Shown: positions 1 through 64,000 of the stretch, piece after piece
Layout of the letters: every line of letters begins with the position of its first letter
How positions within the stretch are numbered: position 1 is the first letter of the stretch
DNA from: an uncultured Candidatus Poseidoniales archaeon
GTDB lineage: Archaea; Thermoplasmatota; Poseidoniia; Poseidoniales; Poseidoniaceae
Direction: 5' to 3'
Length of the DNA: 64,000 nucleotides
Assembly: GCA_964613395.1 (NCBI GenBank)
Contig: CAZTGO010000006.1
Span: 3,764 to 67,763 of the forward strand
Position numbers and translations under genes: made by a program
The notes under the pieces: generated by a model
The model's database searches: none
Seen by the model: only the letters and a program-made list of their open reading frames with translations
What the model was told of the DNA's origin: nothing

Positions 1-2
1 CT

Positions 3-830
3 GAATTTGATGCTTCAAAAGTAACAAACTGGCTTTCTTTTCCTGCCTGCCTCTGCGCTACAGGCACTCGGTCATTCTTTGTTGAGGCCATCAAAAGAAG
101 GGCATTCAACGTCATCTCCACAACATGTGGAACCTTGGACCACGACATCGCTCGCGCGTACAAGGACTACTATCATGGATCATTTGATTTGGATGACCGT
201 ATTCTTGGTGAATTTGAACTAATGCGACTCGGTAATGTGGTCGTCCCTAATGCATCGTATGGCGAAATACTTGAAACAGTTCTCCAACCAGTGCTCGAAG
301 ACATTTATACCGATCGTTTGAAAGAAACTGGGAAGACAGGCGCAGATGCATGGATTGGATTTGGTAGCATCCACTTGGTTTGGGAAATAGGCAAACGTAT
401 TGGAACCAAAGACTCAATTGTTTACTGGGCAGCAGAAAACAAGATACCAGTGTGCATTCCTGGCATTACCGACGGTTCAATTGGTGCACAGTTGTTTATG
501 TTCCGCCAAAAACACCGTGATTTCCATATCGATACACTCGCTGATGAACAAGTTCTAAGTGACCTAACATGGGATGTTGAAGCTTCACACGCACTCATGG
601 TAGGAGGTGGAATTTCAAAACATCATGTGATTTGGTGGAATCAATATCGTGGAGGATTAGACAGTGCGGTGTATATCACCACTGCACCAGAGCACGACGG
701 TAGTCTTTCAGGAGCGAGACTTCGAGAAGCTATCTCTTGGGGAAAAATGAGACCTGAAGCACCTCATGTCTGTGTAGAAGGAGATGCCAGTTTGCTTTTA
801 CCGTTGTTAGGTGCATCAATTTTCAATTGA
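3..830 (+). CDS. dys: Deoxyhypusine synthase (5' truncated by window edge)
   Basis: Frame is open from nt 3 (EFDASKVTNWLSFPACLCATGTRSFF...TTCGTLDHD). Motifs GGGISKHH, DGSLSGA and EAISWGK (active-site Lys) are present. Confidence 0.95.
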   Translation, partial: EFDASKVTNWLSFPACLCATGTRSFFVEAIKRRAFNVISTTCGTLDHDIARAYKDYYHGSFDLDDRILGEFELMRLGNVVVPNASYGEILETVLQPVLEDIYTDRLKETGKTGADAWIGFGSIHLVWEIGKRIGTKDSIVYWAAENKIPVCIPGITDGSIGAQLFMFRQKHRDFHIDTLADEQVLSDLTWDVEASHALMVGGGISKHHVIWWNQYRGGLDSAVYITTAPEHDGSLSGARLREAISWGKMRPEAPHVCVEGDASLLLPLLGASIFN

Positions 831-832
831 AA

Positions 833-1669
833 TTACAACTTTTCAATTGAGGCTATGACTTCCATCAGCATCGTTCGCAATGGCACATACGGCCTCCAAC
901 CATCAGCTCGTACATTGAGAAGTAAGGAATGAAGCGGTTGCAGATTTGGTCGTGAATGCATTGAACCTGTGTAAGGCTGGATTCGAATAGGGATCTCGGT
1001 GATCAACAAATCTTCTGATTGAAATTGCCCACTTTGTCCTTGCTTCCATCGGTGATAAAGTGACTTGAATTCGCAATAAGTCTGTTCCATTGTCCATCCA
1101 CGACGACCACACACCGAAATGTGTTGAGGAAGTTGTTCGACTCCGAGCCCAATACAACTCACAATCGCATCGGATGCATCTCTGGGACTTAACCAATATC
1201 TCGCTCTATCATCCATTTTTCGAAAGTCATCACTCGCCCATGAGAGTATATCCCGTGACAATTCTGAGTTCTTGTCGAACATTAACAGATCCTTGATTGA
1301 GAAATGGACAGCACTTTCATGCAAATTTTCAATTGGATTTTCTGTATTAATGAGGTACACTTGAGTGCAATCATGAGCAATATCGACTTCATTTGCCATG
1401 ACAATAGAACTGTCGCATTTGGATGGAGATTTAACCAGATTCACATTATCTAAAGAGTAACCAAAAGACCGCCACTCTCGATCTTCAATGAAGTGGTCGA
1501 CATCATCACAGGTTGATACAGCATAGTTTGGTTTGTGCAATAGGCGCTCAAGGATAGAAAAGAACAGAGGTACCGGTATTCTTGGTGAGAGGTAAATATC
1601 CATACCAACAAGATGAACCATCACGAATTGAGATTTGAAAGTACCGAGTGAGTTCGTAAAATTCAACAC
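833..1669 (-). CDS. Hypothetical protein, C-terminus resembles degenerate NAD-dependent epimerase (extended SDR) fold; likely start 1603-1621
   Basis: 278-aa ORF. RYWLSPRDASDAI, VCGRRGW and GWRPYVPLRTMLMEVI echo epimerase C-terminal motifs. No GxxGxxG or YxxxK seen. Confidence 0.6.
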   Translation of the reverse strand: MLNFTNSLGTFKSQFVMVHLVGMDIYLSPRIPVPLFFSILERLLHKPNYAVSTCDDVDHFIEDREWRSFGYSLDNVNLVKSPSKCDSSIVMANEVDIAHDCTQVYLINTENPIENLHESAVHFSIKDLLMFDKNSELSRDILSWASDDFRKMDDRARYWLSPRDASDAIVSCIGLGVEQLPQHISVCGRRGWTMEQTYCEFKSLYHRWKQGQSGQFQSEDLLITEIPIRIQPYTGSMHSRPNLQPLHSLLLNVRADGWRPYVPLRTMLMEVIASIEKL

Positions 1670-1693
1670 GTTGAATTGGATGGTAAAACATTT

Positions 1694-1827
1694 AGTTTCA
1701 ATTGAAAATCACATCAAATTTAATTTTAGTAAAGAGAGATTTCTTACTGAAATTTGAAAAATTATGCGACATAAACCATCGAATTAGAATTTGAGTTTCA
1801 ATTGAAATTCAATAAATTATGCGACAT
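1694..1827. repeat. Two pairs of direct repeats in an AT-rich intergenic region
   Basis: AGTTTCAATTGAAA at 1694-1707 and 1794-1807. AAATTATGCGACAT at 1759-1772 and 1814-1827. Confidence 0.85.
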
Positions 1828-1900
1828 TTACAATTGGAAATTGTGTTATTTTAATCGAATATATTATATGATGTCTATAGAGAGGAGTAGAATAAGCCAA

Positions 1901-2503
1901 ATGGCCGGAGATGGGAAAATGAAGAAAGAAGAATACAACATCCAGGAGCTTCTCCAGCGAGATGTGTATGTGAACGATGTGAAAGTCGGGACGATTGTTG
2001 GCGAACGCCACCACCCGAACGTCACCAGAGTTCAATCCATGCGCATTCGTGTTGAAGCGGATATACAAGATGAATACATGAGAAAACCTGCAGATCTTGC
2101 ACCACTACCAAAAGAGTTGGTGCACAGTATCAGAAATGACGGAGCTGTTAAGCTCACGAAATCGATGCGTGAACTGCAGCGAAGATGGAGAAACACCGTT
2201 CGTATTGACGAAAAACTGTACGCACCAGATGAGATGCTTGACAAAGCAGTCCTCGACAACCAAGGCGATGAGATCGGCGTCATTGTTGAACTCCACAAGA
2301 AAAAGCGCACGTACACTGGTGTGATTGTGAAAACACGGATGACGGTTCAGTTACAATATGGTATTGATGAGTTTATTCGAATCCCCATAGGAGCTATCGC
2401 AAGAACAAGAGAATCACTCGACGAAGTCGTATTGTCAAGAACATTCGATAAAGTGATGCAACTCCCTACATACATCAAAATAAATAGCGATGAAGAAGAG
2501 TGA
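1901..2503 (+). CDS. Tandem PRC-barrel domain protein
   Basis: Two PRC-like starts (IQELLQRDVYVNDVKVGTIVG; PDEMLDKAVLDNQGDEIGVIVEL), each followed by a 'IP...I...D.V.L'-type end. GAGGAG lies upstream of ATG 1901 and a TATA-like run at 1861-1868. Confidence 0.7.
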   Translation: MAGDGKMKKEEYNIQELLQRDVYVNDVKVGTIVGERHHPNVTRVQSMRIRVEADIQDEYMRKPADLAPLPKELVHSIRNDGAVKLTKSMRELQRRWRNTVRIDEKLYAPDEMLDKAVLDNQGDEIGVIVELHKKKRTYTGVIVKTRMTVQLQYGIDEFIRIPIGAIARTRESLDEVVLSRTFDKVMQLPTYIKINSDEEE

Positions 2504-2555
2504 GTTATTCCGTCATTCTTATGACGGAGATGCTCGCCGCACGGATTACTGCTCT

Positions 2556-2632
2556 GCGCGGGTAGCTTAGTCGGTTGGAGCACCCGGCTGATAACCGGGA
2601 GGTCGCAGGTTCGAGTCCTGCCTCGCGCACCA
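2556..2632 (+). tRNA. tRNA-Ile(GAT), CCA encoded
   Basis: Acceptor GCGCGGG/CTCGCGC, anticodon arm CCCGG-CTGATAA-CCGGG, T arm GCAGG-TTCGAGT-CCTGC, then A-CCA. Confidence 0.97.
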
Positions 2633-2686
2633 CCTTCGCAAAGAAGATGTATCCAATTCGCCTCGGATGACTCAAGGGGCGTTCAA

Positions 2687-3631
2687 GTGGTCGTTGTTTC
2701 AAGCACTTCGATGAAAAACATCGCTGTTCAACTTGCGGATGAACTTGGGTGTGCTCACGTCACCATTGAAACAAGGCGATTTCCCGATACAGAAGGATAC
2801 ATTCGTGTCGGAACTGATGACATTGAATCTATTCGAAATGAACGAGTCATTGTGGTTTCAAACACATTCCCTGACTCAGGCATTGTTGAGACATTGTTGA
2901 TTCTTGACTGCATCGAAGACTTGCGAAATGGCGACTTGTCGAATTACAACAACATTGAACCCCAAATATTGCCGAAGGTGGATGAACAAATTTTGCTTGC
3001 CATTCCTTACTTTGGTTACTCACGGCAAGATAAAAGGTTCAAACCTGGTGAAGTGATTTCCGCACGGGCAATAGGGAAGTTGCTTTCGAGCAAGTGTGAT
3101 GGTATCATTTGCCTCGATATACATGCACCAAAAGTTCTCGAAGACTTGAACTTCCCAATCGCATTCACAACCGCCATGCCTGAACTGGCAGAGCACTTGA
3201 CGACACATGTTCAACCGGACTTCATTCTGTCGCCCGACAAAGGTGCCATCGACAGAGCTTCAATGGTTGCTGACATCATGGGTTGTGAATTTTCCTACTT
3301 GGAAAAGGTGAGAATTGATGCTAGAACAATTAGGCACGAAGCCAAGGATCTCAATGTCGTTGGCAAAAAAGTTGTCATTGTTGATGACATGATTGCAACC
3401 GGTGGAACAATTTGCCGTGCTGCAGAAGCACTTAGAGAACAAGGTGCAACCGAAGTTCACGCCGCTTGTTCTCATGGCCTTTTTACCGGTGGGGCAATCC
3501 CTAGACTGTTGCGCTATGTCGACGATGTTCATGCAACAGGAAGTCTCGACAACGCCCGAGATGTCATTCCATGCGGCAAGGCTTTGGCGAGAGGCGTACG
3601 GGAACTTGAACAACGGCTAGGATGGTCATGA
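2687..3631 (+). CDS. prs: Ribose-phosphate pyrophosphokinase
   Basis: RRFPDTE, IPYFGYSRQDKRFKPGEVISA, SPDKGA, VVIVDDMIATGGT (PRPP-binding), HAACSHG. Confidence 0.95.
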   Translation: MVVVSSTSMKNIAVQLADELGCAHVTIETRRFPDTEGYIRVGTDDIESIRNERVIVVSNTFPDSGIVETLLILDCIEDLRNGDLSNYNNIEPQILPKVDEQILLAIPYFGYSRQDKRFKPGEVISARAIGKLLSSKCDGIICLDIHAPKVLEDLNFPIAFTTAMPELAEHLTTHVQPDFILSPDKGAIDRASMVADIMGCEFSYLEKVRIDARTIRHEAKDLNVVGKKVVIVDDMIATGGTICRAAEALREQGATEVHAACSHGLFTGGAIPRLLRYVDDVHATGSLDNARDVIPCGKALARGVRELEQRLGWS

Positions 3632-3710
3632 AAATTCTAGAATTGCCATTCAGTGTACCGAATCAATATGAATTTGCCTTGAAATCACGCTCTTGAATCA
3701 CTCCGTAGGC

Positions 3711-3760
3711 CTTATATGGTGGTGGTTCAGCCGCAAGTTGCTCTTAACAGGAGGAAGGTG
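3711..3760 (+). promoter_or_regulatory. TATA box and Shine-Dalgarno of the rpl7ae-rps28e-rpl24e operon
   Basis: CTTATATG at 3711-3718. GGAGGAAGGTG at 3750-3760, 7 nt before ATG 3768. Confidence 0.6.
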
Positions 3761-3767
3761 AATTCCA

Positions 3768-4142
3768 ATGAGTGTACATGTGAGATATGAAACCCCAGAA
3801 AGTCTATCAGAAAAAATCTACGAAATGATTCAAGTCAACTCTAACGACGGTCGAATCAAGAAAGGAAGTAACGAGGTTACAAAAGCCGCTGAGCGAGGAA
3901 CTGCACAGTTTATCGTACTGGCTGAAGACGTCAACCCACCTGAACTTCTTGCACACATTCCATACATTTGCGAAGAAAAAGGCATCCCATACGGATATGT
4001 GCCCAACCAAGAATTCCTTGCAAAAGAAGCTGGACTACCTAAAGGTGTTCAGACTGCTTCAATTGCTATTATCGAAATGAATCGAGAGGCAAGCGAGAAA
4101 ATGACCGAAATCGTTGATGAAATCAACACGATCAAGAACTGA
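3768..4142 (+). CDS. rpl7ae: 50S ribosomal protein L7Ae
   Basis: IKKGSNEVTKAAERG, LAEDVNPPELLAHIPYICEEKGIPY. First gene of the canonical L7Ae-S28e-L24e-ndk-infB cluster. Confidence 0.97.
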   Translation: MSVHVRYETPESLSEKIYEMIQVNSNDGRIKKGSNEVTKAAERGTAQFIVLAEDVNPPELLAHIPYICEEKGIPYGYVPNQEFLAKEAGLPKGVQTASIAIIEMNREASEKMTEIVDEINTIKN

Positions 4143-4155
4143 ATGGTGAATTCAA

Positions 4156-4386
4156 ATGTCTGACGAACAAACTGTAGACAGTTGGCCAGCAGAGGTCGTC
4201 GAAATCGTTGGTAGGACAGGTATGACCGGCGAAGCAACCCAAGTCAAAGTCCGAGTCAACGAAGCACCAAATCCTCGAGATGTCGGACGAATTATCAGCA
4301 GAAACGTCGTTGGACCAATTCGTGTCGGTGACATTCTCATGCTCAAGGATACAGGTCGAGAAGCACGCAAACTTAATGCTCGTTGA
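4156..4386 (+). CDS. rps28e: 30S ribosomal protein S28e
   Basis: [23 protein letters not shown]...[15 protein letters not shown]. Confidence 0.97.
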
Positions 4387-4397
4387 GAGGTGAAAAA

Positions 4398-4589
4398 ATG
4401 GTTGAACGCAGAATCTGCTCATTCTCAGGCGATGAAATTGAACCCGGTACCGGCATGATGTATGTCAAAAAAGACGGTAGCGTCCTTTGGTTCAAGAACA
4501 GCAAGGCTCGTAAGAACATGATGCAACTTCGACGAAATGCCCGTAAAGTCAAGTGGACAAGGCATTATGTCAAAGGCGGAATTAAGTGA
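4398..4589 (+). CDS. rpl24e: 50S ribosomal protein L24e
   Basis: CSFSGDEIEPGTGMMYVKKDGSVLWF...KVKWT. ATG 4398 follows GAGGTGA. Confidence 0.95.
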   Translation: MVERRICSFSGDEIEPGTGMMYVKKDGSVLWFKNSKARKNMMQLRRNARKVKWTRHYVKGGIK

Positions 4590-4663
4590 TTCCATCCAAA
4601 TTGTTTCATCCCTAAGCCGTATTGCTCATAAACAGGACATTCGTCGAAGGAACAGGTGAGAAC

Positions 4664-5113
4664 ATGGAAACTACGTATGTAATGGTAAAACCAGATGGGG
4701 TACAAAGAGGGCTAGTCGGTGAAATTCTTCAACGATTTGAACGCAAAGGATTGAAACTTGTTGGACTGAAGTCAATGGTACCAAGTGAAGAAATTGCTAT
4801 GAAGCATTACGAAGTTCACGCAGAGCGACCATTCTTCCCTGGCCTTATCCGATTTGTGACCTCCGGTCCAGTTGTTTGTATGGCATGGCAAGGACGAGAT
4901 GCGATTAGTGTTGCAAGAAACCTCATTGGTCCGACCAATGGAAGAGAAGCAGCACCCGGAACAATCCGAGGGGATTTTGGAATGGATATCGGTTACAATA
5001 TGATTCACGGCTCAGATGCACCTGAAACAGCAGAATTTGAATTATCACTTTGGTTCCCTGAAGGCCTCATGGAATGGCAAAACACCATGGGTACATGGGT
5101 TTATGAAGGGTGA
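4664..5113 (+). CDS. ndk: Nucleoside diphosphate kinase
   Basis: [33 protein letters not shown] (catalytic His). ATG 4664 follows AGGTGA. Confidence 0.97.
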
Positions 5114-7065
5114 ACCCAGACTCCTTCAAGGAGTGTGGAGATATGACAGGAGAACAACAACATCCATCAGACGATGGTGATGTTGAACAAAAAGGATACA
5201 ATCGTCAACCGATTGTTTCTGTTCTTGGTCATGTTGATCACGGCAAAACAAGTGTGCTCGATTTGGTTCGCTCGATTGGAGCAGATCGTCAAGCAAGCGT
5301 GATGAACAGAGAAGCGGGTGGAATTACGCAACACATCGGTGCTACAGAAGTGCCCGCCGATGTGCTCAACGAGACATGCAATGAAATGATGAGAGGAAGG
5401 AAGTTCAAATCACCCGGTCTCTTATTTATCGACACACCCGGTCACCATTCATTTATCTCCCTAAGAAACAGGGGCGGCTCTGTGGCTGATATCGCCATTC
5501 TTGTCATCGACATCATGTCGGGCTTGCAACCTCAAACCATTGAATCACTCAACATATTACGGAGCTCAAAAACACCTTTCGTTATTGCTCTCAATAAGGT
5601 CGATCGAATTCATGGTTGGAATACAGAATCTGGTCGATCATTTATTGCATCACTACAAGCTCAAAACCAAACTGCTGTGGACTTGTTTGAAGAAAAATAT
5701 TGGACGTTCTTAGGCTTACTTTCCGAACACGGATTTAACGCTGAACGTTATGACCAAATCAAAGACTTCCGAAACAATGTAGCCCTAGTACCCATGTCTG
5801 CCAAGGACGGAGAGGGATTACAAGATTTACTCACGGTGACTGTTGGCCTCGCTGAGCGATTTTTAGAAGCACGATTAACAGATACACTAGGCCCATCTGA
5901 AGCAACGGTTTTGGAGATGAGAGAAGAAGTTGGTATGGGCAAAACGATCGATGTCATCCTCTACAGAGGTTCCCTCCGAGTGGGTGATCGTATTCTCCTC
6001 GCTGGAGAAGATGGCCCTTTCTTGACACATATCAAAGGTCTAAAACGACCAAAGGGCATGTCTGAAATGCGTGATGCTGGTAAACGATGGGTGGATGTTG
6101 ATGAAGTCCAAGCTGCATCAGGAGTCAAAATCGTTGCACCCGAATTAGAACGCACCATTGCTGGAACAACGCTCCATATCGCAAACACGAAGGAAGAAGA
6201 GCATCATGCTCGAGATCTGCTCTCTCAAGAATGGCGAGATATTTTCGACAAAGTGCCATTGATGTGTCAATCATGTAAATCAATATTTCAACGTAAAGAG
6301 TTCAGCGAACATACATCAGCTGGTGATTGTAAAGGAGCGGTAGAGGAAAAGGATGGCGTGGTCATAAAAGCAGACACCGTGGGAGGACTTGAGGCAATGG
6401 CACATGAATTGCTCAAACTCAAGATACCCGTCAGGCAAGCAACTGTCGGAGTGGTGAACAAGAAGGATATTTTCATGGCACAATCCGCCTCGAATCCTCT
6501 CAACAAGGTTATTCTTGGATTTTCAACAAAGGCGAATGCTGAGGCTGAAAAGCTCATCGATGCAGCAGAAGATGTTCACTACATTCACGGGCCAATCATC
6601 TATCATATCCTTGAACAATATGAAGAATGGAGAGATTCGACACAAAGCAAACTTGAGGCTGAACAACGTGAAAATTTGGTTTATCCAGGTAAACTCCTGT
6701 ATCTTGAAAACCATACCTTTCGCCAAAAGAACCCTGCAATTATTGGCGTTCGAGTTTTAGGTGGTCGAGTCCATGTCGGTCAAAAATTAATGAAACTTGA
6801 CGGAACACAGGTCGGCCAAATTCGCAGCCTTCGAACACGAGATTCAGACGATGTAAAGGAAGCACGTCAAGGTGATGAGGTTGCATTAGCACTGCATGGA
6901 CCAACTGTAGGAAGACAAATCAATGAATTAGACGAGTTCTTTGTTGATATCCCGGAACGACATGCATCTCGATTACGAAAAATCGACCTCACCCCTCAGG
7001 AAGAAGAAATTCTTGAGGAGATCACAAAATTACATCGGAAAAGTGACCATTATTGGGGCAGATAG
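5110..7065 (+). CDS. infB: Translation initiation factor aIF5B (IF-2) with Cys/His insertion
   Basis: [47 protein letters not shown]. Confidence 0.97.
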
Positions 7066-7148
7066 TTCAAGATGTTCGCTTGACTTAGTTTGAGCGCACA
7101 TTGATATAAGATAGGTTTGAACAAAGGACGAATAAGGTGGAGTGACAC

Positions 7149-8150
7149 ATGGAAGCAGCATTACAAAATGAAGCAATGCCTGGCCGAACCCAAGACCTCA
7201 TTGCTACAGTATCAGCAATTTCTAACAGTCTGATGAACGAAGTTAGCAAGGTTATCATCGGAAAAAATGAGAACTTGCGACGTGTAACTGTCGGCATTCT
7301 CTCAAATGGAAACATGCTTCTCGAAGACTTTCCTGGTCTCGCAAAAACATTGCTTGCCAACACTTTTGCCCGCTCATTAGGTTGTAAATTCAAGCGTGTT
7401 CAATTCACACCTGACCTGCTCCCTTCCGACATCATGGGGACATACATGTATGACCAAAAATCTGGTGAATTCAAATTGCGTGCAGGCCCTCTATTCTCAA
7501 ACATCCTTCTCGCTGATGAAATCAACCGTGCTCCGCCTAAAACACAGGCTGCCTTGCTTGAAGCCATGGAAGAGAAACAAGTGACGATCGAAGGTATCAC
7601 ACACAAGTTACCTGCTCCTTTCGTCGTTCTTGCGACACAAAACCCGATTGAACAGGAAGGTACATACCCTCTACCAGAGGCACAAATGGACCGATTCCTC
7701 ATGAAGATGAGTATGGGATATCCTGACCGAGCCGAAGAAAAAGCAATTCTTGCACGAAGAAAATTGAGAGGAAAAGACCAACACGATGTTGAACAAGTCA
7801 CATCACCAAAGAAGGTGGTTGCCATGCAAAAAGCGTTAGAAACTGTTCACGTCGACCCTGCAATCCTATCTTACATCGTCGAAATTGTACAGCGAACTCG
7901 TGAAGATCACAGGGTCATCAACGGTGCCTCCCCACGTGCGAGCCAGGCACTCTTCAAGACTGGTCGTGCTGCTGCAGCCATCGCAGGCCGAAATTATGTC
8001 ATTCCCGACGATATCAAAGGTATTGCATTACAAATTATTTCACACAGAATAAACATGAAACCTGAAGCGAAAATTCGAGGAATTACAGGTATGCACATTG
8101 TACGAAAAATCCTCTCGGAAGTTCCTGTTCCAGTGATTCAACCAGCCTGA
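7149..8150 (+). CDS. MoxR-family AAA+ ATPase
   Basis: LLEDFPGLAKT, RVQFTPDLLPSDI, LADEINRAPPKTQAALLEAMEE, ATQNPIEQEGTYPLPEAQMDRF. Confidence 0.95.
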   Translation: MEAALQNEAMPGRTQDLIATVSAISNSLMNEVSKVIIGKNENLRRVTVGILSNGNMLLEDFPGLAKTLLANTFARSLGCKFKRVQFTPDLLPSDIMGTYMYDQKSGEFKLRAGPLFSNILLADEINRAPPKTQAALLEAMEEKQVTIEGITHKLPAPFVVLATQNPIEQEGTYPLPEAQMDRFLMKMSMGYPDRAEEKAILARRKLRGKDQHDVEQVTSPKKVVAMQKALETVHVDPAILSYIVEIVQRTREDHRVINGASPRASQALFKTGRAAAAIAGRNYVIPDDIKGIALQIISHRINMKPEAKIRGITGMHIVRKILSEVPVPVIQPA

Positions 8151-8221
8151 AATCGCAAATTCAAACACTCGGATTCAAAGAGGAGAACCTCTGTCCTTTG
8201 TTTGCTCGGAGTTGTTGAATA

Positions 8222-9181
8222 GTGAACCCTTACAAGATGGTCATTGCTGTCGCAAACCAAAAAGGAGGGTGTGCAAAAACAACAACTGCAGTCAATGTCG
8301 CTGCAGCCTTAGCCAAAGGTTCGAGAAAGCAAGGCTTGCCTCCTGCAAAGGTGCTCCTCATCGATTTAGATCCACAAGGAAATTGTGCAACATCATTTGG
8401 TGTAGAAAAAAAGAAAATCAAAAAAACAGCATATGACCTTCTCACCAATGACTCTGGTGAGGCATTGCCCCTCATGGACGAATACCTTCTCCATCCTGAA
8501 GAACTCACGGCAGCAATGAAAGATGCGTGGAGCATGAGAAATGGTGGAAAAAAAGCACCTGACACAATCAATGCTGGCCATCTCTATCTTTTGCCAAGTG
8601 ACATTCATTTGTCTGGAGCTGAGATCGAACTCTCTCACAAAATAGGACGAGAAACCCGCCTCAAAGAATCACTCCAACCAATCATCGATGACTTTGATTA
8701 CATTATTATTGACACACCTCCTTCTCTCGGCTTGCTGTCTATTAACGCCATGTGTGCTGCGAATTGGGTCTTCGTGCCCGTCCAAGCAGAATACTATGCC
8801 CTTGAAGGTTTCAGTATGCTCATGAACTCCATCAAAATGATTCAACGTAGGATCAATAAAAATTTGAAAATTTTTGGGGTCGTCATGACGATGGTCGACC
8901 CTAGATCGAAACTAAGTCGATTTGTATGCGACCAAGTGAGTACGAAGATGCCGAATAAGGTGTTTAATACAACCATTCGACGATTAGCGAAGGTTGCAGA
9001 AGCACCCTGGAGTGGTGCACCCACTGTCATCTTGAACAAACCTTCCACATCTGGTACCGGTGCTGGAAGTATGGAGTATTGGACGCTGTCAAAAGAAATT
9101 CATAAGCGTGTCAATGAGATTCGTCGAGAATTTGGAATAAATGAAACTTCTCGACTCCGCATGGAACGAAAAATTCGTTGA
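8222..9181 (+). CDS. ParA/Soj-family ATPase
   Basis: VANQKGGCAKTTTAVN, IDLDPQGN, LSGAEIEL, IIDTPPSLG, VPVQAEYYALEG, MVDPR, AEAP. Confidence 0.93.
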   Translation: MNPYKMVIAVANQKGGCAKTTTAVNVAAALAKGSRKQGLPPAKVLLIDLDPQGNCATSFGVEKKKIKKTAYDLLTNDSGEALPLMDEYLLHPEELTAAMKDAWSMRNGGKKAPDTINAGHLYLLPSDIHLSGAEIELSHKIGRETRLKESLQPIIDDFDYIIIDTPPSLGLLSINAMCAANWVFVPVQAEYYALEGFSMLMNSIKMIQRRINKNLKIFGVVMTMVDPRSKLSRFVCDQVSTKMPNKVFNTTIRRLAKVAEAPWSGAPTVILNKPSTSGTGAGSMEYWTLSKEIHKRVNEIRREFGINETSRLRMERKIR

Positions 9182-9228
9182 TGGCGACATATCATTTGTT
9201 GAAAAATCGGTTTTTCCGCTTCCTATTC

Positions 9229-9260
9229 TTCGGTTAGGTTAAGTATAGTAAATGACCGAA
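9229..9260. promoter_or_regulatory. Inverted repeat bracketing a TATA box upstream of the RHH gene (putative operator)
   Basis: TTCGGTTA (9229-9236) and TGACCGAA (9253-9260), a 7/8 match, flank TTAAGTATA. Confidence 0.5.
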
Positions 9261-9279
9261 CTTTCTACGAGGATGAAAA

Positions 9280-9522
9280 ATGACCGCAGAAGGAATGACC
9301 TCCGTGAGTGTAAGTTATGAAATTCGTAGGCAACTCAATACGATGAGAACAACAAGCGGTCATCGTAGTGTGAATGATCTGCTTGAAGATATGATTCGCA
9401 CATACAAAATGCTAAAATTACGAGGAGAAATAGACCTCCTCCAGAGTAGAATCAAAGACCATCTCGATATTGATGTTCATCACCTGGCTGAACGACTTAA
9501 CCTCTCTCCATTCAAGGTGTGA
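9280..9522 (+). CDS. Small ribbon-helix-helix-like DNA-binding protein
   Basis: beta-strand TSVSVS, helix YEIRRQLNTMR, turn SGH, then SVNDLLEDMI, which is the CopG/RHH pattern. A C-terminal amphipathic helix follows. Confidence 0.6.
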   Translation: MTAEGMTSVSVSYEIRRQLNTMRTTSGHRSVNDLLEDMIRTYKMLKLRGEIDLLQSRIKDHLDIDVHHLAERLNLSPFKV

Positions 9523-9779
9523 CCATCATGGATTGGCGACCGAAGGGTTACGAATTAAGTGCTAAAGGCCTTGTTTGTGCTCTTTGTGATTCAACGACAG
9601 ATGAACACAAAATATTGATGGCTGCGGTAAACGGTTCCATTGAATTATTCGCAAAGAAGAATGCTTGGAATGCTTTTCTTTGGTTGATCATGAACACACT
9701 CAAAGCCGATGGAAAACCTGTTTATTCTCCTCATGAATTGGGATCATTGAAGGAAGCTCTGCCAATCGTTTGGGTCTAA
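9519..9779 (+). CDS. Small hypothetical protein (CxxC...H)
   Basis: 86-aa ORF whose GTG overlaps the upstream TGA (GTGA, 9519-9522), suggesting translational coupling. Confidence 0.6.
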   Translation: MTIMDWRPKGYELSAKGLVCALCDSTTDEHKILMAAVNGSIELFAKKNAWNAFLWLIMNTLKADGKPVYSPHELGSLKEALPIVWV

Positions 9780-9781
9780 GT

Positions 9782-12178
9782 TTAACCTTGATTGTCGAGC
9801 CATTGTTGGCCGTACCACTGCCATTGTTCCATCGTCCACCCATCAGGTAATCCTGAAGCAGGTAATGGAGGTCCAGATTGTTGTGGTGGTGAATGCTCGG
9901 GGACGACTCCAGCAATCTCTTCGATACTCGATTCATTGCTATAATCCATGGTTGCTTCATTGGATGATTGTTCTTCATTTTCACTTACCTCTGAAGGCTC
10001 ACCCTCCTCATCTTCATCGAATTTAAATTCTTCAATTTGGTCGTCCCAGTCACCGTCAGATACAACACCACCCGACGCAGACAAACCTGCTTTGCCTTCC
10101 AAGGCTTCTATCGCAGTGTTCTTACTTACCAATCCAAAATCAGCATATGCCTTTGTGGATTCGGGAAGCGTTTTCTTTGATTTCAACTTCGCAATACCGA
10201 GGATGGACACGGTGAGGATAATGAAGATGATACCGCCATATGTCGAAACCTGTATGATGAGATCGGTTTGAGCGTCGTTGTTTGAGGACGTAGGATTTTC
10301 TTGCTTGTACTTCCATTGGCCATAAGTCATTGAAATCGTATTTTCATCGAGATTGTTCAGATATGCTTGATATTCTGGGTCATTCCATGCAAGACAAGCC
10401 TCAGAAGTGTCATTTTTCGTTGCGAGGCAATAATGTTGTTCTGTTTGAATATTAGCTCGTGTGTCATCATAATCTGCGTTACTACCTACACCATCGCCAT
10501 CAAAATCAACTTGTTCTGACTTGATTTTGTCCATGTTTAACGATTCAGATCTATCATTGAATTGGTCGCCATCGAGGTCGATGCATCCATACATTGTTAT
10601 GACTTGAAAGCCAAGTGGGTGGCTTTCATTGAAATCAATAGCTTTGGTGCTATTTCCTGCTTCCCATGGACAAGAGTCTGGCTTTTCACCGTCTTGTTCA
10701 TCGCCGTAACCGTCACCATCGCCATCTTCCCATTGTGTAGGTGTAAATGGCAACGCGTCTGCACCATCACTGATGGACCATGTTGCATCTGGATCTGAGT
10801 AACCATCGAGGTCCGAGTCAATACATCCAAAACGGTCTTCCGTCGAGTAACCCCGAACAGTTATGCATGCATCCGGCCTGTATCCATCTGGATTATCGCC
10901 AAACGAATCTCCGTCCTCATTTGCCCATTGGGATGGTATCTCTGGGAATGCATCACCATCTTGACCGTCTGGGTTATCTCCATATCCATCGAGATCGGAA
11001 TCAATCCACTGGTCTGGGTTGTTTGGAAATTCATCGGGGTTTTCTCCGAAGGGATTATCTCCGTAACCATCACCATCAATATCACTGTTTTGAGTTGGGT
11101 CATATGGAAAAGCGTCAGGGTTGTTCCCATCAGCATTGTCTCCATAGCCATCATCGTCAGAATCTGCCCATTGGGTGGGGTCAAATGGAAAAAGATCAAC
11201 AGTGTTTGAATAAGAATCAAGGTCAGAATCTATATCAAAAAATCTCAACCTCGTTTCTGAAGCGGTTGTCGAAATAGCATACACCTCGCCAGTAAACTCA
11301 ACACGAACATTGAGCACGTCCCCCGAAGCCACCAACTCATGATCGGTTGTCATGGTGATTCCATCGATAAGGGCAACTCGCCCCTGTTTGGCACCAATGG
11401 CATAATGCGTCGAATTGTAAGGACGTATGGTAAGAATATCATGCGTATGGTCAAATGAGATTTGTTCTGAAGACCATGTATTGTTGTCAAGACGGTAGAA
11501 ATTCGCATCAGCATCGCCGATGAGTACTCTGCCACTGTCATCATCAGCGATTGCAGAAACGTAACCCTGAGCAGTCGTCAGCGTTTCTTGAAGCCCACCG
11601 TTTGAACCGTAAATGTAGGTCTTCGAGTCATATGAACCAACTGCAATTCGTCCATCAGAGAGTACATCAAACGCACTAATTCCTGCATTGACCATACCAG
11701 TAACAATTCCAGTTGATTCGTTTCCGGAATATTCGTCGACCCTTCTGAGTCCAGCAAAATATGCGATCCAAACATCACCTTCAATGTCCCAATCTGCATC
11801 ATTCACCGGGTCTGCGGTTTCGATAGAGTACACCATCGAGATAGTGTTCAAATTGAAAACAAACACGCCTTCATCGTGACAGGCAAGAACGAGTTGCTGG
11901 TTTGCATCAATTCGAGCAGCGTTAATTGTTGCATTCAAAGAATAAAACCAAGATAATTGCAGACCTTGAGGAGAAAAAGTGCTCATACTCAAATTGCCGC
12001 TCTTTGAAATAGTAACGACATCTCCGTTGTTTAGATTCTCCCATAGGACATACTTTTCATCGTACACCTCGGTATTTCCTGCATCAATGAGCGAGGATTG
12101 TGCTGAGGCAAGCAAAAGTGTGCTTGGTGCGAAAAGAAAGAACGAAGCGATGAGGTAAATTCGCAAACGGCCCTTCAT
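9782..12178 (-). CDS. Membrane-anchored surface protein: beta-propeller + thrombospondin type 3 Ca-binding repeats + TM + W-rich cytoplasmic tail
   Basis: N-terminal signal peptide and WD40/YVTN-like blades. Repeated D.D.DGYGDN..G...DAFP..P.QW units. TM segment VSTYGGIIFIILTVSILGIA. Terminal GLPDGWTMEQWQWYGQQWL. Confidence 0.85.
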   Translation of the reverse strand: MKGRLRIYLIASFFLFAPSTLLLASAQSSLIDAGNTEVYDEKYVLWENLNNGDVVTISKSGNLSMSTFSPQGLQLSWFYSLNATINAARIDANQQLVLACHDEGVFVFNLNTISMVYSIETADPVNDADWDIEGDVWIAYFAGLRRVDEYSGNESTGIVTGMVNAGISAFDVLSDGRIAVGSYDSKTYIYGSNGGLQETLTTAQGYVSAIADDDSGRVLIGDADANFYRLDNNTWSSEQISFDHTHDILTIRPYNSTHYAIGAKQGRVALIDGITMTTDHELVASGDVLNVRVEFTGEVYAISTTASETRLRFFDIDSDLDSYSNTVDLFPFDPTQWADSDDDGYGDNADGNNPDAFPYDPTQNSDIDGDGYGDNPFGENPDEFPNNPDQWIDSDLDGYGDNPDGQDGDAFPEIPSQWANEDGDSFGDNPDGYRPDACITVRGYSTEDRFGCIDSDLDGYSDPDATWSISDGADALPFTPTQWEDGDGDGYGDEQDGEKPDSCPWEAGNSTKAIDFNESHPLGFQVITMYGCIDLDGDQFNDRSESLNMDKIKSEQVDFDGDGVGSNADYDDTRANIQTEQHYCLATKNDTSEACLAWNDPEYQAYLNNLDENTISMTYGQWKYKQENPTSSNNDAQTDLIIQVSTYGGIIFIILTVSILGIAKLKSKKTLPESTKAYADFGLVSKNTAIEALEGKAGLSASGGVVSDGDWDDQIEEFKFDEDEEGEPSEVSENEEQSSNEATMDYSNESSIEEIAGVVPEHSPPQQSGPPLPASGLPDGWTMEQWQWYGQQWLDNQG
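10465..11237 (-). repeat. Intragenic thrombospondin type 3-like repeats
   Basis: Multiple DxDxDGYGD / QWxDxDxD units in translation, with matching nucleotide repeats (ccgtaaccat/gtctccata). Confidence 0.85.
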
Positions 12179-12208
12179 TGATAATCCGAGCGATAAAGAG
12201 AATTAAAA

Positions 12209-14713
12209 TCACTCGCTTTGTTGATTTTCTTCAGAATCATCCTCAATCGGCTGCAATTTTTTTACCGGCTGAAGTTTTGCTGGTTGCAATACTCCTTTGA
12301 CCGGTGTTAATTTCGCAGTTGGTAATTCAGTTTCCTCTTCTGATTGTACTGGATTCAAGGTCGGCGGCAATGGTCGAAGTGAAGCAGTTTGAACTTCAGT
12401 CACCTCATCCACCATCGGCCGGAGGACACCTACAACTGGTCGCAATTCTGCAATTTCTAAAGATTCAGCAGCAGCATCGACAAGTTCAATTTCATCCTCG
12501 ACTTCAACAATTTCCTCATGGAGGGTATCCATGCTTACATCATCAAGTGCTTCCTCAAGGTCTGTTCTTGGTTGAAGCACGGCTTCGTCGTCGTCCGTTC
12601 CAAAGACCCCATCTTCACCCGGTGTAATGCTTACTTCATAGCCTCCTACTGGGATTTTCATCTCTTCAACCGGCGACTGCTCGGACTCTAGGATTGGCTG
12701 AGACACCGGAGCAATTGGTGTCTTCACAGTGCGAACTGGAAGTGGGACAGCCCCTGCGAGTGGTTTTGAACTCGTTGCAGGAGACCTCATTGTTTCAAGG
12801 CCAAGGCGGGGTTGGTCTTCGGTTGCCAATGCTCCGCGAAGCGGTCGCCCGCCTGTTCCACCGAGAAGGCCTGGCCTTGCCCCAATCGATGAAGGGTCAA
12901 ATTGTTGGCTCGGTGCGGACGTGGTTTGGCCAGATATTGACTGCATCCACTTCTGTCGCTTTGCTGCCCTATCATCAACATCCTGAAGTTCTGAGAATTC
13001 TTGTTGTCGTGCTTGTAATTCAGCCTCATCCATGCTGATTTCGCCTTGAATTTGTTCAGTAACGGCTTCACGCATTTTTTGTTCTGCCATTTCTTTGAAG
13101 TTATCGATTTTCTCAGATAACCCACGAAGACGATCTCGAATTTCTGCTCTTTTGAGCCCCAATTGTGCTTCAATTTCAGCACGGATTTGTGATTCTCGCT
13201 TTCGAACATCGATAAGAGCTTTGTTTCGCATAATTTCTTCGCGCTTGTCGAGTTGACGCTCCAATTGTGTTGCAACCTCTTCTTCTTTTCTTTGCTTGAA
13301 ATTCTGTAAACGCTCTTCCATCTCGACCTCAAGGGTAAGAACAGTTTCCTCTTTGAGCAAATCGAGATTTGTTTCATGCGTTATCCGCTCGTTTCGCAAA
13401 CTTGCATCAAGTTCTGAAAGAATAGCAGTTCGTGCCGCTGCTTCTCTTGCTTTGAACTCCATTTCAAGTCGACTCGTCCAATTATCACGCTTTGAGGAGT
13501 AATCTTGTTCCATTTCTGAACGAATTTCTGCTTCACGCTCAAATCTAAATTGAGCAAGTCTGTGTTGAATTTCTGCTTCCTTGTTCTTTTGATATGTAGC
13601 ATAATCAAGGTCATATCGCTTCTCAAATTCCTGTTCGATTTCGAGTTCAAGCGTTTTTGAGATATCATCCATCGCTTTAGAAAATGTTAGATCGTATTTT
13701 TGTTTTAATCTCGATTTGCGTTCTGCCATACGTGAGGAATAGCTTTCTTCCAATTTAGCCTCAATTTCTTGACGTATGTCCTCTCTACGCTTAGACAAGG
13801 CCATTTCAACATCTTCACGAAGACGAATCTCTAGATGCTCTGTTTCTTGGCGTAAGCGGGTTTCGACCTCTTCTTGAATTTGCTGTGCAATGTCTTCCTC
13901 AAGACGCAAAGACCTCCGTTCAAACTCAACTTTGAGCCTTGCTTCTCGTTGTTTGATTCGTTGGCGCAATTGTTGTTCCAACCGGGTTCGAATACCACGC
14001 CGAAGTTGTTCTTCACGCTCAGCAAGACGGACGGAATGAGCCTCCTCAAGTTGCAAAATCTCATTTTGCTCAATCTGTTCAAATCGTTTATTCATTTCCT
14101 GTTCAATATCATTTTCAATCTCACGAAGTCTCGATTGTAATCTTGAATTGTATTCCATTGCTATTTTTTGCTTTTGAAGTTCCATACGCTGGTCGAATTC
14201 TTCCTGAAGTTGATGCTCCATTTGTTGACGCAATTCTGTTTTTCGCTCTTCAAGACGCCGCTGTTTCTCGATTTCATGCTTTTCTTTGAGGGTTTGAGCC
14301 TGTCGAGATATTCTAAGACTTAACTCATCCCTCAGTTGCTGTTCGGTACGGGCAAGAGCTTCTCGCTCCATCGATTGTAGCTCTTCTTCCATTTGATTGC
14401 GTAATTCAGTTTCCAAACTTGAAAGCGTCATTTCATGTTGCTGTTCAAGGTCGCTGACCATCGCTTCTTGAAGAGCAAAAACCCTTTCGGAGATGGCTTG
14501 TTGTCGGAGACGTCTTTCCCTTCGCAAGTCCGCTCTCAAATTTTCTTCATTTCGAAACCTCGCTTGCCGGTCAACCGCTTGATCAATCGAGGTTGTTGAT
14601 GCACTCGTGAACTTTGAACGGAGTGACGATAAAGGCGAAGATGAATGAGATTCTTTCACGATTGACGAAACAACCTCGTCGTTTGCATTATTGCTTTCGC
14701 TCATCTCGTTCAA
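12209..14713 (-). CDS. Long E/R/Q/L-rich coiled-coil protein with disordered acidic tail
   Basis: About 550 aa of helix-type sequence nearly devoid of Pro/Gly, then a Pro/Gly/acidic tail. No TM segment or ATPase motif. Confidence 0.8.
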   Translation of the reverse strand: MNEMSESNNANDEVVSSIVKESHSSSPLSSLRSKFTSASTTSIDQAVDRQARFRNEENLRADLRRERRLRQQAISERVFALQEAMVSDLEQQHEMTLSSLETELRNQMEEELQSMEREALARTEQQLRDELSLRISRQAQTLKEKHEIEKQRRLEERKTELRQQMEHQLQEEFDQRMELQKQKIAMEYNSRLQSRLREIENDIEQEMNKRFEQIEQNEILQLEEAHSVRLAEREEQLRRGIRTRLEQQLRQRIKQREARLKVEFERRSLRLEEDIAQQIQEEVETRLRQETEHLEIRLREDVEMALSKRREDIRQEIEAKLEESYSSRMAERKSRLKQKYDLTFSKAMDDISKTLELEIEQEFEKRYDLDYATYQKNKEAEIQHRLAQFRFEREAEIRSEMEQDYSSKRDNWTSRLEMEFKAREAAARTAILSELDASLRNERITHETNLDLLKEETVLTLEVEMEERLQNFKQRKEEEVATQLERQLDKREEIMRNKALIDVRKRESQIRAEIEAQLGLKRAEIRDRLRGLSEKIDNFKEMAEQKMREAVTEQIQGEISMDEAELQARQQEFSELQDVDDRAAKRQKWMQSISGQTTSAPSQQFDPSSIGARPGLLGGTGGRPLRGALATEDQPRLGLETMRSPATSSKPLAGAVPLPVRTVKTPIAPVSQPILESEQSPVEEMKIPVGGYEVSITPGEDGVFGTDDDEAVLQPRTDLEEALDDVSMDTLHEEIVEVEDEIELVDAAAESLEIAELRPVVGVLRPMVDEVTEVQTASLRPLPPTLNPVQSEEETELPTAKLTPVKGVLQPAKLQPVKKLQPIEDDSEENQQSE

Positions 14714-14811
14714 CTCCCATCCGGATGATTATGGCTTTCTTTTCATACATAAGCAACGCGATACGGCAGAGGGTTACAATACCCATTTTGGACCTTTCTT
14801 GACCGTTCCAA

Positions 14812-15684
14812 TCACTCTTCAGATACGGTAGTATTCACAGAAGGTGGTTGAGGTTTGACGATGTAATAGATGCAGAGAACAAAAGAGCCAAAAAAGAGCC
14901 AACCTACACGCCCTAATTCCTCCAGTTCAATCGCTGTTTCAGACATACCAGTCAACACAAGGGCAGTTGAAATACCAATAAGCAACAACAGCATTTGAAG
15001 AATTGATAATTTCATGTCAGTCCCACCTTTCAGTTTCGATAATCGACGGTCAGAGATCATAAGTGCACCAGAAATGAACATGATCGGCAAAATAAGAAAA
15101 TCGAAAAACGGGTGCTTGTCGCAATTAACGTCACACCAACCATGGTCGACAAGTTCTGGCCCGAAACCTATGACCGGTTGCAGCCATATGAGGCCAGCTG
15201 AGCTCATGAGAAGCATCGCATTTCCGGGACTGGATAAGCCGTGAAAATAGGGTAAATCACTTCCGCCCTCATGCTGAAATCGTGCAAGGCGAAGCATACC
15301 TGTTGCAATAATCCAGCAACCTGCTACGGCAAGAGAGAATGTCCAAATTGGTGCTGCTTCACCCCAACGGCCGAACATGATGAACATCATGAGAGCAGGG
15401 GCTACACAAAATGAAAGGGAATCTGACATAATGTCGAGGTTGCCACCGAGAAGTCTCTTTTTCGAATAGCGGCGGGCGATGGGTCCATCGATGATGTCTC
15501 CAATTGCTGATAAGAAGATACACAACATCGATGCCCAGATGAATTTGGTACGAAGGTCGGCCGTATATGGTGAACCTAATTCTTCAACTGATAGTATAAG
15601 GAAAAATATCGATGCTGTACCAAACAATGCGTTTGCGAGTGTAATATAATCGGCAATTCCAGTCATGCCAAAGGTAGTTTTCAT
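14812..15684 (-). CDS. CDP-alcohol phosphatidyltransferase (PssA/archaetidylserine synthase-like)
   Basis: Signature DIIDGPIARRY...GGNLDIMSDSLSFCVAPA, LRLARF, FHGLSSP. Multiple TM helices. Confidence 0.9.
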   Translation of the reverse strand: MKTTFGMTGIADYITLANALFGTASIFFLILSVEELGSPYTADLRTKFIWASMLCIFLSAIGDIIDGPIARRYSKKRLLGGNLDIMSDSLSFCVAPALMMFIMFGRWGEAAPIWTFSLAVAGCWIIATGMLRLARFQHEGGSDLPYFHGLSSPGNAMLLMSSAGLIWLQPVIGFGPELVDHGWCDVNCDKHPFFDFLILPIMFISGALMISDRRLSKLKGGTDMKLSILQMLLLLIGISTALVLTGMSETAIELEELGRVGWLFFGSFVLCIYYIVKPQPPSVNTTVSEE

Positions 15685-15698
15685 AACCGCACCTCACA

Positions 15699-16091
15699 TT
15701 AAAAATTGACGCTGAATTCTGTGTCGCAAGCTGGACAATTGATGTCTCGCCTTCCAGGTCTTTGCTTCATTCTCAAACTTCGTTCACAATGAGGACATTG
15801 CAATTCAACTCTTGGAACATGCTCAAGCAAGGTAAAGTACGTATCGCATTGTCCACACTTGAGGTGTGCTGGTCGTTTTGCCACACCTGCAATAAGTACC
15901 CGTGCACATTCAGGGCAACTGACTTTTTCCTCTCTCCATGCTCGTAGTGTTCCTTCATGCTCAATGTTGACTTTCGCTTCGCACATTACGCACTCGACTA
16001 TGCCTAATTTTGAAGGAAGCAATTGGTCGCATTTGGGACATGAAAGTGAGGGCGGACCAACTCTTGATTCGACTGTGATTTCGTCGGACAT
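15699..16091 (-). CDS. Triple zinc-ribbon protein
   Basis: Six CxxC knuckles: CPKC, CVMC, CPEC, CGQC, CPHC, CPAC. Confidence 0.8.
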   Translation of the reverse strand: MSDEITVESRVGPPSLSCPKCDQLLPSKLGIVECVMCEAKVNIEHEGTLRAWREEKVSCPECARVLIAGVAKRPAHLKCGQCDTYFTLLEHVPRVELQCPHCERSLRMKQRPGRRDINCPACDTEFSVNF

Positions 16092-16106
16092 GGTTCTCTC
16101 TCAAAA

Positions 16107-16637
16107 TTAGTCTTCTTTCTTTTTTCGCATCAAAATGAGTTGGTTTGGAACAAAATTCCATGGAATCTCAATATTCAAATTGAACTTGTCAGATATTTCC
16201 TTGAGCATTTCTTTTGCAAGAACTTGGGCTCTAGAATCGCTCAAATCAAGTGCGATATGTTCATTTTCAAAATCGATGTTACTGGTAGATGCTTCTGGGT
16301 GAGGAACTTGATTTGTGTCTTGGGTAGGCTGCTCACGTACATGTAATAATTCCGGCAAGGAAACATCTTTGATTTTTCTCCACCATCTTGCACGTCCTTC
16401 ATCTCGATGATTCTCAACGAGTTCTAATTGTGCAAGTTTTTTCAGATGGTGATAGAGGTTGTATCGGTCGATGTTGATCGCATTTTGGAGTTGTACGGTG
16501 CTCATTTCCTCCGACCTTGAAAGAAGAACATACAATTCTCGTCGGGTTGGGTGAGCGAGAGCAGTTGTAACAGGGTCCCCTCGTATGCGTGCCAATCTCT
16601 CACCATTCGCCCATACATACTCATTGACTTTGAACAT
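16107..16637 (-). CDS. ArsR-like winged-HTH transcriptional regulator
   Basis: ALAHPTRRELYVLL...STVQLQNAINIDRYNLYHHLKKLAQLELVE...GRARWW. Confidence 0.85.
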   Translation of the reverse strand: MFKVNEYVWANGERLARIRGDPVTTALAHPTRRELYVLLSRSEEMSTVQLQNAINIDRYNLYHHLKKLAQLELVENHRDEGRARWWRKIKDVSLPELLHVREQPTQDTNQVPHPEASTSNIDFENEHIALDLSDSRAQVLAKEMLKEISDKFNLNIEIPWNFVPNQLILMRKKKED

Positions 16638-16651
16638 GTCGAGAAAATTTG

Positions 16652-19402
16652 TTACGAATGAGTTGCCTTAGGTGGGCGAAATCGTTTTTGTAACGCCTTG
16701 AACGATTCGATAGTTTCAGTGTAAAGCGACACGAGTGTGCTTCGTAAAAGTGGCCACATCTGGCCGTTTTGGGCGAGCCTTGCACCGTTGAAAATCACGA
16801 GAATCACCGATGCTTCGTGTATCAAAACACCAACCCATAATTGATCGTACATTTGGTAAATGACAGCGACCACAAGAGCAATGGTGATTCCAACAGAAAT
16901 TAAGAGGTTTTGAGACAGCGTTCGTTGAGCTTTTCTAGCGAGGTCAATCATCTCTGTGAGCATTCGCGGGTCATCGCTAGGTATGAGAATATCAGCAGCC
17001 TCAAGATTCACAGATTCCCCTGTACCCACAGCGACACCAACATCTGCGACCGCTAACGCTGCTGCATCGTTAAATCCATCACCAACCATCATTGTGATGT
17101 GCGTTTGTGAACGCCCTTCGACCCATTTTACCTTGCGTTCGGGGTCAAGTTCGCCGTGTGCAGCGTTTTGGGGTAGACCGATTTGTTGAGCAAATTCATC
17201 CACAGCACGTTGCTGGTCACCTGAAATAATTTCGACGTTGATATGGCGACTGTAAAATTCAGGTACGAGCGTTTCAGAGCCCACTCTCGTGTCATCGTGA
17301 ACAAATGTAAACAGTCCAATCACTTTGTCGTCTTTCAACAGAACGCTAGCACCGTGACCTGCTTCAAGTGCATTCTCAAGGGCATCTTGAATAGACTTGT
17401 CTGCATTCTTCATCGTCGCATCTTTTTGATTTGCTCGTAGAAATTTGACCTTTGATTGACGATATTCACCCGAAACTCCCCCATCGATGTCCTGTAAATT
17501 AGAGATTGGGGGTGCTTCAACATCTTCTTTGAAGCAATGCTCCAGTATCGAAAGTGCATATGGGTGGGAAGAACGCTGTTCAAGCCCTGCTGCAATCTTC
17601 AAGACTGTATCTTTTCTCTGTCCTTTTGCAGTGACGACTTCACCAATCTTTGGCTTACCTGATGTGAGTGTACCGGTTTTATCGAGCAACACATGGTTGA
17701 CCTTTGCAAGTCGTTCAAACACATCACCACCGCGGACGATTACACCTCGCTGAGCCGCATGAGACAAGGCTGCTGCGTGTGGTACTGGGGTGGCAAGAAG
17801 CAAAGCACATGGACATGAAACAACCCAAAGTAAGAGGATGATTTTCCAGTCGTTTGGGAACATAAAGTACCACACAGCGAACGCACCGAACAACACAAAT
17901 GGCACCCATACCGCAGTGAATTTTTCCAAACTCCCTTGAATCCTTGGAGGCACTTCCTTGAAAGAATGCACGGCTTCAATTAATCCAGACAAACGTGTAT
18001 CTTTTCCGGTTGCTGTGACTTTGATGAGCAGCGGTCCTTTTGCAAGGACAAGTCCTGCCTCAATTGAATCTCCTACGTTGACCTCGACTGGTACGGATTC
18101 ACCTGTTAACGGTGCTTTATCGAGAGAACCAGTACCTTCAATGATTACGCCATCTGCTGGAATCAATTCTCCACTACGAATCTCCAAAACATCACCTTTT
18201 CTCACAAGATCAATTGGAATGATGTCATCATCTTTACATGATGGAAGTGTTTGATTTGATGGCATAATTGTCGACGCCATTGGAAGAGAAATTGAAATTT
18301 TAGAAATGTTTTCCGCCTTTATTGGTGCTGATTTTTCAACACGGCGAGCTGTTCTTGGAAGACGGTCAAGGCCGCCTTGCATGGCTTCTCGTGCCTTCTT
18401 GAGAGCATCACCTTCGAGATGGGCAGTAAAAGCGACGAGTATAGCGACAATAAGGGCCTCTTCCCACATTCCCAAAATTCCTGCGCCAATGACGGCCAAA
18501 CTTGTGAGGACTTGGAAGCCCATCTGCCGATTTTTTAACGAACTTAAGCCCTCTTTAAACATCTGAGAGCCTCCAATTATCAAGCCTGGAATGGCTATAG
18601 CCCCGATCATCATCTCTGAAAGACCTGCAATTTCAGCCAACATCACGACGAGGAGAATTGGTACGGCAATACCACCACCGATTAATCGCCATTGGTCTGG
18701 ACGTATTCGGTCTGACCTTCCGATACCGTAACGGGGAGGTTGCCCAAGAATGTGTTCGAGTGCCTCATCCCTCAAAACAGCAAGTTCTGGAGGTAGTTCA
18801 GCAATCACTTGAATCAAAATACGGTCATCGCTTACCTCTGCATCGAGAATACCCGGCTGGTGTTTCAACAATTGTTCAACTTTACCGAGGGCGATATTGT
18901 TTCGGTGTGCTACTGCTGAGGCTTGGACGCCGAGCAACTCTTGGTGGACAACGTCGGGTGCGTGCCCAAGCGACCTCAAGATAGAGGAGACTTCAGAGGC
19001 GGAGCCGTGCTCAACATCAATTTGAAATCGTACCTCGCCGATTGTCGCTGAAACCCTTGGATCACTGACATGGTCAAGATACGATAATGCCCCCATCGCT
19101 TTTGAGGCACAGTCCGGGCAATCCATACCAATGAGCGGCCATGCCACCTCAAATTTTCCACGAAAATCTTTGATAATCGTTGTATCGAGAACTTCTGCAT
19201 CAAGAATTGAAGGATTATCGGTTCGTACATCCTCTTGTTGTTCTTGTTGTGGTTGGGAGATGATTTCCTCTTTTTCTAGCTGAACTGGATCATCATCATC
19301 GAGTGAAAGAAAGACTTCGTCTCCACTTTCATCGAAGTCCGCCATAAAGGTCCGAAACCTCGGTTCTTCATCAATACTCCCACATTGTTCATTTTGAATC
19401 AT
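16652..19402 (-). CDS. Heavy-metal P1B-type ATPase (CadA/ZntA-like); likely start near 19345
   Basis: HMA motif GMDCPDC, LTGES, VSCPCALLLATP, DKTGTLT, SSHPY, GDGFNDA. Confidence 0.95.
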   Translation of the reverse strand: MIQNEQCGSIDEEPRFRTFMADFDESGDEVFLSLDDDDPVQLEKEEIISQPQQEQQEDVRTDNPSILDAEVLDTTIIKDFRGKFEVAWPLIGMDCPDCASKAMGALSYLDHVSDPRVSATIGEVRFQIDVEHGSASEVSSILRSLGHAPDVVHQELLGVQASAVAHRNNIALGKVEQLLKHQPGILDAEVSDDRILIQVIAELPPELAVLRDEALEHILGQPPRYGIGRSDRIRPDQWRLIGGGIAVPILLVVMLAEIAGLSEMMIGAIAIPGLIIGGSQMFKEGLSSLKNRQMGFQVLTSLAVIGAGILGMWEEALIVAILVAFTAHLEGDALKKAREAMQGGLDRLPRTARRVEKSAPIKAENISKISISLPMASTIMPSNQTLPSCKDDDIIPIDLVRKGDVLEIRSGELIPADGVIIEGTGSLDKAPLTGESVPVEVNVGDSIEAGLVLAKGPLLIKVTATGKDTRLSGLIEAVHSFKEVPPRIQGSLEKFTAVWVPFVLFGAFAVWYFMFPNDWKIILLLWVVSCPCALLLATPVPHAAALSHAAQRGVIVRGGDVFERLAKVNHVLLDKTGTLTSGKPKIGEVVTAKGQRKDTVLKIAAGLEQRSSHPYALSILEHCFKEDVEAPPISNLQDIDGGVSGEYRQSKVKFLRANQKDATMKNADKSIQDALENALEAGHGASVLLKDDKVIGLFTFVHDDTRVGSETLVPEFYSRHINVEIISGDQQRAVDEFAQQIGLPQNAAHGELDPERKVKWVEGRSQTHITMMVGDGFNDAAALAVADVGVAVGTGESVNLEAADILIPSDDPRMLTEMIDLARKAQRTLSQNLLISVGITIALVVAVIYQMYDQLWVGVLIHEASVILVIFNGARLAQNGQMWPLLRSTLVSLYTETIESFKALQKRFRPPKATHS

Positions 19403-19435
19403 AACCTTGAAGGAAGTTTTTGTGGTGGGGTTATT

Positions 19436-20161
19436 ATGGAAATCTTACCACATGGTTGGACGCCATCCTACGTCGCCATAGACATCGATGGCACGATCAC
19501 GGATGAGAATAAGTTGCTTGATGGTGAAGCCATCAGCTCCCTTCGCCGTCTCGAAAAGGCTGGAATCCCGGTCATACTGAGTACGGGAAATGTTCGGGCC
19601 ATCACCTATGGGCTTTGGCGCTTTATTGGCCTCAATGGACCGATGTGTTGTGAAAACGGTGGTGTATTATGGGACCCATCATGGAAAGAACCTCTGGTCC
19701 GGGCTGACCCGGGAGACGCAAAGAGTGCGGCGTATTGGCTTGCAGAGCAAATTTCAGGGCTGGACCCAAAAGGGATTGAAACAAATCAATGGCGTGAAAG
19801 TGAATGGTGTTTACGAATCGATGAACCCTACGAAGAAATTTGCGCTTTACTCGAGAATAGTCAATACCACCATTTGTCTGTTGTACGGACTGGTTTTGCA
19901 ATTCACTTGATGGACGGTTTGCTTTCGAAAGGTCAGGGCCTAGAAGAATTATTTCGCATCAATTCAATTCAACCAGAAGATGTGCTCGCCATAGGCGATG
20001 CTCCCAATGATATTTCGATGTTTGAATTGTGTGGCCGTTCAATCGCCGTGAGTGAAGAATTTCCAGATGTCGTGGCCTCGGCTGATGTCGTTTCTCATGA
20101 GAAGCGTTCGAAAGCAATCCCTAAGATAGTTGACGAAATTCTGCTTCGGCTTCAACGATAG
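19436..20161 (+). CDS. HAD-superfamily phosphoglycolate phosphatase (TA0175/Cof type)
   Basis: AIDIDGTIT, LSTGN, CENGG, SKGQGL, AIGDAPNDISMF. Confidence 0.9.
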   Translation: MEILPHGWTPSYVAIDIDGTITDENKLLDGEAISSLRRLEKAGIPVILSTGNVRAITYGLWRFIGLNGPMCCENGGVLWDPSWKEPLVRADPGDAKSAAYWLAEQISGLDPKGIETNQWRESEWCLRIDEPYEEICALLENSQYHHLSVVRTGFAIHLMDGLLSKGQGLEELFRINSIQPEDVLAIGDAPNDISMFELCGRSIAVSEEFPDVVASADVVSHEKRSKAIPKIVDEILLRLQR

Positions 20162-20234
20162 AAAATTTTTATCCAAATTAAAATGATTGAGCGATTGGAG
20201 TGAATCAACCTTTCATAAGTCTTAGCGAACATCG

Positions 20235-20888
20235 TTGGGTATGCGCATTGTCACGCTCGTTCTTTTTTCAGCGGTGCTTGCACTTCCTACCGTCAGCGCT
20301 GAAACGTATCGTATTACGGGACAAGCAACCTACAGTGATGGGACTCCGGTCATGCTTGCTGAAGTTTCAATCGAGTGTCAGCAGGGGATTGTTGATTGCT
20401 ACCAATATCGTGGTACGAGTGAAATGACAGACACTCAAGGATTATTTCTCGTTGCTATTGAAGTAAATGAAGAAGACGACGGCACTGAATTGTACCTTCA
20501 GCTTCAAGGGCAGAATTTCCTCCATATCGTCGACTTAGCAACATTTCGTAACACCAGCGAAGGTAAAATGACACAAAATATCCAACTCTCACAAGACAAT
20601 GCCGGTTTAGGATTGTTTAGTGGTTTAGGTTGCTGCCTCGTTCTGTTTGGTCTTGTCTTCATGTCCACACTTCTTAGAACCGTTGCTGGTTTAGCTACAC
20701 CAAAAGGCCGACTAGCTTTTCAGGGCTATCAAGAACCAAGGCACTACGACTGTCCAATATGCAAAGCCAGTATCGCCCAACATCTTTTGGTTAAACATTT
20801 CATCATAGATCATGACCTTGAGCCAATGGATGCAGGTGAGTCCGCTGGACTCGTCATGCGAAAGTCATGGTTGAAGAGTGAAGAATAA
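20235..20888 (+). CDS. Exported beta-sandwich + TM + cytoplasmic C2H2-like motif protein
   Basis: Signal peptide and YRITGQATYSDGTP...TDTQGLF (transthyretin/carboxypeptidase-regulatory-like). TM LFSGLGCCLVLFGLVFMSTLL, then CPIC-x11-H-x4-H. Confidence 0.7.
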   Translation: MGMRIVTLVLFSAVLALPTVSAETYRITGQATYSDGTPVMLAEVSIECQQGIVDCYQYRGTSEMTDTQGLFLVAIEVNEEDDGTELYLQLQGQNFLHIVDLATFRNTSEGKMTQNIQLSQDNAGLGLFSGLGCCLVLFGLVFMSTLLRTVAGLATPKGRLAFQGYQEPRHYDCPICKASIAQHLLVKHFIIDHDLEPMDAGESAGLVMRKSWLKSEE

Positions 20889-21071
20889 GCAACATGATGA
20901 CACATACGCAGGTCTTCTATCCGGCTATCTCACTTGCCGTGTTTTGTGAAATTTTATTGAATGGTCACTCATTCGACACTGTAACGCCTTTCGCTCATAG
21001 TATCCATTTTTTCAAGGACGCTCAATATTGACCACATATAGTTCAAGTAGCCTTGACATCATCACTCACCT

Positions 21072-22337
21072 ATGGCAACACTTGCTGAGTATGGTTTCAT
21101 AGGTCTCGGAATACTCCTCGGTGCCGTCGTTGGTTACCTTCTCGCAAAATCAAAATTTGCTGAAATGGCAATGAAAGCAGAGGCCCAACTGGAAAAAGAA
21201 ATTGCTGCATCGGAAGCAAAAGCCGAGGTGGCGGAAGAGAGTAAAAAATCAATGAAGGCAGAGATGGAAAGCATCGCTTCTCAAGTGGCTCGACAAAACT
21301 CAGAGGATTTTTTGAGGTTGGCTGAAGAACGATTACGCGGCGTGCAAACCGAAGCGAGCAAAGATTACGATGCGAGGAAAAAAGAGGTTGAGTCTCTCGT
21401 CAATCCAATAAAAGAGCACTTAGAGAAACTCGAAAAAGCAACAAACGAACTTGAAAAGAATCGAGAAGGTGCATACCAAGGGATTGCTGAAATGGTCAAG
21501 GGTTTGCAAGAACAGACAACCACACTGCGGGACACCAATATCAAACTCTCTACTGCTCTACGAAGCTCGTCCAAGGCAAGAGGAAAGTGGGGCGAAGTCT
21601 CGCTGAAGAATATCGCCGAGGCTGCTGGAATGTTGCAACATTGTGATTTTGATGTGCAGGTCTCACTGAAATCTGGTAGTGGTGGAGCAATTGTCGATTT
21701 AGTGGCTAACATCCCGAATGGAGGGCATGTTCCAATCGATGCAAAAGTTCCTCTCGCTGCGTATTGGGATAGTCTCGACCTTGAGGACCCTGATGCTAAA
21801 AATTTGAAATTGAAGGAGCATGCTCAACAAGTCAAAAAACACATCGACGAACTAGCGAACAGAGATTATCCAAGATTTTTAGATGGAACCGATTTCACTG
21901 TTATGTTCATTCCAGCAGAACCAATTCTGTCAGCTGCTTTTGAAATTGAGCCAACGCTTCAAGAATACGCCTTTGCCAAACATGTGTTAGTCGTCACACC
22001 TGTTACATTACTCGCATTACTTCGGACAGTAGGTTTGTATTGGCAACAGCAAACAATGGCCGAAAATGCAAAACAAATACATGCACAATCAAGAGAATTT
22101 TACGATAGGGTGGCTAAATTTAGCGAAGATTTAGCAAAGGTGGGCAGGGGCTTATCAACTGCTGTTGGGGCATTCAATGCATCAATTGGCACATTTGAGA
22201 GTAGAATCTTACCCGCTGGAAAGAAAATCGAAGCGCTCAAAGTCACTGAGGGATCACAACGAAAGTTGGAAACGATTGAACTTCAAAATGATACTGTCCG
22301 ACAATTGAAAGAAGTCAACGATGATGAAGGGCATTGA
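21072..22337 (+). CDS. rmuC: DNA recombination protein RmuC
   Basis: N-terminal TM and coiled coil. RGKWGEVSL, IDAKVPL, HIDELANRDY, VMFIPAEP, VTPVTLLALLRTV. Confidence 0.92.
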   Translation: MATLAEYGFIGLGILLGAVVGYLLAKSKFAEMAMKAEAQLEKEIAASEAKAEVAEESKKSMKAEMESIASQVARQNSEDFLRLAEERLRGVQTEASKDYDARKKEVESLVNPIKEHLEKLEKATNELEKNREGAYQGIAEMVKGLQEQTTTLRDTNIKLSTALRSSSKARGKWGEVSLKNIAEAAGMLQHCDFDVQVSLKSGSGGAIVDLVANIPNGGHVPIDAKVPLAAYWDSLDLEDPDAKNLKLKEHAQQVKKHIDELANRDYPRFLDGTDFTVMFIPAEPILSAAFEIEPTLQEYAFAKHVLVVTPVTLLALLRTVGLYWQQQTMAENAKQIHAQSREFYDRVAKFSEDLAKVGRGLSTAVGAFNASIGTFESRILPAGKKIEALKVTEGSQRKLETIELQNDTVRQLKEVNDDEGH

Positions 22338-22342
22338 GTGAG

Positions 22343-22424
22343 TGCCGGTGGTAGGATTCGAACCTACGAAGCTATACGCAGCAGATCTTGAGTCTGGCCC
22401 CTTTGACCGCTCGGGAACACCGGC
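22343..22424 (-). tRNA. tRNA-Leu(CAA), CCA not encoded
   Basis: Reverse complement gives acceptor GCCGGTG/CACCGGC, anticodon loop CTCAAGA, a long variable arm, and T arm GTAGG-TTCGAAT-CCTAC. Confidence 0.95.
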
Positions 22425-22455
22425 TTAACTCCTGCGTGATGACTTCTCTTCTTGA

Positions 22456-25400
22456 CTATTCCTCTTCACTTTGATTCGCATATTCTTGCTCGCCTGAGAA
22501 CTGGGTTGTTTCATCGAAATTCACATGATCAAACCATTTCTCGACATTCCTATTTCTGCGGATAATGACGAGGAAAGCGAGAATGATAATACCCAAAATA
22601 GACAAGCCAGCATTGATCATTCCCGATGATGAATCTTCTTCTTGATACGGTTCAATAGAGGCCATTGGTATAGGAATTCGGGGGGTTTTATTTTCAAGTT
22701 CTATTGTGAGCCCTAAGCGCCCTTCTTTCCAAGCCTCAATCGTCCACGAAATTCTTTCGGTTTGTCCGCTGTCTAATGCTAGATCTGTTGAATTGAGAAT
22801 TCGTCCTTCATCGTTTCGAAGAATAAGTGTTGTGGATCCAGCCAGTAAGCCAGGATTAACGATATCGATATCAATCGACAATTCTTGACCTACCTTTGCT
22901 CGGTATGGATTGACAAGAATATCTTGAAACGCTGGTTCAAACGCAACGAGAGTAATACCAAATCGGTAAGGTTGGTTTTCACTTCCTAACCCAGTCATCT
23001 CATATCCTGCGTTGTCGATGACTTGGAACCAGATTTCAAACGAATCGCCCCGTTGGAACTCAACATCAGAAAATGAAAGATTCACATGCTGCTCAAAGGT
23101 TACTCTCGTCGAACCTGTCGTCTCTCCATCCAAGACAAACATTCGATGCATGCCGTCAACTGGCTTACCTGCACGATACAATTCAACAAACATGAGCGTC
23201 TCATGAATACCGATACCACCATCATCATTGACGACAAAAATGAGTTCGACGTTGTCAAGTGCGTTGCTCCTAAGATTCTCAAAAATTCCTTGAGGTAGTT
23301 CACCTCTTGGAGCATCTTCATCCATGAGTACGTTAAGATGAATTGTACTTGTATTCCATTCATCCATTCCCTCTAATGAAAACGAAAGCGTACCATCATC
23401 TTGAACCAGGACGATGGCCTCCATTACAATTGGAATCGAATACTGACCGATATCTGTCAAATTTACTTGCCCGACTCTTTGTCGCTCGCCATCGGATAGT
23501 ATCCATTTGATTGAACCTGTTGAAGGCAAAAATTCCGCTTGAATGAGAGATGAATTGTAGTACAAGCCTATGGTTGTGTTCACCACATCCCCGGTTGTCA
23601 CAGTCAACGTGTCATCATAGATACCTCCCTGTGAACCTGTTTCATCCTCAATCAAATCAATACGGAGGTCAACTGCACGCTCAGCCATCCATCTATACCG
23701 TTCCATGGTGGAGAAACCTATCGGTAGAGAGGAACCTTCGTCATGTACTGCAAAGGAGGGTAAATACGATTTTTCAGGTAAATTTGCAACCCTCTGCCAA
23801 GCAAGGCGGAACGAAAATTTAACCTCAAATGTCGATGAAGGGGTGCGTTGAACAATTTCAACTCGTGGTTGTTCCTCAAAGCATGACTCATCGAAATTGA
23901 GGTTGTTGTACCGCGGTAAAAAATGAATGTAACAAGACTGGAGGTTTTCACCAGACATAAGATGAAACCGAACACTATCAAGGGATTCAAGTCCATTCCC
24001 CTCTGTGAGTACCGCCGTGAACGAATGAAGGTAGCCGGGTAGCAAATGGCCTCCTTCGATGTCAAATTGAAAATCATCGATCTGTACAATGGTATCGGAT
24101 CTTCGGTGCACTTCAAATGTGGCTGCATCAGATTCTTCACCCTCAAACCCACCAAATTGTATTGAATTTCCGGCTAAATCAAAAGCATAAACAACAAGAC
24201 TCGCTTTACCAATTTGAGCTGTAGGGGCTAATATTTCATTCCAAGAGATCAAAGGCAAATCAATTTCTGCTGAGGTTTGTCCTTTGTTGACCGATACCCA
24301 AAGCGATTGATATTCATCGACATCCATGATGCCATCGTTATTGTCATCATCCCTGTACTCAAACCAAGTGCGGACCTCAATATTTGATGAAAGTCCTTCA
24401 TCGTCTTCGATGAATAAACGCACTGGAATGTTTTGTCCTTCCATCCAGATGTGTCCATCTAAAGACACCCGCCCTGTTGGGTCAAGAACATCAAGTTCGA
24501 CAAAACTCGGTGGTGACGAGTCGTGCAAAAAACGGATTTCTGAAATTGTTTGAGTTCGGTCGAGAGATGTCGTCATCGTTTGACTTTCTGGCCCACATCT
24601 TGAGATATATGCTTGGACTTTGAACCATGTGTTCGAAGGGAGGTCATCTTCATGGCTAGGAGATTCAATATCGATTGAAAAACGTCCATTCTCATCCACT
24701 TCACCGGTCCAATATCTTGCGAAATCGATTGGATTTTCTGGCCACTCAGGTTGACCGCCTGATGCGTTAATAGGTGGAACGGCCTGAAGGCGAATTGTAA
24801 TTTCAGCCTCGTTTGAACCGACCCAAATATTGGATGTTCCATCAAATCGAACCTTCCCTGTGACTTCCATCGATGAAGAAGGTTGAACGTGAAATGGCCA
24901 CATCGGGTCTGTCCAATCTCCAATCGAACGACCTAAAGTATCGGTAATCGAGAGTTCAACAATTTCCAAGTCGTTCTCGATTTGATTGAGTTGTGTGTTC
25001 GTAAATGAATGGAATGGACCCGCATACATGCCGTTCGAATCAGTCGATGTGAGGAAGTAATGCACATCATCAACATCATCGAGTAACCATGAACTCTTGA
25101 ATTTCCATTTGACTTCACAGGCATTCAATTGACAGGATATTATTGACGGCTGCAGTGCTGCTAAACCAAGTCCACTGTGCTGCCTAAATCGTGGTGCTGA
25201 GTCGATTTGGTCAACTTCAACAACTACAAAACTCGAATCGATATTTGAACTTGAACCTAATGAGAGGACAATCGAGGCAATGTCTGGTGCATCATTTGTT
25301 GTTTGTGCGGGGTTCACTCTCGAATGATATGTTGTGATTTCGACTTCTCGATTTGGTAGCCATTGATCGATTGTCGAGGATTCAACGGATTCGATGAACA

Positions 25401-28400
25401 TTGGGAGTTGAACTGTCGTTGCGTTGAGCCGGACACCTGCATTTGATGATTCAATAGCAATAGGAATGCCGATCATCTCATAATTTCCGCCTTGATATGA
25501 TGCGATTTTGGCATCTTCGAGAATTTGGTGGGATAATGATAATGCGAAAGTAGAGTGTTGATGATAGTGGAAAAATCGATTAATTTTGATTGTACCTTCA
25601 GCATTTGACTCGATGCGCATTTCGCATGTTTGCGTTTGAGCATTTGTACTTTCAATGTAGATTTGAGTTATTGTATTAGGACAATGTTGTTGTATTGGAA
25701 TGTAAAATGAATTTCTCCCCGCTGTGACATCGACTTGGTTTGTGGAAACGGTGAGGATTGAATTTGAAGAGAAATTTGTCGTCACATGAACAAATCCATA
25801 CTGATTGTGAGTATTGGGTAATGCACTTAACGGTAGAATGTAAGAAAGCGAAATATTGGACTGTGCAGACACTGGGATATCATCTGTGGCCGAAACCGGT
25901 GAAGTTTGCCCGTCGAGGAAAAACGAAGTCGAAAGTCCAAGACTCGATGGAATAGAATCAGGTGGCCAAGAGAAAAGATGTTCAGAGGTTTTGTCAAATT
26001 CAATTGAAATATTTGTGGGGAAAAGAACACAGGTTGGGGTAATGACTGCCCTTTCGAATGCTTGATTTTGTTCAAATTTCAAACGAAGAGTCAACACTGT
26101 TCTCGCAATGCTTGAGGAATAATTATACTGACGCTCCCCATTTTTATCTTGGTTATTCCACCAAGATGAATTGAACATTTCATCATCTGTCCACGATGCA
26201 TTCCACCCGTAGGTGACAAGATTTAGATGTGAAAATGGACAAACAGAAAACTCATTGACTCGCAATTCTTGTTGTTGCAATGATACAAATCCATCGTTCG
26301 AAAAGGTTCCCGAAAGTTGTGATAATTCTGCGGATTGTATGAAATGTTGAGGCCCTAGATGCAAACTGTGAATGGTTGGAGTGAGGTACTCATCTTCAGA
26401 TTCAAAATGTATCTGGACCTGAACTGATGGATACTCCACTGGGTCAATGAGAACCGGAAGAGGCAATTTTCGTCCTACGTAATCTGGAATCTGTTGTCCT
26501 TGATGGTCGAGAAGTGTGACTGAGATATCCGTTCCTGTTGGGATGTCATACCAGCCATCGAGGAGACCATAGCCATAATGTTGATCTGGCGAAATAGATG
26601 TTGAAGTCCATTGGCCAGTTTGCTGAAATACTTCAACCTCAAAATCAATGTCATCAATATACCATCCATCGTACTCAAGATATTGGTCGGAGAAAAACGA
26701 AAACCTTGCTCGTATGTGTTGACCTGAAATATTGTTCATTTCGAATGATTTTGGAATAAATTGTTGTGGTCGATTCTGAATGCAATTGCCTCCTTGGACA
26801 TTAGAACCATCGATGATACCGAGCATGTAATGAGGTGAATAGGGATTCACAGTAGAAATTTGGTCATGGAAATCCGGTACTGAATCCGGAATGTACCACC
26901 ATGATGCCCCATCATCTGTTGAAATCGACACCGTTCCACCATCCCAATTCGCCTCAGCGCACATCCACGAATTGAATTGCAGTCGTGCTGAAGCATTGTC
27001 CGGAACTACAAATTCTGGACTGATAAGATGGGTGTAGAGATTATTTGTGTATCGAGTAACGAGATTGATTGCAGCTCCATTTGAACCAGAAGAAAAGGCA
27101 CCGGGGCCGTATCCAGATGTATTTGCCGTAAGGCCAATCTCCCAACCAGTTTTGCCATTTGATAGAATTGACCAGCCTGCAGGTGCAACAACCGGGTTTT
27201 CGAAAGAGAATTGACGTGATGTTGGTCCGTTGTTTCCCAGTGAATTTGTCCATTGCCATTCGTTGATAAGTGTGGTCGAGGTGTTTTTCCAGCCACTTGG
27301 GTCTCCAATCGTTTGACTAGGCTGGCTCGAGAAGTTACTAATAACTCTTCGAACTGGAGATGGTGAGTTTCTACCTGCCCAAATGGCAACATCATCAATG
27401 ACCATGCCTTCCCAATCTTCTGAAAACGAACCCCCAAAATTCTTCACAGCATCTGTATTGACTTGGAAGGAGAATAGGATTTGGCTGGCGTTCTGGTGGC
27501 TGGACAAATTTGTTGGTAAGGCATATCGAACCGGAATCCAGCCGTAGGATTCCATTCTATACGTCACACCTTGGTGAGCAAAACCCCATCCCGGTAGACC
27601 CGGTATCGGAGAGATGACTTGCCAATTCGAACCATTATCTACACTGTACCATGTCGACAACTCATCGCTTGATGCTCCTTCAATATCCCAATTTGCCCAA
27701 AATTCAAATTCGAGTTGCCCGGATAATCCTGAAAGGTCTGCTTCAAGATACATGATTCCGTACGCATTTGGTGCATAATCCCCCGATAAATTTCCGTGAA
27801 TCCATGCACCTCTTGCATCACCTTCGTTTTCCAATGAAATATTGTCGATGAACCAACCGCCTCGTTGATCAGTTTGTGTTGAGGTTTCAATACAAAATCG
27901 CAATTGAAAATCGGTCGATGTGGCTACAAGGACATCGTCGAGGAGGATTGAATGCCGAAGCCATTGATTTGATTCCCCTGAATTTGCTGTCTGCGGCGCG
28001 TAAACAAGTCCTGTTGTTGAATTTTGATACCCCTCTTGTGGTGAGACGACTTGCCATGTTGATACGTTTCGAAATTCTATCCAGGCCGCATCAGAATCGA
28101 GAAGAGACGTCCATGAATCAAATGAAAATGAATAATTTCGAAACATGTTTGGTGTTGATAGCGTTGGAGATTGAATGCATGTGTACATGGATGACGACAG
28201 ATTTCCAGAAGAGGTCGTTGAGAGAGAATACATACCATCCGTTCCTTGTGAAGGATGCGCCATATCGGTCGACAATGTGTTGTTTGCAAGATCGACAACT
28301 TCCCAAATCGTGTGATTCTGTCCTATGGAAAACCAGCCTTCCGGCTGCAACGTCAAGGATTCGAAATCTGTTGATTCGCCTCGAATTTCTTGTACTGCTA

Positions 28401-28764
28401 ACCTCAATTCCCCAGTTGAATTCGAAACTTCAACATCGTTAAATGTTCCATTCCACGAAGTATTTGCTGCTAAACCAAATGTTGTCGTATCCATTGAGTA
28501 AAGTTCGGGAATTGGTTCGACATTCATTGTACCGTTCATAAACGTGTGATTCGCAGGTATGGTGATAAGAGTTGAATCGAGCACATCGACTGAAGATGTC
28601 GTCGTGTTTGTGTTGTATGTGGCAGAGGTTTGGTGTGGTGAGGTCTTTTCATTTGAGAATGAAATGAGTGCATTCGAATACACAGAAAGACACATGAGAA
28701 GAACCAAGAAGAGAGCATTCAATCTCAAGGATTTTGAAGGATTTTTGTGGCTGCATGTCCTCAA
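22456..28764 (-). CDS. Giant (2102 aa) membrane-anchored surface protein with repeated jelly-roll (MAM/immune-inhibitor-A-like) domains and C-terminal CARDB/Ig domain
   Basis: Signal peptide and repeated GW[FY]IDN/DD-type domain ends. CARDB-like VGQELSIDIDIVNPG...WTIEAWKEG. C-terminal TM followed by RRNR. Confidence 0.8.
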   Translation of the reverse strand: MRTCSHKNPSKSLRLNALFLVLLMCLSVYSNALISFSNEKTSPHQTSATYNTNTTTSSVDVLDSTLITIPANHTFMNGTMNVEPIPELYSMDTTTFGLAANTSWNGTFNDVEVSNSTGELRLAVQEIRGESTDFESLTLQPEGWFSIGQNHTIWEVVDLANNTLSTDMAHPSQGTDGMYSLSTTSSGNLSSSMYTCIQSPTLSTPNMFRNYSFSFDSWTSLLDSDAAWIEFRNVSTWQVVSPQEGYQNSTTGLVYAPQTANSGESNQWLRHSILLDDVLVATSTDFQLRFCIETSTQTDQRGGWFIDNISLENEGDARGAWIHGNLSGDYAPNAYGIMYLEADLSGLSGQLEFEFWANWDIEGASSDELSTWYSVDNGSNWQVISPIPGLPGWGFAHQGVTYRMESYGWIPVRYALPTNLSSHQNASQILFSFQVNTDAVKNFGGSFSEDWEGMVIDDVAIWAGRNSPSPVRRVISNFSSQPSQTIGDPSGWKNTSTTLINEWQWTNSLGNNGPTSRQFSFENPVVAPAGWSILSNGKTGWEIGLTANTSGYGPGAFSSGSNGAAINLVTRYTNNLYTHLISPEFVVPDNASARLQFNSWMCAEANWDGGTVSISTDDGASWWYIPDSVPDFHDQISTVNPYSPHYMLGIIDGSNVQGGNCIQNRPQQFIPKSFEMNNISGQHIRARFSFFSDQYLEYDGWYIDDIDFEVEVFQQTGQWTSTSISPDQHYGYGLLDGWYDIPTGTDISVTLLDHQGQQIPDYVGRKLPLPVLIDPVEYPSVQVQIHFESEDEYLTPTIHSLHLGPQHFIQSAELSQLSGTFSNDGFVSLQQQELRVNEFSVCPFSHLNLVTYGWNASWTDDEMFNSSWWNNQDKNGERQYNYSSSIARTVLTLRLKFEQNQAFERAVITPTCVLFPTNISIEFDKTSEHLFSWPPDSIPSSLGLSTSFFLDGQTSPVSATDDIPVSAQSNISLSYILPLSALPNTHNQYGFVHVTTNFSSNSILTVSTNQVDVTAGRNSFYIPIQQHCPNTITQIYIESTNAQTQTCEMRIESNAEGTIKINRFFHYHQHSTFALSLSHQILEDAKIASYQGGNYEMIGIPIAIESSNAGVRLNATTVQLPMFIESVESSTIDQWLPNREVEITTYHSRVNPAQTTNDAPDIASIVLSLGSSSNIDSSFVVVEVDQIDSAPRFRQHSGLGLAALQPSIISCQLNACEVKWKFKSSWLLDDVDDVHYFLTSTDSNGMYAGPFHSFTNTQLNQIENDLEIVELSITDTLGRSIGDWTDPMWPFHVQPSSSMEVTGKVRFDGTSNIWVGSNEAEITIRLQAVPPINASGGQPEWPENPIDFARYWTGEVDENGRFSIDIESPSHEDDLPSNTWFKVQAYISRCGPESQTMTTSLDRTQTISEIRFLHDSSPPSFVELDVLDPTGRVSLDGHIWMEGQNIPVRLFIEDDEGLSSNIEVRTWFEYRDDDNNDGIMDVDEYQSLWVSVNKGQTSAEIDLPLISWNEILAPTAQIGKASLVVYAFDLAGNSIQFGGFEGEESDAATFEVHRRSDTIVQIDDFQFDIEGGHLLPGYLHSFTAVLTEGNGLESLDSVRFHLMSGENLQSCYIHFLPRYNNLNFDESCFEEQPRVEIVQRTPSSTFEVKFSFRLAWQRVANLPEKSYLPSFAVHDEGSSLPIGFSTMERYRWMAERAVDLRIDLIEDETGSQGGIYDDTLTVTTGDVVNTTIGLYYNSSLIQAEFLPSTGSIKWILSDGERQRVGQVNLTDIGQYSIPIVMEAIVLVQDDGTLSFSLEGMDEWNTSTIHLNVLMDEDAPRGELPQGIFENLRSNALDNVELIFVVNDDGGIGIHETLMFVELYRAGKPVDGMHRMFVLDGETTGSTRVTFEQHVNLSFSDVEFQRGDSFEIWFQVIDNAGYEMTGLGSENQPYRFGITLVAFEPAFQDILVNPYRAKVGQELSIDIDIVNPGLLAGSTTLILRNDEGRILNSTDLALDSGQTERISWTIEAWKEGRLGLTIELENKTPRIPIPMASIEPYQEEDSSSGMINAGLSILGIIILAFLVIIRRNRNVEKWFDHVNFDETTQFSGEQEYANQSEEE

Positions 28765-28882
28765 TATGCCCCCTCCTCGAGTATGGAGACGAGGTCTTCC
28801 ATTTCAATGACTGTGTTTAGCGCATCGAATTCCCGTTGATTCAATCCCGAGAATTCAAATCCTGTGGTGAGCAGCGTTTATC

Positions 28883-29851
28883 ATGGCGTCGAAACGTTTC
28901 CTGACAGACGAACAGGCGCACGAAATTGAAGAACAATTATTTTCAACAAACCGCCTTCAATCCGACAGAAAACTACCAGTACCTCTTCCTCGACCTGATT
29001 TTTGGCAAATGATTCGAAAGCTGCTGGCTGACCTCGACCTCGAGATTCAAGAATTGCTACGTAAAGGAAGTCGAGATATGCGATTGCAGAACCGTCAGAG
29101 AAAACAATCCAATATTCGACGCATTGCTTCAGACCTCGCCCGTCGAAGAATGGTTGCAATGATGCAATATGTTGCGTCGCAATCCATTCGAAGCACTGAT
29201 CTTCGAGAAGATGTACATGCCCTACCACCTATGGATTGGCAACGACATGACCCTGCGGAAAAGGCCTTTTTTCTGGCGATTCAAAACGAAATTGATAGAT
29301 TCAAGAAAGAAATTGACTGGTTAAGCATTCAACAAGGTATTGAGGGTGAGATTTTTTCGGATGAGCAACCATCTCCTGTCGCCCGTGGCACCATGCAATT
29401 GGATGCATATATGGAGCAAGGTAAGCAGTTAACAAATCAACCACCACCAGTCCTTGCTTTTGAAGATCATGAGCCTGAAATTATCGAATTTGATGTTGAT
29501 GAAGAAGACAGAATTTTGCAAGAGCCTGAATGGCCAGAATTCAATGAGTATGATATTGAAGAGTCTCAGCAAAGAACTGATACAAGTACAATGCCTCAAA
29601 CAAGTCAGATAGCACCTGAACTCGCTCCTTCGGCTTCTTCAAAAGGTATTCCTGAATCTATACAAGAACCTGTGGTTGAATCACAGGAAGACGATGTTGT
29701 ACGAATTCGAATTCTTGAATCAAGCGATGAACCAATTATGGACGAAAAGGGTAACGAAATCGAATTGCATGTTGGCGATGTTCACATGCTCGATGGTGAT
29801 ACAGCTCAGTGGCTTATTGACACAGGCCTTGCCGAAAACGCCCAACTTTGA
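28883..29851 (+). CDS. GINS complex subunit (Gins51-like, A domain-linker-B domain)
   Basis: Helical N-domain (LPRPDFWQ...RRIASDLARRRM...AEKAFF) and C-terminal B-domain VRIRILES...ELHVGDVHMLDGDTAQWLIDTGLAE. Confidence 0.65.
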   Translation: MASKRFLTDEQAHEIEEQLFSTNRLQSDRKLPVPLPRPDFWQMIRKLLADLDLEIQELLRKGSRDMRLQNRQRKQSNIRRIASDLARRRMVAMMQYVASQSIRSTDLREDVHALPPMDWQRHDPAEKAFFLAIQNEIDRFKKEIDWLSIQQGIEGEIFSDEQPSPVARGTMQLDAYMEQGKQLTNQPPPVLAFEDHEPEIIEFDVDEEDRILQEPEWPEFNEYDIEESQQRTDTSTMPQTSQIAPELAPSASSKGIPESIQEPVVESQEDDVVRIRILESSDEPIMDEKGNEIELHVGDVHMLDGDTAQWLIDTGLAENAQL

Positions 29852-29867
29852 TTGGAGCAATGTGAAT

Positions 29868-30197
29868 TCAATTTGCACTTCGCATTGAGATTTCAATGCT
29901 CACTGTGTCAGGGATTGGAACTCGGGCAATACGTCGGAGTGCTGCTTCATCTTTATTCGATGTGAGGTCCATTTCCAAGAGTCGCTTATGAACTCGCATT
30001 TCCCAATGGTCATAGGTTTCGCTACCTTCACCATCAGGAGCTTTTCGTACGGGGACGACGAGTCGACGTGTTGGGAGAGGGATAGGTCCACGGAGTTTGA
30101 TACCGTCTGCATCGCAAATCATTTTGATTTGACTTGCGACAAGGTCGATATCGCTGTGATTCTCACCAGTGAGTTTGATGACGGTCACAGCTGCCAT
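29868..30197 (-). CDS. rpsJ: 30S ribosomal protein S10
   Basis: LRGPIPLPTRRLVVPVRKAPDGEGSETYDHWEMRVHKRL. Confidence 0.97.
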   Translation of the reverse strand: MAAVTVIKLTGENHSDIDLVASQIKMICDADGIKLRGPIPLPTRRLVVPVRKAPDGEGSETYDHWEMRVHKRLLEMDLTSNKDEAALRRIARVPIPDTVSIEISMRSAN

Positions 30198-30241
30198 GTG
30201 ATTTTCCCTTCCTCTTCACGTTAACTTGTTGTGTGATTGAA

Positions 30242-31531
30242 TCACTTCTTTTCGATCTTCAAACAAACGCCAGCGGCGACGGTCTTACCCATATCTCGAA
30301 TTGCGAATCGAGAAAGTTCTGGGAAGGTATCCATCTGTTCAATAGCCATTGGCTTTGTTGGTTGGAATCGAATCAAACAAGCGTCACCTGTCTTGAGGAA
30401 TGATGGGTTTGGCTCTTTACCTGCTTTGCTGGTCTTTTCAAGGAGTTCCATGAATTTCACAGCGACTTGAGCAGTGTGTGCGTGGAATACAGGAGTGTAT
30501 CCGACGGAAACAACCTTTGGAATGTCCATAAGTTGAATTTGTCCAACGAAGCATTCGTCGTGTCGTACGAATGTTGGTGCGTTGTCAGCGTATCCTGCAA
30601 CGTCACCACGTCGGATGTCAGTTGTAGCGAGGCCACGAACGTTGAATCCGACGTTGTCGCCTGGACCTGCACTTGGCACGATGGTGTGGTGCATTTCGAT
30701 AGACTTCACTTCAGCAGACTTTTGGGACGGGTTGAACACAACAGTCTTACCTGTGTTGAGTGTACCTGTTTCAATTTTACCGACTGGAACGGTACCGATA
30801 CCGCCAATCTTGTAAACATCTTGAATTGGTAGTCGAAGTGGCTTGTCAACTGGCTTGTTTGGTTCTGCCATTGCATCGATTGCTTCGAACAATGTTGGTC
30901 CGTTGTACCATGGGCACTTGTCGGACTTGTTGAACACATTGTCGCCGTTGAGAGATGATGCAGGGATCATTGGAACATCGTCTGGTTTGAAGCCAGCTCG
31001 CTTGAGGAGTTGAGAAACCTCATCGCATGCAGATTTGTACTTGTCTTCGCTCCAGTCAACACCAGAAATATCCATCTTGTTGACGTGGACGATAAGTCCG
31101 CTGACACCGAGAACTTTTGCGAGGAAAGCGTGTTCTCGAGTTTGAGCGTTTACACCGTCGTTTGCTGCACAGAGAAGAACCGCTGTGTCAGCTTGGGATG
31201 CACCGGTAATCATGTTCTTCACGAAGTCTCGGTGACCTGGTGCATCGATAATTGTCCAGTACCACTTTGGTGTAAAGAACTCTTTGTGTGCTACGTCGAT
31301 TGTAATTCCACGCTCACGTTCTTCCTTTAGACCGTCCATAACGTATGCAAGTCCGAAACCAGCTTTACCTGATTCTGCTGCAAGTTTTTCGTTCTTTTCG
31401 ATAACGTGTGCTTCGATGTGGCCTGAATCGAGGAGAAGTCGACCGACTGTGGTTGACTTACCGTGATCAACGTGACCAATAAACACAATATTACGATGTG
31501 GCTTACTCTTGTCTTCCCATTCTGATGGCAT
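30242..31531 (-). CDS. tuf: Elongation factor 1-alpha (aEF-1A)
   Basis: [63 protein letters not shown]. Confidence 0.98.
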
Positions 31532-31623
31532 AATAATCGCTCCTTAGCAAACCATCCGAAATACAACCCCTATTTGAATACCGCGATTGAGGAAATGGGG
31601 TTTCTTGGGCTAAAATTGAGGTT

Positions 31624-33075
31624 CTACTCGTCGCTTTTGACCAACCCATCCTCTGAGATTCGGTACAATCGAAGCGTGCTCGTGCTTCCTGTAATGGCTT
31701 TGGGGCTGCCTGATATTGCAATGACTTTGTCACCTGCACGCAGGCGGCCATCTGAGAAAAGTGATTCAATTGCTTTTTTCATAGTTGCAGAGCCACGTTC
31801 ATCTTCTTCAACTTGAACTGTGTCGACACCCGAGAGCATACAAGTTCTTCTCAAGGCACGAATTCGGTTGCTGACTGCAGTGACAGGCACCTCTGGACGA
31901 TATCCTGCAACGAGTCGAGGTGCATTGCCGTGTTCGGTTGCAACGACAATGCGTGAAGCACCTGAGATTTCCGCAAGCAATACTCCAGCGTGTGCAATCG
32001 CTCTTGTACTTCGGAATCGAGCGAGTGCGGTTGGTCGATTACCTGTGGTTGCGAAAGATTGTTCGGTGGAGGTTGCAATTCGAGCCATCGTCTCCACGGC
32101 AAGTTCAGGATATGAGCCTACAGCCGTCTCTCCGGAGAGCATCACACATGAGGCCCCTTGACGAATTGCTGAAGATACATCGGTTACTTCGGCACGAGTC
32201 GGCCGGGGATTTTGAGTCATCGTTTCGAGCATTTGAGTTGCAACAATGGAAACCATCCCTCGCTCAATAGCCTTCGATATGATGAGTTCTTGGGCGATAG
32301 GGACATCCTCAAGTGGAATTTCAACACCCAAATCACCACGAGCAACCATGACAGCTTGGCAATGATCAAGGATTTCATCGAGATTCTCGAGGGCAAGTGG
32401 GTGTTCTATTTTTGCGATAATGGGTGTGTGAAGACCCGATGCTGCAATGAATTCTTTCACGGGAACAACATCATTTGCAGTTCGCACATAACTCACTGCC
32501 ACATAATCAGCTTCGCAACGGAGAGCATGTTCTAGGGCCTTTTCATCCTTGGGACCGAAAGCAGGCACGTTCAGTAAAGTACCCGGAAAATTCAAACCTT
32601 TTCCAGAACTCACTTCTCCTCCGTTCTTCACAATGCATGAAATGACCTTATCATCGACCGCTTCAACAATAATTTCGACGAGTCCATCTGCGATAAGAAT
32701 CGAAGCTCCCGGCTTAATTTGGCTCTCAATCCCATCGATTTCGACAGGAAGTATTCCATCATAATCACCTGCACGTTTTGATTGACCGATGTGTAGGCTA
32801 ACGTTTGTACCGTTCTCGAGATGAACTGGCTGGTCGATCATTCCCAAACGAATCTTTGGACCAGGGAGGTCTGCCAAAATGCATGTTGGCCGACCTAATT
32901 CGCTTTCAAGGGAGCGAATCGTTGTGTAGAGTTCTGTTTTGTCATCTGGTTCACCGTGAGAATAATTGAGTCGAAAAACATCTGCACCTGCTTGAAGAAG
33001 GTTGAGGATTTTCTCTTTTGAGGATGATGCGGGACCAAGAGTTGAAACAATTCGAGTTTTCTTCACGATATTCAC
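31624..33075 (-). CDS. pyk: Pyruvate kinase
   Basis: TRIVSTLGPAS, RLNYSHG, DLPGPKIR, AKIE, VARGDLGVE, ATQMLETM, PTRAEVTD, MLSGETAVG. Confidence 0.97.
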   Translation of the reverse strand: MNIVKKTRIVSTLGPASSSKEKILNLLQAGADVFRLNYSHGEPDDKTELYTTIRSLESELGRPTCILADLPGPKIRLGMIDQPVHLENGTNVSLHIGQSKRAGDYDGILPVEIDGIESQIKPGASILIADGLVEIIVEAVDDKVISCIVKNGGEVSSGKGLNFPGTLLNVPAFGPKDEKALEHALRCEADYVAVSYVRTANDVVPVKEFIAASGLHTPIIAKIEHPLALENLDEILDHCQAVMVARGDLGVEIPLEDVPIAQELIISKAIERGMVSIVATQMLETMTQNPRPTRAEVTDVSSAIRQGASCVMLSGETAVGSYPELAVETMARIATSTEQSFATTGNRPTALARFRSTRAIAHAGVLLAEISGASRIVVATEHGNAPRLVAGYRPEVPVTAVSNRIRALRRTCMLSGVDTVQVEEDERGSATMKKAIESLFSDGRLRAGDKVIAISGSPKAITGSTSTLRLYRISEDGLVKSDE

Positions 33076-33080
33076 CAGTC

Positions 33081-34271
33081 TTACTTGTAATAGAGACGAA
33101 TGACAAAAGATTCTACAGCCAAATCGTTGATCTTATCGTTTTGAAGAGTAATCGTCCATTCACCATCTCCGTAGGTTGAGTCTGATTCAGTAAAGAGGTA
33201 AGATGAAAGCGTAAGGTGGATGCAATCGTTTGTGTCTTCATCACAATCACCATCAGTTCTCTGGTCAACACTTGTCTCGGTGGTGTTTGCCGCTTCATCA
33301 TCCTCTTCATTGTACGCGTAAATGTCTAACTTTGCTCTACAATTATTGGTTCCAAGAACATCGGTACAATCGTTATCTTGTTGAGGGTATGTGAGTTCGG
33401 CAACCGCTTTTCGAATCGTGTTACCTCTGTCCTTGTCGTACACGATTTTCACATCAAAATCTTCCTCAACAGTATTGCCTGAGTTGTTGCCAGCCATTTC
33501 GAAATCGAGCCAATAGCCAGCATAGGACACATAGACTCGAATCGTATCTGTATCGACAAATCCAACGTCGTTTGTCACCGTTAGAGCGATTTCATATTCG
33601 CCTGGTTCAACATTCTCCCATTGAATTGTCTCGCCTGACAAGTCGGCATCGTTCTCGCTATCTCCGTCGGAGTCGGCATCATCATCGAGGTCCAGGTCCC
33701 AGTGCCACGAAGTAATGTATTGGGACGGGTCACCAGAGTTTGAATCTGAACCATCGAGTTCAATGTTGATTGTTGCATCGATTGAACGGTCTGACATTTC
33801 TTTGTCCCGTTCACAGATCCAAACGACAATGTGTGTATTTTCACTGATTGCCTCATCTTCGCAGTCTTCTGCATCACTGTATTGTGCGATGTTCGCAACC
33901 GGAGGTTCGGCCCCAGCCTCACCAATGGTGATCGATTTTGATGTTTCTTGAGATCTTGAACCATCGGAAATCGTCAATGTGACTTCAAACGTTCCTGCAC
34001 TCTGAAATGTCCACTCTGCTGTTCGCCCTGTTTCATCGATGGAGTCATCAGCATCAAAGTCCCACCTGTATGTTAGGGATCCGTCGGATGGTGTAGAACT
34101 TGACGCATCAAAATACACGAGGTCGCCGACTCGGATATTTGAGTTCGGTGAGAATTTAATGACTGGAAATAATTCCTCTTGAGTATTATCATCTTCACCG
34201 GAAAAAAGGCAACCCGATAGCGAACTCATAGCGAGAAGAAATACAAGCAACACAGTGGACGAACTTCGCAT
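33081..34271 (-). CDS. PKD-domain lipoprotein-like surface protein
   Basis: Lipobox-like LSGC. PKD motifs FDASSS...YRWDFD...FQSAGTFEVTLTISD and WHWDLD...PGEYEIALTVTN. Asp-rich loops. Confidence 0.8.
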   Translation of the reverse strand: MRSSSTVLLVFLLAMSSLSGCLFSGEDDNTQEELFPVIKFSPNSNIRVGDLVYFDASSSTPSDGSLTYRWDFDADDSIDETGRTAEWTFQSAGTFEVTLTISDGSRSQETSKSITIGEAGAEPPVANIAQYSDAEDCEDEAISENTHIVVWICERDKEMSDRSIDATINIELDGSDSNSGDPSQYITSWHWDLDLDDDADSDGDSENDADLSGETIQWENVEPGEYEIALTVTNDVGFVDTDTIRVYVSYAGYWLDFEMAGNNSGNTVEEDFDVKIVYDKDRGNTIRKAVAELTYPQQDNDCTDVLGTNNCRAKLDIYAYNEEDDEAANTTETSVDQRTDGDCDEDTNDCIHLTLSSYLFTESDSTYGDGEWTITLQNDKINDLAVESFVIRLYYK

Positions 34272-34321
34272 TATAGTGATGGTCGTAGGGACTTCATCAA
34301 AATACCTTTTGTTGAGTGTAT

Positions 34322-36964
34322 CTAAAACGAGAAGAGGGAGGACTGCCGGCTCCCTTGCATGAGGTCTTTAGCAGTCCATCCAAATGCTTCAGTGATTCGA
34401 CCTAGGGCCGTAGCAAGTCGTTCTGCGTAGTATGTACCGTCGTAAGAAAGGGATTCTTCCTCATCCCACCAGGGTTTCACAGTGACTGGGCTTTTCGAAC
34501 CGTCCTCGACGATAAACGATACTTTCATTCCGGAAGTGAATCCAAGGCCTCGCTCAATCATTTGCCTTGCAACTCGTACTTGGGCCATGCTGTCGGGGTT
34601 CGCATATTCTGCTGCAAAATCGACATCTCTCAAGCTTGTCACAGGCGTCTTGAGCACCTTGCCTTTGCACGATTTCGATAAAACGAGTTGGGCCACATCA
34701 ACTTGATTCCTCTTGAGAGCGTGAACCTGCTCGATGGCAAACGCTACCAACTCATCGCGCTGGTCCTTGAGGACAAATTGAAATAATGTATTCATCGAGT
34801 CGATAAGAAATTGGAATGAGTCTGTTCGTTGAGTTTCATACCCTCTGACCAACATCTCCTCATTTGGCCAAATAACTTGCCCGAGGTAGCGTTTCTTCGC
34901 ACCATGGCTAAAAAAGACGGACAGCCCTTTTTCAAATTCTAAAACCGCTGAATCTTTTGAAAAACGTTGGGCCAATTGTGTTCCAAATTCAAACATCGTC
35001 GATGTATGCAGGTTCAAATCGACGCTCTCGGCATCATTTGATGAAAAATATGCAACTCCTTGGAGTTCGGGCACCTGAACAAAAATAGAGTCTGTATCAG
35101 AATAGACCACGCTGAGTCCTTCCTGTTCAAGTGAGGTGATGACACCTTTGATATTCTGACGTGCCCATGCGGTGATAGATGAACCCAAATCTCGGTGCGT
35201 GAAGCGATAAAAACCACTTGCAAAGACTCCGTAAAACGAGTTCATGAGAATCTTGACAGCATATTGCATGGCGTCGTGAAAACCAACTGCTGCGGCGTCA
35301 TCTTGCTGTTTTGCGATGCCTAGGGCTCGTTTATGTTCATCTCTTTTTTCCATCAACCCTTCGAGGAGAAAGGGGACGAGGCCTTTCTTTTCCTCTGATG
35401 TCATGAACATCGCTCCTGTGGGTGCTTTGTGATGAGGCGGAGGCGAAGGTTCCGATGGTTCTATCCTCGTCGTGTAACAAATATTTTTTCCAATCATAAT
35501 CGAAGGATACATGCTCTTGAAATCTAGAACGGCCACCCATGGATACAGACCTGCGTCCACGTCATGAACATAGCCCCCGGTGATTTGACCTTCTTTTGGT
35601 TCAGCCGAACCTGTTCGCGGTACTGCAACCATCTTTTTGTCTGCCAGACGAATGACCAATGAATCGATCAGTTGACTTGTGCTTCCATTTGTTGCCGTAT
35701 CCATAACCACTCGGGCAACAGATGCAACTGCTTCCGTCCTTCGTACAGCCTGAATTTCGTTTAAAATATCGAGAGGGAGTTCAGCATCTCGCACACAGTA
35801 CTCGATGACCTCTTCCCGCCGATTTGCCCATTCCTCATCCATGTTTGAGGCATCAATATCCATTTTGTGTTTTCCTTCTTGTTCTGGAAAGAGAAGTTGG
35901 GCAACAAAGGAAAGTGTTTCTCTTTTTGGACGGAGTGCTTGCCTTGCTTGCCACCATGCATCCATAAAAATTCGGCCACAGACCGTCCATGACCGATTTG
36001 AGAGTCGTTGTGGAATGAGACCGTCTCGGTTTCTGCTTGCTTCTTGTTCGGTTTGAGCACATCGACCCCAACCAAAAAATTCTGATTGGCGTTGCCATTC
36101 TCCTCTCTTAGAATGACGCATCATTCGTTCCTTAATTCTAGGAAGGTCGAAATTATCAATGTTGTATCCAGTGATAATATCCGGGTCATGTTCGTGTATG
36201 TATGAAGTCATACTCGCCAAGATTTCTGTCTCTTGACCTACGAACACCTTGTGCGTTCGCCTTGAGCCATCATTTGCCTCTATCCAAGCCGCACCACATA
36301 AAATCGAATTGTTTTCGATGCTTGTTTCCAAGTCAAATGAACAAATGGTGAAGGGAACGGGAAATGGTTCACAGGTCGTTATTTGTTCAATGCCTATTTC
36401 ATAGGCAACGTCAACTCTGAACTCATGCTCGAGAATTGGCTCTGCTTGTATTTCAACATGCATGGCAAGGTCAAGGTCGAGAAAGAGCCGATTCACGAAG
36501 GGTATATCGGCTGAGTACAAGGTGAAGTTCATCGATTCCAATTTTTTCCGAAGTGACGGTACGTGAAATGGCTGTGTTGCCCTAACCGTCCAAACAGGTC
36601 TTTGTCCAAAATGTGTCCACTTCATCACCGGACCAGTGACTTCCTCAACATGTTCGAGGACATTGACGGCGTCGATCAGTTGCTGATGTTCCGGAGTTAT
36701 TTCGTCGATTGAGTCAATGTGGACCGAGGAAAATTCGAATGTTGGGCATAATCCAGATACGCTCACAACAACCGATTTTCCTTCGCTTGAACGGCCAAAT
36801 AGATCGATGATTGTTGAGGAATCGTCTCCCTCGCCAACCGCTCGATAACGACCTGTAAGAATTCCAATCTTTGTTGACGACATGCTCAAATGAAGGCATG
36901 CACCCATTGTCTTAGAACTCACCGATATGCTTTCATGAAGTTGAGAAAGTGGAATTTTTCTCAA
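34322..36964 (-). CDS. polB: Family B DNA polymerase (likely start 36883)
   Basis: Exo I SFDLETS, Exo II YNIDNFD, Exo III YCVRDA. Pol A DFKSMYPS, Pol B KILMNSFYG, Pol C YSDTDS. Confidence 0.96.
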   Translation of the reverse strand: MRKIPLSQLHESISVSSKTMGACLHLSMSSTKIGILTGRYRAVGEGDDSSTIIDLFGRSSEGKSVVVSVSGLCPTFEFSSVHIDSIDEITPEHQQLIDAVNVLEHVEEVTGPVMKWTHFGQRPVWTVRATQPFHVPSLRKKLESMNFTLYSADIPFVNRLFLDLDLAMHVEIQAEPILEHEFRVDVAYEIGIEQITTCEPFPVPFTICSFDLETSIENNSILCGAAWIEANDGSRRTHKVFVGQETEILASMTSYIHEHDPDIITGYNIDNFDLPRIKERMMRHSKRGEWQRQSEFFGWGRCAQTEQEASRNRDGLIPQRLSNRSWTVCGRIFMDAWWQARQALRPKRETLSFVAQLLFPEQEGKHKMDIDASNMDEEWANRREEVIEYCVRDAELPLDILNEIQAVRRTEAVASVARVVMDTATNGSTSQLIDSLVIRLADKKMVAVPRTGSAEPKEGQITGGYVHDVDAGLYPWVAVLDFKSMYPSIMIGKNICYTTRIEPSEPSPPPHHKAPTGAMFMTSEEKKGLVPFLLEGLMEKRDEHKRALGIAKQQDDAAAVGFHDAMQYAVKILMNSFYGVFASGFYRFTHRDLGSSITAWARQNIKGVITSLEQEGLSVVYSDTDSIFVQVPELQGVAYFSSNDAESVDLNLHTSTMFEFGTQLAQRFSKDSAVLEFEKGLSVFFSHGAKKRYLGQVIWPNEEMLVRGYETQRTDSFQFLIDSMNTLFQFVLKDQRDELVAFAIEQVHALKRNQVDVAQLVLSKSCKGKVLKTPVTSLRDVDFAAEYANPDSMAQVRVARQMIERGLGFTSGMKVSFIVEDGSKSPVTVKPWWDEEESLSYDGTYYAERLATALGRITEAFGWTAKDLMQGSRQSSLFSF

Positions 36965-36999
36965 TACTTTGACCCGAAATCATTGAAAGCCGAACCTTT

Positions 37000-38049
37000 A
37001 TGGGAAAATCGAGGAGGTTTTTGGTGACTGATGAAATTGATTGGGATTCTCTCACTTTTTCGATGACTCCGACCGAGTTCATGTACATCACATCGATCGA
37101 TGCAGATGAAGCATGGAAACCTGGCCAAATTATCCCATATGGTCCAATCCAGATGTCACCTGCAGCAGGTGTTTTGAATTACGGCCAAGGCCTTTTCGAA
37201 GGCATGAAGGTTTTTCGAACATCAAAGGACAGAATTGTCTTTTTTCGCCCAGAAGAAAACGCTCGCAGGATGCAAAGAGGAGCGGACAGACTGAAAATTC
37301 CCCCAGTCCCAGAATCCATCTTTATCGACGCTGTTGAACAAGTCGTTGCTGCAAACAAAAAATTCATTCCACCAGTTGGCCGAGGTGCATTGTACATCCG
37401 CCCATTGTTAATGGGGAGCGGTCCAATTCTAGGCGTCGCACCAGCACCCTCATACACATTCTTGGTGTATGTTACGCCAGTCGGACCATATTTCAAAGGC
37501 GGCGTTCAAGCAATTGACCTCCTCATTTCAGAAAACCACCACAGAGCTGCACCAGGAGGATCTGGAGGCGTGAAAGCAATCGGAAACTATGCCCCGGGTA
37601 TGAAACCAAGTAAAGAAGCGAAGGCTCAAGGCTACGCTGAAATCATTTACCTCGACGCAGAAACGCACACCTACATCGAAGAAGTCGGGGCCGCGAACTA
37701 CTTCTGTGTTAAAGACGATGTCCTATACACGCCTGAACTCACAGGCACAATTCTTCCGGGCATCACACGTGATTCAACAATTCAGTTGGCACGGTCGCTT
37801 GGTTACACTGTGAATGAAACAAAAGTTCGTGCAGATTTTGCAATGAATGCAGATGAAGCATTTTGCTGCGGAACAGCTGCAGTGATTTCACCCATCGGCT
37901 CGATCACACATGGAGAGGTCAAATCGGTCTATGGTGACGGAACTCCAGGGCCTGTAACCCAATTGCTGTACAACCGCCTAACCGATATTCAAAAAGAGAA
38001 CGGCGAAGATATTTTTTCATGGCTTCATGAACTCCCAGAAAATATTTGA
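37000..38049 (+). CDS. ilvE: Branched-chain amino acid aminotransferase (likely start GTG 37024)
   Basis: LNYGQGLFEGMK, LYIRP, VKAIGNYA (PLP Lys), EEVGAAN, ILPGITR, CGTAAVISPIG. Confidence 0.96.
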   Translation: MGKSRRFLVTDEIDWDSLTFSMTPTEFMYITSIDADEAWKPGQIIPYGPIQMSPAAGVLNYGQGLFEGMKVFRTSKDRIVFFRPEENARRMQRGADRLKIPPVPESIFIDAVEQVVAANKKFIPPVGRGALYIRPLLMGSGPILGVAPAPSYTFLVYVTPVGPYFKGGVQAIDLLISENHHRAAPGGSGGVKAIGNYAPGMKPSKEAKAQGYAEIIYLDAETHTYIEEVGAANYFCVKDDVLYTPELTGTILPGITRDSTIQLARSLGYTVNETKVRADFAMNADEAFCCGTAAVISPIGSITHGEVKSVYGDGTPGPVTQLLYNRLTDIQKENGEDIFSWLHELPENI

Positions 38050-38073
38050 TTTGAAACATAATGAGGGGCAAAG

Positions 38074-38736
38074 ATGCCAGAATATCTCTGGGCAATCATT
38101 CTCGGTTGTTATGTTGTTGCCATTCTTTATGCAACAAAAATCCCCTACAACATGATGGTTGGAAAAGGTGTAGAACATATTCGTGCAGTGTATTATAATC
38201 GAAAAATCGTCCACGTCTTTGCCGGTGGAATCATCTCCCTTGCCATTCCATATGTCTTCACTTCGCCCGTGTATCCATTTTTCTGCGGCCTAGCGTTCAC
38301 CATGTTGATCGGAAGTTTTCACTGGTTTGGTGCACGGTTGACATGGTTTCAAACCGAAGAAAATCAGAACGATGTCAAATTTGCTTTGATGTGGTTTCTA
38401 TCCATCTCAATCTTATGGCAACTCTTCGATGACCCTTGGTTAGCAATCATGCCATCTTTGTTCATGGCCTTTGGTGATGGAATCACCGGCGTTGTACGAA
38501 ACAGAGTTGTTCGCCATCGCTCAAAACACCCGATTGGTAATGTCTTCATGTTCGTCGTTAGTGCCCCGCTTGGCTATCTTTGTGGTCTCATGGCAGATGG
38601 AGCATTTGAGTGGTGGGGCGTCATCGCTGCCCTCATTGCTACACTGGTTGAACGCTATGAGTTTGGTCCAATCGATGACAATATCCTCATTACGCTCGCT
38701 TCGTCATGCATCCTTTTTATCGCAGTTGCACTATGA
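38074..38736 (+). CDS. Phytol/dolichol kinase-like (SEC59/DGK1/VTE5, CTP-dependent) membrane protein
   Basis: RKIVHVFAGG, AFGDGITGVV, SK..IGN, DDNI. Multi-TM. Confidence 0.8.
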   Translation: MPEYLWAIILGCYVVAILYATKIPYNMMVGKGVEHIRAVYYNRKIVHVFAGGIISLAIPYVFTSPVYPFFCGLAFTMLIGSFHWFGARLTWFQTEENQNDVKFALMWFLSISILWQLFDDPWLAIMPSLFMAFGDGITGVVRNRVVRHRSKHPIGNVFMFVVSAPLGYLCGLMADGAFEWWGVIAALIATLVERYEFGPIDDNILITLASSCILFIAVAL

Positions 38737-38798
38737 CAGGCATCAATATCGTCATATCGTCCCATAACGAATAAAAACCGTTTTCTTGAGGGAAGGAC

Positions 38799-38981
38799 AT
38801 GACTAGTGTTGTATCCATGCTTGAAGACATGATTGCTACTTTAAATGAAACAATGAAAGATGCCGCAAAATCGGACAAAGGAAACAAAACTGCGGGTACA
38901 AGAGTTCGAAAAGTTATGCAAGACATCAAGCGATCAGCACAAGATGTACGTATTCAAATCCAAGAAAATCGAACAGAATAA
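38799..38981 (+). CDS. Hc1 (histone H1-like) core-domain small protein
   Basis: DAAKSDKGNKTAGTRVRKVMQDIK matches the GNK.AG.R.RK signature as I recall it for the Hc1 family. Confidence 0.7.
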   Translation: MTSVVSMLEDMIATLNETMKDAAKSDKGNKTAGTRVRKVMQDIKRSAQDVRIQIQENRTE

Positions 38982-39030
38982 TCCTCAATGATATGAGAAT
39001 GACTTTGGAGCGAATTCCGTAGTCCTCCTC

Positions 39031-40080
39031 ATGTTTCACCCGCTTCGTGGGATAAAAGTTCTCGATTTGTCACGAATTCTCGCAGGCCCGTATTGCGGCC
39101 AGCAATTGGCTGATTTGGGAGCAGATGTCCTGAAAATCGAAGCCCCGTGGGGTGATGATACAAGGAAATGGGGCCCTCCATTTACAACTGGTTTTGATGG
39201 CTCTGAGGTTGCTGCATACTTCTTGTCCTGCAACAAAGGTAAGGAGATCACAACCGCACATCTCACCGATGATTGGGACAAAATACAACAACACATCGAA
39301 GAAAGCGACGTGATTCTTGAGAATTTCAAACCTGGAACCTTAGAAAAACACATTGGTACTTGGCCAAAACAGGCGATTGTTTGCCGAATCACCGGCTATG
39401 GTCAAAACGGTCCAAGAATGCATCAACCAGCTTACGACCTCACAATGCAAGCAAGGTCAGGCATTATGTCAATGACTGGTGAACAGGGCCGGCCTCCCGT
39501 CAAGATTGGTGTTGCATGGATTGATGTGATGACGGGAATGACGGCAACATCGGCGATACTGGCTGCTCTTTTGGAACGGGAAAGGTCTGGTAAAGGTTCG
39601 ATTCTTGACATATCTTTGTGGGATGTGGCCCTTGCATCGATGGTCAATCAAGCGCATAATGTCTTCAGCGGCATAGAGCCTATCCCAATGGGCTCTTCAC
39701 ACCCAAATCTCGTTCCATACAAGGTTTTTGAAGCGAAAGATGGATGGTTTGCTTTAGGAATTGGCTCGGACGAACAGTGGAACACATTGTGCGATCGAGT
39801 CGAATTATCTTCAAATCCAACGTATGCAACCAACAAAGGAAGAATATTTCATCGGAACGATGTCGAGCAATTGGTACAAGACGCTCTCGCCAAGTACACG
39901 CGCGCTGAATTGGAACATTTGCTCGCAGGTCTCCCTTGTGCCCCTGTCAATACTTTGAAGGAGGCACTAACAGATGATCATTCAACCACAAGACAAGTGA
40001 CGGAAACAGTCCAAGGTGTTCAAACATTGAGTTCCGTGTTTCGACATTGCTTGGTTCAAAATGAAAAGAGCGATGTTTGA
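39031..40080 (+). CDS. CoA-transferase family III (CaiB/BaiF)
   Basis: LRGIKVLDLSRILAGP, LADLGADVLKIE, GDDTR, ENFKPG, ITGYGQNGP, YD (catalytic Asp). Confidence 0.93.
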   Translation: MFHPLRGIKVLDLSRILAGPYCGQQLADLGADVLKIEAPWGDDTRKWGPPFTTGFDGSEVAAYFLSCNKGKEITTAHLTDDWDKIQQHIEESDVILENFKPGTLEKHIGTWPKQAIVCRITGYGQNGPRMHQPAYDLTMQARSGIMSMTGEQGRPPVKIGVAWIDVMTGMTATSAILAALLERERSGKGSILDISLWDVALASMVNQAHNVFSGIEPIPMGSSHPNLVPYKVFEAKDGWFALGIGSDEQWNTLCDRVELSSNPTYATNKGRIFHRNDVEQLVQDALAKYTRAELEHLLAGLPCAPVNTLKEALTDDHSTTRQVTETVQGVQTLSSVFRHCLVQNEKSDV

Positions 40081-41096
40081 CCAGAGGAACGTAACCTTCC
40101 TCCCTCTTCGAGTTTCTCAAATGCCTGGTCCATTCGGCGTTGACTAAACTCACGCTCAACTTGTAAAAATTGCACGAGGCCTTCACGGTTCACCTCTTTC
40201 AATTGCAGGTCTTGCGAGTCAACTTCATTGTTCGGATGATTGAGGAAGATGTCTCGAATCTCAGTGATATTTTCTGGAATGTCATGACCTTTCAATTCAC
40301 AAATCGCTTCCATCGTTTTGTGTTCACGAATAAGTTTGAGGCCGGTCTTCGGGCCAATACCTTTCAAACCGGGATGAAAATCAGTCCCAATCATTATGCC
40401 AAGGTCGACGAGTTGTTCTCTAGAAATCGACAACGCTTCAAGCATGGTTTCGAGATGTATTTCTTGAGCATGAATGATTCTGCCGTGTGATTTTGAACCA
40501 TCGTTCATGAGATTTCGTACCAGAAGTGGAGATCCATACAGGAGGGCGTCCCAATCTTGTGTTGCTACGACATCAAGTTGACCTTTCATCGCCATAACGG
40601 CTGCTTGTGCCTCTCCCTCTGCTGCAGCGTCAACCCAAGGCACGCCGAGTAGATCGAGCAGGGTTTTGGTCTCTTCAACCATTTCAGGACTGTAATGCAT
40701 AATTCGTTGAGCCATCTTTTGTGCCAATTTGAAGTCGCCCTTTGCAAGAGCCTCCTTGTGAATTTCTTCAGCTTCGACCCTCCTTTGTCTTCGTTGTTCT
40801 ATTTCATCTGCTTTCAACGCAGGTGAAGGGCCGTCGAAGACATAAACTGGATGAATTCTATGAGATAGAAGCACTGAAGTTCTGTGAAGAAAACCCATGA
40901 GGTGTGCAACGATACGGCCATCGGTTGTTCTCAAAGCACCACCATCACCTGTTGGTGAACGGTCTCGCATCGTGGTAAGAAATTGGAAGGCTGTGAGAAA
41001 GGCATCAATCCCAACTTTTTTTCCGGATAATGCAGTGAGTGATGTCTGCTGTGGATTTGCGAGGTCTCGAAGATTACAGCCCATAACTGATAGCAT
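40056..41096 (-). CDS. fen: Flap endonuclease 1
   Basis: MGCNL, GIDAF...QF, YVFDG, EGEAQAA, TQDWDALLYG, GTDF.PG..GIGPKTGLKL. C-terminal PIP box QTSLFSF. Confidence 0.96.
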   Translation of the reverse strand: MLSVMGCNLRDLANPQQTSLTALSGKKVGIDAFLTAFQFLTTMRDRSPTGDGGALRTTDGRIVAHLMGFLHRTSVLLSHRIHPVYVFDGPSPALKADEIEQRRQRRVEAEEIHKEALAKGDFKLAQKMAQRIMHYSPEMVEETKTLLDLLGVPWVDAAAEGEAQAAVMAMKGQLDVVATQDWDALLYGSPLLVRNLMNDGSKSHGRIIHAQEIHLETMLEALSISREQLVDLGIMIGTDFHPGLKGIGPKTGLKLIREHKTMEAICELKGHDIPENITEIRDIFLNHPNNEVDSQDLQLKEVNREGLVQFLQVEREFSQRRMDQAFEKLEEGGRLRSSGQTSLFSF

Positions 41097-41160
41097 ATGA
41101 CCACACTATGTATGTGTTGGCATACGCCATCATCAAGAAGTTGAACCCGAACCAATAGAC

Positions 41161-42303
41161 ATGAGCGAGTTCATGGTCTCAATTCGAGGTTGGCACCTTG
41201 CTCTTGCTCGGGCTGAACTCCAAGCTCTTCTACCAAATATGACCGTCAAGGATACTCAAGCGAGCCGATGGTTCGTTGTTCAAGGCCCGATGAACCATGA
41301 AGAACTCCTCCAGGCATTGCTGCCTGCAGCGAATGTTGAGTGTGTCTTTTCCCATGCTCAACTTTTGCAATGGGATGGCTCTTATGAGCAACTTCTTAAT
41401 GTCATGAAACCATCGATTCTTGGAAAAACATCCGTTCAAGTCGCCACGCATACGTGGAAACATGGTAAGAAAATTGAAGGCTGCTCAATCTCAACCCTCT
41501 CAAAAATGGTCGGTGGAATCTTGGTTGAACAAGGTTGTTTGATTGACCTTGAAAACGCTCAGCACATCTATGGTATATGTTCAGATGCGACATCTAGCAC
41601 ACTGGTTGTGGGATGGTTTGTCGGGTCTACACCTCAGGCATTCGGCGCTGAACGTCGTCAGGCAACAGAACGCCCTTTTTTCAAACCAGTATCGCTTGAT
41701 CCACGCCTTGCCCGAACAGCGATGAACATTGCTTGTGGACCTGTCTCAGAACACTATGTCCTCGACCCGATGACTGGAACCGGTGGATTTGTCATTGAAG
41801 CATCCCTCTCCGGACGGAATGGGATAGGACTTGACCACAATTCGGCCATGGTCGAAGGTGCCACACAGAACCTTCGGTGGGCTCAAGAGGGCAACGATTC
41901 ATCGACATGTGAAATCTTACGAGGAGATGCGACGGACCTCGCTACATACCTACCATCCAAGTATCATGGTCAAATTTGCGGAATCGTTCTTGACCCCCCA
42001 TACGGAAGAAATTCTCAGGGTTCGTTTCAACCACTAGAATTGTTAGAAAAAACACTCGAATCAGCACGAGGAGTCCTCGCACATATGGCGGGAATGGTTC
42101 TCATTCTCCCAATTCATCCGTTTCCAACGTTCATGGAATCAAATTTTCCTCGCAATGAAATTATGCCACTCCATGGATCGTTTTCAGATTTCGAAACAAT
42201 GCTTTCCTCAAAAGGTTGGACAATTGAGAATCTATTTTGCGAACGGGTTCACAAAAGTCTTACTCGACTTGTCGTTCATGCAAAATTTGTTCTTCCAAAT
42301 TAA
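41161..42303 (+). CDS. THUMP + SAM-dependent methyltransferase (Trm11/TrmG10-like tRNA m2G10)
   Basis: RPFFKPVSLDPRLAR..NI, LDPMTGTGGF..EA, LDPPYGR. Confidence 0.85.
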   Translation: MSEFMVSIRGWHLALARAELQALLPNMTVKDTQASRWFVVQGPMNHEELLQALLPAANVECVFSHAQLLQWDGSYEQLLNVMKPSILGKTSVQVATHTWKHGKKIEGCSISTLSKMVGGILVEQGCLIDLENAQHIYGICSDATSSTLVVGWFVGSTPQAFGAERRQATERPFFKPVSLDPRLARTAMNIACGPVSEHYVLDPMTGTGGFVIEASLSGRNGIGLDHNSAMVEGATQNLRWAQEGNDSSTCEILRGDATDLATYLPSKYHGQICGIVLDPPYGRNSQGSFQPLELLEKTLESARGVLAHMAGMVLILPIHPFPTFMESNFPRNEIMPLHGSFSDFETMLSSKGWTIENLFCERVHKSLTRLVVHAKFVLPN

Positions 42304-42679
42304 GAAGCGAACTTGTAATTTCTTGGGTAGGAGCATCAAATTTCTCTTTGTGAGGGCAACCTTCGTCTAAAATGGCTTCATCATGTTCATTTAGCACATA
42401 AGGGTAGGTTTGGCATCCCTTTGGTCGAATTTCATAGACAGAGCACATCCCCTCAGCAAATGGATCTGGACTTGATGTGAGAAGAAAAACGCAAGCCTTC
42501 GTCGAGGTATCGTTGAGAAGCATCCGAATTCCATCGGATTCCCAAGAAAAGTCATCCACATTGAGCCCGGTCCTCCTCGACAAGCGAGCTGCTTCCGTCT
42601 GTGTGATGGGCATGGTCGTCTCTCTGCAACAAGCCGAACATTTCATAGGAATGCACGGTAATTTCTTGCCCATGAACAA
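42260..42679 (-). CDS. YkgJ/UPF0153 family Cys-cluster protein
   Basis: C....CSACC...CVFL...CSVYEIRPKGCQTYP. Confidence 0.88.
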   Translation of the reverse strand: MFMGKKLPCIPMKCSACCRETTMPITQTEAARLSRRTGLNVDDFSWESDGIRMLLNDTSTKACVFLLTSSPDPFAEGMCSVYEIRPKGCQTYPYVLNEHDEAILDEGCPHKEKFDAPTQEITSSLLNLEEQILHERQVE

Positions 42680-42729
42680 GGCAAACCATCCGCCTTATTC
42701 AAGAAGGGGGGATGATTCGGGTGGTTTAC

Positions 42730-42806
42730 GGGCGATTAGGGTAGTCTGGATATCCTTCCGGCCTTCGGAGCCGGAGACGGGGGTTCGAATCCTCCATCGC
42801 CCGCCA
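42730..42806 (+). tRNA. tRNA-Arg(TCG), CCA encoded
   Basis: Acceptor GGGCGAT/ATCGCCC, anticodon arm CCGGC-CTTCGGA-GCCGG, T loop TTCGAAT, then G-CCA. Confidence 0.96.
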
Positions 42807-42810
42807 GCAA

Positions 42811-43902
42811 TCACATGCTACTTCTGTAGTGAAGCACTTCTTCTACTCCCCACTGAAGACGCCCCACACATCGAAGACCGTGTGATTCGAGAACACTTGA
42901 ATCGATGTTCGACAAATGTGGTTCAGAATGCATAACTTCTGATTGAACAAGAAAGAACTCATCAACAAAGCCGTGCTTCAAAAATTCCTGAATGGTTGTC
43001 GGACCACCCTCGACAAGAAGACGCTGGATGTTCTGGTCTGCGAGCATGTGGAGTAATGATTCGAGCGAAGTAAAGGAGGTGGTGAGGTGCAAAAAATCCC
43101 CTTGTTGCTGAGTGAATTTTGCATTTGGCGGGCACTTTCCATTCGGGTCAATCACGATGCGGAGAGGTTGGTTTTTGACATTGATACCACGTACCGTTAG
43201 TTGTGGGTCGTCACGAAGAACGGTGTTCGCTCCCACAAGTATCGCATCGACATCGGCACGTAGTTCGTGCACGTGCCTGAGGCACTCTTCGGAAGTAAAT
43301 CGCTTCGATGTTCCGGACCTGTCATCGACTGAGCCTTCGAGATTTTGTGCTAATTTGACCGTGACGAGGGGTCGGCGATGCTCACACCAATGCATGAATG
43401 GTAACATCTGTTCATGGGCTTCCTGCTTGCACAATCCGTTTCGAACACGTATCCCTGCGTCGATGAGTGCTTGACTTCCTTGTCCACGAACGGTGGGGTT
43501 AGGGTCTTCATGGGCAATGACGACTTCCTTGATGCCAGCCCACATCAAAGCCTCGGTACATGGCGGAGTTCTTCCGAAATGATTGCATGGTTCAAGGGTG
43601 ACATAGGCTGTAGAACCATTCGGTGAAATCCCTCGCTCCTCTGCGTCGTGAATCGCCATCTGTTCAGCATGTAGCCCACCGAGGTGATCATGCCAACCCT
43701 CCGCGATGATGTTGCCATCTTTGACAAGGACACACCCTACAAGTGGATTTGGACTCACTTTTGTTCGTCCTCGTTCGGCAATTTCGAGCGCTCGGGTCAT
43801 GAAGGATGTTTCATCCTCAGACCATTCGCTCATGGCGGTTGCGTCAACCCCCTCCTTGAAGATATGTTGCATGCTGCCCTCAACAGAATATTCAAGCATC
43901 AA
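42811..43902 (-). CDS. ribD: Bifunctional riboflavin deaminase/reductase (bacterial-type RibD); real start probably ~70 nt downstream of ORF start
   Basis: PNPLVGCVLV, HAE, TLEPCNHFGRTPPC (Zn deaminase). DAILVGANTVLRDDPQLT and LVEGG (reductase). Confidence 0.92.
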   Translation of the reverse strand: MMLEYSVEGSMQHIFKEGVDATAMSEWSEDETSFMTRALEIAERGRTKVSPNPLVGCVLVKDGNIIAEGWHDHLGGLHAEQMAIHDAEERGISPNGSTAYVTLEPCNHFGRTPPCTEALMWAGIKEVVIAHEDPNPTVRGQGSQALIDAGIRVRNGLCKQEAHEQMLPFMHWCEHRRPLVTVKLAQNLEGSVDDRSGTSKRFTSEECLRHVHELRADVDAILVGANTVLRDDPQLTVRGINVKNQPLRIVIDPNGKCPPNAKFTQQQGDFLHLTTSFTSLESLLHMLADQNIQRLLVEGGPTTIQEFLKHGFVDEFFLVQSEVMHSEPHLSNIDSSVLESHGLRCVGRLQWGVEEVLHYRSSM

Positions 43903-43920
43903 TACGCCTACGATGCTGGT

Positions 43921-44982
43921 ATGGGTTTATTCCACTGCATCGTCAATCCAGCGAGTAGGGATTACCAGTGTGGTAAACAATGGCCAAAAATTCGGGCTGC
44001 AATTGAACAACGCGGTCATGAAGTCAAAGAATACATCACACAACATGTTGGGCATGCTTCACATCTTTCCAATGATATTCGAACCAGTTGGGAAGAGAAC
44101 GGTATTGGTGGCGAGGCCGAAGGTAAGCCACCGGTGGTTGTAGCCGTTGGTGGTGATGGTGTGGCCCATGAGGTCGCCAGTGGTATTCGAGGGTCAACGC
44201 TTGTTCTTGCTCAAATTCCGTTCGGATCAGGCAATGATTACTGTATCACCCATAACATTTCTCGAAAAAATCTTGACCAAGTTCTCGATGTCTTAGAAAG
44301 TGGCGTCAATAGGCATTGTGGAGCATGGCGCCTCGAAGGGTATGCATGCAACGAAGAGAAGGGATATCCTGCTCCGAGCCAAAATTCGTGGGATGGGGCA
44401 CCAAAGAATGAAAACAAAATTGTCAGGTGGGTCTTCCTTGAATCAGACGCGGGTATTACATCAGCAATTTCAAGAGCAAAATTGCGTCGGGCAAAATGGC
44501 TCAAGGGACCAAAAAAATACACGTATCTCGGAGTGACGACTATTCCTGTATGGCCTCGAAGGAAAGTGAGAATGCAGATTGATGATGAGGAGCCATGGGA
44601 TGGTGACATCACCATGTTCACTGCTACCACTGGGGAAACGTTTGGAGGCGGGTACAAAGTGAATCCGGGTATGTTTCCCATTCGAGAAAAAGGTATGATC
44701 GTCTTTGCTGCACGACTTTCTCGACTCGCCATGTTGCAGTTGATGGGACCGGTGAAAAAAGGAAAGCATATTGGAAAATGGGGCATATACCAAAAAGATG
44801 CAATGAACATTCAACTTTGGCCGCTTTCAAAAGATGGGTCGAAAAGTGAGATTCCTCTTGAGCCTCCCACATTCATTCAAGCAGACGGTGAGCCACTTCT
44901 TCAGCTGCCGGCTTCACTTGAATGGCATACAAAACAACTCTTTGTTCGAGGTGCCCCAACAATTTCTTGGGCTTCAGAATGA
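43921..44982 (+). CDS. Diacylglycerol/lipid kinase family protein (YegS/BmrU-like)
   Basis: IVNPAS, VAVGGDGVAHEV, IPFGSGND, FGGG, IQADGE. ATG 43921 chosen as start. Confidence 0.88.
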   Translation: MGLFHCIVNPASRDYQCGKQWPKIRAAIEQRGHEVKEYITQHVGHASHLSNDIRTSWEENGIGGEAEGKPPVVVAVGGDGVAHEVASGIRGSTLVLAQIPFGSGNDYCITHNISRKNLDQVLDVLESGVNRHCGAWRLEGYACNEEKGYPAPSQNSWDGAPKNENKIVRWVFLESDAGITSAISRAKLRRAKWLKGPKKYTYLGVTTIPVWPRRKVRMQIDDEEPWDGDITMFTATTGETFGGGYKVNPGMFPIREKGMIVFAARLSRLAMLQLMGPVKKGKHIGKWGIYQKDAMNIQLWPLSKDGSKSEIPLEPPTFIQADGEPLLQLPASLEWHTKQLFVRGAPTISWASE

Positions 44983-46458
44983 AAAGTCTGAGAAGTCATC
45001 GTCTTCATCGTCATCGAAGGTTTGGCGTTGCGGCGGGGCTCGTCGTTGAGGTTCCGCCTCACTCTTTTCTTCCCATGGCTGAGATGTTGCTTTTTTGACC
45101 GCTTTTCGTCGACGAACAGGAGGTTGACGCTTCACCTCTGGCTCGGCTTGCCTTTCTTCAGGTTCTGAAGCCACAGTTGTTCTCGAAGGAGGCGGGCCTC
45201 GTGAACGAGGGGGTGTTGCTGATTCTCGGGCTGGTGGTTCTTTTGCAGCACTTGAACCAACCGAGGAGAGTTGAGAGGTCACAGCAGAGTTGCTTGATTT
45301 TCTGGTAGGGGCTTGTGCACCTGGCCCTGATGTTCGTGATGATTTTCCTGCAGTGGCGAGGACGCTATCCAAATCGAACCCACCTAGTTCGTCTGAATCT
45401 CCCTCGGAAGGAAGGATGGTCGAGGATTTTCTCTCTTCCAATTTTGCCTTTGCCTCTGCTTCTTTCCGTTGGCGTTTCAAACGTTCCTCAGGTGATTCCA
45501 TACCCTCTTTCTTTGCGACTTTAATATCGGCCTTTACTTTGGCCACCTTGGACATGCCTTCCTCTCCAACGAGGACTTTCATCTGGTCTTTTGCATCTTT
45601 GAGAAGCAACGTCTTTGAGAAAATGAAGGTAGCAACAGCCCCTCCAATTCCAAAGATAAAGAACGATGAAATGTAACCTGCTCGGCCACCAATAAAGGCA
45701 ACATCACCGTGTACCCATTCTTCTTCATCGTTACCGTTTTCGGAAATAACGCCGCTTGAAAGCACAATTTCCTCAACCAAGACATATTCAGAAAATTTGT
45801 CACCATCAAATGCAAGGTCACACTTCGAATTCGCTTCAAATCGGTTCGCATTGTTGGGTAGGATATATCCTGAGATTGATACTGGCTGATGCCACTCAGT
45901 GAGGGCAACCATACCTTCAAGGACATTTTGTGATGATGGAATAAGGCCAAGCACATACCACTTGCTTTCCAATTCTGATTTGGTAAGGTCAACGCCACCG
46001 GATTTGGTGTCCGGACTAATTGGGTCTTCCCATGTGTTGAGGTCGATTCGTGGCCCTTCGCCAGCAGGAACATTTTCTGCATTTGAAAAGCTCATTCTTT
46101 GAACTGCAACGGCTAACGCCGTGCTTCGTGATAGAACAGTGGGTAGACCTTCCTCAGCAATATCTTTGTTGAATGGTTCATGTGCATCATAAAGATAACT
46201 GGATGCGAGATAACCAGTGAAGGTAAATGCCGTGCCGTTGTTTTCACTCGTGTTCGAATCTTGATCTACATCGCAACCAATGGAATTTACAGTTCGGGAA
46301 TCGGATGTTGTGAAAGGTGTTAACGTGTATGTCCCATCACCATTATCGTTGACATGAACAGCATTTGATGATTTTCCCCACTCTGGTGCAGCAGGACCAA
46401 TACAGCCTGCTACAACCATCGAGGCGAGGATAACCAACACAAGCACACCTCGGCGCAT
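44974..46458 (-). CDS. Hypothetical lipoprotein-like membrane protein with long charged disordered cytoplasmic tail
   Basis: Start MRRGVLVLVILASMVVAGCIG (lipobox-like). TM at YISSFFIFGIGGAVATFIF. S/P/R/E-rich tail. Confidence 0.75.
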   Translation of the reverse strand: MRRGVLVLVILASMVVAGCIGPAAPEWGKSSNAVHVNDNGDGTYTLTPFTTSDSRTVNSIGCDVDQDSNTSENNGTAFTFTGYLASSYLYDAHEPFNKDIAEEGLPTVLSRSTALAVAVQRMSFSNAENVPAGEGPRIDLNTWEDPISPDTKSGGVDLTKSELESKWYVLGLIPSSQNVLEGMVALTEWHQPVSISGYILPNNANRFEANSKCDLAFDGDKFSEYVLVEEIVLSSGVISENGNDEEEWVHGDVAFIGGRAGYISSFFIFGIGGAVATFIFSKTLLLKDAKDQMKVLVGEEGMSKVAKVKADIKVAKKEGMESPEERLKRQRKEAEAKAKLEERKSSTILPSEGDSDELGGFDLDSVLATAGKSSRTSGPGAQAPTRKSSNSAVTSQLSSVGSSAAKEPPARESATPPRSRGPPPSRTTVASEPEERQAEPEVKRQPPVRRRKAVKKATSQPWEEKSEAEPQRRAPPQRQTFDDDEDDDFSDFSF

Positions 46459-46511
46459 GTTCCATCTAAGATGGATTGAGTTTGAGAACTCTTCCCTTGA
46501 TTTTTTTGTTA

Positions 46512-46597
46512 TGGCGCGGTCGGAGAGATTTGAACTCCCGAGTCCAAGGGACACCGGATTTCAAATCCGGCGCAATACCAGGCTATGCGACGACCGC
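46512..46597 (-). tRNA. tRNA-Ser(TGA), CCA encoded
   Basis: Reverse complement gives acceptor GCGGTCG/CGACCGC, anticodon arm CCGGA-TTTGAAA-TCCGG, a long variable arm, and G-CCA. Confidence 0.96.
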
Positions 46598-46618
46598 AGG
46601 TAATTTAGCCAATTCACT

Positions 46619-48151
46619 TCATTTTTTACGACTTTCCCTTGGCTTTTCTAATTGATAACTCCAAAACATGAGTCCGAGGACGAGTACAAGAAGTGTTTGA
46701 GTTAACGAGGCACTAGGTAAGCCAGGTCCTTCTCCAACACCTAGCGTGTTTTCTTTCTCCATCAACTCTCGAACATCCTTGACAAAATCTTCCGGAATCC
46801 AATGCTCACCAGCCCACATGATGCGAGGCACGCGTTCTTGGTCGAGCAAATAGGTTGCACTCGAGTGACCCACAGTGTAATTCTTGGTTGCGTCCTCCAC
46901 ACAGAGTAACATCGTTGAGTCGGGCCAACTGTAACCAGCATCACACATGCAGTGAAGGGATTGGTTTTCTCCCATCAACCACCCATGCCCGCCACATGCT
47001 TGTTCATCGTCTCCGAACGAGTATGGGGAAGGGATGTCACTCAAGTTGGTGGTCGAAGGATGCCAAGCAATTTTTGTTGTTGCGTTGACATCATCCATTC
47101 CAACCTGAGACTCTTCCCAGACCGAGTTTGTTTGGTTCCATGTGGACAATTGCCACCACCATGTTTCATTCTCACTCGGTTTTTTATCGATTGATGAGAG
47201 GTAATTGCCCCATGATGAAAAGACAATATCAGCATCGTATTGATTGTGAGTGAAAGCGGATGCTGATGCTGCAAAGCCATTCCAACTTGAGATGCCGGTC
47301 ATCATTGTTGTTTGGTTTTCGTACATCACAGTCATACTAGCAACGTTCTGTGGGTCGGGAGAATTTAGATTGCTTGTATTTGCATTGGAGGGTGCCCACG
47401 CAAAATGAGAGATATCAAGAACATCAATGGAAGAAATTCCATCTTCTGCGACAAGCCATGAATCAAATTTTTCATTCCAGTACAATACTTCCCATGACCA
47501 GTTCGCATTGGATTCGATGTTGTTGATGCTCGTCATCATTTGACCGTCTTCGTTTTGGCTCGTTTCAATATCGATTCCGAGTTGTCGTGCAAAGATTTGA
47601 GTCCATGTCCGTCCTTCAAAACTCAGCATGAGTGGGATAAATGTGCCATTATCTGACTCGATGAGGAGAGATTGTGAACGCAATTCTTCTTTGAATTCTT
47701 CTTCTTGGTTTTGCTCATACACATTTTCGACAACGATGCCAAAGGTTGACCAAATAGGGAGCAATTGCTCATATGTTCCTGTAAGATGAGGCCAAGAAGC
47801 TTGGTGTATTTGTGAATACGTTTCCAGTTCCTCGGGACCATCATGCAGTGGATCGGTTGTGATTGAGACAAATGTAATATGATTCTTTTCTTCATCGGTA
47901 AGAAGGGTTTCAACAGATTTCATCGATTGTGTAATTGTTGGACACACATCAGGGCATCTTGTAAAAATGAATGAAAGAACGATGATATCGTTTGAATCTC
48001 TGTCAAAATTATATTCTGAGCCGTTCTGTGTTGTCAGTGTAAAATTTTGAATTGGTTGCCTGCTCAACTGATATCCAATGAAAGCCGCTTGTGTGGTAGA
48101 AGTACACAGAAAAAGGCACGCTACGATAACAAGCAAGGTTTTGCGAAGCAT
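46619..48151 (-). CDS. SCO1/SenC copper chaperone with ~280-aa internal insertion
   Basis: FIFTRCPDVCP, SITTDPLHD, WPHLTG and distal YTVGHSSATYLLD. Signal peptide and C-terminal TM. Confidence 0.88.
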   Translation of the reverse strand: MLRKTLLVIVACLFLCTSTTQAAFIGYQLSRQPIQNFTLTTQNGSEYNFDRDSNDIIVLSFIFTRCPDVCPTITQSMKSVETLLTDEEKNHITFVSITTDPLHDGPEELETYSQIHQASWPHLTGTYEQLLPIWSTFGIVVENVYEQNQEEEFKEELRSQSLLIESDNGTFIPLMLSFEGRTWTQIFARQLGIDIETSQNEDGQMMTSINNIESNANWSWEVLYWNEKFDSWLVAEDGISSIDVLDISHFAWAPSNANTSNLNSPDPQNVASMTVMYENQTTMMTGISSWNGFAASASAFTHNQYDADIVFSSWGNYLSSIDKKPSENETWWWQLSTWNQTNSVWEESQVGMDDVNATTKIAWHPSTTNLSDIPSPYSFGDDEQACGGHGWLMGENQSLHCMCDAGYSWPDSTMLLCVEDATKNYTVGHSSATYLLDQERVPRIMWAGEHWIPEDFVKDVRELMEKENTLGVGEGPGLPSASLTQTLLVLVLGLMFWSYQLEKPRESRKK

Positions 48152-48160
48152 GTACGAACC

Positions 48161-48508
48161 TCATCGCTGGCCAGCATAATCCCAGTTTGGCGTGCACCAA
48201 TCTGGAAGGCCTGTGACTGCTCCAGGATTGGATAGTCCGATTCCCCAAAGCATCAACAAGACGAAGATGACTGGAAAAATTGCAGTACGGAAGTAAATCA
48301 CAGGGTCACCTCGAAGGTGCATGAAATAAGCTGCAATTCCGTATCCTTTGACAATACCAACGCCGATGAGAATTGCCCACACAATCATGAGGTCCAACTC
48401 GATGTACACTGCACCAACTTCGAGGATGGTAAATACCATGAGAACAATAAAGTTCCAGAAGTAGATGTCTTTGCCCATAATTAATTTGTGATCTCCCATT
48501 TTTTTCAC
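48161..48508 (-). CDS. Cytochrome c oxidase subunit IV (prokaryotic CtaF/CyoD-like)
   Basis: Three TM helices with LMVFTILE, IVKGYGIAAYFMHL. Position directly after coxIII. Confidence 0.85.
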   Translation of the reverse strand: MKKMGDHKLIMGKDIYFWNFIVLMVFTILEVGAVYIELDLMIVWAILIGVGIVKGYGIAAYFMHLRGDPVIYFRTAIFPVIFVLLMLWGIGLSNPGAVTGLPDWCTPNWDYAGQR

Positions 48509-48509
48509 C

Positions 48510-49919
48510 TCAATACAAATAGAACGCTGGGAAAATGGCTACCCAAGCCAAATCCACAAAGTGCCAATACAAACCAAAGTATTCGATACCTTGACCGTTT
48601 TCTTCATCAAAACCAACGGTATCTGCTTTGAATATCAAGTAAAGCATCACTAGCAATCCAATGAAAACGTGCAATCCGTGTGCACCAGTTGCAATGTAAA
48701 AGATAGAACCACCTTGTGTACCGATATCGAACCCTTCAGCAACAAGATGGCTCCATTCAATGAGTTTCAGCACGATGAACATGGAACCGAGAAGGAATGT
48801 CGCAAGGAGATAATTGCGTACAGCAATCTTCTGTGTTGGCATGATTTTACCCATGAATCCTTTTGGAGCTTCCCAGTTGTGTGCTTTCGCTGTCTTGAGT
48901 GCTAGGACGATGGTGTAAGAAGAAATGATGAGAGCAAATGTGTTAATTGCACCTGGAAGCAATGTCATGAAGTCGCCTTGGCCGCCGATAACAGTACCGT
49001 CTTCGAGGACCATGCTCCCACCGTTTGGTCTGAGGAAATCGGATGCTGTGAGCATATCAACTTGATACGAAACCGCACCGTTTTCACCGACGACTTGACA
49101 AGAGGGATTTTCCTCTTGTACTTGCCAAAATGTACACCACTCTGTTCTCATTCGTAGATAGGACGAGAAGAATGTGGCGAACACCATAACTTCGGACATA
49201 ATGAAAACCCAAAGCCCTGCTTTTCGGATATGTTGCCCTTCAAATGGATGCGATGTTGCAATTTGCTCGCCGTGGCCGATAAACGGAAGGTCTTCTCTCC
49301 ACCAATTTGCAACACCGATGGCAACGATGACCAAACCGAGCAAACTGAGCGTCATATCACCCACATTACCGCCTGCATCGGTCATCAGCATTGCCTTCGC
49401 AGCATCTGCGAACATTGGGAATCCCATTAAGAAGAGGAGTATACCAAATGAGAAGATAATCGGGGATGATGATCCGTGGTGCTCGTGACCATATTCGTCT
49501 TCATGCCCATGGCCATCACCATGGTCGCCGGATGGCTGAATTGAATTCATGAAGCCACCAAGTCCGATAAAGAGTGCATACACTACACACATGAGGAGAA
49601 TGGTAATACCTGCGGTTCTCCATGTCAAGTACGAAAGATGAGCTTCTACATAGTGATGGTGTGCATCTTCTTCCACCTTGTGCAATTGATCTAATTCACT
49701 TTGCGTTGCGGTTCCTGAATCTGATGCCGCTTTGTAGTCTTCTTTTGCAACCTCGTAAGCATGGTGTGCATCTTCATATTCATGGTGTTTTAGATTCGCA
49801 ACACCAACGCCCATGACCCCGTAAGCGAGGACGCCAACGATGAGGAAAATTGCACCAAATAGGACTGCTCTCATCCAAATGGTATTTTCGATATCTGCAC
49901 CATGTCCGTGGGCACTCAT
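48510..49919 (-). CDS. Cytochrome c oxidase subunit III with His-rich N-terminal extension
   Basis: GLWVFIMSEVMVFATFFSSY, NTFALIISS, FYIATGAHGLHVFIG, GLYWHFVDLAWVAIFPAFY. Confidence 0.92.
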   Translation of the reverse strand: MSAHGHGADIENTIWMRAVLFGAIFLIVGVLAYGVMGVGVANLKHHEYEDAHHAYEVAKEDYKAASDSGTATQSELDQLHKVEEDAHHHYVEAHLSYLTWRTAGITILLMCVVYALFIGLGGFMNSIQPSGDHGDGHGHEDEYGHEHHGSSSPIIFSFGILLFLMGFPMFADAAKAMLMTDAGGNVGDMTLSLLGLVIVAIGVANWWREDLPFIGHGEQIATSHPFEGQHIRKAGLWVFIMSEVMVFATFFSSYLRMRTEWCTFWQVQEENPSCQVVGENGAVSYQVDMLTASDFLRPNGGSMVLEDGTVIGGQGDFMTLLPGAINTFALIISSYTIVLALKTAKAHNWEAPKGFMGKIMPTQKIAVRNYLLATFLLGSMFIVLKLIEWSHLVAEGFDIGTQGGSIFYIATGAHGLHVFIGLLVMLYLIFKADTVGFDEENGQGIEYFGLYWHFVDLAWVAIFPAFYLY

Positions 49920-52255
49920 GAGCTCGCCTCCTTTGGTTCGCCTTTCCAGAGTTTTTCTTTGATCGAAGGCGTATCGTTATGATGACCATAGTGCTCATTC
50001 ATGTCGTTTTGTGTAGGGATGTCATGGAATGATGGCGTTGGTGGAGGTGATGTCGTCGACCATTCGAGGGACCAACCGCCCCATGGGTCTTTGCCGACAG
50101 GTTCGCCTCGCTTTCCAGAGTAGATGATGTTCCACACGAGAAGGAGTTGGCTGAGGCCAAAGATGAAGGCGAAGATTGACACTGCCATATTATACTCAGC
50201 GAATCCAGATTCAACGGTGTAGGTATGTGTTCTTCTTGGCATACCCATGATGCCAAGTGCGTGCATTGGCCAGAATGCGGCATTGTAAGCCGAGAAGCCA
50301 ATGAGGAAATGCCAGAGACCAAGTGTTTCGTTGAGTTTTCGGCCGGTCACCTTTGGGTACCAGTAGTATAGACCAGAGAACAGTGCAAACACAGTTCCAC
50401 CGATAAACACGTAGTGGAAGTGAGCCACGACGAAATACGAATCATGGAAATGGATATCAAGACCTGCTACTGGGAAAAACATTCCAGAAATTCCACCGAG
50501 TGTAAACGTGACGAGGAAGCCAAGAGACCACAATGTGTGGGTCTTCATGACAAGGGAGCCACCCCAAAGCGTTGCGAGCCAGTTGAAGATTTTGGCTCCA
50601 GTTGGAATAGCCACAAGCATGGTTGTAATCATGAACGCTGCACGCCAAAATGGGTCCATACCCGATGTGAGCATGTGGTGCCCCCACACGATGAAGCCAA
50701 CAACACCGATACCGGCCATAGCGAAGACCATCGATTTGTACCCAAAGATCGACCTTCGAGCAGATGTTGCAAGAACTTCAGATACGATACCGAAGGCAGG
50801 CACAATCACAACGTATACCTCGGGATGGCCAAAGAACCAGAACAGGTGCTGGAACAACAACGGGTCCCCTCCCGCAACGAAGAATGTCGTTCCTATCGTG
50901 TGGTCAAACAGCAAGAAAAAGACACCGATGACAAGTGCTGGTAGAGACATGTACAACATGAATACGCTGATGAAAACCGACCATGTAAACAGAGGCATTC
51001 GCATCCATGTGACGCCAGGGGCTCGCATCGTGAACACAGTTGTAATGAAATTCACACCGCTTAGCGTAGAAGATGCACCGAGCATGGCCATGCCAGAGAT
51101 GAACGAAATCGTACCAAGGTTTGCTCCATATCCCGATAAACTTTCACCCAAGTTTGCTTCTGAAAGCGAAGCATATGGCGGGTACATGACCCATGTGATG
51201 TCAGCACCTTGACCAGACCAAATGCCCGAGAAAATGAGTGGTGCTGAAAACACGAGAAGCCAAAGTCCCATGGCGTTGATTCGAGGGAAGGCGAGGTCTT
51301 TTGCACCAATTTGCAACGGTAACACGTAATTCATGAAACCAGCAATCATTGGCATGGCCCCTAGGAAAATCATTGTCGTTCCGTGGAGTGTAAAGAACGA
51401 GTTGTATTCGTCGTAAGTGAGGAAATCGTTTTCTGGGAGAGCGAGTTGTATTCTAAACAATAGAGCAAGCAATCCTCCGACCAGGAAGAAAAAGAATCCG
51501 AAGAGGAAATACATCACGCCGACTTCTTTGTGATCAGTTGTGGTAAGCCAAGGTTTGAGGAATGACCAGAATTTGTCCATTGTAAAGGTGTCAGGTGAAC
51601 GTCGGTAAAACACCCAAAGGATGCCGAGGAAAATTAGTCCAACAGCGAGACCGATGGCTGTGATGAAGATGACGAGGGCAGATGCACTCGGACCGGTTGA
51701 TTCAGCGTTAACACCTGGAATGGAAATCACGACTTTATTCCAGTAGTCTCCCGATGACCCTCCATTTCCAGTGTTGCCGTTCACAGCGTTACCGTAGACT
51801 GTAAGTTCAACTGTTTTGGTATCATCTGCTGGTGCGGTGAGTTCAAAGTCCCACGACCTGAATTTGTTCCCATCAACCGTGTGTGTCAATCCGCCTTCAT
51901 ATTCATAGGAGAGCGTTTCATCAACACCGGTGACGGTTGTGCCACTCGAAGCAATGATTCTGAATCCACCGTAAGGAACAGTTCTTGAGCCATCGGTAAC
52001 GATGCCATCACCATCAAGTGTCATCACATCGTTTTGAATGGTCACAGTGAACGCATAGGTTTCACTCGCGTTGAACGATTCAGGCAATCCCGAAACTGTG
52101 ACTTTGGTGTCATCTGAAGGGGTTAGTCCGTGACAAAAACAACCTTGGCTGTTTGCTACTTCACCGATACCATTAGGTGCAGCTGAAAATTGAGGCATTG
52201 CAAAAATTGAGGCGAGGAAAGCGAGCGTAACCAGAACAAGGATACTCTTTCTCAT
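49916..52255 (-). CDS. Cytochrome c oxidase subunit I (A1 type) fused to N-terminal Reeler-like domain
   Basis: TTTDHK, TLHGTTMIF, DLAFPRIN (D channel), WFFGHPEVY, WGHHM, PTGAK (K channel), VAHFHYV. Confidence 0.96.
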   Translation of the reverse strand: MRKSILVLVTLAFLASIFAMPQFSAAPNGIGEVANSQGCFCHGLTPSDDTKVTVSGLPESFNASETYAFTVTIQNDVMTLDGDGIVTDGSRTVPYGGFRIIASSGTTVTGVDETLSYEYEGGLTHTVDGNKFRSWDFELTAPADDTKTVELTVYGNAVNGNTGNGGSSGDYWNKVVISIPGVNAESTGPSASALVIFITAIGLAVGLIFLGILWVFYRRSPDTFTMDKFWSFLKPWLTTTDHKEVGVMYFLFGFFFFLVGGLLALLFRIQLALPENDFLTYDEYNSFFTLHGTTMIFLGAMPMIAGFMNYVLPLQIGAKDLAFPRINAMGLWLLVFSAPLIFSGIWSGQGADITWVMYPPYASLSEANLGESLSGYGANLGTISFISGMAMLGASSTLSGVNFITTVFTMRAPGVTWMRMPLFTWSVFISVFMLYMSLPALVIGVFFLLFDHTIGTTFFVAGGDPLLFQHLFWFFGHPEVYVVIVPAFGIVSEVLATSARRSIFGYKSMVFAMAGIGVVGFIVWGHHMLTSGMDPFWRAAFMITTMLVAIPTGAKIFNWLATLWGGSLVMKTHTLWSLGFLVTFTLGGISGMFFPVAGLDIHFHDSYFVVAHFHYVFIGGTVFALFSGLYYWYPKVTGRKLNETLGLWHFLIGFSAYNAAFWPMHALGIMGMPRRTHTYTVESGFAEYNMAVSIFAFIFGLSQLLLVWNIIYSGKRGEPVGKDPWGGWSLEWSTTSPPPTPSFHDIPTQNDMNEHYGHHNDTPSIKEKLWKGEPKEASS

Positions 52256-53241
52256 TAGTAACCACCTCCTGATGCCTCTGCTTTGACTCCAGTATCAACA
52301 TCGCAGAAGTCATTTGAACCGACGCCAGTCCATTCCCGTGCCACGACTTTGACAACTCCACCCATCATAGAATGCTGATTACCGCAGTATTCAGCACAAC
52401 GAATTGGAAATTCTCCTGCTCGGTCAGGCGTCGCCATCATGACCGTGCCGCTTTCTAAACCTGGAACGAGATCTTCCTTGACACCCCACTCAGGTAGCCA
52501 GAAGGAGTGTTGAACGCCTACATAGTTTGGGTTGGAGTCGTCTGAAGGCTTTGAGTGCATAGTGAACACTGTATTTTCGTCACACGGCACAATCATAGGT
52601 TCATTAGATGCAGACGAGAACATGTGGCCTTCTGGGATGTGCATCCATGTGTGGAGGACATCGCCTGCTTCGTTTGTAACTTCGACGATAGCGAAGGTTC
52701 CCTCATCGAAAGGTTGGTTGATCGTGAGGAGGCCAGTCATCTGGTCGAGTTCGTATTGATTTTCATCCGAGCCGACGATGACTGTAGCGTTCACGCCTGC
52801 GGATTGAGAGGCATCGACAGTGAGCGAGCCTTGCCAATTGACATCAACACCGGTTGACCTGGAATCGTCTTCCCAGGTAAGTTCATCGGTGTAGTGGTAT
52901 TCCCAGAACCATTGTTTGCCGACGATTTCCATATCATTGGTCTCTGCTGGGTCTTCGGGAATCTTCCAAACCTCTGTGTTAGAAGCCAAAGCAAGAACGA
53001 TGAGCCAAGCGACGATGATCGTAGGAAGGACATAGAACATAACTTCGATACGTGTATTGTGTCGATCGACGGGGAATGAACCGACCTCGATGTGGTCGAC
53101 TTGAGTGGTGTCAGGCTCGACACCGTCACGATATCTCAAGATGGCTAAAAAGAGCCAACCAAACGTAAAGATACCCACGATAATAGACCAAAACATGAAC
53201 TTCTCGTATAGAACTGCGAAGACTGTGTCTCGTGCAACCAT
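52255..53241 (-). CDS. Cytochrome c oxidase subunit II with insertion
   Basis: Two TMs, GKQWFWEY, VQHSFWLP, CAEYCGNQHSMM (complete CuA ligands). No CxxCH cytochrome c domain. ATG 53241 chosen as start. Confidence 0.94.
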   Translation of the reverse strand: MVARDTVFAVLYEKFMFWSIIVGIFTFGWLFLAILRYRDGVEPDTTQVDHIEVGSFPVDRHNTRIEVMFYVLPTIIVAWLIVLALASNTEVWKIPEDPAETNDMEIVGKQWFWEYHYTDELTWEDDSRSTGVDVNWQGSLTVDASQSAGVNATVIVGSDENQYELDQMTGLLTINQPFDEGTFAIVEVTNEAGDVLHTWMHIPEGHMFSSASNEPMIVPCDENTVFTMHSKPSDDSNPNYVGVQHSFWLPEWGVKEDLVPGLESGTVMMATPDRAGEFPIRCAEYCGNQHSMMGGVVKVVAREWTGVGSNDFCDVDTGVKAEASGGGY

Positions 53242-53476
53242 GCACTCACCAACCGAACCGCCGTGGCGGATGGACTTAAGCATTTGTTGATTGGGGTTTG
53301 GGAGAGGCCATTCTTTGCGATTGGAGTAATGTCTCGCCGTCATTCGATTTTCACCATCAATGAAAGATTACGATTTTGAAAAATTTCTTCTTGTTTTCTT
53401 TTGCGAAAAAATACCAGCGAACGACCGTCTTAACTGATGAAAGGACATTATTTGTAAATGTCAATCCTCTACTCAA

Positions 53477-53933
53477 TATGATGCGAGGTCAACGTTTTGA
53501 CGATGAACGTTGGGACGAAGCAGGTCAAGCACTCGCTGAGGCGCGCAGAAACAACGAATTGCATAGCATCCCTATTCTAGTGGAGGGTAAGCGGGATGTT
53601 GAAACGCTTCGAAAGTTGGGTTTTCGTGGACCTATTGAGCGAATTCATCGAGGGCAACCCCTTGATGTAGTGATTGTTAGACTCGTCGAAGAATATGGAA
53701 TACCACGGAATACAGTCGGTTTCAATCTGTATCTTCTGATGGATTGGGACAGAACAGGGGGTAGATTGCAAAAAATTTGTAGAACAAATTTCGAGTCTCT
53801 TGATTTTCGATTTGATGAAAATCTTCGAAAAACGCTCATGAAGTATCTCTTTTCAATCACAACAACCGTGGAAGGCATGTCTGGATTTTTGGATCTCATT
53901 TTAGAAAAAATAGAACAAGCGGACGTGTTGTAA
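53477..53933 (+). CDS. Stand-alone Toprim-domain protein
   Basis: ILVEGKRDVETLRKLG and LMDWDRTG (DxD). Confidence 0.85.
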
Positions 53934-53935
53934 GA

Positions 53936-54394
53936 TCACTCAAATTCAAATGCATGAGCATCTTCTTTTACCGTATTCAAGACCACATGTGTGAATGACC
54001 TTGCTACCCCTTCGAGCGTGAAAACCGTTTTTGTGAGGTTATCGAGATCTTGTCTATTTTTGACTCGTGCTAAGACTATTGAATCCCAGTCGCCTGTTAC
54101 GTCATATACTGCAAAAACTCGAGGGTCAGAGGAAATTTTGTGCTGGACTTCAATCATTTTTCCCTTCACGATTCGCAATCCTGCCATAATCGTCATTCCA
54201 TATCCGATTTTTTCCGGGTTGACTTTCACTTGATAGCCCAAAATAATCCCGTCATCCTCCAACTTTCGAAGACGATTTGCAACTGTCCCTTGAGAAACGC
54301 CTACTTCTTTTGCAAGGTCTCGTTGACTGCGTCGGGCATCGATCTGTAAGGCTTTGAGTAAATCGATATCGATGTTATCGAGACTACCGCTCAT
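53936..54394 (-). CDS. Lrp/AsnC family transcriptional regulator
   Basis: LDNIDIDLLKALQIDARRSQRDLAKEVGVSQGTVANRLRKLEDDGIILGY, YDVTGDWD. Confidence 0.95.
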   Translation of the reverse strand: MSGSLDNIDIDLLKALQIDARRSQRDLAKEVGVSQGTVANRLRKLEDDGIILGYQVKVNPEKIGYGMTIMAGLRIVKGKMIEVQHKISSDPRVFAVYDVTGDWDSIVLARVKNRQDLDNLTKTVFTLEGVARSFTHVVLNTVKEDAHAFEFE

Positions 54395-54421
54395 AATCTG
54401 ATGTCGTTGATTTCTTTAATT

Positions 54422-55555
54422 TCAAGACTTCGCTAGTGCATCTTGAACATAATGAGGCGATTCTATCGACAATTGTTGCTTCCACACCCCCAAGGATTCA
54501 ATTTCTAATCGTATTGAAATTTTTAACCGTTCTTCATGCATTGATTTGAAGGTGAGTTTGAATGTTTTTTGTTGACGTGAAGACAGTTGAATTGTTGCTG
54601 GTTTTTGTTTAAAGTTCCATGGCTGTTCGACTGACCAAGATAGTATTGTAGCCGAATCTTTACCGTTTAAAATTGAGAGATGCAAGATTTCTCCATTCCA
54701 ATTAGCTGACAATTTTGGAATCAATTCATCTCTTTTGAAAGAGTTTTGAATAATACCATAAAAAATGATACTGGAGAAAATGAAAATCAACATTGGGAAC
54801 AAGGCGGAGCTAAGTTTTAGTGTGGATGTTTCATTCGGTAAGTTTGAATGATACAGGCTAAGCAAGCTAGTTTCATTTGTTCGTGGATCATCGCCAATAA
54901 AAGCAACAGTGTATGCCCAACCTTTCGATTGTTCTTCGAAATCAACACCTGCAGCAAGAAGGTGATCTGGTTCGAGGATATATTGACTGAATGTCGTGTT
55001 TCCTTCTTGATTTGAAAAGCCAATTTCCGGTTTAAATTCAACCACGAGATGGTCGAGTTGTCTACCATGATGGTCGACTGCGTAATTGTTGGTGAGGACG
55101 AGATACATCATTGTGTTAAGGGATAGATTCGCTTGAGGCGTAATAGCAAGATTAAACACAACGGCGACCCCTTCATCTAATCGGACAAGCGAGACGATTC
55201 CTTCAATTTCAACGAGTTGAATATTTGGAATTGGTTGACTCATTTGGGTGTTGATTCGAATTTCACCATTGGTCATGAGTTCTTGACTTCTATCAATGTT
55301 CAAGACATCCGTCCTCGCTATAGCATCATCATCGGGCCAATTTGACCCCGTCTCATCGCTCCATAACCACCAATTCATGACAACGGTGGACGAATTGTAG
55401 TGAGAAGGTAACGTTCGATTGACTGGTTGAAATTGTTCAACGAGATATTGATGTTGATTTGATGGAAGCGAAGACTCAGCGATAACATCATCTGAAGCTG
55501 AAACTAAAGGTATTGACATCATCAAAAAAAGAAGGAAGAGAATGACTTTTTTCAT
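54422..55555 (-). CDS. Hypothetical exported/membrane protein
   Basis: Signal peptide, internal TM (SALFPMLIFIFSSIIFYGII), and a 4-nt overlap with the upstream gene. Confidence 0.7.
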   Translation of the reverse strand: MKKVILFLLFLMMSIPLVSASDDVIAESSLPSNQHQYLVEQFQPVNRTLPSHYNSSTVVMNWWLWSDETGSNWPDDDAIARTDVLNIDRSQELMTNGEIRINTQMSQPIPNIQLVEIEGIVSLVRLDEGVAVVFNLAITPQANLSLNTMMYLVLTNNYAVDHHGRQLDHLVVEFKPEIGFSNQEGNTTFSQYILEPDHLLAAGVDFEEQSKGWAYTVAFIGDDPRTNETSLLSLYHSNLPNETSTLKLSSALFPMLIFIFSSIIFYGIIQNSFKRDELIPKLSANWNGEILHLSILNGKDSATILSWSVEQPWNFKQKPATIQLSSRQQKTFKLTFKSMHEERLKISIRLEIESLGVWKQQLSIESPHYVQDALAKS

Positions 55556-57351
55556 TGTTCGACCTCATCTAATTTTGACTTGAGTTGCTGTAACATGATG
55601 TTCTGTTCGGGTTGACTCACCATTGGGGTTAATTTTTGTCCAATCCATGCTGAGATGTATATTGGGAATTGTTCAGTATCTACAATGAGAAGGATTGGTC
55701 CTTTCTTCAAACTGGTAACATCAAATGGTACATCCTCAATTGCGATTTGACCATCAAGCAACAAATCTCTTGCAAGTTCAATTGAAATTTTTACAGAAGA
55801 TGAGAGATGTTTGTCTGGGAATTGAACCACACCTTCATGCCTTAACCTCCATACGCCTTTCTTTTCAACAAAAATTGGGGAGCCAAGATGAATAACACGC
55901 AGCGGAGCAAACCTATGTTTAGGGTATTCAGCGTTTTTTGAATTTCGAGATGGTGGAGCGTGTAATCGTGATTGAATGACTTTGGGTGAAATCATGATTT
56001 TTTTGCCCCTTGACCAAAGCGATTCATCGGCCTTTTCGTGATTGAACAAAAGTCCGGAAGGAAGGTCTGGAAGATGAATGAAATCATCATCATCCCTAGG
56101 CTCGATTGTTCGGGAAGAATGAGTTTGCATTGGTATGTTGGTTGAATTTTTAACAAATTTAGCAACAAAAAATCCTCCAGTATTCTTTGATTCTGGCCAC
56201 AAACGTAGACAATGCTCGAGCGATTGCTGAATTTCAGTTTCTTGTTTTGGGCTCGTTCGCCTTCCTGCGAGGTCGATGTAATCTTCTTTTGGCGGCAACA
56301 TTTCAACTCGTGAATGTCTTGTTTCTAGCCATTGTTCTGGGGAAAGAACTGACGAACAAGTATTGTCCAACAAAGGCCAAGTTCGTTTTCCAGATTCAAA
56401 GACATGCTGACCGAAATACTCCGTGATGTTTTCCACTATGGAAAAATTAGGATTTGATCGGAGAAACTCTGCAACGACTGCTTCATTCTCAATCGGGTCA
56501 ATGCTACATGTCGAGTATACAAGTTGCCCCTGTTCCCTCAGCAAAGAACTCGCACGATCCAACAAATTTACTTGAAGTTTAAACATACTTTTACCGTCGG
56601 CTGGTGACCATTTCGACCATACTTCTGGATTTTTCCTCGTGGTTGCCGAACCAGTACATGGCGCATCAACAACGATTGCATCAAAACCTGGTTGGGGAAT
56701 GTTTGGAAAATGTCGTCCATCATGCTTTGTAACAACAATATTGTATAAACCCGCTCGGCTTCTATTGCTCGACAAGGTGTTTAAACGACCTGAAGATGGT
56801 TCATTTGCTATGACGGCTCCATTTGGAAATAAATGTTCAGCAAGTTGTGTTGTCTTCGAACCAGGTGATGCACACATATCGAGGATAATCATGTCATCGG
56901 AGTAGTCGATACATTCTGTGGGCACCATGCTTGCTACTTCTTGCCTCGTGATTCGACCGGTTTCATGCAAGGACCTTAGACTCTGTCGCACGAATTCATC
57001 CTCGCTTTTTCCTCGAGAAAATGGTAATGTATACGCTTGAATGTTTGGCAACCATTCGACTCTCTGACCACCAAAGGATTCAATCAATTCTTTTGTCCAA
57101 GAACTGTCAATTCTACTTTCGTGAACACGCAATGTTTCGGGAAGGCGTTCAATCGAGGAAGTTAGCCATGTGTTTTGATTTGAATGAAAGTGCCCCACAT
57201 ATTTTGCAAGAAGAGAATCTTGCGAAACCGAAATGATTTCACTTTCATTCAATATCTCACGAGCCACAATACAAGGTGAAGGAGTTCTTCTATTTTGAAT
57301 CCGCCATAATGAAAACTTACACCTCCTGCTCATTACATGCTCGGAGAACAT
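55552..57351 (-). CDS. RsmB/NOL1/NOP2/Sun family RNA m5C methyltransferase (start uncertain, possibly GTG 57267)
   Basis: RQEVASM, DMCASPGSKTTQL, VDAPCTG, VYSTCS...ENE, TGGFFVAKF. Confidence 0.93.
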   Translation of the reverse strand: MFSEHVMSRRCKFSLWRIQNRRTPSPCIVAREILNESEIISVSQDSLLAKYVGHFHSNQNTWLTSSIERLPETLRVHESRIDSSWTKELIESFGGQRVEWLPNIQAYTLPFSRGKSEDEFVRQSLRSLHETGRITRQEVASMVPTECIDYSDDMIILDMCASPGSKTTQLAEHLFPNGAVIANEPSSGRLNTLSSNRSRAGLYNIVVTKHDGRHFPNIPQPGFDAIVVDAPCTGSATTRKNPEVWSKWSPADGKSMFKLQVNLLDRASSLLREQGQLVYSTCSIDPIENEAVVAEFLRSNPNFSIVENITEYFGQHVFESGKRTWPLLDNTCSSVLSPEQWLETRHSRVEMLPPKEDYIDLAGRRTSPKQETEIQQSLEHCLRLWPESKNTGGFFVAKFVKNSTNIPMQTHSSRTIEPRDDDDFIHLPDLPSGLLFNHEKADESLWSRGKKIMISPKVIQSRLHAPPSRNSKNAEYPKHRFAPLRVIHLGSPIFVEKKGVWRLRHEGVVQFPDKHLSSSVKISIELARDLLLDGQIAIEDVPFDVTSLKKGPILLIVDTEQFPIYISAWIGQKLTPMVSQPEQNIMLQQLKSKLDEVEQ

Positions 57352-58683
57352 GCACCATGGATTGTTGCATTTTCTCTTTTATCTGGGCTCATATGGGTTG
57401 TCATCGAACGTGTTGATCATGCATTCAATGCAACAAACAACACGTCATTGCATCGATATGGACGAAATGTTGTTGCCTTGATGCCAATTCTTTCGGTTTC
57501 TATCCTCCTTTTTGACCGAATATACGACGCCCTCACATTACAGAAATTGAGATTAGAAGTTGCCCAATACTTAACACCAGAATCCACAAGTTTTGAGCGT
57601 CTTCAACTCGCCCTCAACGGCCAAGGAGCTGTTGAATTTGGACTTCTCTTGTTCCTTGTTTTTTCATTTTATTCCCATCAGCTCCCCAGCCTTCGCAAAT
57701 TGGATGTTCGCCTTCGTCAAGAATTCAGATATCGTATGATGCGACATGCAGGTTTTTGGATGGTCATTCTAGCCATCCCCCTCTTTCCTGACGAAATGTA
57801 TCTTCCAAAAACAATTGAATTCAGCGAGACTATTTTTGAAACTCTGCCATCATGGTATGTTCTAATATTTGCGATCATCTCAGGATTGAGTTTATGTTTT
57901 GCCGGTGAAATCTGGACAGCATACAGCATACAACACGCTGCTGATGAATTCAATATCCTCGTTCGAAATGCACGCCTAAAGGCTATTGTGTTGTTGGTGG
58001 TTTCATTTCTTTGCTTGAAAGAGTTTGACGAACAACTCCTGAGGAATCATCGTAATGACGTGTACAAAGAATTCGCATTCTTTGTTGTATCACTTTATCT
58101 GCTCATGTGCACAACGACTGTATCGATTTGGAAAAAAATTGATCGCCATATCTCCAATCAACATACTGGCAATCAATTACTGATGATTGTCATCGGTACT
58201 CTTTGTGTCTACACACTATCAGCATTGACGACCTTTGATGTAGGTCAATTTGAACTCTCAAGACTTCAATTGTTTATCCTCACCATGACAATATTTTCTT
58301 GGGTATTTTTTTGTGGAATTGCTGCAATGGGTTTGCCACCCCTTGGATTTGATACAGCAAAATCGCCTGAATTGTGGTGGTTTAGAACGATATTGTTGTT
58401 CTCGATGCCGTTAGCACTTTTCTTCAATGATAATGCGATATTGTTTGTTTCGATTTTTGTCGGCCTTTGTCTAGGTACCATTTCAAGCCAGTTCTTTGGA
58501 GAAATGAAACTTCAGAAGAAAAAGACAGCGGCAGGTGTGTGCCTCTCACTCATCATTCTCACCGGCTGTATTTCAGCACAGGGTTTGGGAATGGATAGTG
58601 CTGGATTATTGATTCTCTGGAGCATCGTTGGTGCTGTTTATTGGATTTTTTCGGAGTCGTTGATCTCAAAAATGAACATCTAA
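57337..58683 (+). CDS. Hypothetical polytopic membrane protein
   Basis: 448 aa with many hydrophobic segments. No family recognised. Confidence 0.7.
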   Translation: MLGEHAPWIVAFSLLSGLIWVVIERVDHAFNATNNTSLHRYGRNVVALMPILSVSILLFDRIYDALTLQKLRLEVAQYLTPESTSFERLQLALNGQGAVEFGLLLFLVFSFYSHQLPSLRKLDVRLRQEFRYRMMRHAGFWMVILAIPLFPDEMYLPKTIEFSETIFETLPSWYVLIFAIISGLSLCFAGEIWTAYSIQHAADEFNILVRNARLKAIVLLVVSFLCLKEFDEQLLRNHRNDVYKEFAFFVVSLYLLMCTTTVSIWKKIDRHISNQHTGNQLLMIVIGTLCVYTLSALTTFDVGQFELSRLQLFILTMTIFSWVFFCGIAAMGLPPLGFDTAKSPELWWFRTILLFSMPLALFFNDNAILFVSIFVGLCLGTISSQFFGEMKLQKKKTAAGVCLSLIILTGCISAQGLGMDSAGLLILWSIVGAVYWIFSESLISKMNI

Positions 58684-58744
58684 AATCGCAAAAAAATGAC
58701 ATTCTTTAGCGCGGCACTTATATGTCTTCAAGCCCACACACAAA

Positions 58745-59131
58745 ATGAAATCGAAAGATTTCAGGGGATGGGACCCTTTGAATTCAAACAGAAGGACGAG
58801 TTTACGCCAGTACACAATTCTCAACGGCCATCCGCGAACTTCGTGGAACCCGCTTGAAGATTTGAAAACATTGAAACAGCGAACGCAAAGAACGACATCT
58901 GAAATGATGGGGCAGCTTCAAATTCCACCACTCATTCGAATCGAGAACGACCATTGGGTCTTTGAGAAAATTGACGGAAACCTCTTCAAAGATTTGAAGC
59001 ACAAATTGGTTTTGAAGATTGGGTTAGAATCGAAAACGCTTGGAGCAACGAGGGATTTGGATACTGCTCTCTTTGTTGCAGGAAAGATTGCTGAGCGAGA
59101 AGGAAAAATTGTCCTCGTCGAATCAATATAA
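58745..59131 (+). CDS. Hypothetical protein
   Basis: 128-aa ORF filling the gap, with CTTATATG ~25 nt upstream. Confidence 0.6.
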   Translation: MKSKDFRGWDPLNSNRRTSLRQYTILNGHPRTSWNPLEDLKTLKQRTQRTTSEMMGQLQIPPLIRIENDHWVFEKIDGNLFKDLKHKLVLKIGLESKTLGATRDLDTALFVAGKIAEREGKIVLVESI

Positions 59132-59329
59132 TCAGGAAAAGATGTCCATGATTGCTTGGACAACCCCTTCATTAACAAGATAAAAGAAACCACCCAATAG
59201 AATGCAGGCCATGTAGACCTTTGTCGGTGAAATTTTCCAAGAATCCTCCGATTCTTCATCGAAATATCGAATTAAACCTGCGGCTTGCTGAATACCACCG
59301 CTATCCTTCTTCTTCGCCATGTCAATCAA
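59132..59329 (-). CDS. Preprotein translocase subunit Sec61beta
   Basis: GGIQQAAGLIRYFDEE...KISP followed by a single TM. Confidence 0.9.
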   Translation of the reverse strand: MIDMAKKKDSGGIQQAAGLIRYFDEESEDSWKISPTKVYMACILLGGFFYLVNEGVVQAIMDIFS

Positions 59330-59372
59330 CTCCTCGGATTCGACACCCCTTTATGAAAACATTGTGAAACTC

Positions 59373-60170
59373 TCACTCGTCTGATGTGGTGAGGTCGTTG
59401 GAATAATCGACAAATGGAACTTCGTCGAAGAGTATTGTTTCTGTTTCGGAGTCCATCGATTCTTTTGTTTGATTTCCCAATTGCGAAGATATCATCATTG
59501 CTTCGATACGAGAAAGGGCTCTTTCAACTGCAGGAGCATTTCGATCCATTAATGATTTTCGAGCAAACGATAACTCCGCTTCAATGAATTCAGTTTCTTC
59601 TCGGCTTATGCTTTGGTTTTGATGTACTCTCACTTGAATATGTTCAATTGCTTCTGTCAATTCTTCAGATGCATGCTCTGCATATCTTTTCCATTTTTTT
59701 GCATTCTCATCGAAGGAAGGGAGCTCTTGATTTCTTGCAAATGAATCATAGGAACGTATGTGCGACATTTCCCAAGGTGGTTGAGGCAAGACAGAAATGA
59801 TGTCAAAAATGATTCTCGTGCACACTGAAAAATCACCTTTGAATTCAAGGATATTGAGGTATCCAGAAGTGAACAGTCCAAAAAACCAATATGGTCGGGA
59901 GGTGATTGTTACCTCAACATCGCCACTCCGTGTTATGAATTTCCACTTTTGCTCGTTATATTCAGGCATTTCAATGAATCTCGGTGTTTCAGGTAAATCA
60001 AGGCATGTAAGAACAGCTTTTGCTATATCACCCAAGTAGACAACTTTGTTCGGTTTTGGAAAATTCTGGCCTCGCAACAAACCTGATTGGGTGTCAACCC
60101 TATGTTCTGAGGATGCTTTTCGAACCTGTGCCACCAATTGAATGGCGTGGTCATCAAGAGCAATTCCCAT
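59373..60170 (-). CDS. Hypothetical protein
   Basis: 265-aa ORF with no recognised motif. Confidence 0.65.
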   Translation of the reverse strand: MGIALDDHAIQLVAQVRKASSEHRVDTQSGLLRGQNFPKPNKVVYLGDIAKAVLTCLDLPETPRFIEMPEYNEQKWKFITRSGDVEVTITSRPYWFFGLFTSGYLNILEFKGDFSVCTRIIFDIISVLPQPPWEMSHIRSYDSFARNQELPSFDENAKKWKRYAEHASEELTEAIEHIQVRVHQNQSISREETEFIEAELSFARKSLMDRNAPAVERALSRIEAMMISSQLGNQTKESMDSETETILFDEVPFVDYSNDLTTSDE

Positions 60171-60273
60171 AGGCGAATCTTGTGGTCATCCCCTCATCAA
60201 TTCGTCGATAAGGTTGATTGAATGTTGACAAAGAGTTCAAATTAGTGTTGAAGCATGCGTATAACGGTGCGGA

Positions 60274-60747
60274 ATGACAAAAGGTGAGAAAAAAACTGGA
60301 CTTGATTCATTAGAAGGCGTTGGACCTGCAACAATAAAGAAATTGAAAGCAGCTAAAATTACAACTGTTGATGGACTTGCAAAAGCGTCTCAGAAATCTC
60401 TTGAGACCGCTGGAATCGCAGCCTCGACCGCTAAAAAAATCATTGGGGTTGCTAAACTTGCAAGCAAGTCGAAAACTGTCGCAAAGGCTGCTGGTTCCTC
60501 AGCAAAGAAAACAACGAAGAATGCCGCTAATAAAACCAAAGACGCAGCCAAAAATGCAGCTAAAAAAACATCAGATGTATCGAGCAAAGCTGTAGCCTCA
60601 TCAAAACAAGCAGCGAAGAAAGTTGTTGAAACGACAAAGCAATCTGCTGCTTCCCTCAAGCAAAAGGCATCTCAAGATAGAAAAGGGAAGAACATTTCAA
60701 TTCCTCGAAGCGTTCAAGACATGCCTTGGTTTAAGAAAAAAGAATAA
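60274..60747 (+). CDS. Helix-hairpin-helix domain protein with Lys/Ala-rich histone-H1-like tail
   Basis: LDSLEGVGPATIKKLKAAKITTVDGLA (HhH, as in the RadA N-terminus) followed by AAK/AKK repeats. Confidence 0.8.
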   Translation: MTKGEKKTGLDSLEGVGPATIKKLKAAKITTVDGLAKASQKSLETAGIAASTAKKIIGVAKLASKSKTVAKAAGSSAKKTTKNAANKTKDAAKNAAKKTSDVSSKAVASSKQAAKKVVETTKQSAASLKQKASQDRKGKNISIPRSVQDMPWFKKKE

Positions 60748-60760
60748 TCAGTCTTTTTCA

Positions 60761-61234
60761 TCAGCCATCGCTCTTCATCGGTAATTCGATCACAACTGTG
60801 TTAACGCCCTGTTCAGTAGCGATTTCAATCATTCTTCGAGTCCATTTCGATTTTGGCCCTGGAAACGCAAGCATATGAGTTGCGTAGCGAATCATGACTT
60901 GTCCCATGGCATCTGTTGCTTCAGGTCGACCGGAGTCTTCGACTTGATTTGGACGAGGTGATGCCCACATTTCCGTGAACACGCGCAATGCAATGTTGTT
61001 GTTATCAGCCCAGCGTTCAGCCAAAACATCTACACCACTCGCACCCCCTAAGATGACAACATCTGGATATCCGTTGAATTTTACCCATTGTTCCAACTGC
61101 TCCTCCAGCCATCCATAATTGTAAAATTTTGAATTTCCACAAATGATGAGTGAAACCACTTTTCCATCATTGTTCAAATCAATTCCAGCAATTGATTCCA
61201 AAAATTCGTCGTGTACTATACTACTTCCGGACAT
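60761..61234 (-). CDS. SLOG-superfamily (YspA/DUF2493-like) protein
   Basis: IICGNSKF, ILGGASGVDVLAERWA, LAFPG....T..MI..A. Confidence 0.8.
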   Translation of the reverse strand: MSGSSIVHDEFLESIAGIDLNNDGKVVSLIICGNSKFYNYGWLEEQLEQWVKFNGYPDVVILGGASGVDVLAERWADNNNIALRVFTEMWASPRPNQVEDSGRPEATDAMGQVMIRYATHMLAFPGPKSKWTRRMIEIATEQGVNTVVIELPMKSDG

Positions 61235-61369
61235 GTTATGTCATCAACTTGAAAGAATAAGAAGGTTACCTCAAAAAATCACTTTTTCAATGATTTTTTA
61301 CATAAATAGGAAAAAAATGAATTCTTTACCTCGTGAACCGATAGGTTAGAAGACTATCTTGTAGAAGAG

Positions 61370-61558
61370 ATGAGCATGCCAAGACGGAAATATGGCCGAC
61401 TTCGAAAGAATGTTGAGGTTCCACCGAAGGGCAACTGCTCAAGATGCCGCTCTGGCAAATTTTGTCCAATTGAAGGCCATTTCGGACAGGATGTTCAAGC
61501 GAACAAAGACTGGACTGGGCCTTCAAAGATTCAAAAGAGAACAAAATCTTCGTCGTAG
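61370..61558 (+). CDS. Small basic Cys/His protein
   Basis: MPRRKYGRLRK...CSRC-x5-C-x4-H. Fills the gap and ends 4 nt before the convergent xerA stop. Confidence 0.5.
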   Translation: MSMPRRKYGRLRKNVEVPPKGNCSRCRSGKFCPIEGHFGQDVQANKDWTGPSKIQKRTKSSS

Positions 61559-61562
61559 GAAC

Positions 61563-62762
61563 TTATTCTTCATCATCTGATAGGATCGTGGATGTTTCAT
61601 CCAATACCGACAAATGGTGTTCGTCATCTCGCTCTTCAAGAGCTCTCATTGATTGAGCACGGTGATAGACTTCCCGCAACGTTTGGTCTGATATTTCGAG
61701 ATATACACGGGTGGTTGCGATGGTTGCATGGCCCATTAATCGCTGAATTGAAACTAAATCTGCACCTCGTTCGAGGAGGCCTGTTGCAAAATTGTGCCGG
61801 AGAACGTGTGGTGTTAGTCTGCCTTGAGGAAGGCCAATTTCTGCTGAGAGTGCATCCATAATCCTTTGAATCGCCCTTGAATTTAGTCGCCGTCCGAATC
61901 GGTTCACAACTAAAGAATCTTGACTTTTTGATGCAAACGTCTCCCGGATTGGCAACCATTTTTGAATTGCTGACAAGGTTCGTTGTGTAAAAAGAACCAA
62001 GCGATCTTTGTCTCCCTTTCCGCCAATGACGCGCGCTGATGAATCTTCGATATCGATGTCTGTAACATTGAGTGCACATACCTCACTTACCCTAAGGCCT
62101 GTGTCGAGCATGAGGGTGACAATGAGGTCGGCATTTGGATTTTCACTGTCCCTCGCCGCTTCGATAACATCGCTTAATTCGCGTTTTGTGAGTGTTCTCG
62201 GTAACCGCTTTCCAACTCGAGAACGCAAAAGATGGTCTGGCCAACGATGACCAAGCCACTTGATGAGATGTCGCGCAGCTGCTAGGCGTGCATTGAATGT
62301 TGAGGGTTTTAAACTGTGAAGCGAATGAACCCAAACATCGATTCGTCCATTCATGGGTTCAAGACGATCAACGAGTTCACCAAGGCTCATGGATTCATAT
62401 TCTTGTTGAGTCAAGATTTTTTCGCCTGGTAAAACTGATTCGACGAGTGAACGGAGGCCATAAAAATAAGATTTTTGAGTGTTTTCTGATTTGTTTTCGG
62501 TCCGAAGTTGCTGCTCGTAACATTGTATCCAAGGGAGATGTTGAATGTGCAACAACCTCGCAGGAAGTTGGCGTGGCTCATTATCGAGTCGGGATTGTTT
62601 TGCATCTTGACTATCGCGATGTTGGCTCGGCCTTCGAGCCATTGGTTGAGGCATTCGCGCGTCTTTCTCGTTCATTGGCGTCACCGCCTGCTCACCGACG
62701 TGAGCGTGCATCCCATGTCCATTGGACATGTGGCAGTACACTTCACTCCTTAATGAAACCAT
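61563..62762 (-). CDS. xerA: XerA-like tyrosine recombinase (start uncertain)
   Basis: TGLRVSE, GKGDKDR, TPHVLRHNFATGLLERGADL..IQRLMGHATIATTRVY. All R-K-H-R-H-Y residues are present. Confidence 0.9.
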   Translation of the reverse strand: MVSLRSEVYCHMSNGHGMHAHVGEQAVTPMNEKDARMPQPMARRPSQHRDSQDAKQSRLDNEPRQLPARLLHIQHLPWIQCYEQQLRTENKSENTQKSYFYGLRSLVESVLPGEKILTQQEYESMSLGELVDRLEPMNGRIDVWVHSLHSLKPSTFNARLAAARHLIKWLGHRWPDHLLRSRVGKRLPRTLTKRELSDVIEAARDSENPNADLIVTLMLDTGLRVSEVCALNVTDIDIEDSSARVIGGKGDKDRLVLFTQRTLSAIQKWLPIRETFASKSQDSLVVNRFGRRLNSRAIQRIMDALSAEIGLPQGRLTPHVLRHNFATGLLERGADLVSIQRLMGHATIATTRVYLEISDQTLREVYHRAQSMRALEERDDEHHLSVLDETSTILSDDEE

Positions 62763-62865
62763 CGAAAAACAAGAGAAAAATCCTCTTCGAATTTCTATCT
62801 AGATTTTTTTCTCGTAAGATTGAAATAACTCCTCCACTACACAACCACTAGTTCAGTAGTGAACG

Positions 62866-63144
62866 GTGATGATTATGACGATAGGAATTGAACCACTTGC
62901 AGCCATGGTCCTGCTTGAGAAGGAAATTGCACCTGAGAAAACGGTATCTGGGTTATTGTTACCTGAAGAAGCCAGAGATAAGATGAACATCGGAACAATC
63001 CTAGCAGTTGGGCCAGATGTTGAGCATGTGAAGGTTGGCGACAAAGTCATCCACAGGTCGTTTGGTGGCACCAGTATCGAATGGCTTGGGATTGAATATT
63101 TACTGATCAAAGAGGAAGACTTACAGGCAAAAATAAACGAATGA
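62866..63144 (+). CDS. groES: Co-chaperonin GroES (bacterial type)
   Basis: IEPL..MVLL, mobile loop EKTVSGLLLP, GTILAVGP, VKVGDKV, YLLIKEEDL. Confidence 0.92.
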   Translation: MMIMTIGIEPLAAMVLLEKEIAPEKTVSGLLLPEEARDKMNIGTILAVGPDVEHVKVGDKVIHRSFGGTSIEWLGIEYLLIKEEDLQAKINE

Positions 63145-63152
63145 GGTGATGA

Positions 63153-63998
<846 letters not shown>

Positions 63999-64000
63999 GA

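What the first reader, a model, noticed from the sequence alone, without database searches (positions are those of the whole stretch)
46619..53241. Heme-copper oxidase operon in which four of five proteins carry grafted metal-ligand modules
Seen: coxII-coxI-coxIII-coxIV-sco are contiguous (overlaps or gaps under 10 nt) and all catalytic ligands are intact. CoxI has a Reeler-like CxCH ectodomain, CoxII an HTWMH..GHM insert, CoxIII a 17-His module, and SCO two DUF4430-like repeats plus an EGF-like module. No cytochrome c domain or gene is present. Inference: a self-contained oxidase with built-in metal capture/delivery and possibly a non-cytochrome-c electron entry route, suited to trace-metal-poor seawater. 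This is the best candidate for an undescribed system in the window.
Basis: partly seen in the sequence, partly recalled or inferred. Interest (0 to 1): 0.85.

Follow-up and report, generated by a model that had tools for sequence, protein, structure and literature searches.

The report
Marine archaeal oxidase with extra ectodomains
This is the oxygen-reducing respiratory enzyme of an abundant ocean archaeon (Marine Group II). Its subunits carry unusual extra outer domains, and one of them, a small domain with a fixed Cys-x-Cys-His motif fused to the catalytic subunit, may be an undescribed cofactor-binding part of archaeal respiration.

Summary
Five co-directional, tightly packed genes (coxII-coxI-coxIII-coxIV-sco) encode an A1-type, CuA-containing heme-copper oxidase and its SCO assembly factor from a Poseidoniaceae (MGIIa) archaeon. 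All catalytic ligands are intact and there is no CxxCH.

The four "grafts" exist but differ greatly in age and in what they imply:
- **CoxI N-domain.** It is a Reeler-like beta-sandwich (NCBIfam choice-of-anchor V). G-C-x-C-H and a distal His are invariant in 68/68 full-length Poseidoniales CoxI. A second marine euryarchaeal lineage has the same fusion. The wider family is mostly stand-alone, but it recurs beside or fused to redox enzymes.
- **CoxIII His cluster.** The order-wide part lies at the canonical, cytoplasmic subunit III N-terminus, so it is probably not an external metal trap.
- **CoxII insert.** It is family-specific; only HxWxHxP is conserved.
- **SCO.** The two DUF4430 repeats and the Cys module are inserted inside the SCO fold. 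The repeats have no conserved ligand residues.

Non-cytochrome-c electron entry via halocyanin-type cupredoxins is already the accepted picture. Verdict: a new variant of a known system, with one intriguing domain. The "metal capture" reading is only partly supported.

The parts
52255..53241 (-). coxII (subunit II, CuA). The ORF extends to 53343, but the start is most likely the ATG at 53241.
   Evidence: PF00116 and TIGR02866. CuA ligands are kept in 68/68 homologues. Homologues start at the equivalent Met. ATG verified.
52594..52869 (-). CoxII insert of about 90 aa, placed directly after the QWFWEYHY electron-entry loop. It is present in MGIIa and intermediate clades and absent in MGIIb.
   Evidence: The alignment to R. 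sphaeroides CoxII leaves about 60 extra residues between YWxYEY and the CuA His. Alignment of 68 homologues.
52633..52653 (-). H231-T-W233-M-H235-I-P237 motif within the CoxII insert.
   Evidence: H, W, H and P are each 30/30 in Poseidoniaceae. They are not conserved in the intermediate clades.
49916..52255 (-). coxI (subunit I, A1-type), 779 aa.
   Evidence: PF00115 E 6e-142, TIGR02891. Best PDB matches are actinobacterial aa3 subunit I. Ligands are invariant.
51671..52192 (-). CoxI N-terminal ectodomain (aa 22-195): a Reeler-like beta-sandwich, NCBIfam choice-of-anchor V.
   Evidence: NF041895 at 68.3 bits against a cutoff of 42. AF2 model pLDDT 84. Foldseek top hits are the F-spondin reeler domain. 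The profile against PDB finds only spondin-1, E 0.002.
52130..52141 (-). C39-F-C41-H42 motif; the distal invariant His125 lies at 51881-51883.
   Evidence: GCxCH is present in 68/68 full-length Poseidoniales CoxI. C, C, H and H are 96-98% conserved in 150 family representatives.
51608..51685 (-). Extra transmembrane helix that links the ectodomain to the canonical cytoplasmic N-terminus of CoxI.
   Evidence: Hydropathy peak at aa 194-212. The helix is conserved in alignment A1.
48510..49919 (-). coxIII (subunit III), 469 aa. The canonical 7-TM part starts at about aa 140.
   Evidence: PF00510. The HGSSSPI and WWRE motifs match the canonical TM1-TM2 region, by my comparison with the bovine sequence from memory. 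PDB hits cover TM3-7.
49530..49919 (-). MGIIa-specific CoxIII extension: two extra TM helices flanking a helical hairpin (aa 40-100) that carries His pairs.
   Evidence: It is absent in MGIIb and in L042/L044. H94 is 30/30, H87/H88 are 25/30 and 24/30, H45 is 27/30, and the other His are variable.
49476..49523 (-). His/Asp/Glu-rich stretch (H133-H148) immediately before canonical TM1 of subunit III.
   Evidence: H147 and H148 are kept in all 67 sequences with residues at these positions. Every MGII CoxIII examined has 4-11 His in the 30 aa upstream.
48960..49151 (-). Extracytoplasmic loop insert in CoxIII with a Cys pair (WCTFW ... PSCQ).
   Evidence: Alignment and sequence.
48161..48508 (-). 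coxIV (small prokaryotic subunit IV).
   Evidence: PF03626 E 6e-11.
46619..48151 (-). sco (SCO1/SenC CuA assembly factor), 510 aa, with its fold split by an insertion.
   Evidence: PF02630 covers aa 35-153 only. The C-terminal segment, aa 418-465, aligns to the end of B. anthracis SCO. Public annotation is 'SCO family protein'.
47942..47956 (-). SCO CPDVC copper/thiol motif (aa 66-70).
47366..47677 (-). DUF4430-like repeat 1 (aa 159-262).
   Evidence: Repeat profile E 8e-29. Pfam DUF4430 hits 3 of 24 homologous repeats.
47033..47344 (-). DUF4430-like repeat 2 (aa 270-373).
   Evidence: Repeat profile E 1e-28. AF2 pLDDT 86. The Foldseek top 18 hits are all transcobalamin/intrinsic-factor beta-domain or the bacterial protein 3u7z.
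46901..46996 (-). Four-Cys module C-GGHGW-x-MG-x5-HCMCD-x-GY-x-W ... C (aa 386-417).
   Evidence: It is conserved in most MGII SCOs that carry an insert. Only a loose EGF-like pattern is met.
46742..46900 (-). C-terminal segment of the SCO fold with the Cu-ligand His429 (VGHSSATYLLD).
46622..46741 (-). C-terminal hydrophobic membrane anchor followed by basic residues.
   Evidence: Hydropathy. Some homologues have LPGF/LPGM before the helix, but the PGF-CTERM model does not match.

Best explanation
**Core enzyme.** The operon encodes a canonical proton-pumping A1-type heme-copper oxidase (subunits II, I, III, IV) and its SCO copper-insertion factor, from a Poseidoniaceae (Marine Group II) archaeon. 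The organism has no cytochrome c, so electrons reach CuA from membrane-anchored halocyanin-type blue copper proteins.

**The extras arose at three evolutionary depths.**

1. Oldest, and the only one with a ligand-like signature conserved across the order: the Reeler-like choice-of-anchor V domain on the outer face of CoxI. I propose that its invariant C-x-C-H plus distal His hold a redox-active cofactor, either copper or a covalently attached heme. The domain would then act as a fixed relay or docking station that hands electrons from the donor (cupredoxin or Rieske protein) to CuA.
2. The His-rich stretch of CoxIII is an enlarged version of the canonical cytoplasmic N-terminus of subunit III, which helps collect protons for the D-pathway. 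The MGIIa-only extra helices and hairpin are probably contact surfaces.
3. The CoxII insert sits next to the electron-entry loop and reshapes the donor docking site.
4. The DUF4430 x2 plus Cys-knot insert in SCO is a glycosylated scaffold in the loop that carries the copper-ligand His. It is not itself a ligand-bearing module.

**Shown:** gene identities, ligands, folds, insertion points, conservation depths and gene neighbourhoods.
**Inferred:** cofactor binding, the relay role, membrane topology, the proton-antenna role and the scaffold role.
For: Core enzyme:
- Family and ligand identification.
- The literature assigns the A1 subfamily and reports no cytochrome c in Thermoplasmatota, with blue copper proteins as carriers (PMC9287336).
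- MGII halocyanin is highly transcribed (PMC9723583).
- A FAS1-halocyanin gene with a sub-cutoff PGF-CTERM match lies about 1 kb upstream of coxII in 2 of 80 loci.

CoxI N-domain:
- GCxCH is present in 68/68 full-length Poseidoniales CoxI.
- A second marine euryarchaeal lineage has the same fusion, and a stand-alone copy of the domain is the next gene after coxI.
- The family has 3108 representatives at E<=1e-3, median length 216 aa. C, C, H and H are 96-98% conserved.
- The first Cys varies in spacing (CxCH, CxxCH, Cx4CH, Cx6CH, Cx9CH) while 'CH' stays fixed.
- One member is fused to a halocyanin/plastocyanin domain (P0160). Another lies next to a gene with faint cupredoxin hits.
- Two or three tandem copies sit directly upstream of a molybdopterin oxidoreductase in four syntenic archaeal loci.
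- Reeler fold.

CoxIII:
- The conserved His lie just before HGSxSPI ... WWRE.
- Subunit III has a loop near the D-pathway entry Asp that controls proton uptake, and subunit III is the variable contact surface in supercomplexes (PMC8361435).

CoxII: the insertion point.

SCO:
- The split fold and the DUF4430 fold.
- Only Trp is invariant in the repeats.
- Repeat number varies from 0 to 3.
- There are 12 N-glycosylation sequons.
Against: - No cofactor has been demonstrated for any choice-of-anchor V protein.
- CxCH is not a known heme-c motif, and I could not check whether Poseidoniales have a cytochrome c maturation system. None was seen in about 1 Mb of held sequence, but that sequence is not whole genomes.
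- Two Cys with variable spacing are also what a simple disulfide loop would show.
- Several stand-alone family members sit in unrelated gene contexts.
- The four Mo-enzyme loci are syntenic, so they count as one evolutionary observation.
- The tools returned no coordinates, so the distance of the motif from CuA is unknown.
- The outside/inside assignment of the CoxIII segments rests on the canonical subunit III topology. The hairpin has more Lys/Arg than the proposed cytoplasmic loop.
Confidence: 0.4

Rival explanations
1. Structural reading. The extra modules are cell-envelope adaptations with no cofactor. They would be glycosylated spacers and contact surfaces that stabilise the oxidase, hold it in a supercomplex or under the surface layer, or dock the cupredoxin. 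The Cys pairs would form disulfides, and the conserved His would be structural or bind a structural Zn/Ca ion.
For: - The Reeler, DUF4430 and EGF-like folds are typical extracellular scaffold domains.
- The variable Cys spacing in the N-domain family fits a disulfide loop.
- CoxII C254/C347 and the CoxIII loop Cys pair look like disulfides.
- SCO has 12 N-glycosylation sequons.
- Repeat number (0-3) and the presence of the CoxII and CoxIII inserts vary between clades without loss of the enzyme.
- Subunit III is known to vary with its interaction partners (PMC8361435).
Against: - Conservation of C, C, H and a distal H at 96-98% across about 150 distant representatives is stronger than usual for a purely structural loop.
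- The repeated association with three different classes of redox enzyme is not expected for a generic spacer.
Confidence: 0.25
2. Copper-chaperone reading of the N-domain. The Cys-x-Cys-His site binds Cu(I), and the domain acts as a built-in copper relay for CuB and/or CuA. This would be analogous to Cox11/CtaG, which carries a CFCF motif on an Ig-like domain anchored in the membrane next to subunit I.
For: - The window sequence is literally CFCH, on a membrane-anchored beta-sandwich fused to the subunit that must receive CuB.
- Family members are fused or adjacent to copper proteins: HCO and cupredoxins.
- SCO is in the same operon.
- A P1B-type Cu-ATPase lies in the window.
- The Cox11 properties (CFCF motif, Ig-like fold) are from my own knowledge and were not tested here.
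Against: - Cox11 is not among the top 50 structural matches, so any similarity is analogy only.
- The motif lies at the N-terminal edge of the domain, unlike in Cox11.
- Tandem copies upstream of a molybdopterin oxidoreductase are not explained.
- A precise Cu(I) chelate would not be expected to tolerate Cys spacings of 1 to 9 residues.
Confidence: 0.15
3. All four modules are metal-ligand grafts that together scavenge and deliver trace copper (or iron) to the oxidase in metal-poor seawater.
For: - There are His-rich segments in CoxIII and HxWxH in CoxII.
- The Cys module next to the SCO ligand His contains GHGW..HCMC.
- SCO variants without repeats carry His/Asp/Glu-rich linkers in the same loop (for example HHEEGEHEDEG). 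This shows some selection for metal-binding residues near that site.
- The bacterial protein 3u7z, among the DUF4430-type fold matches, was deposited as a 'putative metal binding protein'.
Against: - The DUF4430 repeats have no conserved His, Cys or Met.
- The order-wide CoxIII His lie at the canonical cytoplasmic N-terminus.
- The 'GHM' part of the CoxII motif is not conserved, and the whole insert is missing in MGIIb, which lives in the same ocean.
- Neither CoxII nor SCO contains a PCuAC-type motif.
- A second marine lineage has only the CoxI fusion.
Confidence: 0.15

Closest known systems
A1-type aa3 cytochrome c oxidases (e.g. Paracoccus/Rhodobacter aa3; actinobacterial CtaCDEF in the bcc-aa3 supercomplex)
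   Same: Subunits I-IV. All six His ligands, the His-Tyr site GHPEVY, the D- and K-channel residues, the CuA motif and a 7-TM subunit III. The best PDB sequence matches are mycobacterial and corynebacterial subunit I.
   Different: There is no cytochrome c donor. CoxI has an extra signal/TM segment, a 170-aa ectodomain and an additional TM helix. CoxII has a 90-aa insert after the electron-entry loop. CoxIII has two extra helices and an enlarged His cluster.
Archaeal oxidases fed by blue copper proteins (Natronomonas ba3 with halocyanin; Sulfolobus SoxM with sulfocyanin; Thermoplasmatales complex IV loci next to cupredoxins)
   Same: A cytochrome-c-free archaeon with a CuA subunit and anchored cupredoxins as the probable donors (PMC9287336, PMC9723583).
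   Different: In Poseidoniales the cupredoxin gene is usually not next to the oxidase: only 2 of 80 loci have one nearby. The coxA lineage is reported as bacterial-like and separately acquired. None of the described systems has a Reeler-like domain on subunit I.
Reeler domain (F-spondin, reelin N-terminus; Reeler-DOMON-cytochrome b561 ferric reductases in animals)
   Same: Beta-sandwich fold. It is the only sequence-profile match in the PDB (E 0.002) and the top Foldseek match. From my own knowledge, it also occurs as an ectodomain on membrane redox proteins in eukaryotes.
   Different: The prokaryotic choice-of-anchor V family has an N-terminal G-C-x-C-H segment and a T-H-T His that the spondin domain lacks. 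The aligned region starts after the motif.
Cytochrome f / c1-type anchored c-cytochromes
   Same: The layout is the same: signal peptide, a C-Xn-C-H motif about 15 residues into the mature chain, a beta-sandwich body and a C-terminal membrane anchor. The first Cys is variable and 'CH' is invariant. The comparison with cytochrome f is from my own knowledge.
   Different: The dominant spacing is one residue (CxCH), which is not a known heme-attachment motif. No homology was detected. No maturation system has been shown in these archaea.
SCO1/SenC copper chaperones
   Same: The CxxxC motif and the His ligand in a thioredoxin-like fold. The Pfam score is above threshold. The gene is encoded with the oxidase.
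   Different: About 270 aa (two DUF4430 domains and a 4-Cys module) interrupt the fold, just before the strand that carries the ligand His. There is also a second, C-terminal membrane anchor.
DUF4430 / transcobalamin and intrinsic-factor beta-domain
   Same: The fold. The top 18 Foldseek hits are all this fold or the bacterial protein 3u7z, with probability 0.87-1.00 and query-normalised TM about 0.4-0.5. Pfam hits some repeats.
   Different: It occurs in tandem inside a copper chaperone. The window's own repeat 2 gave no Pfam hit, and no corrinoid link is known here.

Membership tests
Heme-copper oxidase, A1 subfamily | Six conserved His in subunit I that ligate the low-spin heme, the high-spin heme and CuB. 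| tested here: met
   H291, H477, H526, H527, H612 and H614 are invariant in A1. They align to mycobacterial CtaD.
Heme-copper oxidase, A1 subfamily | Helix VI GHPEVY with the D-channel Glu and the cross-linked Tyr, the D-channel entry Asp, and the K-channel Lys. | tested here: met
   H477-P-E479-V-Y481, D320 and K555 are all invariant. The literature also assigns Poseidoniales coxA to A1.
Heme-copper oxidase, A1 subfamily | CuA site in subunit II (H ... CxExCGxxHxxM). | tested here: met
   H279, C316, E318, C320, H324 and M327 are kept in 68/68 sequences.
Heme-copper oxidase, A1 subfamily | Heme type (a/a3) and proton pumping. | not testable with these tools
   This needs spectroscopy or biochemistry.
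SCO1/SenC | The family HMM scores above its curated cut-off. | tested here: met
   PF02630 scores 88.4 bits against a cutoff of 22.8, but covers aa 35-153 only.
SCO1/SenC | The CxxxC motif plus a distal His copper ligand. | tested here: met
   CPDVC at 66-70. VGH429S aligns with the ligand-His strand of 4hde.
SCO1/SenC | A contiguous single thioredoxin-like domain. | tested here: not met
   About 270 aa are inserted between aa 153 and 418.
choice-of-anchor V (NF041895) / Reeler-like domain | The family HMM scores above its curated cut-off. | tested here: met
   68.3 bits against a cutoff of 42, E 7e-19, over aa 22-174.
choice-of-anchor V (NF041895) / Reeler-like domain | The family's conserved G-C-x-C-H, T-H-T, W and NAVNG positions. 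| tested here: met
   All are present in the window and in 68/68 Poseidoniales CoxI.
choice-of-anchor V (NF041895) / Reeler-like domain | A stand-alone secreted protein ending in a C-terminal sorting or anchor signal. | tested here: not met
   Here the anchor helix continues into CoxI. Typical members are about 216 aa.
choice-of-anchor V (NF041895) / Reeler-like domain | Reeler beta-sandwich fold. | tested here: met
   Foldseek top hits are 2zot, 3coo and 2zou, with TM 0.4-0.6. The profile hit to spondin-1 has E 0.002. The similarity is modest.
DUF4430 (PF14478) | A Pfam HMM match. | tested here: inconclusive
   Full SCO gave no DUF4430 hit at E<=0.1 and repeat 2 none at E<=5. Three of 24 homologous repeats match, best E 5.5e-5.
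DUF4430 (PF14478) | Transcobalamin beta-domain-type fold. | tested here: met
   The AF2 model has pLDDT 86. The top 18 Foldseek hits are all transcobalamin/intrinsic factor beta-domain or the bacterial protein 3u7z.
EGF-like domain | Six Cys forming three disulfides; the EGF_1 signature C-x-C-x2-[GP]-[FYW]-x(4,8)-C. | tested here: not met
   There are only 4 Cys. The strict pattern fails and matches only when the last gap is widened to 10. There is no Pfam EGF hit.
c-type cytochrome | A CxxCH heme-attachment motif. | tested here: not met
   None of the five proteins has one, nor does any credible window gene. The N-domain has CxCH, and CxxCH appears only in rare family members.
Cox11/CtaG CuB chaperone | Homology to the Cox11 Ig-like domain with the CFCF motif. 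| tested here: not met
   Cox11 structures are not among the top 50 Foldseek matches. The resemblance is limited to a CxC motif on a beta-sandwich.
PCuAC copper chaperone | The H(M)x10Mx21HxM motif. | tested here: not met
   The pattern is absent from CoxII and SCO.
PGF-CTERM archaeosortase signal (on SCO) | A TIGR04126 match at the C-terminus. | tested here: inconclusive
   There is no hit for the window SCO or for four homologues. Some homologues show LPGF/LPGM before the helix. The same model does hit the neighbouring halocyanin and a stand-alone N-domain paralogue, below its cutoff.

The most novel reading that the evidence does not exclude
The choice-of-anchor V / Reeler-like domain may be a previously unrecognised extracytoplasmic redox-cofactor domain. 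The cofactor would be a heme attached through a C-Xn-C-H motif whose commonest spacing is a single residue, or a Cys2His2 copper centre. In cytochrome-c-free marine Euryarchaeota it would take the place of cytochrome c/c1: fused to subunit I, it would be the fixed electron entry to CuA. Stand-alone copies would serve other exported redox enzymes, such as molybdopterin oxidoreductases and cupredoxin proteins.
Probability: 0.2. Interest if true: 0.85.

Novelty: new variant of a known kind. Interest (0 to 1): 0.55.

Why it matters
Marine Group II archaea are among the most abundant heterotrophs of the surface ocean and remain uncultured, so their respiration is known only from gene lists. It is an open point how electrons pass from their cytochrome b/Rieske complex, which lacks a cytochrome c1 (PMC6336850), to the terminal oxidase.

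A conserved domain with a ligand-like motif, bolted onto the catalytic subunit and repeated next to other exported redox enzymes, is a concrete and expressible candidate for the missing link. If it binds a cofactor, it defines a new class of electron-transfer or copper-handling domain, with thousands of unannotated members.

The split SCO is a rare natural example of large domains inserted into the copper-binding loop of a metallochaperone. That makes it useful for understanding how CuA is assembled outside a cell that has no periplasm.

Tried and rejected
- **Repeat profile search.** Searching the SCO repeat profile against the large protein collection returned one fragment only, because of the word-index limit, so the wider distribution of the repeat is unknown. 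In about 1 Mb of held MGII sequence the repeat occurs only in SCO.
- **PGF-CTERM.** The model did not match the SCO C-termini, so I dropped that claim to 'anchor helix'.
- **Literature.** Searches for CXCH + heme, reeler domain + archaea, choice-of-anchor, MGII + cytochrome c maturation, and DUF4430 found nothing relevant to this architecture.
- **Cytochrome c maturation.** I looked for WWD-motif proteins and found none, but the held sequence is not whole genomes, so this is uninformative.
- **Cupredoxin in the window.** None was found.
- **Other motifs.** The PCuAC motif and the strict EGF pattern are absent.
- **Rieske-type [2Fe-2S] site.** I considered this because CxCHG resembles Rieske box II. 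I rejected it as unlikely: the family has ordinary Sec-type rather than consistent twin-arginine signal peptides, and only two Cys (by inspection).
- **Di-iron site in the CoxIII hairpin.** I considered ExxH pairs, but the first helix is not conserved.
- **Missing coordinates.** No model coordinates are returned, so I could not measure whether C39/C41/H42/H125 cluster or how far they lie from CuA.

Full report
**What is there**

On the minus strand between 46619 and 53343 lie five ORFs. Their junctions are -1, -4, +1 and +9 nt. Pfam and NCBIfam identify them as follows:

| Gene | Family | Length |
|---|---|---|
| coxII | COX2 | 362-aa ORF |
| coxI | COX1 | 779 aa |
| coxIII | COX3 | 469 aa |
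| coxIV | COX4_pro | 115 aa |
| sco | SCO1/SenC | 510 aa |

coxII most likely starts at Met35, the ATG at 53241. That is where the homologues begin.

CoxI homologues at 52-98% identity and full length come from Candidatus Poseidoniales, covering both Poseidoniaceae (MGIIa) and Thalassarchaeaceae (MGIIb). The closest are Poseidoniaceae/Poseidonia MAGs, so the window is from an MGIIa archaeon.

**Catalytic machinery**

- In CoxI the heme and CuB histidines (H291, H477, H526, H527, H612, H614), the GHPEVY Glu/Tyr, D320 and K555 are invariant in a 12-sequence alignment spanning the order. They align to mycobacterial aa3 subunit I.
- The CuA ligands of CoxII are kept in 68/68 homologues.
- SCO has CPDVC and the ligand His.
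- There is no CxxCH in the five proteins or in any credible gene of the window.

This agrees with published work. Poseidoniales coxA is A1-type and looks bacterial-derived. Thermoplasmatota lack cytochrome c genes and are thought to use blue copper proteins (PMC9287336). [quoted passage not shown] The 'non-cytochrome-c entry route' is therefore right but already known.

**Comparative survey**

One scan of GTDB species genomes returned 80 loci, all Poseidoniales, and I extracted the operon genes from each. The modules have very different depths:

| Protein | MGIIa | MGIIb |
|---|---|---|
| CoxI | 750-808 aa everywhere, always with the N-domain | same |
| CoxII | 320-350 aa | about 236-250 aa |
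| CoxIII | 430-470 aa | 350-390 aa |
| SCO in the operon | 507-584 aa | often absent, or 245-440 aa |

**CoxI N-domain**

- Residues 22-174 match NCBIfam NF041895, 'choice-of-anchor V' (68 bits against a cutoff of 42).
- An AlphaFold model from 12 sequences (pLDDT 84) is a beta-sandwich. Its best PDB matches are the F-spondin reeler domain, with TM 0.4-0.6.
- A sequence profile finds only spondin-1 in the PDB (E 0.002). The aligned part starts after the CxCH segment.
- G38-C39-x-C41-H42 and H125 are invariant, and all 68 full-length Poseidoniales CoxI have GCxCH.
- For topology: a signal-like helix, then the domain, then one extra TM helix precede the canonical cytoplasmic N-terminus of CoxI. 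This places the domain outside, on the CuA side (inference).

*The wider family.* An exhaustive profile search found 3108 representatives at E<=1e-3. The best 150 have a median length of 216 aa, made up of a signal peptide, the domain and a C-terminal anchor. C, C, H and the distal H are conserved at 96-98%.

In 12 of the 150, no CxCH is present. Three of these are N-terminally truncated. In the other nine the first Cys sits at another distance (CxxCH, Cx4CH, Cx6CH, Cx9CH), while 'CH' is constant.

*Gene and domain contexts:*
- One member carries a halocyanin/plastocyanin domain at its C-terminus (P0160).
- One lies next to a gene with faint cupredoxin hits.
- In four syntenic archaeal loci, two or three tandem copies sit immediately upstream of a molybdopterin oxidoreductase of about 810 aa.
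- In a second, widespread marine 'Euryarchaeota' lineage the operon is coxIII (262 aa) - coxII (248 aa) - coxI (727 aa, same N-domain) - stand-alone choice-of-anchor V gene.
- MGII genomes also hold stand-alone paralogues in unrelated contexts.
- No further copy lies in the window.

This domain is thus the one old, ligand-bearing graft. Its family keeps company with exported redox enzymes.

**CoxIII**

The count of 17 His in the first 215 aa is correct. The alignment shows that the canonical seven-helix subunit III begins at about aa 140. HEHHGSSSPI corresponds to the HxxHxVxPSPWP start of bovine and bacterial subunit III, and ANWWRED to its WWRD motif. That comparison is from my memory of those sequences.

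- H147 and H148 are kept in all 67 sequences with residues at these positions. Every MGII sequence examined has 4-11 His in the 30 residues before them.
- By the known topology this stretch is cytoplasmic. Subunit III contributes a loop near the D-pathway entry Asp that controls proton uptake (PMC8361435).
- I therefore read the order-wide His cluster as an enlarged proton-collecting surface, not an external metal trap.
- The remaining His lie in an MGIIa-only extension: two extra helices and a helical hairpin. Only H94 is invariant there; H45, H87 and H88 are mostly kept.
- The same review notes that subunit III varies with its supercomplex partners.

**CoxII**

About 90 residues are inserted directly after the QWFWEYHY loop that holds the electron-entry Trp. 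Within Poseidoniaceae, H231, W233, H235 and P237 are 30/30. Intermediate clades have different residues, and MGIIb lacks the insert and has a Cys-rich loop instead. C254 and C347 are 30/30 and probably tie down the C-terminal tail.

**SCO**

The Pfam match ends at aa 153. The strand with the ligand His (VGH429SSATYLLD) aligns to the C-terminal end of a solved SCO. The roughly 270 residues between them are therefore an insertion inside the fold, in the loop that carries the ligand His.

The insertion consists of two repeats and a 4-Cys module.
- The repeats cover aa 159-262 and 270-373 (E about 1e-28 each to the repeat profile).
- Pfam DUF4430 hits 3 of 24 homologous repeats, best E 5.5e-5.
- An AlphaFold model (pLDDT 86) has as its top 18 PDB matches only transcobalamin/intrinsic-factor beta-domains and 3u7z, a small bacterial protein of the same fold type.
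- Only three Trp are invariant in the repeat.
- Among MGII SCOs the repeat number is 0, 1, 2 or 3. The zero-repeat forms carry His/Asp/Glu-rich linkers at the same place.
- The Cys module (C-GHGW-MG-HCMCD-GY-W-C) is well conserved but fails strict EGF criteria.
- The protein has 12 N-glycosylation sequons and a C-terminal anchor helix. The PGF-CTERM model does not match.
- All these proteins are in public databases simply as 'SCO family protein'.

**Mechanism**

The core is an ordinary A1 oxidase with its CuA assembly factor, fed by anchored cupredoxins. A FAS1-halocyanin gene (PGF-CTERM model hit below cutoff) lies near coxII in 2 of 80 loci. No cupredoxin gene lies in the window.

For the N-domain I favour a cofactor-holding relay or docking module. 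My reasons are its deep conservation, the ligand-like C/C/H/H set, the constant 'CH' with a movable first Cys, its position on the CuA side, and its recurrence with three kinds of exported redox enzyme.

The rivals are:
- a cofactor-free structural or docking domain with a disulfide;
- a Cox11-like copper relay;

None can be excluded without biochemistry. I give the favoured composite explanation 0.4.

**Novelty**

The enzyme class, the missing cytochrome c and the cupredoxin route are known. Searches of the open literature found no description of the following:
- the Reeler-like CxCH domain on subunit I and its family-level link to redox enzymes;
- the split SCO;
- the CoxII and CoxIII elaborations.

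I rate the finding a new variant of a known kind, with a modest chance that the N-domain family is a new kind of cofactor domain.

Noticed in passing
window 16652-19402 (-) and 16107-16637 (-): A P1B-type copper ATPase with an HMA domain (MDCPDC), CPC, DKTG and HP motifs. An ArsR-type regulator gene lies next to it. It is a plausible exporter feeding copper to SCO and the oxidase, about 27 kb from the operon.
   Followed up: partly
window 46512-46597 (-) and 44974-46554 (-): tRNA-Ser(UGA) lies 21 nt downstream of sco on the same strand. The 526-aa ORF listed downstream overlaps it, so that gene must start later (MRRGVLVLV...AGC, lipoprotein-like). It encodes an unannotated membrane protein with a long Lys/Glu/Pro-rich tail.
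   Followed up: partly
L082 4499-9346; L084 6001-10099; L085; L086: In a group of related archaeal contigs, two or three tandem choice-of-anchor V genes sit directly upstream of a molybdopterin oxidoreductase of about 810 aa (Fdh/Nap/Nas-like). MobA/MobB genes lie nearby.
   Followed up: partly
L087/L088 5468-10006: A second marine euryarchaeal lineage has the order coxIII-coxII-coxI(N-domain)-stand-alone choice-of-anchor V gene. It has no sco, no CoxII insert and only one His at the CoxIII N-terminus.
   Followed up: yes
L017 about 3969-4913 and L020 (opposite strand, upstream of coxII): A 312-314 aa protein made of a likely FAS1 (fasciclin-like) domain (by eye), a halocyanin-type cupredoxin domain and a C-terminal PGF-CTERM-like signal. 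It lies near the oxidase operon in only 2 of 80 Poseidoniales loci.
   Followed up: partly
L046-L080 (MGIIb) CoxII and CoxIII: MGIIb CoxII has a Cys-rich loop before QWFW in place of the MGIIa insert. MGIIb CoxIII has a His-rich insert of about 40-60 aa in a loop late in the protein (for example GYLINNDHYQAHHY). Both are unexplored lineage-specific elaborations.
   Followed up: no
L030, L055, L059, L065 SCO: SCO variants without DUF4430 repeats carry short His/Asp/Glu-rich linkers (for example HHEEGEHEDEG) at exactly the insertion point next to the ligand His.
   Followed up: partly
window 22456-28764 (-): A giant 2102-aa ORF whose only detected domain is an InhA-like MAM domain. It is probably a large secreted or surface protein.
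   Followed up: no
window 61563-62762 (-): A tyrosine recombinase (phage integrase family) near the end of the window, among unannotated ORFs. It may mark an integrated element.
   Followed up: no
window 46619-48151 (SCO ectodomain): There are twelve N-x-S/T sequons in SCO, against 3, 1 and 0 in CoxI, CoxII and CoxIII. This suggests that the SCO insert is heavily N-glycosylated.
   Followed up: no

Follow-up and report, generated by a model that had tools for sequence, protein, structure and literature searches.

The SCO1/SenC/PrrC proteins, such as B. subtilis Sco/YpmQ (1xzo), T. thermophilus Sco1 (2k6v) and human SCO1 (1wp0), combine a thioredoxin-like fold with a CxxxC motif and a distal histidine found in the context 'Y-x-V-x-H-S/T...Y-L-hydrophobic'. 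They are placed outside the cytoplasmic membrane, usually by an N-terminal anchor, and are genetically linked to aa3-type oxidases with a CuA site. The DNA analyzed here (hereafter the window) is a stretch of 64,000 nucleotides from an uncultured Candidatus Poseidoniales archaeon. It encodes a SCO protein that resembles the canonical ones in its fold, ligand motifs, extracytoplasmic placement and oxidase linkage. However, it differs from them in carrying a sequon-rich insert of about 270 residues, predicted to be heavily glycosylated, in the His-bearing hairpin (we refer to this insert as the arm), and in combining a cleavable-looking N-terminal signal with a C-terminal anchor. We did not find this architecture described in the open-access literature on DUF4430, Poseidoniales/Marine Group II oxidase, copper and SCO.

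The gene (46619..48151, minus strand; ORF list and Pfam SCO1-SenC) encodes 510 aa and is the last of a cox operon. Upstream on the same strand, the cox genes span 48161..53343 and comprise CoxII (52255-53343; Pfam COX2), CoxI (49916-52255; COX1), CoxIII (48510-49919; COX3) and CoxIV (48161-48508; COX4_pro). The CuA ligands of CoxII are intact (H...CxExCxxxHxxM). The order coxII-I-III-IV-SCO is kept in L002, L003 and L047 at about 40% protein identity, and in the sampled orthologues the SCO gene lies at the same end of the operon. Judging from its place in the cluster, the CoxII ligands and synteny, the SCO gene is linked to a CuA-containing haem-copper oxidase. Its product would be an extracytoplasmic copper chaperone or thiol-disulfide factor that matures the CuA site of CoxII, encoded four genes upstream.

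Two hydrophobic segments only are seen in the translation, one at each end of the protein. The first (residues 1-23, MLRKTLLVIVACLFLCTSTTQAA; 48083..48151, minus strand) may be a signal peptide or an anchor. Residues 2-17 form a helix in the AlphaFold model, and the family consensus '..PASA|Y' is similar to the AxA sites of signal peptidases; we infer that the segment is cleaved. The second corresponds to a membrane anchor with a basic tail (residues 479-510; 46622..46717, minus strand), modelled as a helix over residues 480-501, with P479 invariant. At the corresponding position, relatives show sub-threshold matches to PGF-CTERM, a signal that is absent from the window protein and was rejected as the identity of the anchor; NCBIfam models gave no matches on the SCO protein. 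The protein would thus be exported through its N-terminal signal and retained at the membrane by its C-terminal anchor.

The SCO domain itself is encoded in two pieces. Its N-terminal part (residues 24-148; 47708..48082, minus strand) is recognized by Pfam, PDB sequence and Foldseek searches and contains the copper-binding/redox motif CPDVC (residues 66-70; 47942..47956, minus strand). PF02630 (SCO1-SenC) covers residues 35-153 only (88.4 bits for a cut-off of 22.8, E 5e-25) and is also matched by all 36 orthologues. Among PDB sequences, the SCO part matches 2k6v, 4hde and 1xzo; CPDVC aligns with the 'CPDVC' of 2k6v, and Cys66 and Cys70 are invariant in the 36 orthologues. The C-terminal part (residues 424-468; 46748..46882, minus strand) has a beta-beta-alpha arrangement and contains the ligand His429 (nt 46865-46867). 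Residues 418-465 align with residues 122-170 of 4hde, a B. anthracis SCO structure, at its C-terminal end, and His429, at the end of YTVGH, pairs with the 4hde histidine in the motif 'QVIHGTSFYLID'. G428 and H429 are invariant in the orthologue alignment, and AlphaFold predicts strands 432-436 and 442-447 and helix 453-467 with block-mean pLDDT of 82-91. According to these alignments, the core retains Cys66, Cys70 and His429, the full set of copper ligands, as an earlier note on this DNA had proposed for CPDVC (aa 66-70) and the YTVGH histidine. Both linkers to the insert, including His429, are modelled with low confidence (pLDDT below 50 at residues 143-146 and 413-429), so that the return of His429 to the CxxxC site is not readable from the model.

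The size of the insert can be estimated from the strand equivalent to 'FGVFYQK' of T. thermophilus Sco1, the segment aligned to the window protein in the PDB sequence search. From this strand to the ligand histidine there is a 286-residue gap in the window SCO, compared to about 13 residues in T. thermophilus, which puts the net insert at about 270 aa. The spacing from CxxxC to His429 is accordingly 359 residues, versus about 90 in canonical SCO proteins. Minus-strand translation of 46883-47725, the insert delimited in the earlier note, gives residues 143-423, and the proposed split of the SCO domain holds. On sequence grounds, about 270 residues sit in the hairpin loop ahead of His429, and the mobile His-bearing hairpin ('loop 8' in structurally characterized SCO proteins) would be the host of a lineage-specific arm.

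An assembly chimera or a mis-called ORF could in principle have fused a SCO gene with unrelated sequence, and the chimera had been named at the outset as what would undo the reading. We give this explanation practically no chance. An identical protein is found in JGI, Logan and ENA data (P0001, 49 member sequences), and about 190 (189) Poseidoniales homologues were matched; among the matches listed, every full-length homologue (at least 500 aa, mostly 500-540 aa) shares the architecture. There are invariant residues inside the insert as well as in its two flanks, the C-terminal piece completes the SCO fold and synteny is conserved. The identical protein, homologue architecture and synteny together exclude a chimera.

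The arm begins with two repeats (residues 158-258, 47378..47680, and residues 268-372, 47036..47350, both minus strand), as the earlier note had noticed. Local alignment of the two insert halves to each other scores 85, compared to 37 +/- 7 for shuffled sequence, and a repeat HMM picks out two segments, residues ~159-258 and 271-369, with E values of about 1e-26 (2e-26 and 4e-27 for repeats 1 and 2). When this HMM was run against all six-frame ORFs of the window, no copy was found outside the SCO gene, which means that none of the lineage-specific extensions of CoxI, CoxII and CoxIII is an SLBB domain. AlphaFold predicts for each repeat the order b1-b2-helix-hairpin-b3-b4-b5, with pLDDT mostly above 90. 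In both modelled repeats a beta-hairpin follows the helix, the clade-defining feature of the transcobalamin-like SLBB domains (PMC1796856).

The resemblance to DUF4430 (PF14478) and transcobalamin claimed in the earlier note was borne out by indirect routes. As the top Foldseek matches of the full-length model were all SCO or thioredoxin-fold proteins, which mask the insert, the latter was modelled alone. Its best 19 Foldseek matches are transcobalamin, intrinsic factor, haptocorrin or the DUF4430 crystal structure 3u7z (probability 0.91-1.00), with a TM of 0.54 on the isolated beta domain and 13-18% identity to transcobalamin. A profile of the insert finds 3u7z as its best match among PDB sequences (E 0.017, mostly within repeat 2). 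The window protein has no PF14478 match at E<=1, which reflects detection sensitivity rather than structure: 5 of the 36 orthologues match PF14478 (best E 1.7e-4), as does one homologue cluster, P0101, in precomputed annotation. Furthermore, among 1.84 billion representatives, the insert profile matches P0136, P0142 and P0146 at 3.5e-55 to 1.7e-39, and these exceed the PF14478 cut-off on overlapping residues at 3.8e-29 to 1.4e-13 (P0136 giving the 3.5e-55 and 3.8e-29 values). The arm and its relatives above the Pfam threshold share the signature G..I.G......W.W.L..WN.....W..S.VG.D......IAW. Sequence comparison and predicted structures thus support two homologous beta-grasp domains of about 100 aa, of the DUF4430/transcobalamin beta-domain (SLBB) kind.

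Described domains of this kind (3u7z; beta domain 5no0) share with the arm the beta-grasp fold and post-helix hairpin, conserved Gly residues, an extracellular location and tandem repetition. However, they are stand-alone or terminal modules, whereas the arm domains are nested in a loop of another domain and lack an alpha/alpha-toroid partner; they form a Trp- and sequon-rich marine archaeal subfamily. Could these domains bind a corrinoid, as first suggested in the earlier note, or another tetrapyrrole, making the protein bifunctional? The fold is that of the B12-binding beta domain of transcobalamin, intrinsic factor and haptocorrin, prokaryotic members of the clade have been predicted to scavenge B12 or its precursors, or a different metabolite in archaea (PMC1796856), and a DUF4430 relative adjoins a BtuF/FecB-type importer. 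Several observations speak against it: identity to transcobalamin is low, the toroid domain that supplies much of the B12 pocket in transcobalamin (PMC1796856) is missing from the window SCO, and the conserved neighborhood is purely cox, with no B12-related gene in the conserved operon. Since the B12 contacts of the transcobalamin beta domain are mostly backbone-mediated (PMC1796856), sequence cannot decide the matter, and nothing in it argues for corrinoids. We do not favor this explanation and consider it quite improbable; the arm would not be a corrinoid-binding device. The broader alternatives of the same note, another cofactor or gating of the His ligand by the insert, may apply.

In repeat 2, the invariant residues are G315, W331, W333, L335, W338, N339, W345, D353 and W363. 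Across SCO, ZnuA and multi-DUF4430 contexts, the conserved SLBB positions are Gly, Trp and N-x-S/T sequons, with no metal-ligand-type residue among them. N-glycosylation sequons reach 4.5 per 100 aa in the arm versus 1.1 in the SCO core, several at conserved positions, and the arm is on this ground taken to be exposed extracellularly. These features fit the main rival to a metal-related arm, namely that glycosylated, ligand-free modules lengthen, shield or position the SCO domain, all copper chemistry taking place at the Cys2His site. The arm might then reach across a glycocalyx or S-layer space, or bind surface glycans through its Trp-rich faces; for other SLBB families, binding or tethering to polysaccharides has been suggested (PMC1796856). 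The lability of the repeats, which number 0, 1, 2 or several, up to about 4, among orthologues, also fits such a structural role. We see this as possible, if doubtful.

Between the second repeat and the ligand histidine, 12 residues before the latter, lies a small Cys module (residues 383-418, EQACGGHGWLMGENQSLHCMCDAGYSWPDSTMLLCV; 46898..47005, minus strand). Invariant in the 36 orthologues are C386, G390, W391, M393, G394, H400, C401, M402, C403, Y407, W409 and C417, and H389 is nearly so. Alignment relates the module to the 'CSGHGWVHGDHCHCDAGYY' repeats of P0238, themselves above the threshold of Pfam EGF_Teneurin. It shares with tenascin/teneurin-type EGF repeats (PF23106, PF25024) the pattern C-x-G-H-G-x...C-x-C-x-x-G-Y/F-x...C and, as predicted with low confidence, a short beta-hairpin. 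It differs from them in a longer loop from 'GHGW' to 'HCMC' and in the loss of the Cys1-Cys3 pair, Trp391 occupying the Cys3 position. EGF domains have six cysteines, paired C1-C3, C2-C4 and C5-C6; from the alignment to teneurin-type repeats, we take Cys386, 401, 403 and 417 to be EGF Cys2, 4, 5 and 6. An EGF-like module had been claimed in the earlier note; the likeness stands through P0238, with four conserved cysteines and not six. By alignment, the module matches a teneurin-type EGF repeat devoid of Cys1 and Cys3.

Among curated EGF models, none exceeds its threshold on the window protein (ADGRF3_N, 15.6 bits for a cut-off of 31), and orthologue matches are sub-threshold at E ~0.02 (cEGF in 3 and EGF_3 in 1 of 36). 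A profile of the Cys module found no EGF domain among PDB sequences, only chance-level matches (MenB 0.12, CD46 sushi 0.65); in the word-indexed homologue search, this 41-column profile gave 6 candidates and 1 match, too few to be informative. Two short strands, 390-393 and 400-403, are modelled with low confidence (pLDDT 40-66 only). The knot might also hold a CusF/PCuAC-like Met/His/Trp Cu(I) site, an idea retained solely within the speculative reading given below, since an EGF repeat protein of unrelated context has His residues at these positions too. Surface proteins that are otherwise unrelated also contain the EGF-like module, among them P0243, which has a PGF-CTERM signal; this would suit a structural arm.

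The same SLBB subfamily is found in a second kind of metal protein. Poseidoniales ZnuA-type zinc-binding proteins carry it in their His-rich loop (repeat-HMM E 1e-26 to 1e-29); the insertion lies shortly before the 'FDPHSW' motif with its ligand His. We examined five such ZnuA/AdcA-type proteins (P0170, P0135, P0140, P0174 and P0179), whose kind is not encoded in the window; SLBB-bearing ZnuA genes sit in znuABC-like operons of Poseidoniales. Like the window SCO, these extracytoplasmic metal-binding proteins have the SLBB module in a flexible loop right ahead of a metal-ligand His. In contrast to SCO, the host is a cluster A-I solute-binding protein, and instead of an EGF-like knot long His/Asp-rich tracts surround the insert; three of the five (P0135, P0174 and P0179) also have EF-hands there. 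Furthermore, the gene of a multi-DUF4430 surface protein adjoins a Zip permease and a FecCD/Peripla_BP_2 ABC importer, and in SCO relatives without the EGF knot, Met/His-rich linkers occupy precisely the stretch from the last SLBB domain to the ligand His (for example, 'MSHEGMDQSMGNESMDHTMGHG'). Use of the same module in ZnuA points to a generic extracellular metal-handling or structural role rather than to corrinoids. A purely structural arm leaves unexplained why two independent insertions occurred right before a metal-ligand His in two unrelated metal proteins, and why Met/His-rich linkers occupy the same spot in EGF-less relatives.

We lean, by a modest preference, towards a working SCO protein for CuA maturation in which the arm is an accessory to metal acquisition or hand-over. 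The metal-handling part of this proposal draws on the ZnuA proteins, the Met/His-rich linkers, the DUF4430 gene next to importers and the invariant His and Met residues of the knot. In this scheme, the arm, with its two sequon-rich SLBB/DUF4430 beta-grasp domains and then a small EGF-like knot of presumably two disulfides, would take up extracellular copper, or copper in organic complexes, and pass the metal to the adjacent Cys2His site; it may also, or instead, dock on the enlarged CoxII ectodomain. Candidate ligands in the arm would be the invariant H400, M393, M402 and W391, the nearly invariant H389 and acidic linker residues. Against an accessory role, the SLBB conservation pattern looks structural, and a repeat number of 0 to about 4 is more in keeping with a spacer than with a precise binding device. 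In addition, the teneurin-type EGF signature ('GHG', 'HCxC'), which P0238 also has, accounts in part for the His and Met residues of the knot, and flexible loops beside metal sites may be merely permissive insertion points.

A bolder version of the accessory role may be put forward, although we deem it rather unlikely: DUF4430/SLBB domains in Poseidoniales would be a portable extracellular 'metal antenna', grafted independently before the ligand His of SCO (copper) and ZnuA (zinc). Together with adjacent His/Met-rich elements, either the EGF-like knot or Met/His linkers, the antenna would capture organically complexed trace metals from sea water and feed the neighboring site. If true, this would give DUF4430 a first role in the capture of metals or metal chelates beyond B12.

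The Poseidoniales (Marine Group II) count among the surface ocean's most abundant archaea and are not known to have been cultured. If the arm is only a glycosylated spacer, the gain is a modest one in annotation, the current label being just 'SCO family protein'. The protein offers in any case a clean natural case of nested domain insertion in the mobile ligand loop of a thioredoxin-fold metallochaperone, and DUF4430, a large family with no tested prokaryotic function, would gain a defined context. On the question of how Poseidoniales acquire copper and zinc when the free metals are picomolar, a conserved SCO protein with accessory domains in its metal-binding loop provides a concrete handle on extracellular metal trafficking, and the SLBB domain in the matching loop of ZnuA widens this handle from copper to zinc.

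The span at 46883-47725, translated from the minus strand, corresponds to residues 143-423 of a 510-aa SCO1/SenC protein encoded by a single ORF (46619..48151, minus strand). As the earlier note stated, CPDVC occupies residues 66-70, and His429 is the last residue of 'YTVGH'. Pfam restricts the SCO1/SenC match (E 5e-25) to residues 35-153, and a PDB sequence search aligns the N-terminal part with SCO structures 2k6v, 4hde, 1xzo and human SCO1. In the same search, a second piece of 4hde (chain residues 122-170) aligns with residues 418-465 and places His429 onto the 4hde His in 'QVIHGTSFYLID'. Because of these N-terminal matches and the second 4hde piece with its His, the SCO domain is complete, though split. 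The ligand His lies 286 residues from the strand 'FGIVVEN' (residues 137-143), versus about 13 in Thermus thermophilus Sco1. The loop of the hairpin bearing the ligand His has thus gained some 270 aa net. The insert might gate the ligand His, as the earlier note offered as one alternative; both linkers and His429 have pLDDT values below 50 in the AlphaFold2 model.

The SCO gene closes a same-strand cluster, CoxII-CoxI-CoxIII-CoxIV-SCO, in which CoxII has kept its CuA ligands (H...CAEYCGNQHSMM); the same gene order surrounds a 40%-identical orthologue and a one-repeat orthologue. The chaperone is intact, has all three ligands and is encoded alongside its client oxidase. The cox subunits (48510-53343, minus strand) carry large lineage-specific extensions: the COX1 domain of the 779-aa CoxI begins only at residue 245, the best COX3 match of the 469-aa CoxIII covers residues 366-468 and the cupredoxin domain of the 362-aa CoxII residues 246-334. 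An AsnC/Lrp-type regulator (53936-54394, minus strand) lies just upstream of the cluster, and a similar gene occupies the corresponding position in L002 and L003, two loci with the same cox gene order. Directly downstream of the SCO gene, a 526-aa ORF (44974-46554, minus strand) with no Pfam match has a hydrophobic start and a long tail rich in Ser, Pro, Lys and Glu. At this position L002, L003 and L047 likewise have ORFs free of Pfam matches, 486-511 aa in length, the L047 copy being on the opposite strand. The product may be an uncharacterised partner that has been conserved with the oxidase genes.

Two DUF4430-like repeats had been noted in the insert, and its halves are indeed homologous (local alignment score of 85, versus 37 +/- 7 for shuffled sequence); an HMM derived from both repeats places them at residues ~159-258 and ~271-369, each at about 1e-26. 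Among six-frame ORFs of the whole window, including the extensions of CoxI, CoxII and CoxIII, this HMM matches nothing beyond the two SCO repeats. AlphaFold2, run on the family alignment and on the insert alone (mean pLDDT 86, pTM 0.78), gives each repeat the topology b1-b2-helix-hairpin-b3-b4-b5, at pLDDT values that mostly exceed 90. The first 19 Foldseek matches of the insert model in the PDB (E 4e-3 to 8e-2, probability 0.91-1.00) are exclusively the transcobalamin beta domain, whole transcobalamins, intrinsic factor, haptocorrin and the structural representative of Pfam DUF4430, 3u7z; TM is 0.54 on the isolated transcobalamin beta domain. Beyond these, matches are at chance level, many being di-ubiquitin, another tandem beta-grasp. 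In a Pfam search, DUF4430 does not directly match the window protein and matches 5 of 36 orthologues. 3u7z is also the best PDB match of the insert profile, which, among 1.84 billion representatives, recovers the multi-repeat proteins P0136, P0142 and P0146 at 1e-39 to 1e-55; these exceed the Pfam DUF4430 threshold over the same residues. Considering the orthologue matches, 3u7z, the multi-repeat link and a signature common to all contexts aligned (G..I.G.....D.SW.W.L..WN.....WE.S.VG.D.........IAW), the DUF4430 assignment holds. The fold similarity is also the main support for corrinoid binding by the arm, as the insert may be called, but with neither a toroid partner domain nor a B12 context we consider such a role improbable.

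Between the second repeat and His429, residues 383-418 (EQACGGHGWLMGENQSLHCMCDAGYSWPDSTMLLCV) form a Cys module that the earlier note had likened to EGF. Tested directly, the likeness is weak. Four Cys are conserved, versus six in an EGF domain; Pfam matches in the window protein or its orthologues (ADGRF3_N, cEGF, EGF_3) are all sub-threshold, no EGF domain is matched by the module profile among PDB sequences, and AlphaFold2 confidence is low. In its favor, the insert profile recovers P0238, a protein whose repeats 'CSGHGWVHGDHCHCDAGYYAAGLEC' align with the module and pass Pfam EGF_Teneurin (30.1 bits, cut-off 24.3). Set beside the tenascin/teneurin pattern, the four Cys of the module correspond to EGF Cys2, 4, 5 and 6; the missing Cys1 and Cys3 are disulfide partners of each other, Trp391 standing in place of Cys3. 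'Reduced EGF-like knot' is thus a reasonable description of a module that is only a putative member of the EGF family. The module is mobile: it occurs alone in the same loop of a 276-aa SCO (P0205), and unrelated surface proteins have it too, among them P0243, which bears a PGF-CTERM signal.

A homologue search over 5.8 billion proteins returned 189 matches. Among the 120 listed, a length of 500-540 aa is the rule, the exceptions being a 288-aa fragment and two longer proteins; where a name is given, it is that of a Poseidonia, Poseidoniaceae or 'Euryarchaeota' MAG 'SCO family protein'. In an alignment of 36 orthologues (34-61% identity to the window protein), C66, C70, G428 and H429 are invariant; so are twelve positions of the Cys module and, in each repeat, the Trp and Gly residues. 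The nested-arm architecture is strongly conserved across an archaeal order. An assembly chimera is excluded, because this architecture and the invariant residues in the SCO part, repeats and Cys module are common to the 36 orthologues, and a sequence identical to the window protein is found in JGI, Logan and ENA data. The column of Q149 (47705-47707, minus strand), in the opening strand of the split hairpin, holds a His in over 90% of aligned orthologues ('VIDAH') but not in the window protein or in P0002, its closest relative; for the majority of the family, this His might serve as an additional ligand.

Retrieved SCO proteins contain zero, one, two or several SLBB repeats (the DUF4430/transcobalamin-like domain), with or without the knot. 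Two repeats plus knot is the commonest form (121 sequences), 19 sequences have one repeat plus knot, and the two longest proteins, P0108 and P0009, show 4 and 5 repeat-HMM matches, some partial. The one-repeat SCOs are orthologues encoded at the same place in the operon, and the MAGs that carry them are Poseidoniaceae, Poseidoniia or Thermoplasmatota. In knot-less SCOs, Met/His-rich linkers lie exactly between the final SLBB and the ligand His (P0143, 'MSHEGMDQSMGNESMDHTMGHG...IIH'; P0151, 'DDDHSHNHDHSEYNTLH'); such stretches, right before the ligand His in P0143, P0151 and P0165, all outside the window, are similar to Met/His motifs known to bind Cu(I).

Only two hydrophobic segments are present in the window protein, at residues 1-25 and ~478-497. 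A family consensus '..PASA|Y' near the N-terminus suggests a cleaved signal peptide, and AlphaFold2 models the C-terminus as a helix followed by a basic tail. This C-terminal anchor (46622-46717, minus strand) aligns with 'PGF'-type motifs of relatives P0062, P0088 and P0137 (for example 'SIPGFTFVLASLAIGLAVIATSRNE'), which score 15-17 bits against PGF-CTERM, below the cut-off of 24.5; at this position the window protein reads 'LPSASL', and it gives no PGF-CTERM match. Archaeosortase processing within the family is possible, if unproven. The arm (47036-47680, minus strand) has N-x-S/T sequons at four times the density of the SCO core (4.5 versus 1.1 per 100 aa), with conserved columns at N196, N226, N258 and N339, the latter in the 'WN-x-T/S' of repeat 2. 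Since sequons are dense and several are conserved, extracellular exposure and heavy N-glycosylation of the arm are suggested. The main competing explanation is that the arm is a ligand-free, glycosylated spacer or tether; the labile SLBB copy number speaks for it, as does the fact that the residues conserved among SLBB domains are of a structural kind, and we hold it to be a possible, though not the favored, reading.

The strongest non-SCO matches of the insert profile are ZnuA-family proteins (PF01297) of 635-831 aa, some with EF-hands. P0135, P0140, P0170, P0174 and P0179 are Poseidoniales ZnuA/AdcA-type solute-binding proteins with an insert in the His-rich loop; this insert combines one SLBB domain, or two, with long tracts of His and Asp, and in three of the five it also has EF-hands. 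The N-lobe of P0170 aligns with AdcA residues 5-81 and the remainder with residues 93-279; this break puts about 365 inserted residues in the position of the His-rich loop, immediately ahead of the 'FDPHSW' motif with its metal-ligand His. The P0170 SLBB (residues 168-269) lies amid His/Asp/Glu-rich tracts, its gene (L001, 1513-3540) belongs to a znuABC-like ZnuA-ABC_tran-ABC-3 operon, and close relatives occur in Poseidoniaceae, Poseidoniales and Thalassarchaeaceae MAGs. Within L045 (4662-11702), P0146, a surface protein with three DUF4430 repeats and a CarboxypepD_reg domain, adjoins a Zip-family permease and a FecCD/Peripla_BP_2/ABC_tran importer, a transporter type for siderophores, haem or B12. 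From the SCO, ZnuA and P0146 contexts, one SLBB subfamily appears to be tied three times to extracellular handling of metals or metal chelates in these archaea; twice (SCO and ZnuA), it sits in the loop directly preceding a ligand His.

Two SLBB domains and a reduced EGF-like knot make up the nested arm, which is hinged on the His loop. On balance, we favor by a little the idea that it serves as an accessory in acquiring copper or handing it over, possibly also in CoxII docking, in which the invariant His, Met and Trp of the knot, together with the acidic linkers, would form a transient site next to the Cys2His center. Proteins of this family are deposited merely as 'SCO family protein', and we found no description of the SCO insert or of the ZnuA parallel in the open-access literature. 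The SCO with its arm is a novel architectural form of two known families, not a new type of system; should the arm prove to be a metal-capture device, its significance would be greater than as it stands.

What the first reader, a model, noticed from the sequence alone, without database searches (positions are those of the whole stretch)
51605..52255. Reeler-like (choice-of-anchor V) CxCH ectodomain fused to CoxI
Seen: signal peptide, ~155-aa beta domain (GCFCH, GGLTH, WDFELTAP, GNAVNGN..GD; 51713-52177), one extra TM ending YRR, then the CoxI core. This topology places the domain on the same face as CuA. Known: Reeler domains accompany heme-based ferric reductases in eukaryotes, and CxxCH-like motifs bind heme c. 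Inference: a covalently linked electron donor or Cu-loading domain, analogous to the cytochrome c of caa3 but on subunit I.
Basis: partly seen in the sequence, partly recalled or inferred. Interest (0 to 1): 0.75.

Follow-up and report, generated by a model that had tools for sequence, protein, structure and literature searches.

The report
Reeler-like CxCH domain fused to CoxI
In Marine Group II archaea, cytochrome oxidase subunit I carries an outward-facing Reeler-type domain with a Cys-x-Cys-His site, and a sister copy sits where cytochrome c1 should be in their Rieske/cytochrome b operon, so this family is probably the missing electron carrier of their respiratory chain.

Summary
ORF 49916..52255(-) encodes 779 aa: signal peptide, a 150-aa beta-sandwich (NCBIfam choice-of-anchor V, 68 bits against a cut-off of 42), one extra TM helix ending in YRR, then an intact A-type CoxI. 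The fusion is a single ORF in 70 of 78 Poseidoniales species genomes; the remaining eight run off a contig end, are interrupted by runs of N, or (one) carry frameshifts. The fold and a family profile both point to the Reeler domain.

The domain has exactly two Cys (C39, C41) and two His (H42, H125), all conserved across the family. The spacing between the Cys varies among relatives: CxCH in archaea, canonical CXXCH or CX4CH in most Bacteroidota members. The "CH" pair never changes, which is how heme-c sites behave.

The key new result is about paralogues. One heads the Poseidoniales Rieske/cytochrome b operon, in the position of cytochrome c1 or f. Another is a separate gene just after coxI in a distant lineage. 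One relative is fused to a plastocyanin-type domain.

My best reading is a built-in electron-entry domain feeding CuA, probably with heme c. The cofactor is not demonstrated. Copper loading is less likely. The finding appears undescribed.

The parts
52178..52255 (-). Signal peptide (aa 1 to about 26; MRKSILVLVTLAFLASIFAMPQFSAA). It has no twin-arginine motif.
   Evidence: Translation and predicted helix aa 2-18. The cleavage site is inferred from the small residues (S-A-A) just before the conserved P27.
51734..52192 (-). Reeler-like beta-sandwich ectodomain (NCBIfam NF041895, choice-of-anchor V), aa 22-174.
   Evidence: E 7e-19, 68.3 bits against a cut-off of 42. AF2 pLDDT 83 and 89. F-spondin Reeler is the top Foldseek match; the family profile hits only Spondin-1 Reeler in the PDB.
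52130..52144 (-). G-C39-F-C41-H42, the candidate cofactor-attachment motif (the family pattern is C-Xn-C-H).
   Evidence: The two Cys and the His are invariant or nearly so. They are the only Cys in the domain and one of its only two His.
51881..51895 (-). GGLT-H125, the second conserved His and a candidate second ligand.
   Evidence: T124 and H125 are invariant in A1, and the His is at least 90% conserved in the family-wide alignment A2. In the alignment to F-spondin Reeler it lies 4 residues after a Cys. From memory of the published structure, that Cys is disulfide-bonded to the N-terminal segment.
51599..51685 (-). Extra transmembrane helix (aa 191-219) ending in YRR. It returns the chain to the cytoplasmic side before CoxI helix I.
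   Evidence: helix 191-219; sequence ALVIFITAIGLAVGLIFLGILWVFYRR.
49916..51598 (-). A-type heme-copper oxidase subunit I core (aa 220-779), with TLHG, HPEVY, GHHM and HFHY.
   Evidence: Pfam COX1, E 6e-142; TIGR02891, 631 bits.
52255..53343 (-). coxII, with the CuA motif CAEYCGNQHSMM, the WFWEY entry tryptophan and an insertion of about 100 aa. Its stop codon overlaps the coxI start.
48510..49919 (-). coxIII with a His-rich N-terminal extension. Its start overlaps the coxI stop.
48161..48508 (-). coxIV (prokaryotic subunit IV).
46619..48151 (-). Sco1/SenC copper chaperone fused to a large C-terminal extension.
   Evidence: The same architecture occurs in L004.

Best explanation
The N-terminal 220 residues of this CoxI form an outward-facing, membrane-tethered Reeler-fold domain. 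I propose that it carries a redox cofactor at a site built from C39-x-C41-H42 and H125, and that it serves as the oxidase's built-in electron-entry module.

Poseidoniales lack cytochrome c1. In its place, a C-terminally anchored paralogue of the same domain is encoded at the head of their Rieske/cytochrome b operon, and a third, free membrane-anchored paralogue also exists. The proposed path runs from the Rieske cluster to the operon paralogue, possibly through the free paralogue, then to the CoxI-fused domain, CuA, heme a and heme a3-CuB.

The most likely cofactor is a c-type heme held by a shortened CXCH version of the CXXCH motif, with H42 as the proximal ligand and H125 or the mature N-terminus as the distal ligand.

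Shown here: the fusion and its conservation, the fold, the conserved residues, the operon contexts, and CXXCH in relatives. Inferred: the topology, cofactor binding, cofactor identity, and the direction and partners of electron transfer.
For: 1. The fusion is real and conserved. It is one ORF in 70 of 78 species-representative Poseidoniales loci; the remaining eight run off a contig end, are interrupted by N runs, or (L075) are frameshifted. A second, separate clade of CoxI fusions also exists (P0124, P0214, P0374).
2. The domain contains exactly two Cys and two His, and all four are conserved. Of 234 relatives, 212 have CxCH. Of the 22 without it, most are fragments lacking the N-terminus; two full-length members carry CMPCH or CX8CH at that position, and one reads GCTCR.
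3. At the same alignment position, Bacteroidota members with a T9SS tail have CXXCH (37), CX4CH (18), CX1CH (6) and CX5-6CH (3). A Myxococcaceae member has CX5CH. The Cys-His pair never varies, as in heme-c motifs.
4. A paralogue of 267-274 aa is the first gene of a conserved operon: CxCH protein, a 150-aa membrane protein, a Tat-signal Rieske protein, cytochrome b6-like, and an Fe-S/CCG protein. This holds in three divergent Poseidoniales lineages. Tully 2019 (PMC6336850) reports that MGII have cytochrome b and Rieske but no canonical bc1.
5. In L009 and L010, a 206-aa member is a separate gene whose start overlaps the coxI stop in a COX3-COX2-COX1 operon.
6. One relative joins this domain to a plastocyanin/azurin domain (PF00127, E 2e-14).
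7. CoxII keeps CuA and the entry tryptophan and has no cytochrome c domain of its own.
Against: No cofactor has been shown. CX1CH is not an established heme-attachment motif. I found no experimental precedent for it; it appears only as a search pattern in one software pipeline.

Thermoplasmata are reported to lack cytochromes c and the Ccm system almost entirely (Kletzin 2015, PMC4429474). I found no CcmC/F- or CcsA-type WWD motif and no genuine CXXCH protein in about 1.2 Mb around Poseidoniales cox loci. This covers only a small part of each genome.

The Cys spacing ranges from 1 to 8 residues and the longer loops are Gly-rich. That would also suit a metal-binding loop. No Met is conserved, so a heme would be bis-His or His/amine ligated.

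Bacterial and some archaeal members have no respiratory neighbours. Many MGII copies stand alone next to unrelated genes.
Confidence: 0.5

Rival explanations
1. The role is the same (an electron relay into CuA), but the cofactor is copper. C39, C41, H42 and H125 would form a thiolate/imidazole copper centre, either mononuclear or a CuA-like binuclear site, instead of binding heme.
For: Two Cys and two His are the only candidate ligands. The domain is exported with a Sec-type signal and lies outside the cell, where copper can be inserted, and a Sco chaperone is in the operon. This lineage reportedly lacks cytochrome c maturation. Variable Gly-rich Cys-Cys loops suit a metal site. The Rieske-operon paralogue carries an extra His/Met-rich stretch (HHMGAGMRAHW) before its anchor. 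A relative is fused to a cupredoxin.
Against: Adjacent Cys-His residues rarely bind the same metal ion, yet that adjacency is the one invariant feature. Most Bacteroidota members have an exact CXXCH. The fold is not a cupredoxin, and no known copper-site family matches.
Confidence: 0.18
2. The domain is a tethered metallochaperone that loads copper into CuA or CuB during oxidase assembly. This would make it a functional analogue of Cox11 (which has a CFCF motif on an Ig-like fold), PCuAC or Sco.
For: The CFCH motif resembles the CFCF of Cox11 (from memory). The domain is a beta-sandwich on the P side, covalently attached to the subunit that holds CuB. It shares an operon with Sco.
Against: A paralogue heads the Rieske/cytochrome b operon, which has no copper site. 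Free-standing and secreted bacterial homologues exist. The N-domain gives no hit to Cox11, PCuAC or SCO models. A permanent 1:1 fusion is unusual for an assembly factor.
Confidence: 0.1
3. The domain is a non-redox surface module. The Cys/His cluster would only staple the N-terminal segment to the sandwich through Zn or a disulfide, taking the place of the Reeler disulfide. The domain would then serve for docking, supercomplex formation, attachment to the S-layer, or shielding.
For: Eukaryotic Reeler domains are extracellular matrix or adhesion modules. 'Choice-of-anchor' families are generic surface proteins. Many members have no respiratory context or are joined to CARDB, PKD or Big domains. 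C2H2 is a classical Zn ligand set.
Against: The domain associates independently with two respiratory complexes in three different gene arrangements. It occupies the cytochrome c1 slot in a chain that otherwise lacks a Rieske acceptor. A CxC disulfide is strained, yet CxC is the commonest form. The strict Cys-His adjacency is unexplained by this reading.
Confidence: 0.2

Closest known systems
Cytochrome c domain of caa3-type oxidases (e.g. Thermus, Bacillus)
   Same: A covalently attached P-side electron-entry domain that feeds CuA. It removes the need for a diffusible donor at the last step.
   Different: In caa3 oxidases the domain is a class I alpha-helical cytochrome c with CXXCH, fused to the C-terminus of subunit II. 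Here it is a Reeler-type beta-sandwich with CXCH, fused to the N-terminus of subunit I through an extra TM helix. CoxII has no cytochrome c domain.
Cytochrome c1 / cytochrome f of Rieske/cytochrome b complexes
   Same: The 267-274-aa paralogue has the same layout (signal peptide, ectodomain, C-terminal TM anchor) and the same gene position next to Rieske and cytochrome b. Like cytochrome f, it is mainly beta-sandwich with the Cys...Cys-His motif close to the mature N-terminus.
   Different: There is no sequence similarity. The Foldseek hit to cytochrome f was not reproduced with the domain-only model. The motif is CXCH, not CXXCH.
Reeler domain (Pfam PF02014: reelin, F-spondin, FRRS1/SDR2 ferric reductase)
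   Same: It is the best structural match (TM 0.5-0.63), the only PDB sequence match of the family profile, and is hit by 21 of 42 relatives. In FRRS1 the Reeler domain accompanies DOMON and cytochrome b561 redox domains (from memory).
   Different: The window protein itself does not reach the Pfam model. No cofactor is known for eukaryotic Reeler domains. F-spondin has a Cys near where this family has its Cys/His residues; from memory, that Cys forms a disulfide.
NCBIfam NF041895 choice-of-anchor V and NF041894 MXAN_6652 family
   Same: The domain is a true member of NF041895. Its relatives carry T9SS, MXYO-CTERM, PGF-CTERM-like or plain TM anchors.
   Different: This family is a naming model only, with no assigned function. 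No paper in the held library mentions it. Fusion to CoxI and linkage to the Rieske operon are not part of its definition.
Sulfolobus CbsA (cytochrome b558/566) and haloarchaeal halocyanin
   Same: Both are archaeal solutions to the absence of cytochrome c1 and c: an extracellular, membrane-anchored redox protein encoded with or near Rieske/cytochrome b genes (from memory).
   Different: The fold and the cofactor sites are unrelated. Neither is fused to oxidase subunit I.
Cox11 / PCuAC / Sco copper chaperones
   Same: They are P-side, membrane-tethered beta-rich domains with Cys/His or Cys/Cys copper ligands, encoded in cox operons.
   Different: No HMM match. Those chaperones are not encoded in Rieske/cytochrome b operons and are not permanently fused to the oxidase.

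Membership tests
NCBIfam NF041895 (choice-of-anchor V domain) | HMM score above the curated cut-off (42 bits). | tested here: met
   68.3 bits, E 7e-19, aa 22-174 covering model positions 8-146 of 150.
Reeler domain (Pfam PF02014) | The protein itself matches the Pfam HMM. | tested here: not met
   the window domain gives no Reeler hit even at E up to 10.
Reeler domain (Pfam PF02014) | Homology seen through relatives or a family profile. | tested here: met
   21 of 42 family members hit PF02014, best E 1e-5; the family profile hits only Spondin-1 Reeler chains in the PDB (E 4e-4 to 6e-4).
Reeler domain (Pfam PF02014) | Reeler-type beta-sandwich fold. | tested here: met
   the top five Foldseek PDB matches are F-spondin Reeler domains (E 2e-5, TM 0.47-0.63). 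The model has pLDDT 89.
c-type cytochrome | CXXCH (or an accepted variant) heme-attachment motif. | tested here: not met
   The window has C-F-C-H, with one residue between the Cys. Relatives have CXXCH, CX4CH or CX5CH at the same position.
c-type cytochrome | Covalently bound heme. | not testable with these tools
   This needs heme staining, a pyridine hemochrome spectrum or mass spectrometry of the protein.
c-type cytochrome | A maturation system (Ccm, CcsBA or HCCS) encoded in the genome. | tested here: inconclusive
   No WWD-motif protein was found in the window, in L001-L004, or in 1.19 Mb around 80 Poseidoniales cox loci. Whole genomes could not be scanned. The literature says Thermoplasmata mostly lack Ccm.
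A-type heme-copper oxidase subunit I | COX1 fold with the heme a, heme a3 and CuB ligands and the HPEVY motif. | tested here: met
   E 6e-142; TIGR02891, 631 bits; TLHG, HPEVY, GHHM, HFHY.
caa3-type oxidase | Class I cytochrome c domain fused to the C-terminus of subunit II. | tested here: not met
   CoxII shows only the COX2/CuA domain; the only CXXCH in an ORF of 80 aa or more is at 35940(+), far from coxII.
Copper chaperones (Cox11, PCuAC, Sco) | Match to the family HMM. | tested here: not met
   Pfam scan of aa 1-222 at E up to 10 returned only two chance-level hits, neither a chaperone. Sco is a separate gene in the operon.
Rieske-type [2Fe-2S] domain | Two ligand boxes (CxH and CxxH, usually four Cys) and export by the Tat pathway. 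| tested here: not met
   The domain has only two Cys and two His. The signal is MRKS..., without a twin arginine, and the domain is fused to a polytopic protein inserted through Sec.

The most novel reading that the evidence does not exclude
This family would be a new class of c-type cytochrome: a Reeler-fold beta-sandwich whose heme is attached through a one-residue CXCH motif. It would be matured in archaea that lack the known Ccm and Ccs systems. It would supply the entire cytochrome c1 to cytochrome c to oxidase-entry relay of Marine Group II archaea, as three paralogues. By extension, eukaryotic Reeler domains such as that of the FRRS1 ferric reductase would descend from a domain that binds a redox cofactor.
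Probability: 0.3. Interest if true: 0.9.

Novelty: new variant of a known kind. Interest (0 to 1): 0.78.

Why it matters
Poseidoniales (Marine Group II) are the most abundant archaea in surface ocean water, and none has been cultured. Published genome surveys note that they have a Rieske protein, cytochrome b and an aa3-type oxidase, but no cytochrome c1 (PMC6336850). How electrons pass between the two complexes has therefore been open.

This finding names a concrete candidate. One domain family occurs in the c1 position of the Rieske/cytochrome b operon, as a free membrane-anchored protein, and fused to oxidase subunit I. The idea can be tested directly by expressing a 160-residue domain.

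If the cofactor is heme, it adds a new cytochrome fold and a new attachment motif, and raises the question of how that heme is attached. If it is copper, it adds a new kind of copper centre. Either result would also give the first biochemical function to the prokaryotic branch of the Reeler superfamily.

Tried and rejected
1. Cytochrome f similarity. The domain-only model did not reproduce it within the top 50, so I do not use it as evidence.
2. Rieske-like [2Fe-2S] centre. CxCH is also Rieske box II. I rejected this because the domain has only two Cys, a Sec-type signal, and is fused to a polytopic membrane protein.
3. Apparent splits of the fusion in L003 and L004. In P0038 the C-terminus loses the TM sequence shared by relatives, and L004 carries COX1 as three consecutive ORFs. 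I read both as frameshifts in the 'pilon'-named contigs; this was not checked by translating the other frames. L041 and L044 are interrupted by runs of N, and L075 is frameshifted.
4. Copper chaperone HMMs give no hit.
5. Repeated CXXCH hits near cox loci turned out to be antisense ORFs or DCC-type CxxC proteins.
6. The contexts of Bacteroidota, Myxococcaceae and non-MGII archaeal members were uninformative.
A six-sequence alignment worked.
8. Literature searches for CXCH with heme, Reeler with heme and archaea, 'choice-of-anchor V', and MGII with Rieske found no description of this domain.
9. I could not obtain model coordinates, so the distances among C39, C41, H42 and H125, and from the domain to CuA, were not measured.
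Full report
**What is in the window**

The finding lies on the minus strand. ORF 49916..52255(-) encodes a 779-aa protein. Pfam finds a complete COX1 domain at aa 245-698 (E 6e-142), and TIGR02891 scores 631 bits. The heme a, heme a3 and CuB ligand motifs TLHG, HPEVY, GHHM and HFHY are all present.

About 220 residues precede this core. They comprise a hydrophobic signal sequence, a domain that matches NCBIfam NF041895 'choice-of-anchor V' at aa 22-174 (E 7e-19, 68.3 bits, cut-off 42), and a helix at aa 191-219 ending in WVFYRR.

The gene sits in an operon of coxII, this gene, coxIII, coxIV and a Sco fusion. The coxII-coxI and coxI-coxIII junctions overlap. One extra TM helix with the positive charges after it puts the domain outside the cell, on the CuA side. 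This topology is inferred from sequence.

**Whose genome it is, and whether the fusion is real**

All close relatives come from Candidatus Poseidoniales, the Marine Group II archaea. One locus (L013, JAYQSB010000017.1) is 99% identical over the domain.

A scan of one genome per species returned 80 loci. In 70 of the 78 where the domain ORF could be delimited, the CxCH domain and the CoxI HPEVY motif lie in one ORF of 751-804 aa, or in a shorter ORF cut off by the contig end. The other eight are the same ORF running off a contig end before HPEVY, two interrupted by runs of N (L041, L044), and one with frameshifts (L075).

Two apparent splits on 'pilon'-named contigs (L003, L004) also look like frameshifts. 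The C-terminus of P0038 loses the TM sequence shared by relatives, and L004 carries COX1 as three consecutive ORFs. I did not check this by translating the other frames.

A second, more distant group of CoxI fusions also exists (P0124, P0214, P0374). It falls in a different part of a rough neighbour-joining tree.

**What the domain is**

AlphaFold2 gives a confident beta-sandwich, with pLDDT 89 and pTM 0.86 for the domain alone. Its best PDB matches are the F-spondin Reeler domains (E 2e-5, TM 0.47-0.63). A profile of 42 diverse family members finds only those same Reeler chains among 177,635 PDB sequences (E 4e-4). Of the 42 members, 21 hit Pfam Reeler, with a best E of 1e-5, although the window protein itself does not.

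'Reeler-like' is therefore supported as distant homology.

**The conserved site**

The domain has exactly two Cys (39 and 41), two His (42 and 125) and one Met.
- In 40 Poseidoniales sequences, C39, C41, T124 and H125 are invariant, and H42 is at least 90% conserved.
- In the family-wide alignment, C41 and H42 are invariant, and C39 and H125 are at least 90% conserved.
- Of 234 relatives, 212 have C-x-C-H. Most of the 22 without it are fragments lacking the N-terminus; two full-length members carry CMPCH or CX8CH instead, and one reads GCTCR. Of the 212, 197 have exactly two Cys in the domain.

Where the motif differs, only the spacing changes.
- P0183 has CMPCH and P0206 has CX8CH.
- A Myxococcaceae member has CX5CH.
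- Among Bacteroidota members with a T9SS tail, the counts are CXXCH 37, CX4CH 18, CX1CH 6 and CX5-6CH 3.

The Cys-His pair is never separated. That is the behaviour of heme-c attachment motifs, in which the second Cys and the proximal His are adjacent. It is awkward for a single metal ion.

In the alignment to F-spondin, H125 lies four residues after a Cys. From memory of the published structure, that Cys is disulfide-bonded to the N-terminal segment. This suggests that the CxCH segment and H125 are neighbours in space. I could not measure this because model coordinates are not returned.

**Context elsewhere, the decisive evidence**

1. A 267-274-aa paralogue consists of a signal peptide, the domain, a His/Met-rich stretch and a C-terminal TM helix. 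It is the first gene of a conserved operon. The following genes are a 150-aa membrane protein, a Rieske protein with a Tat signal and the CTHLCC and CICHSS boxes, a cytochrome b6-like protein (PF00033, E 4e-42), and a large Fe-S/CCG protein. This arrangement holds in three divergent lineages (L005/L006, L093, L094). One cluster member is annotated as Thalassarchaeaceae, i.e. MGIIb. This is the slot and the topology of cytochrome c1 or f. Tully et al. noted that MGII have cytochrome b and Rieske but lack a canonical bc1 complex (PMC6336850).
2. In L009 and L010, a 206-aa member is a separate gene whose start overlaps the stop of an unfused coxI in a COX3-COX2-COX1 operon.
3. One relative combines the domain with three CARDB repeats and a plastocyanin/azurin domain.
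4. Free-standing MGII copies of about 200 aa, and the bacterial members, have uninformative neighbours.

**Interpretation**

A domain that appears in the c1 slot of the quinol-oxidising complex, inside cox operons, and fused to oxidase subunit I is most simply an electron carrier. The fused copy would then be the oxidase's built-in entry point to CuA. It would work like the cytochrome c domain of caa3 oxidases, but on subunit I and with a different fold. CoxII keeps CuA and the entry tryptophan and has no cytochrome domain of its own.

I favour heme c as the cofactor because of the invariant Cys-His pair and the canonical CXXCH in bacterial relatives. This is inference only. CX1CH is not an established attachment motif. 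Thermoplasmata are reported to lack Ccm (PMC4429474). I found no WWD-type lyase or genuine CXXCH protein near the cox loci, although whole genomes could not be scanned.

A thiolate/imidazole copper centre is the main alternative for the same role. A copper-loading chaperone is hard to reconcile with the Rieske-operon paralogue and finds no HMM support. A purely structural surface module with a Zn or disulfide staple remains possible, but it leaves the threefold respiratory linkage unexplained.

**Novelty**

NCBI's naming model recognises the domain but assigns it no function. The held literature contains no mention of it, of a Reeler domain with heme in archaea, or of an N-terminal ectodomain on CoxI in MGII.

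I rate it as a new variant of a known kind: an electron-carrier module attached to an oxidase. There is a substantial chance that it represents a new class of redox protein.

Noticed in passing
window 48510-49919 (-): CoxIII is 469 aa, and the best Pfam COX3 stretch covers only aa 366-468. It has a long N-terminal extension rich in His/acidic runs (HGHGAD, HHEYEDAHHAYE, DAHHHYVEAH, GDHGDGHGHEDEYGHEHHG). These look like metal-binding tracts.
   Followed up: no
window 46619-48151 (-): The Sco1/SenC domain (aa 35-153) is fused to an extension of about 330 aa rich in Trp and Asn, followed by a C-terminal TM helix. A 515-aa form also occurs in L004.
   Followed up: no
window 52255-53343 (-): CoxII has an insertion of about 100 aa between its TM helices and the CuA cupredoxin domain. 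TIGR02866 model positions 7-195 span aa 43-337 of the protein.
   Followed up: no
L005 11003-13786; L093 8682-11504; L094 5890-9703: The Poseidoniales Rieske/cytochrome b operon ends in a 927-1344-aa protein. It combines a weak cytochrome b6f subunit-IV-like N-terminus with 4Fe-4S and CCG (HdrD-like) domains. This is an unusual composition for a complex III.
   Followed up: partly
L005 8001-8810 (P0314) and relatives P0318, P0307, P0302: The Rieske-operon paralogue has a conserved His/Met-rich stretch (e.g. DLHHMGAGMRAHWLG) immediately before its TM anchor. The CoxI-fused and free copies lack it.
   Followed up: no
P0171 (representative protein, no locus): A single protein combines the Reeler-CxCH domain, three CARDB repeats, a plastocyanin/azurin domain and a PGF-CTERM-like tail.
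   Followed up: partly
L085 and L086: One MAG (isolate SP272) carries two separate loci with a fused 759-aa CoxI. This suggests either two oxidase operons or a binning duplicate.
   Followed up: no
window 61563-62762 (-) and 22456-28764 (-): The window also holds a phage-type integrase gene (PF00589, E 6e-37) near its end and a 2102-aa ORF elsewhere.
   Followed up: no
L064, L083, L084: Three contigs carrying the Poseidoniales-type fused coxI are filed under bacterial MAG names (Salipiger, Salinimicrobium, Rhodobiaceae). This is most likely a binning error.
   Followed up: no
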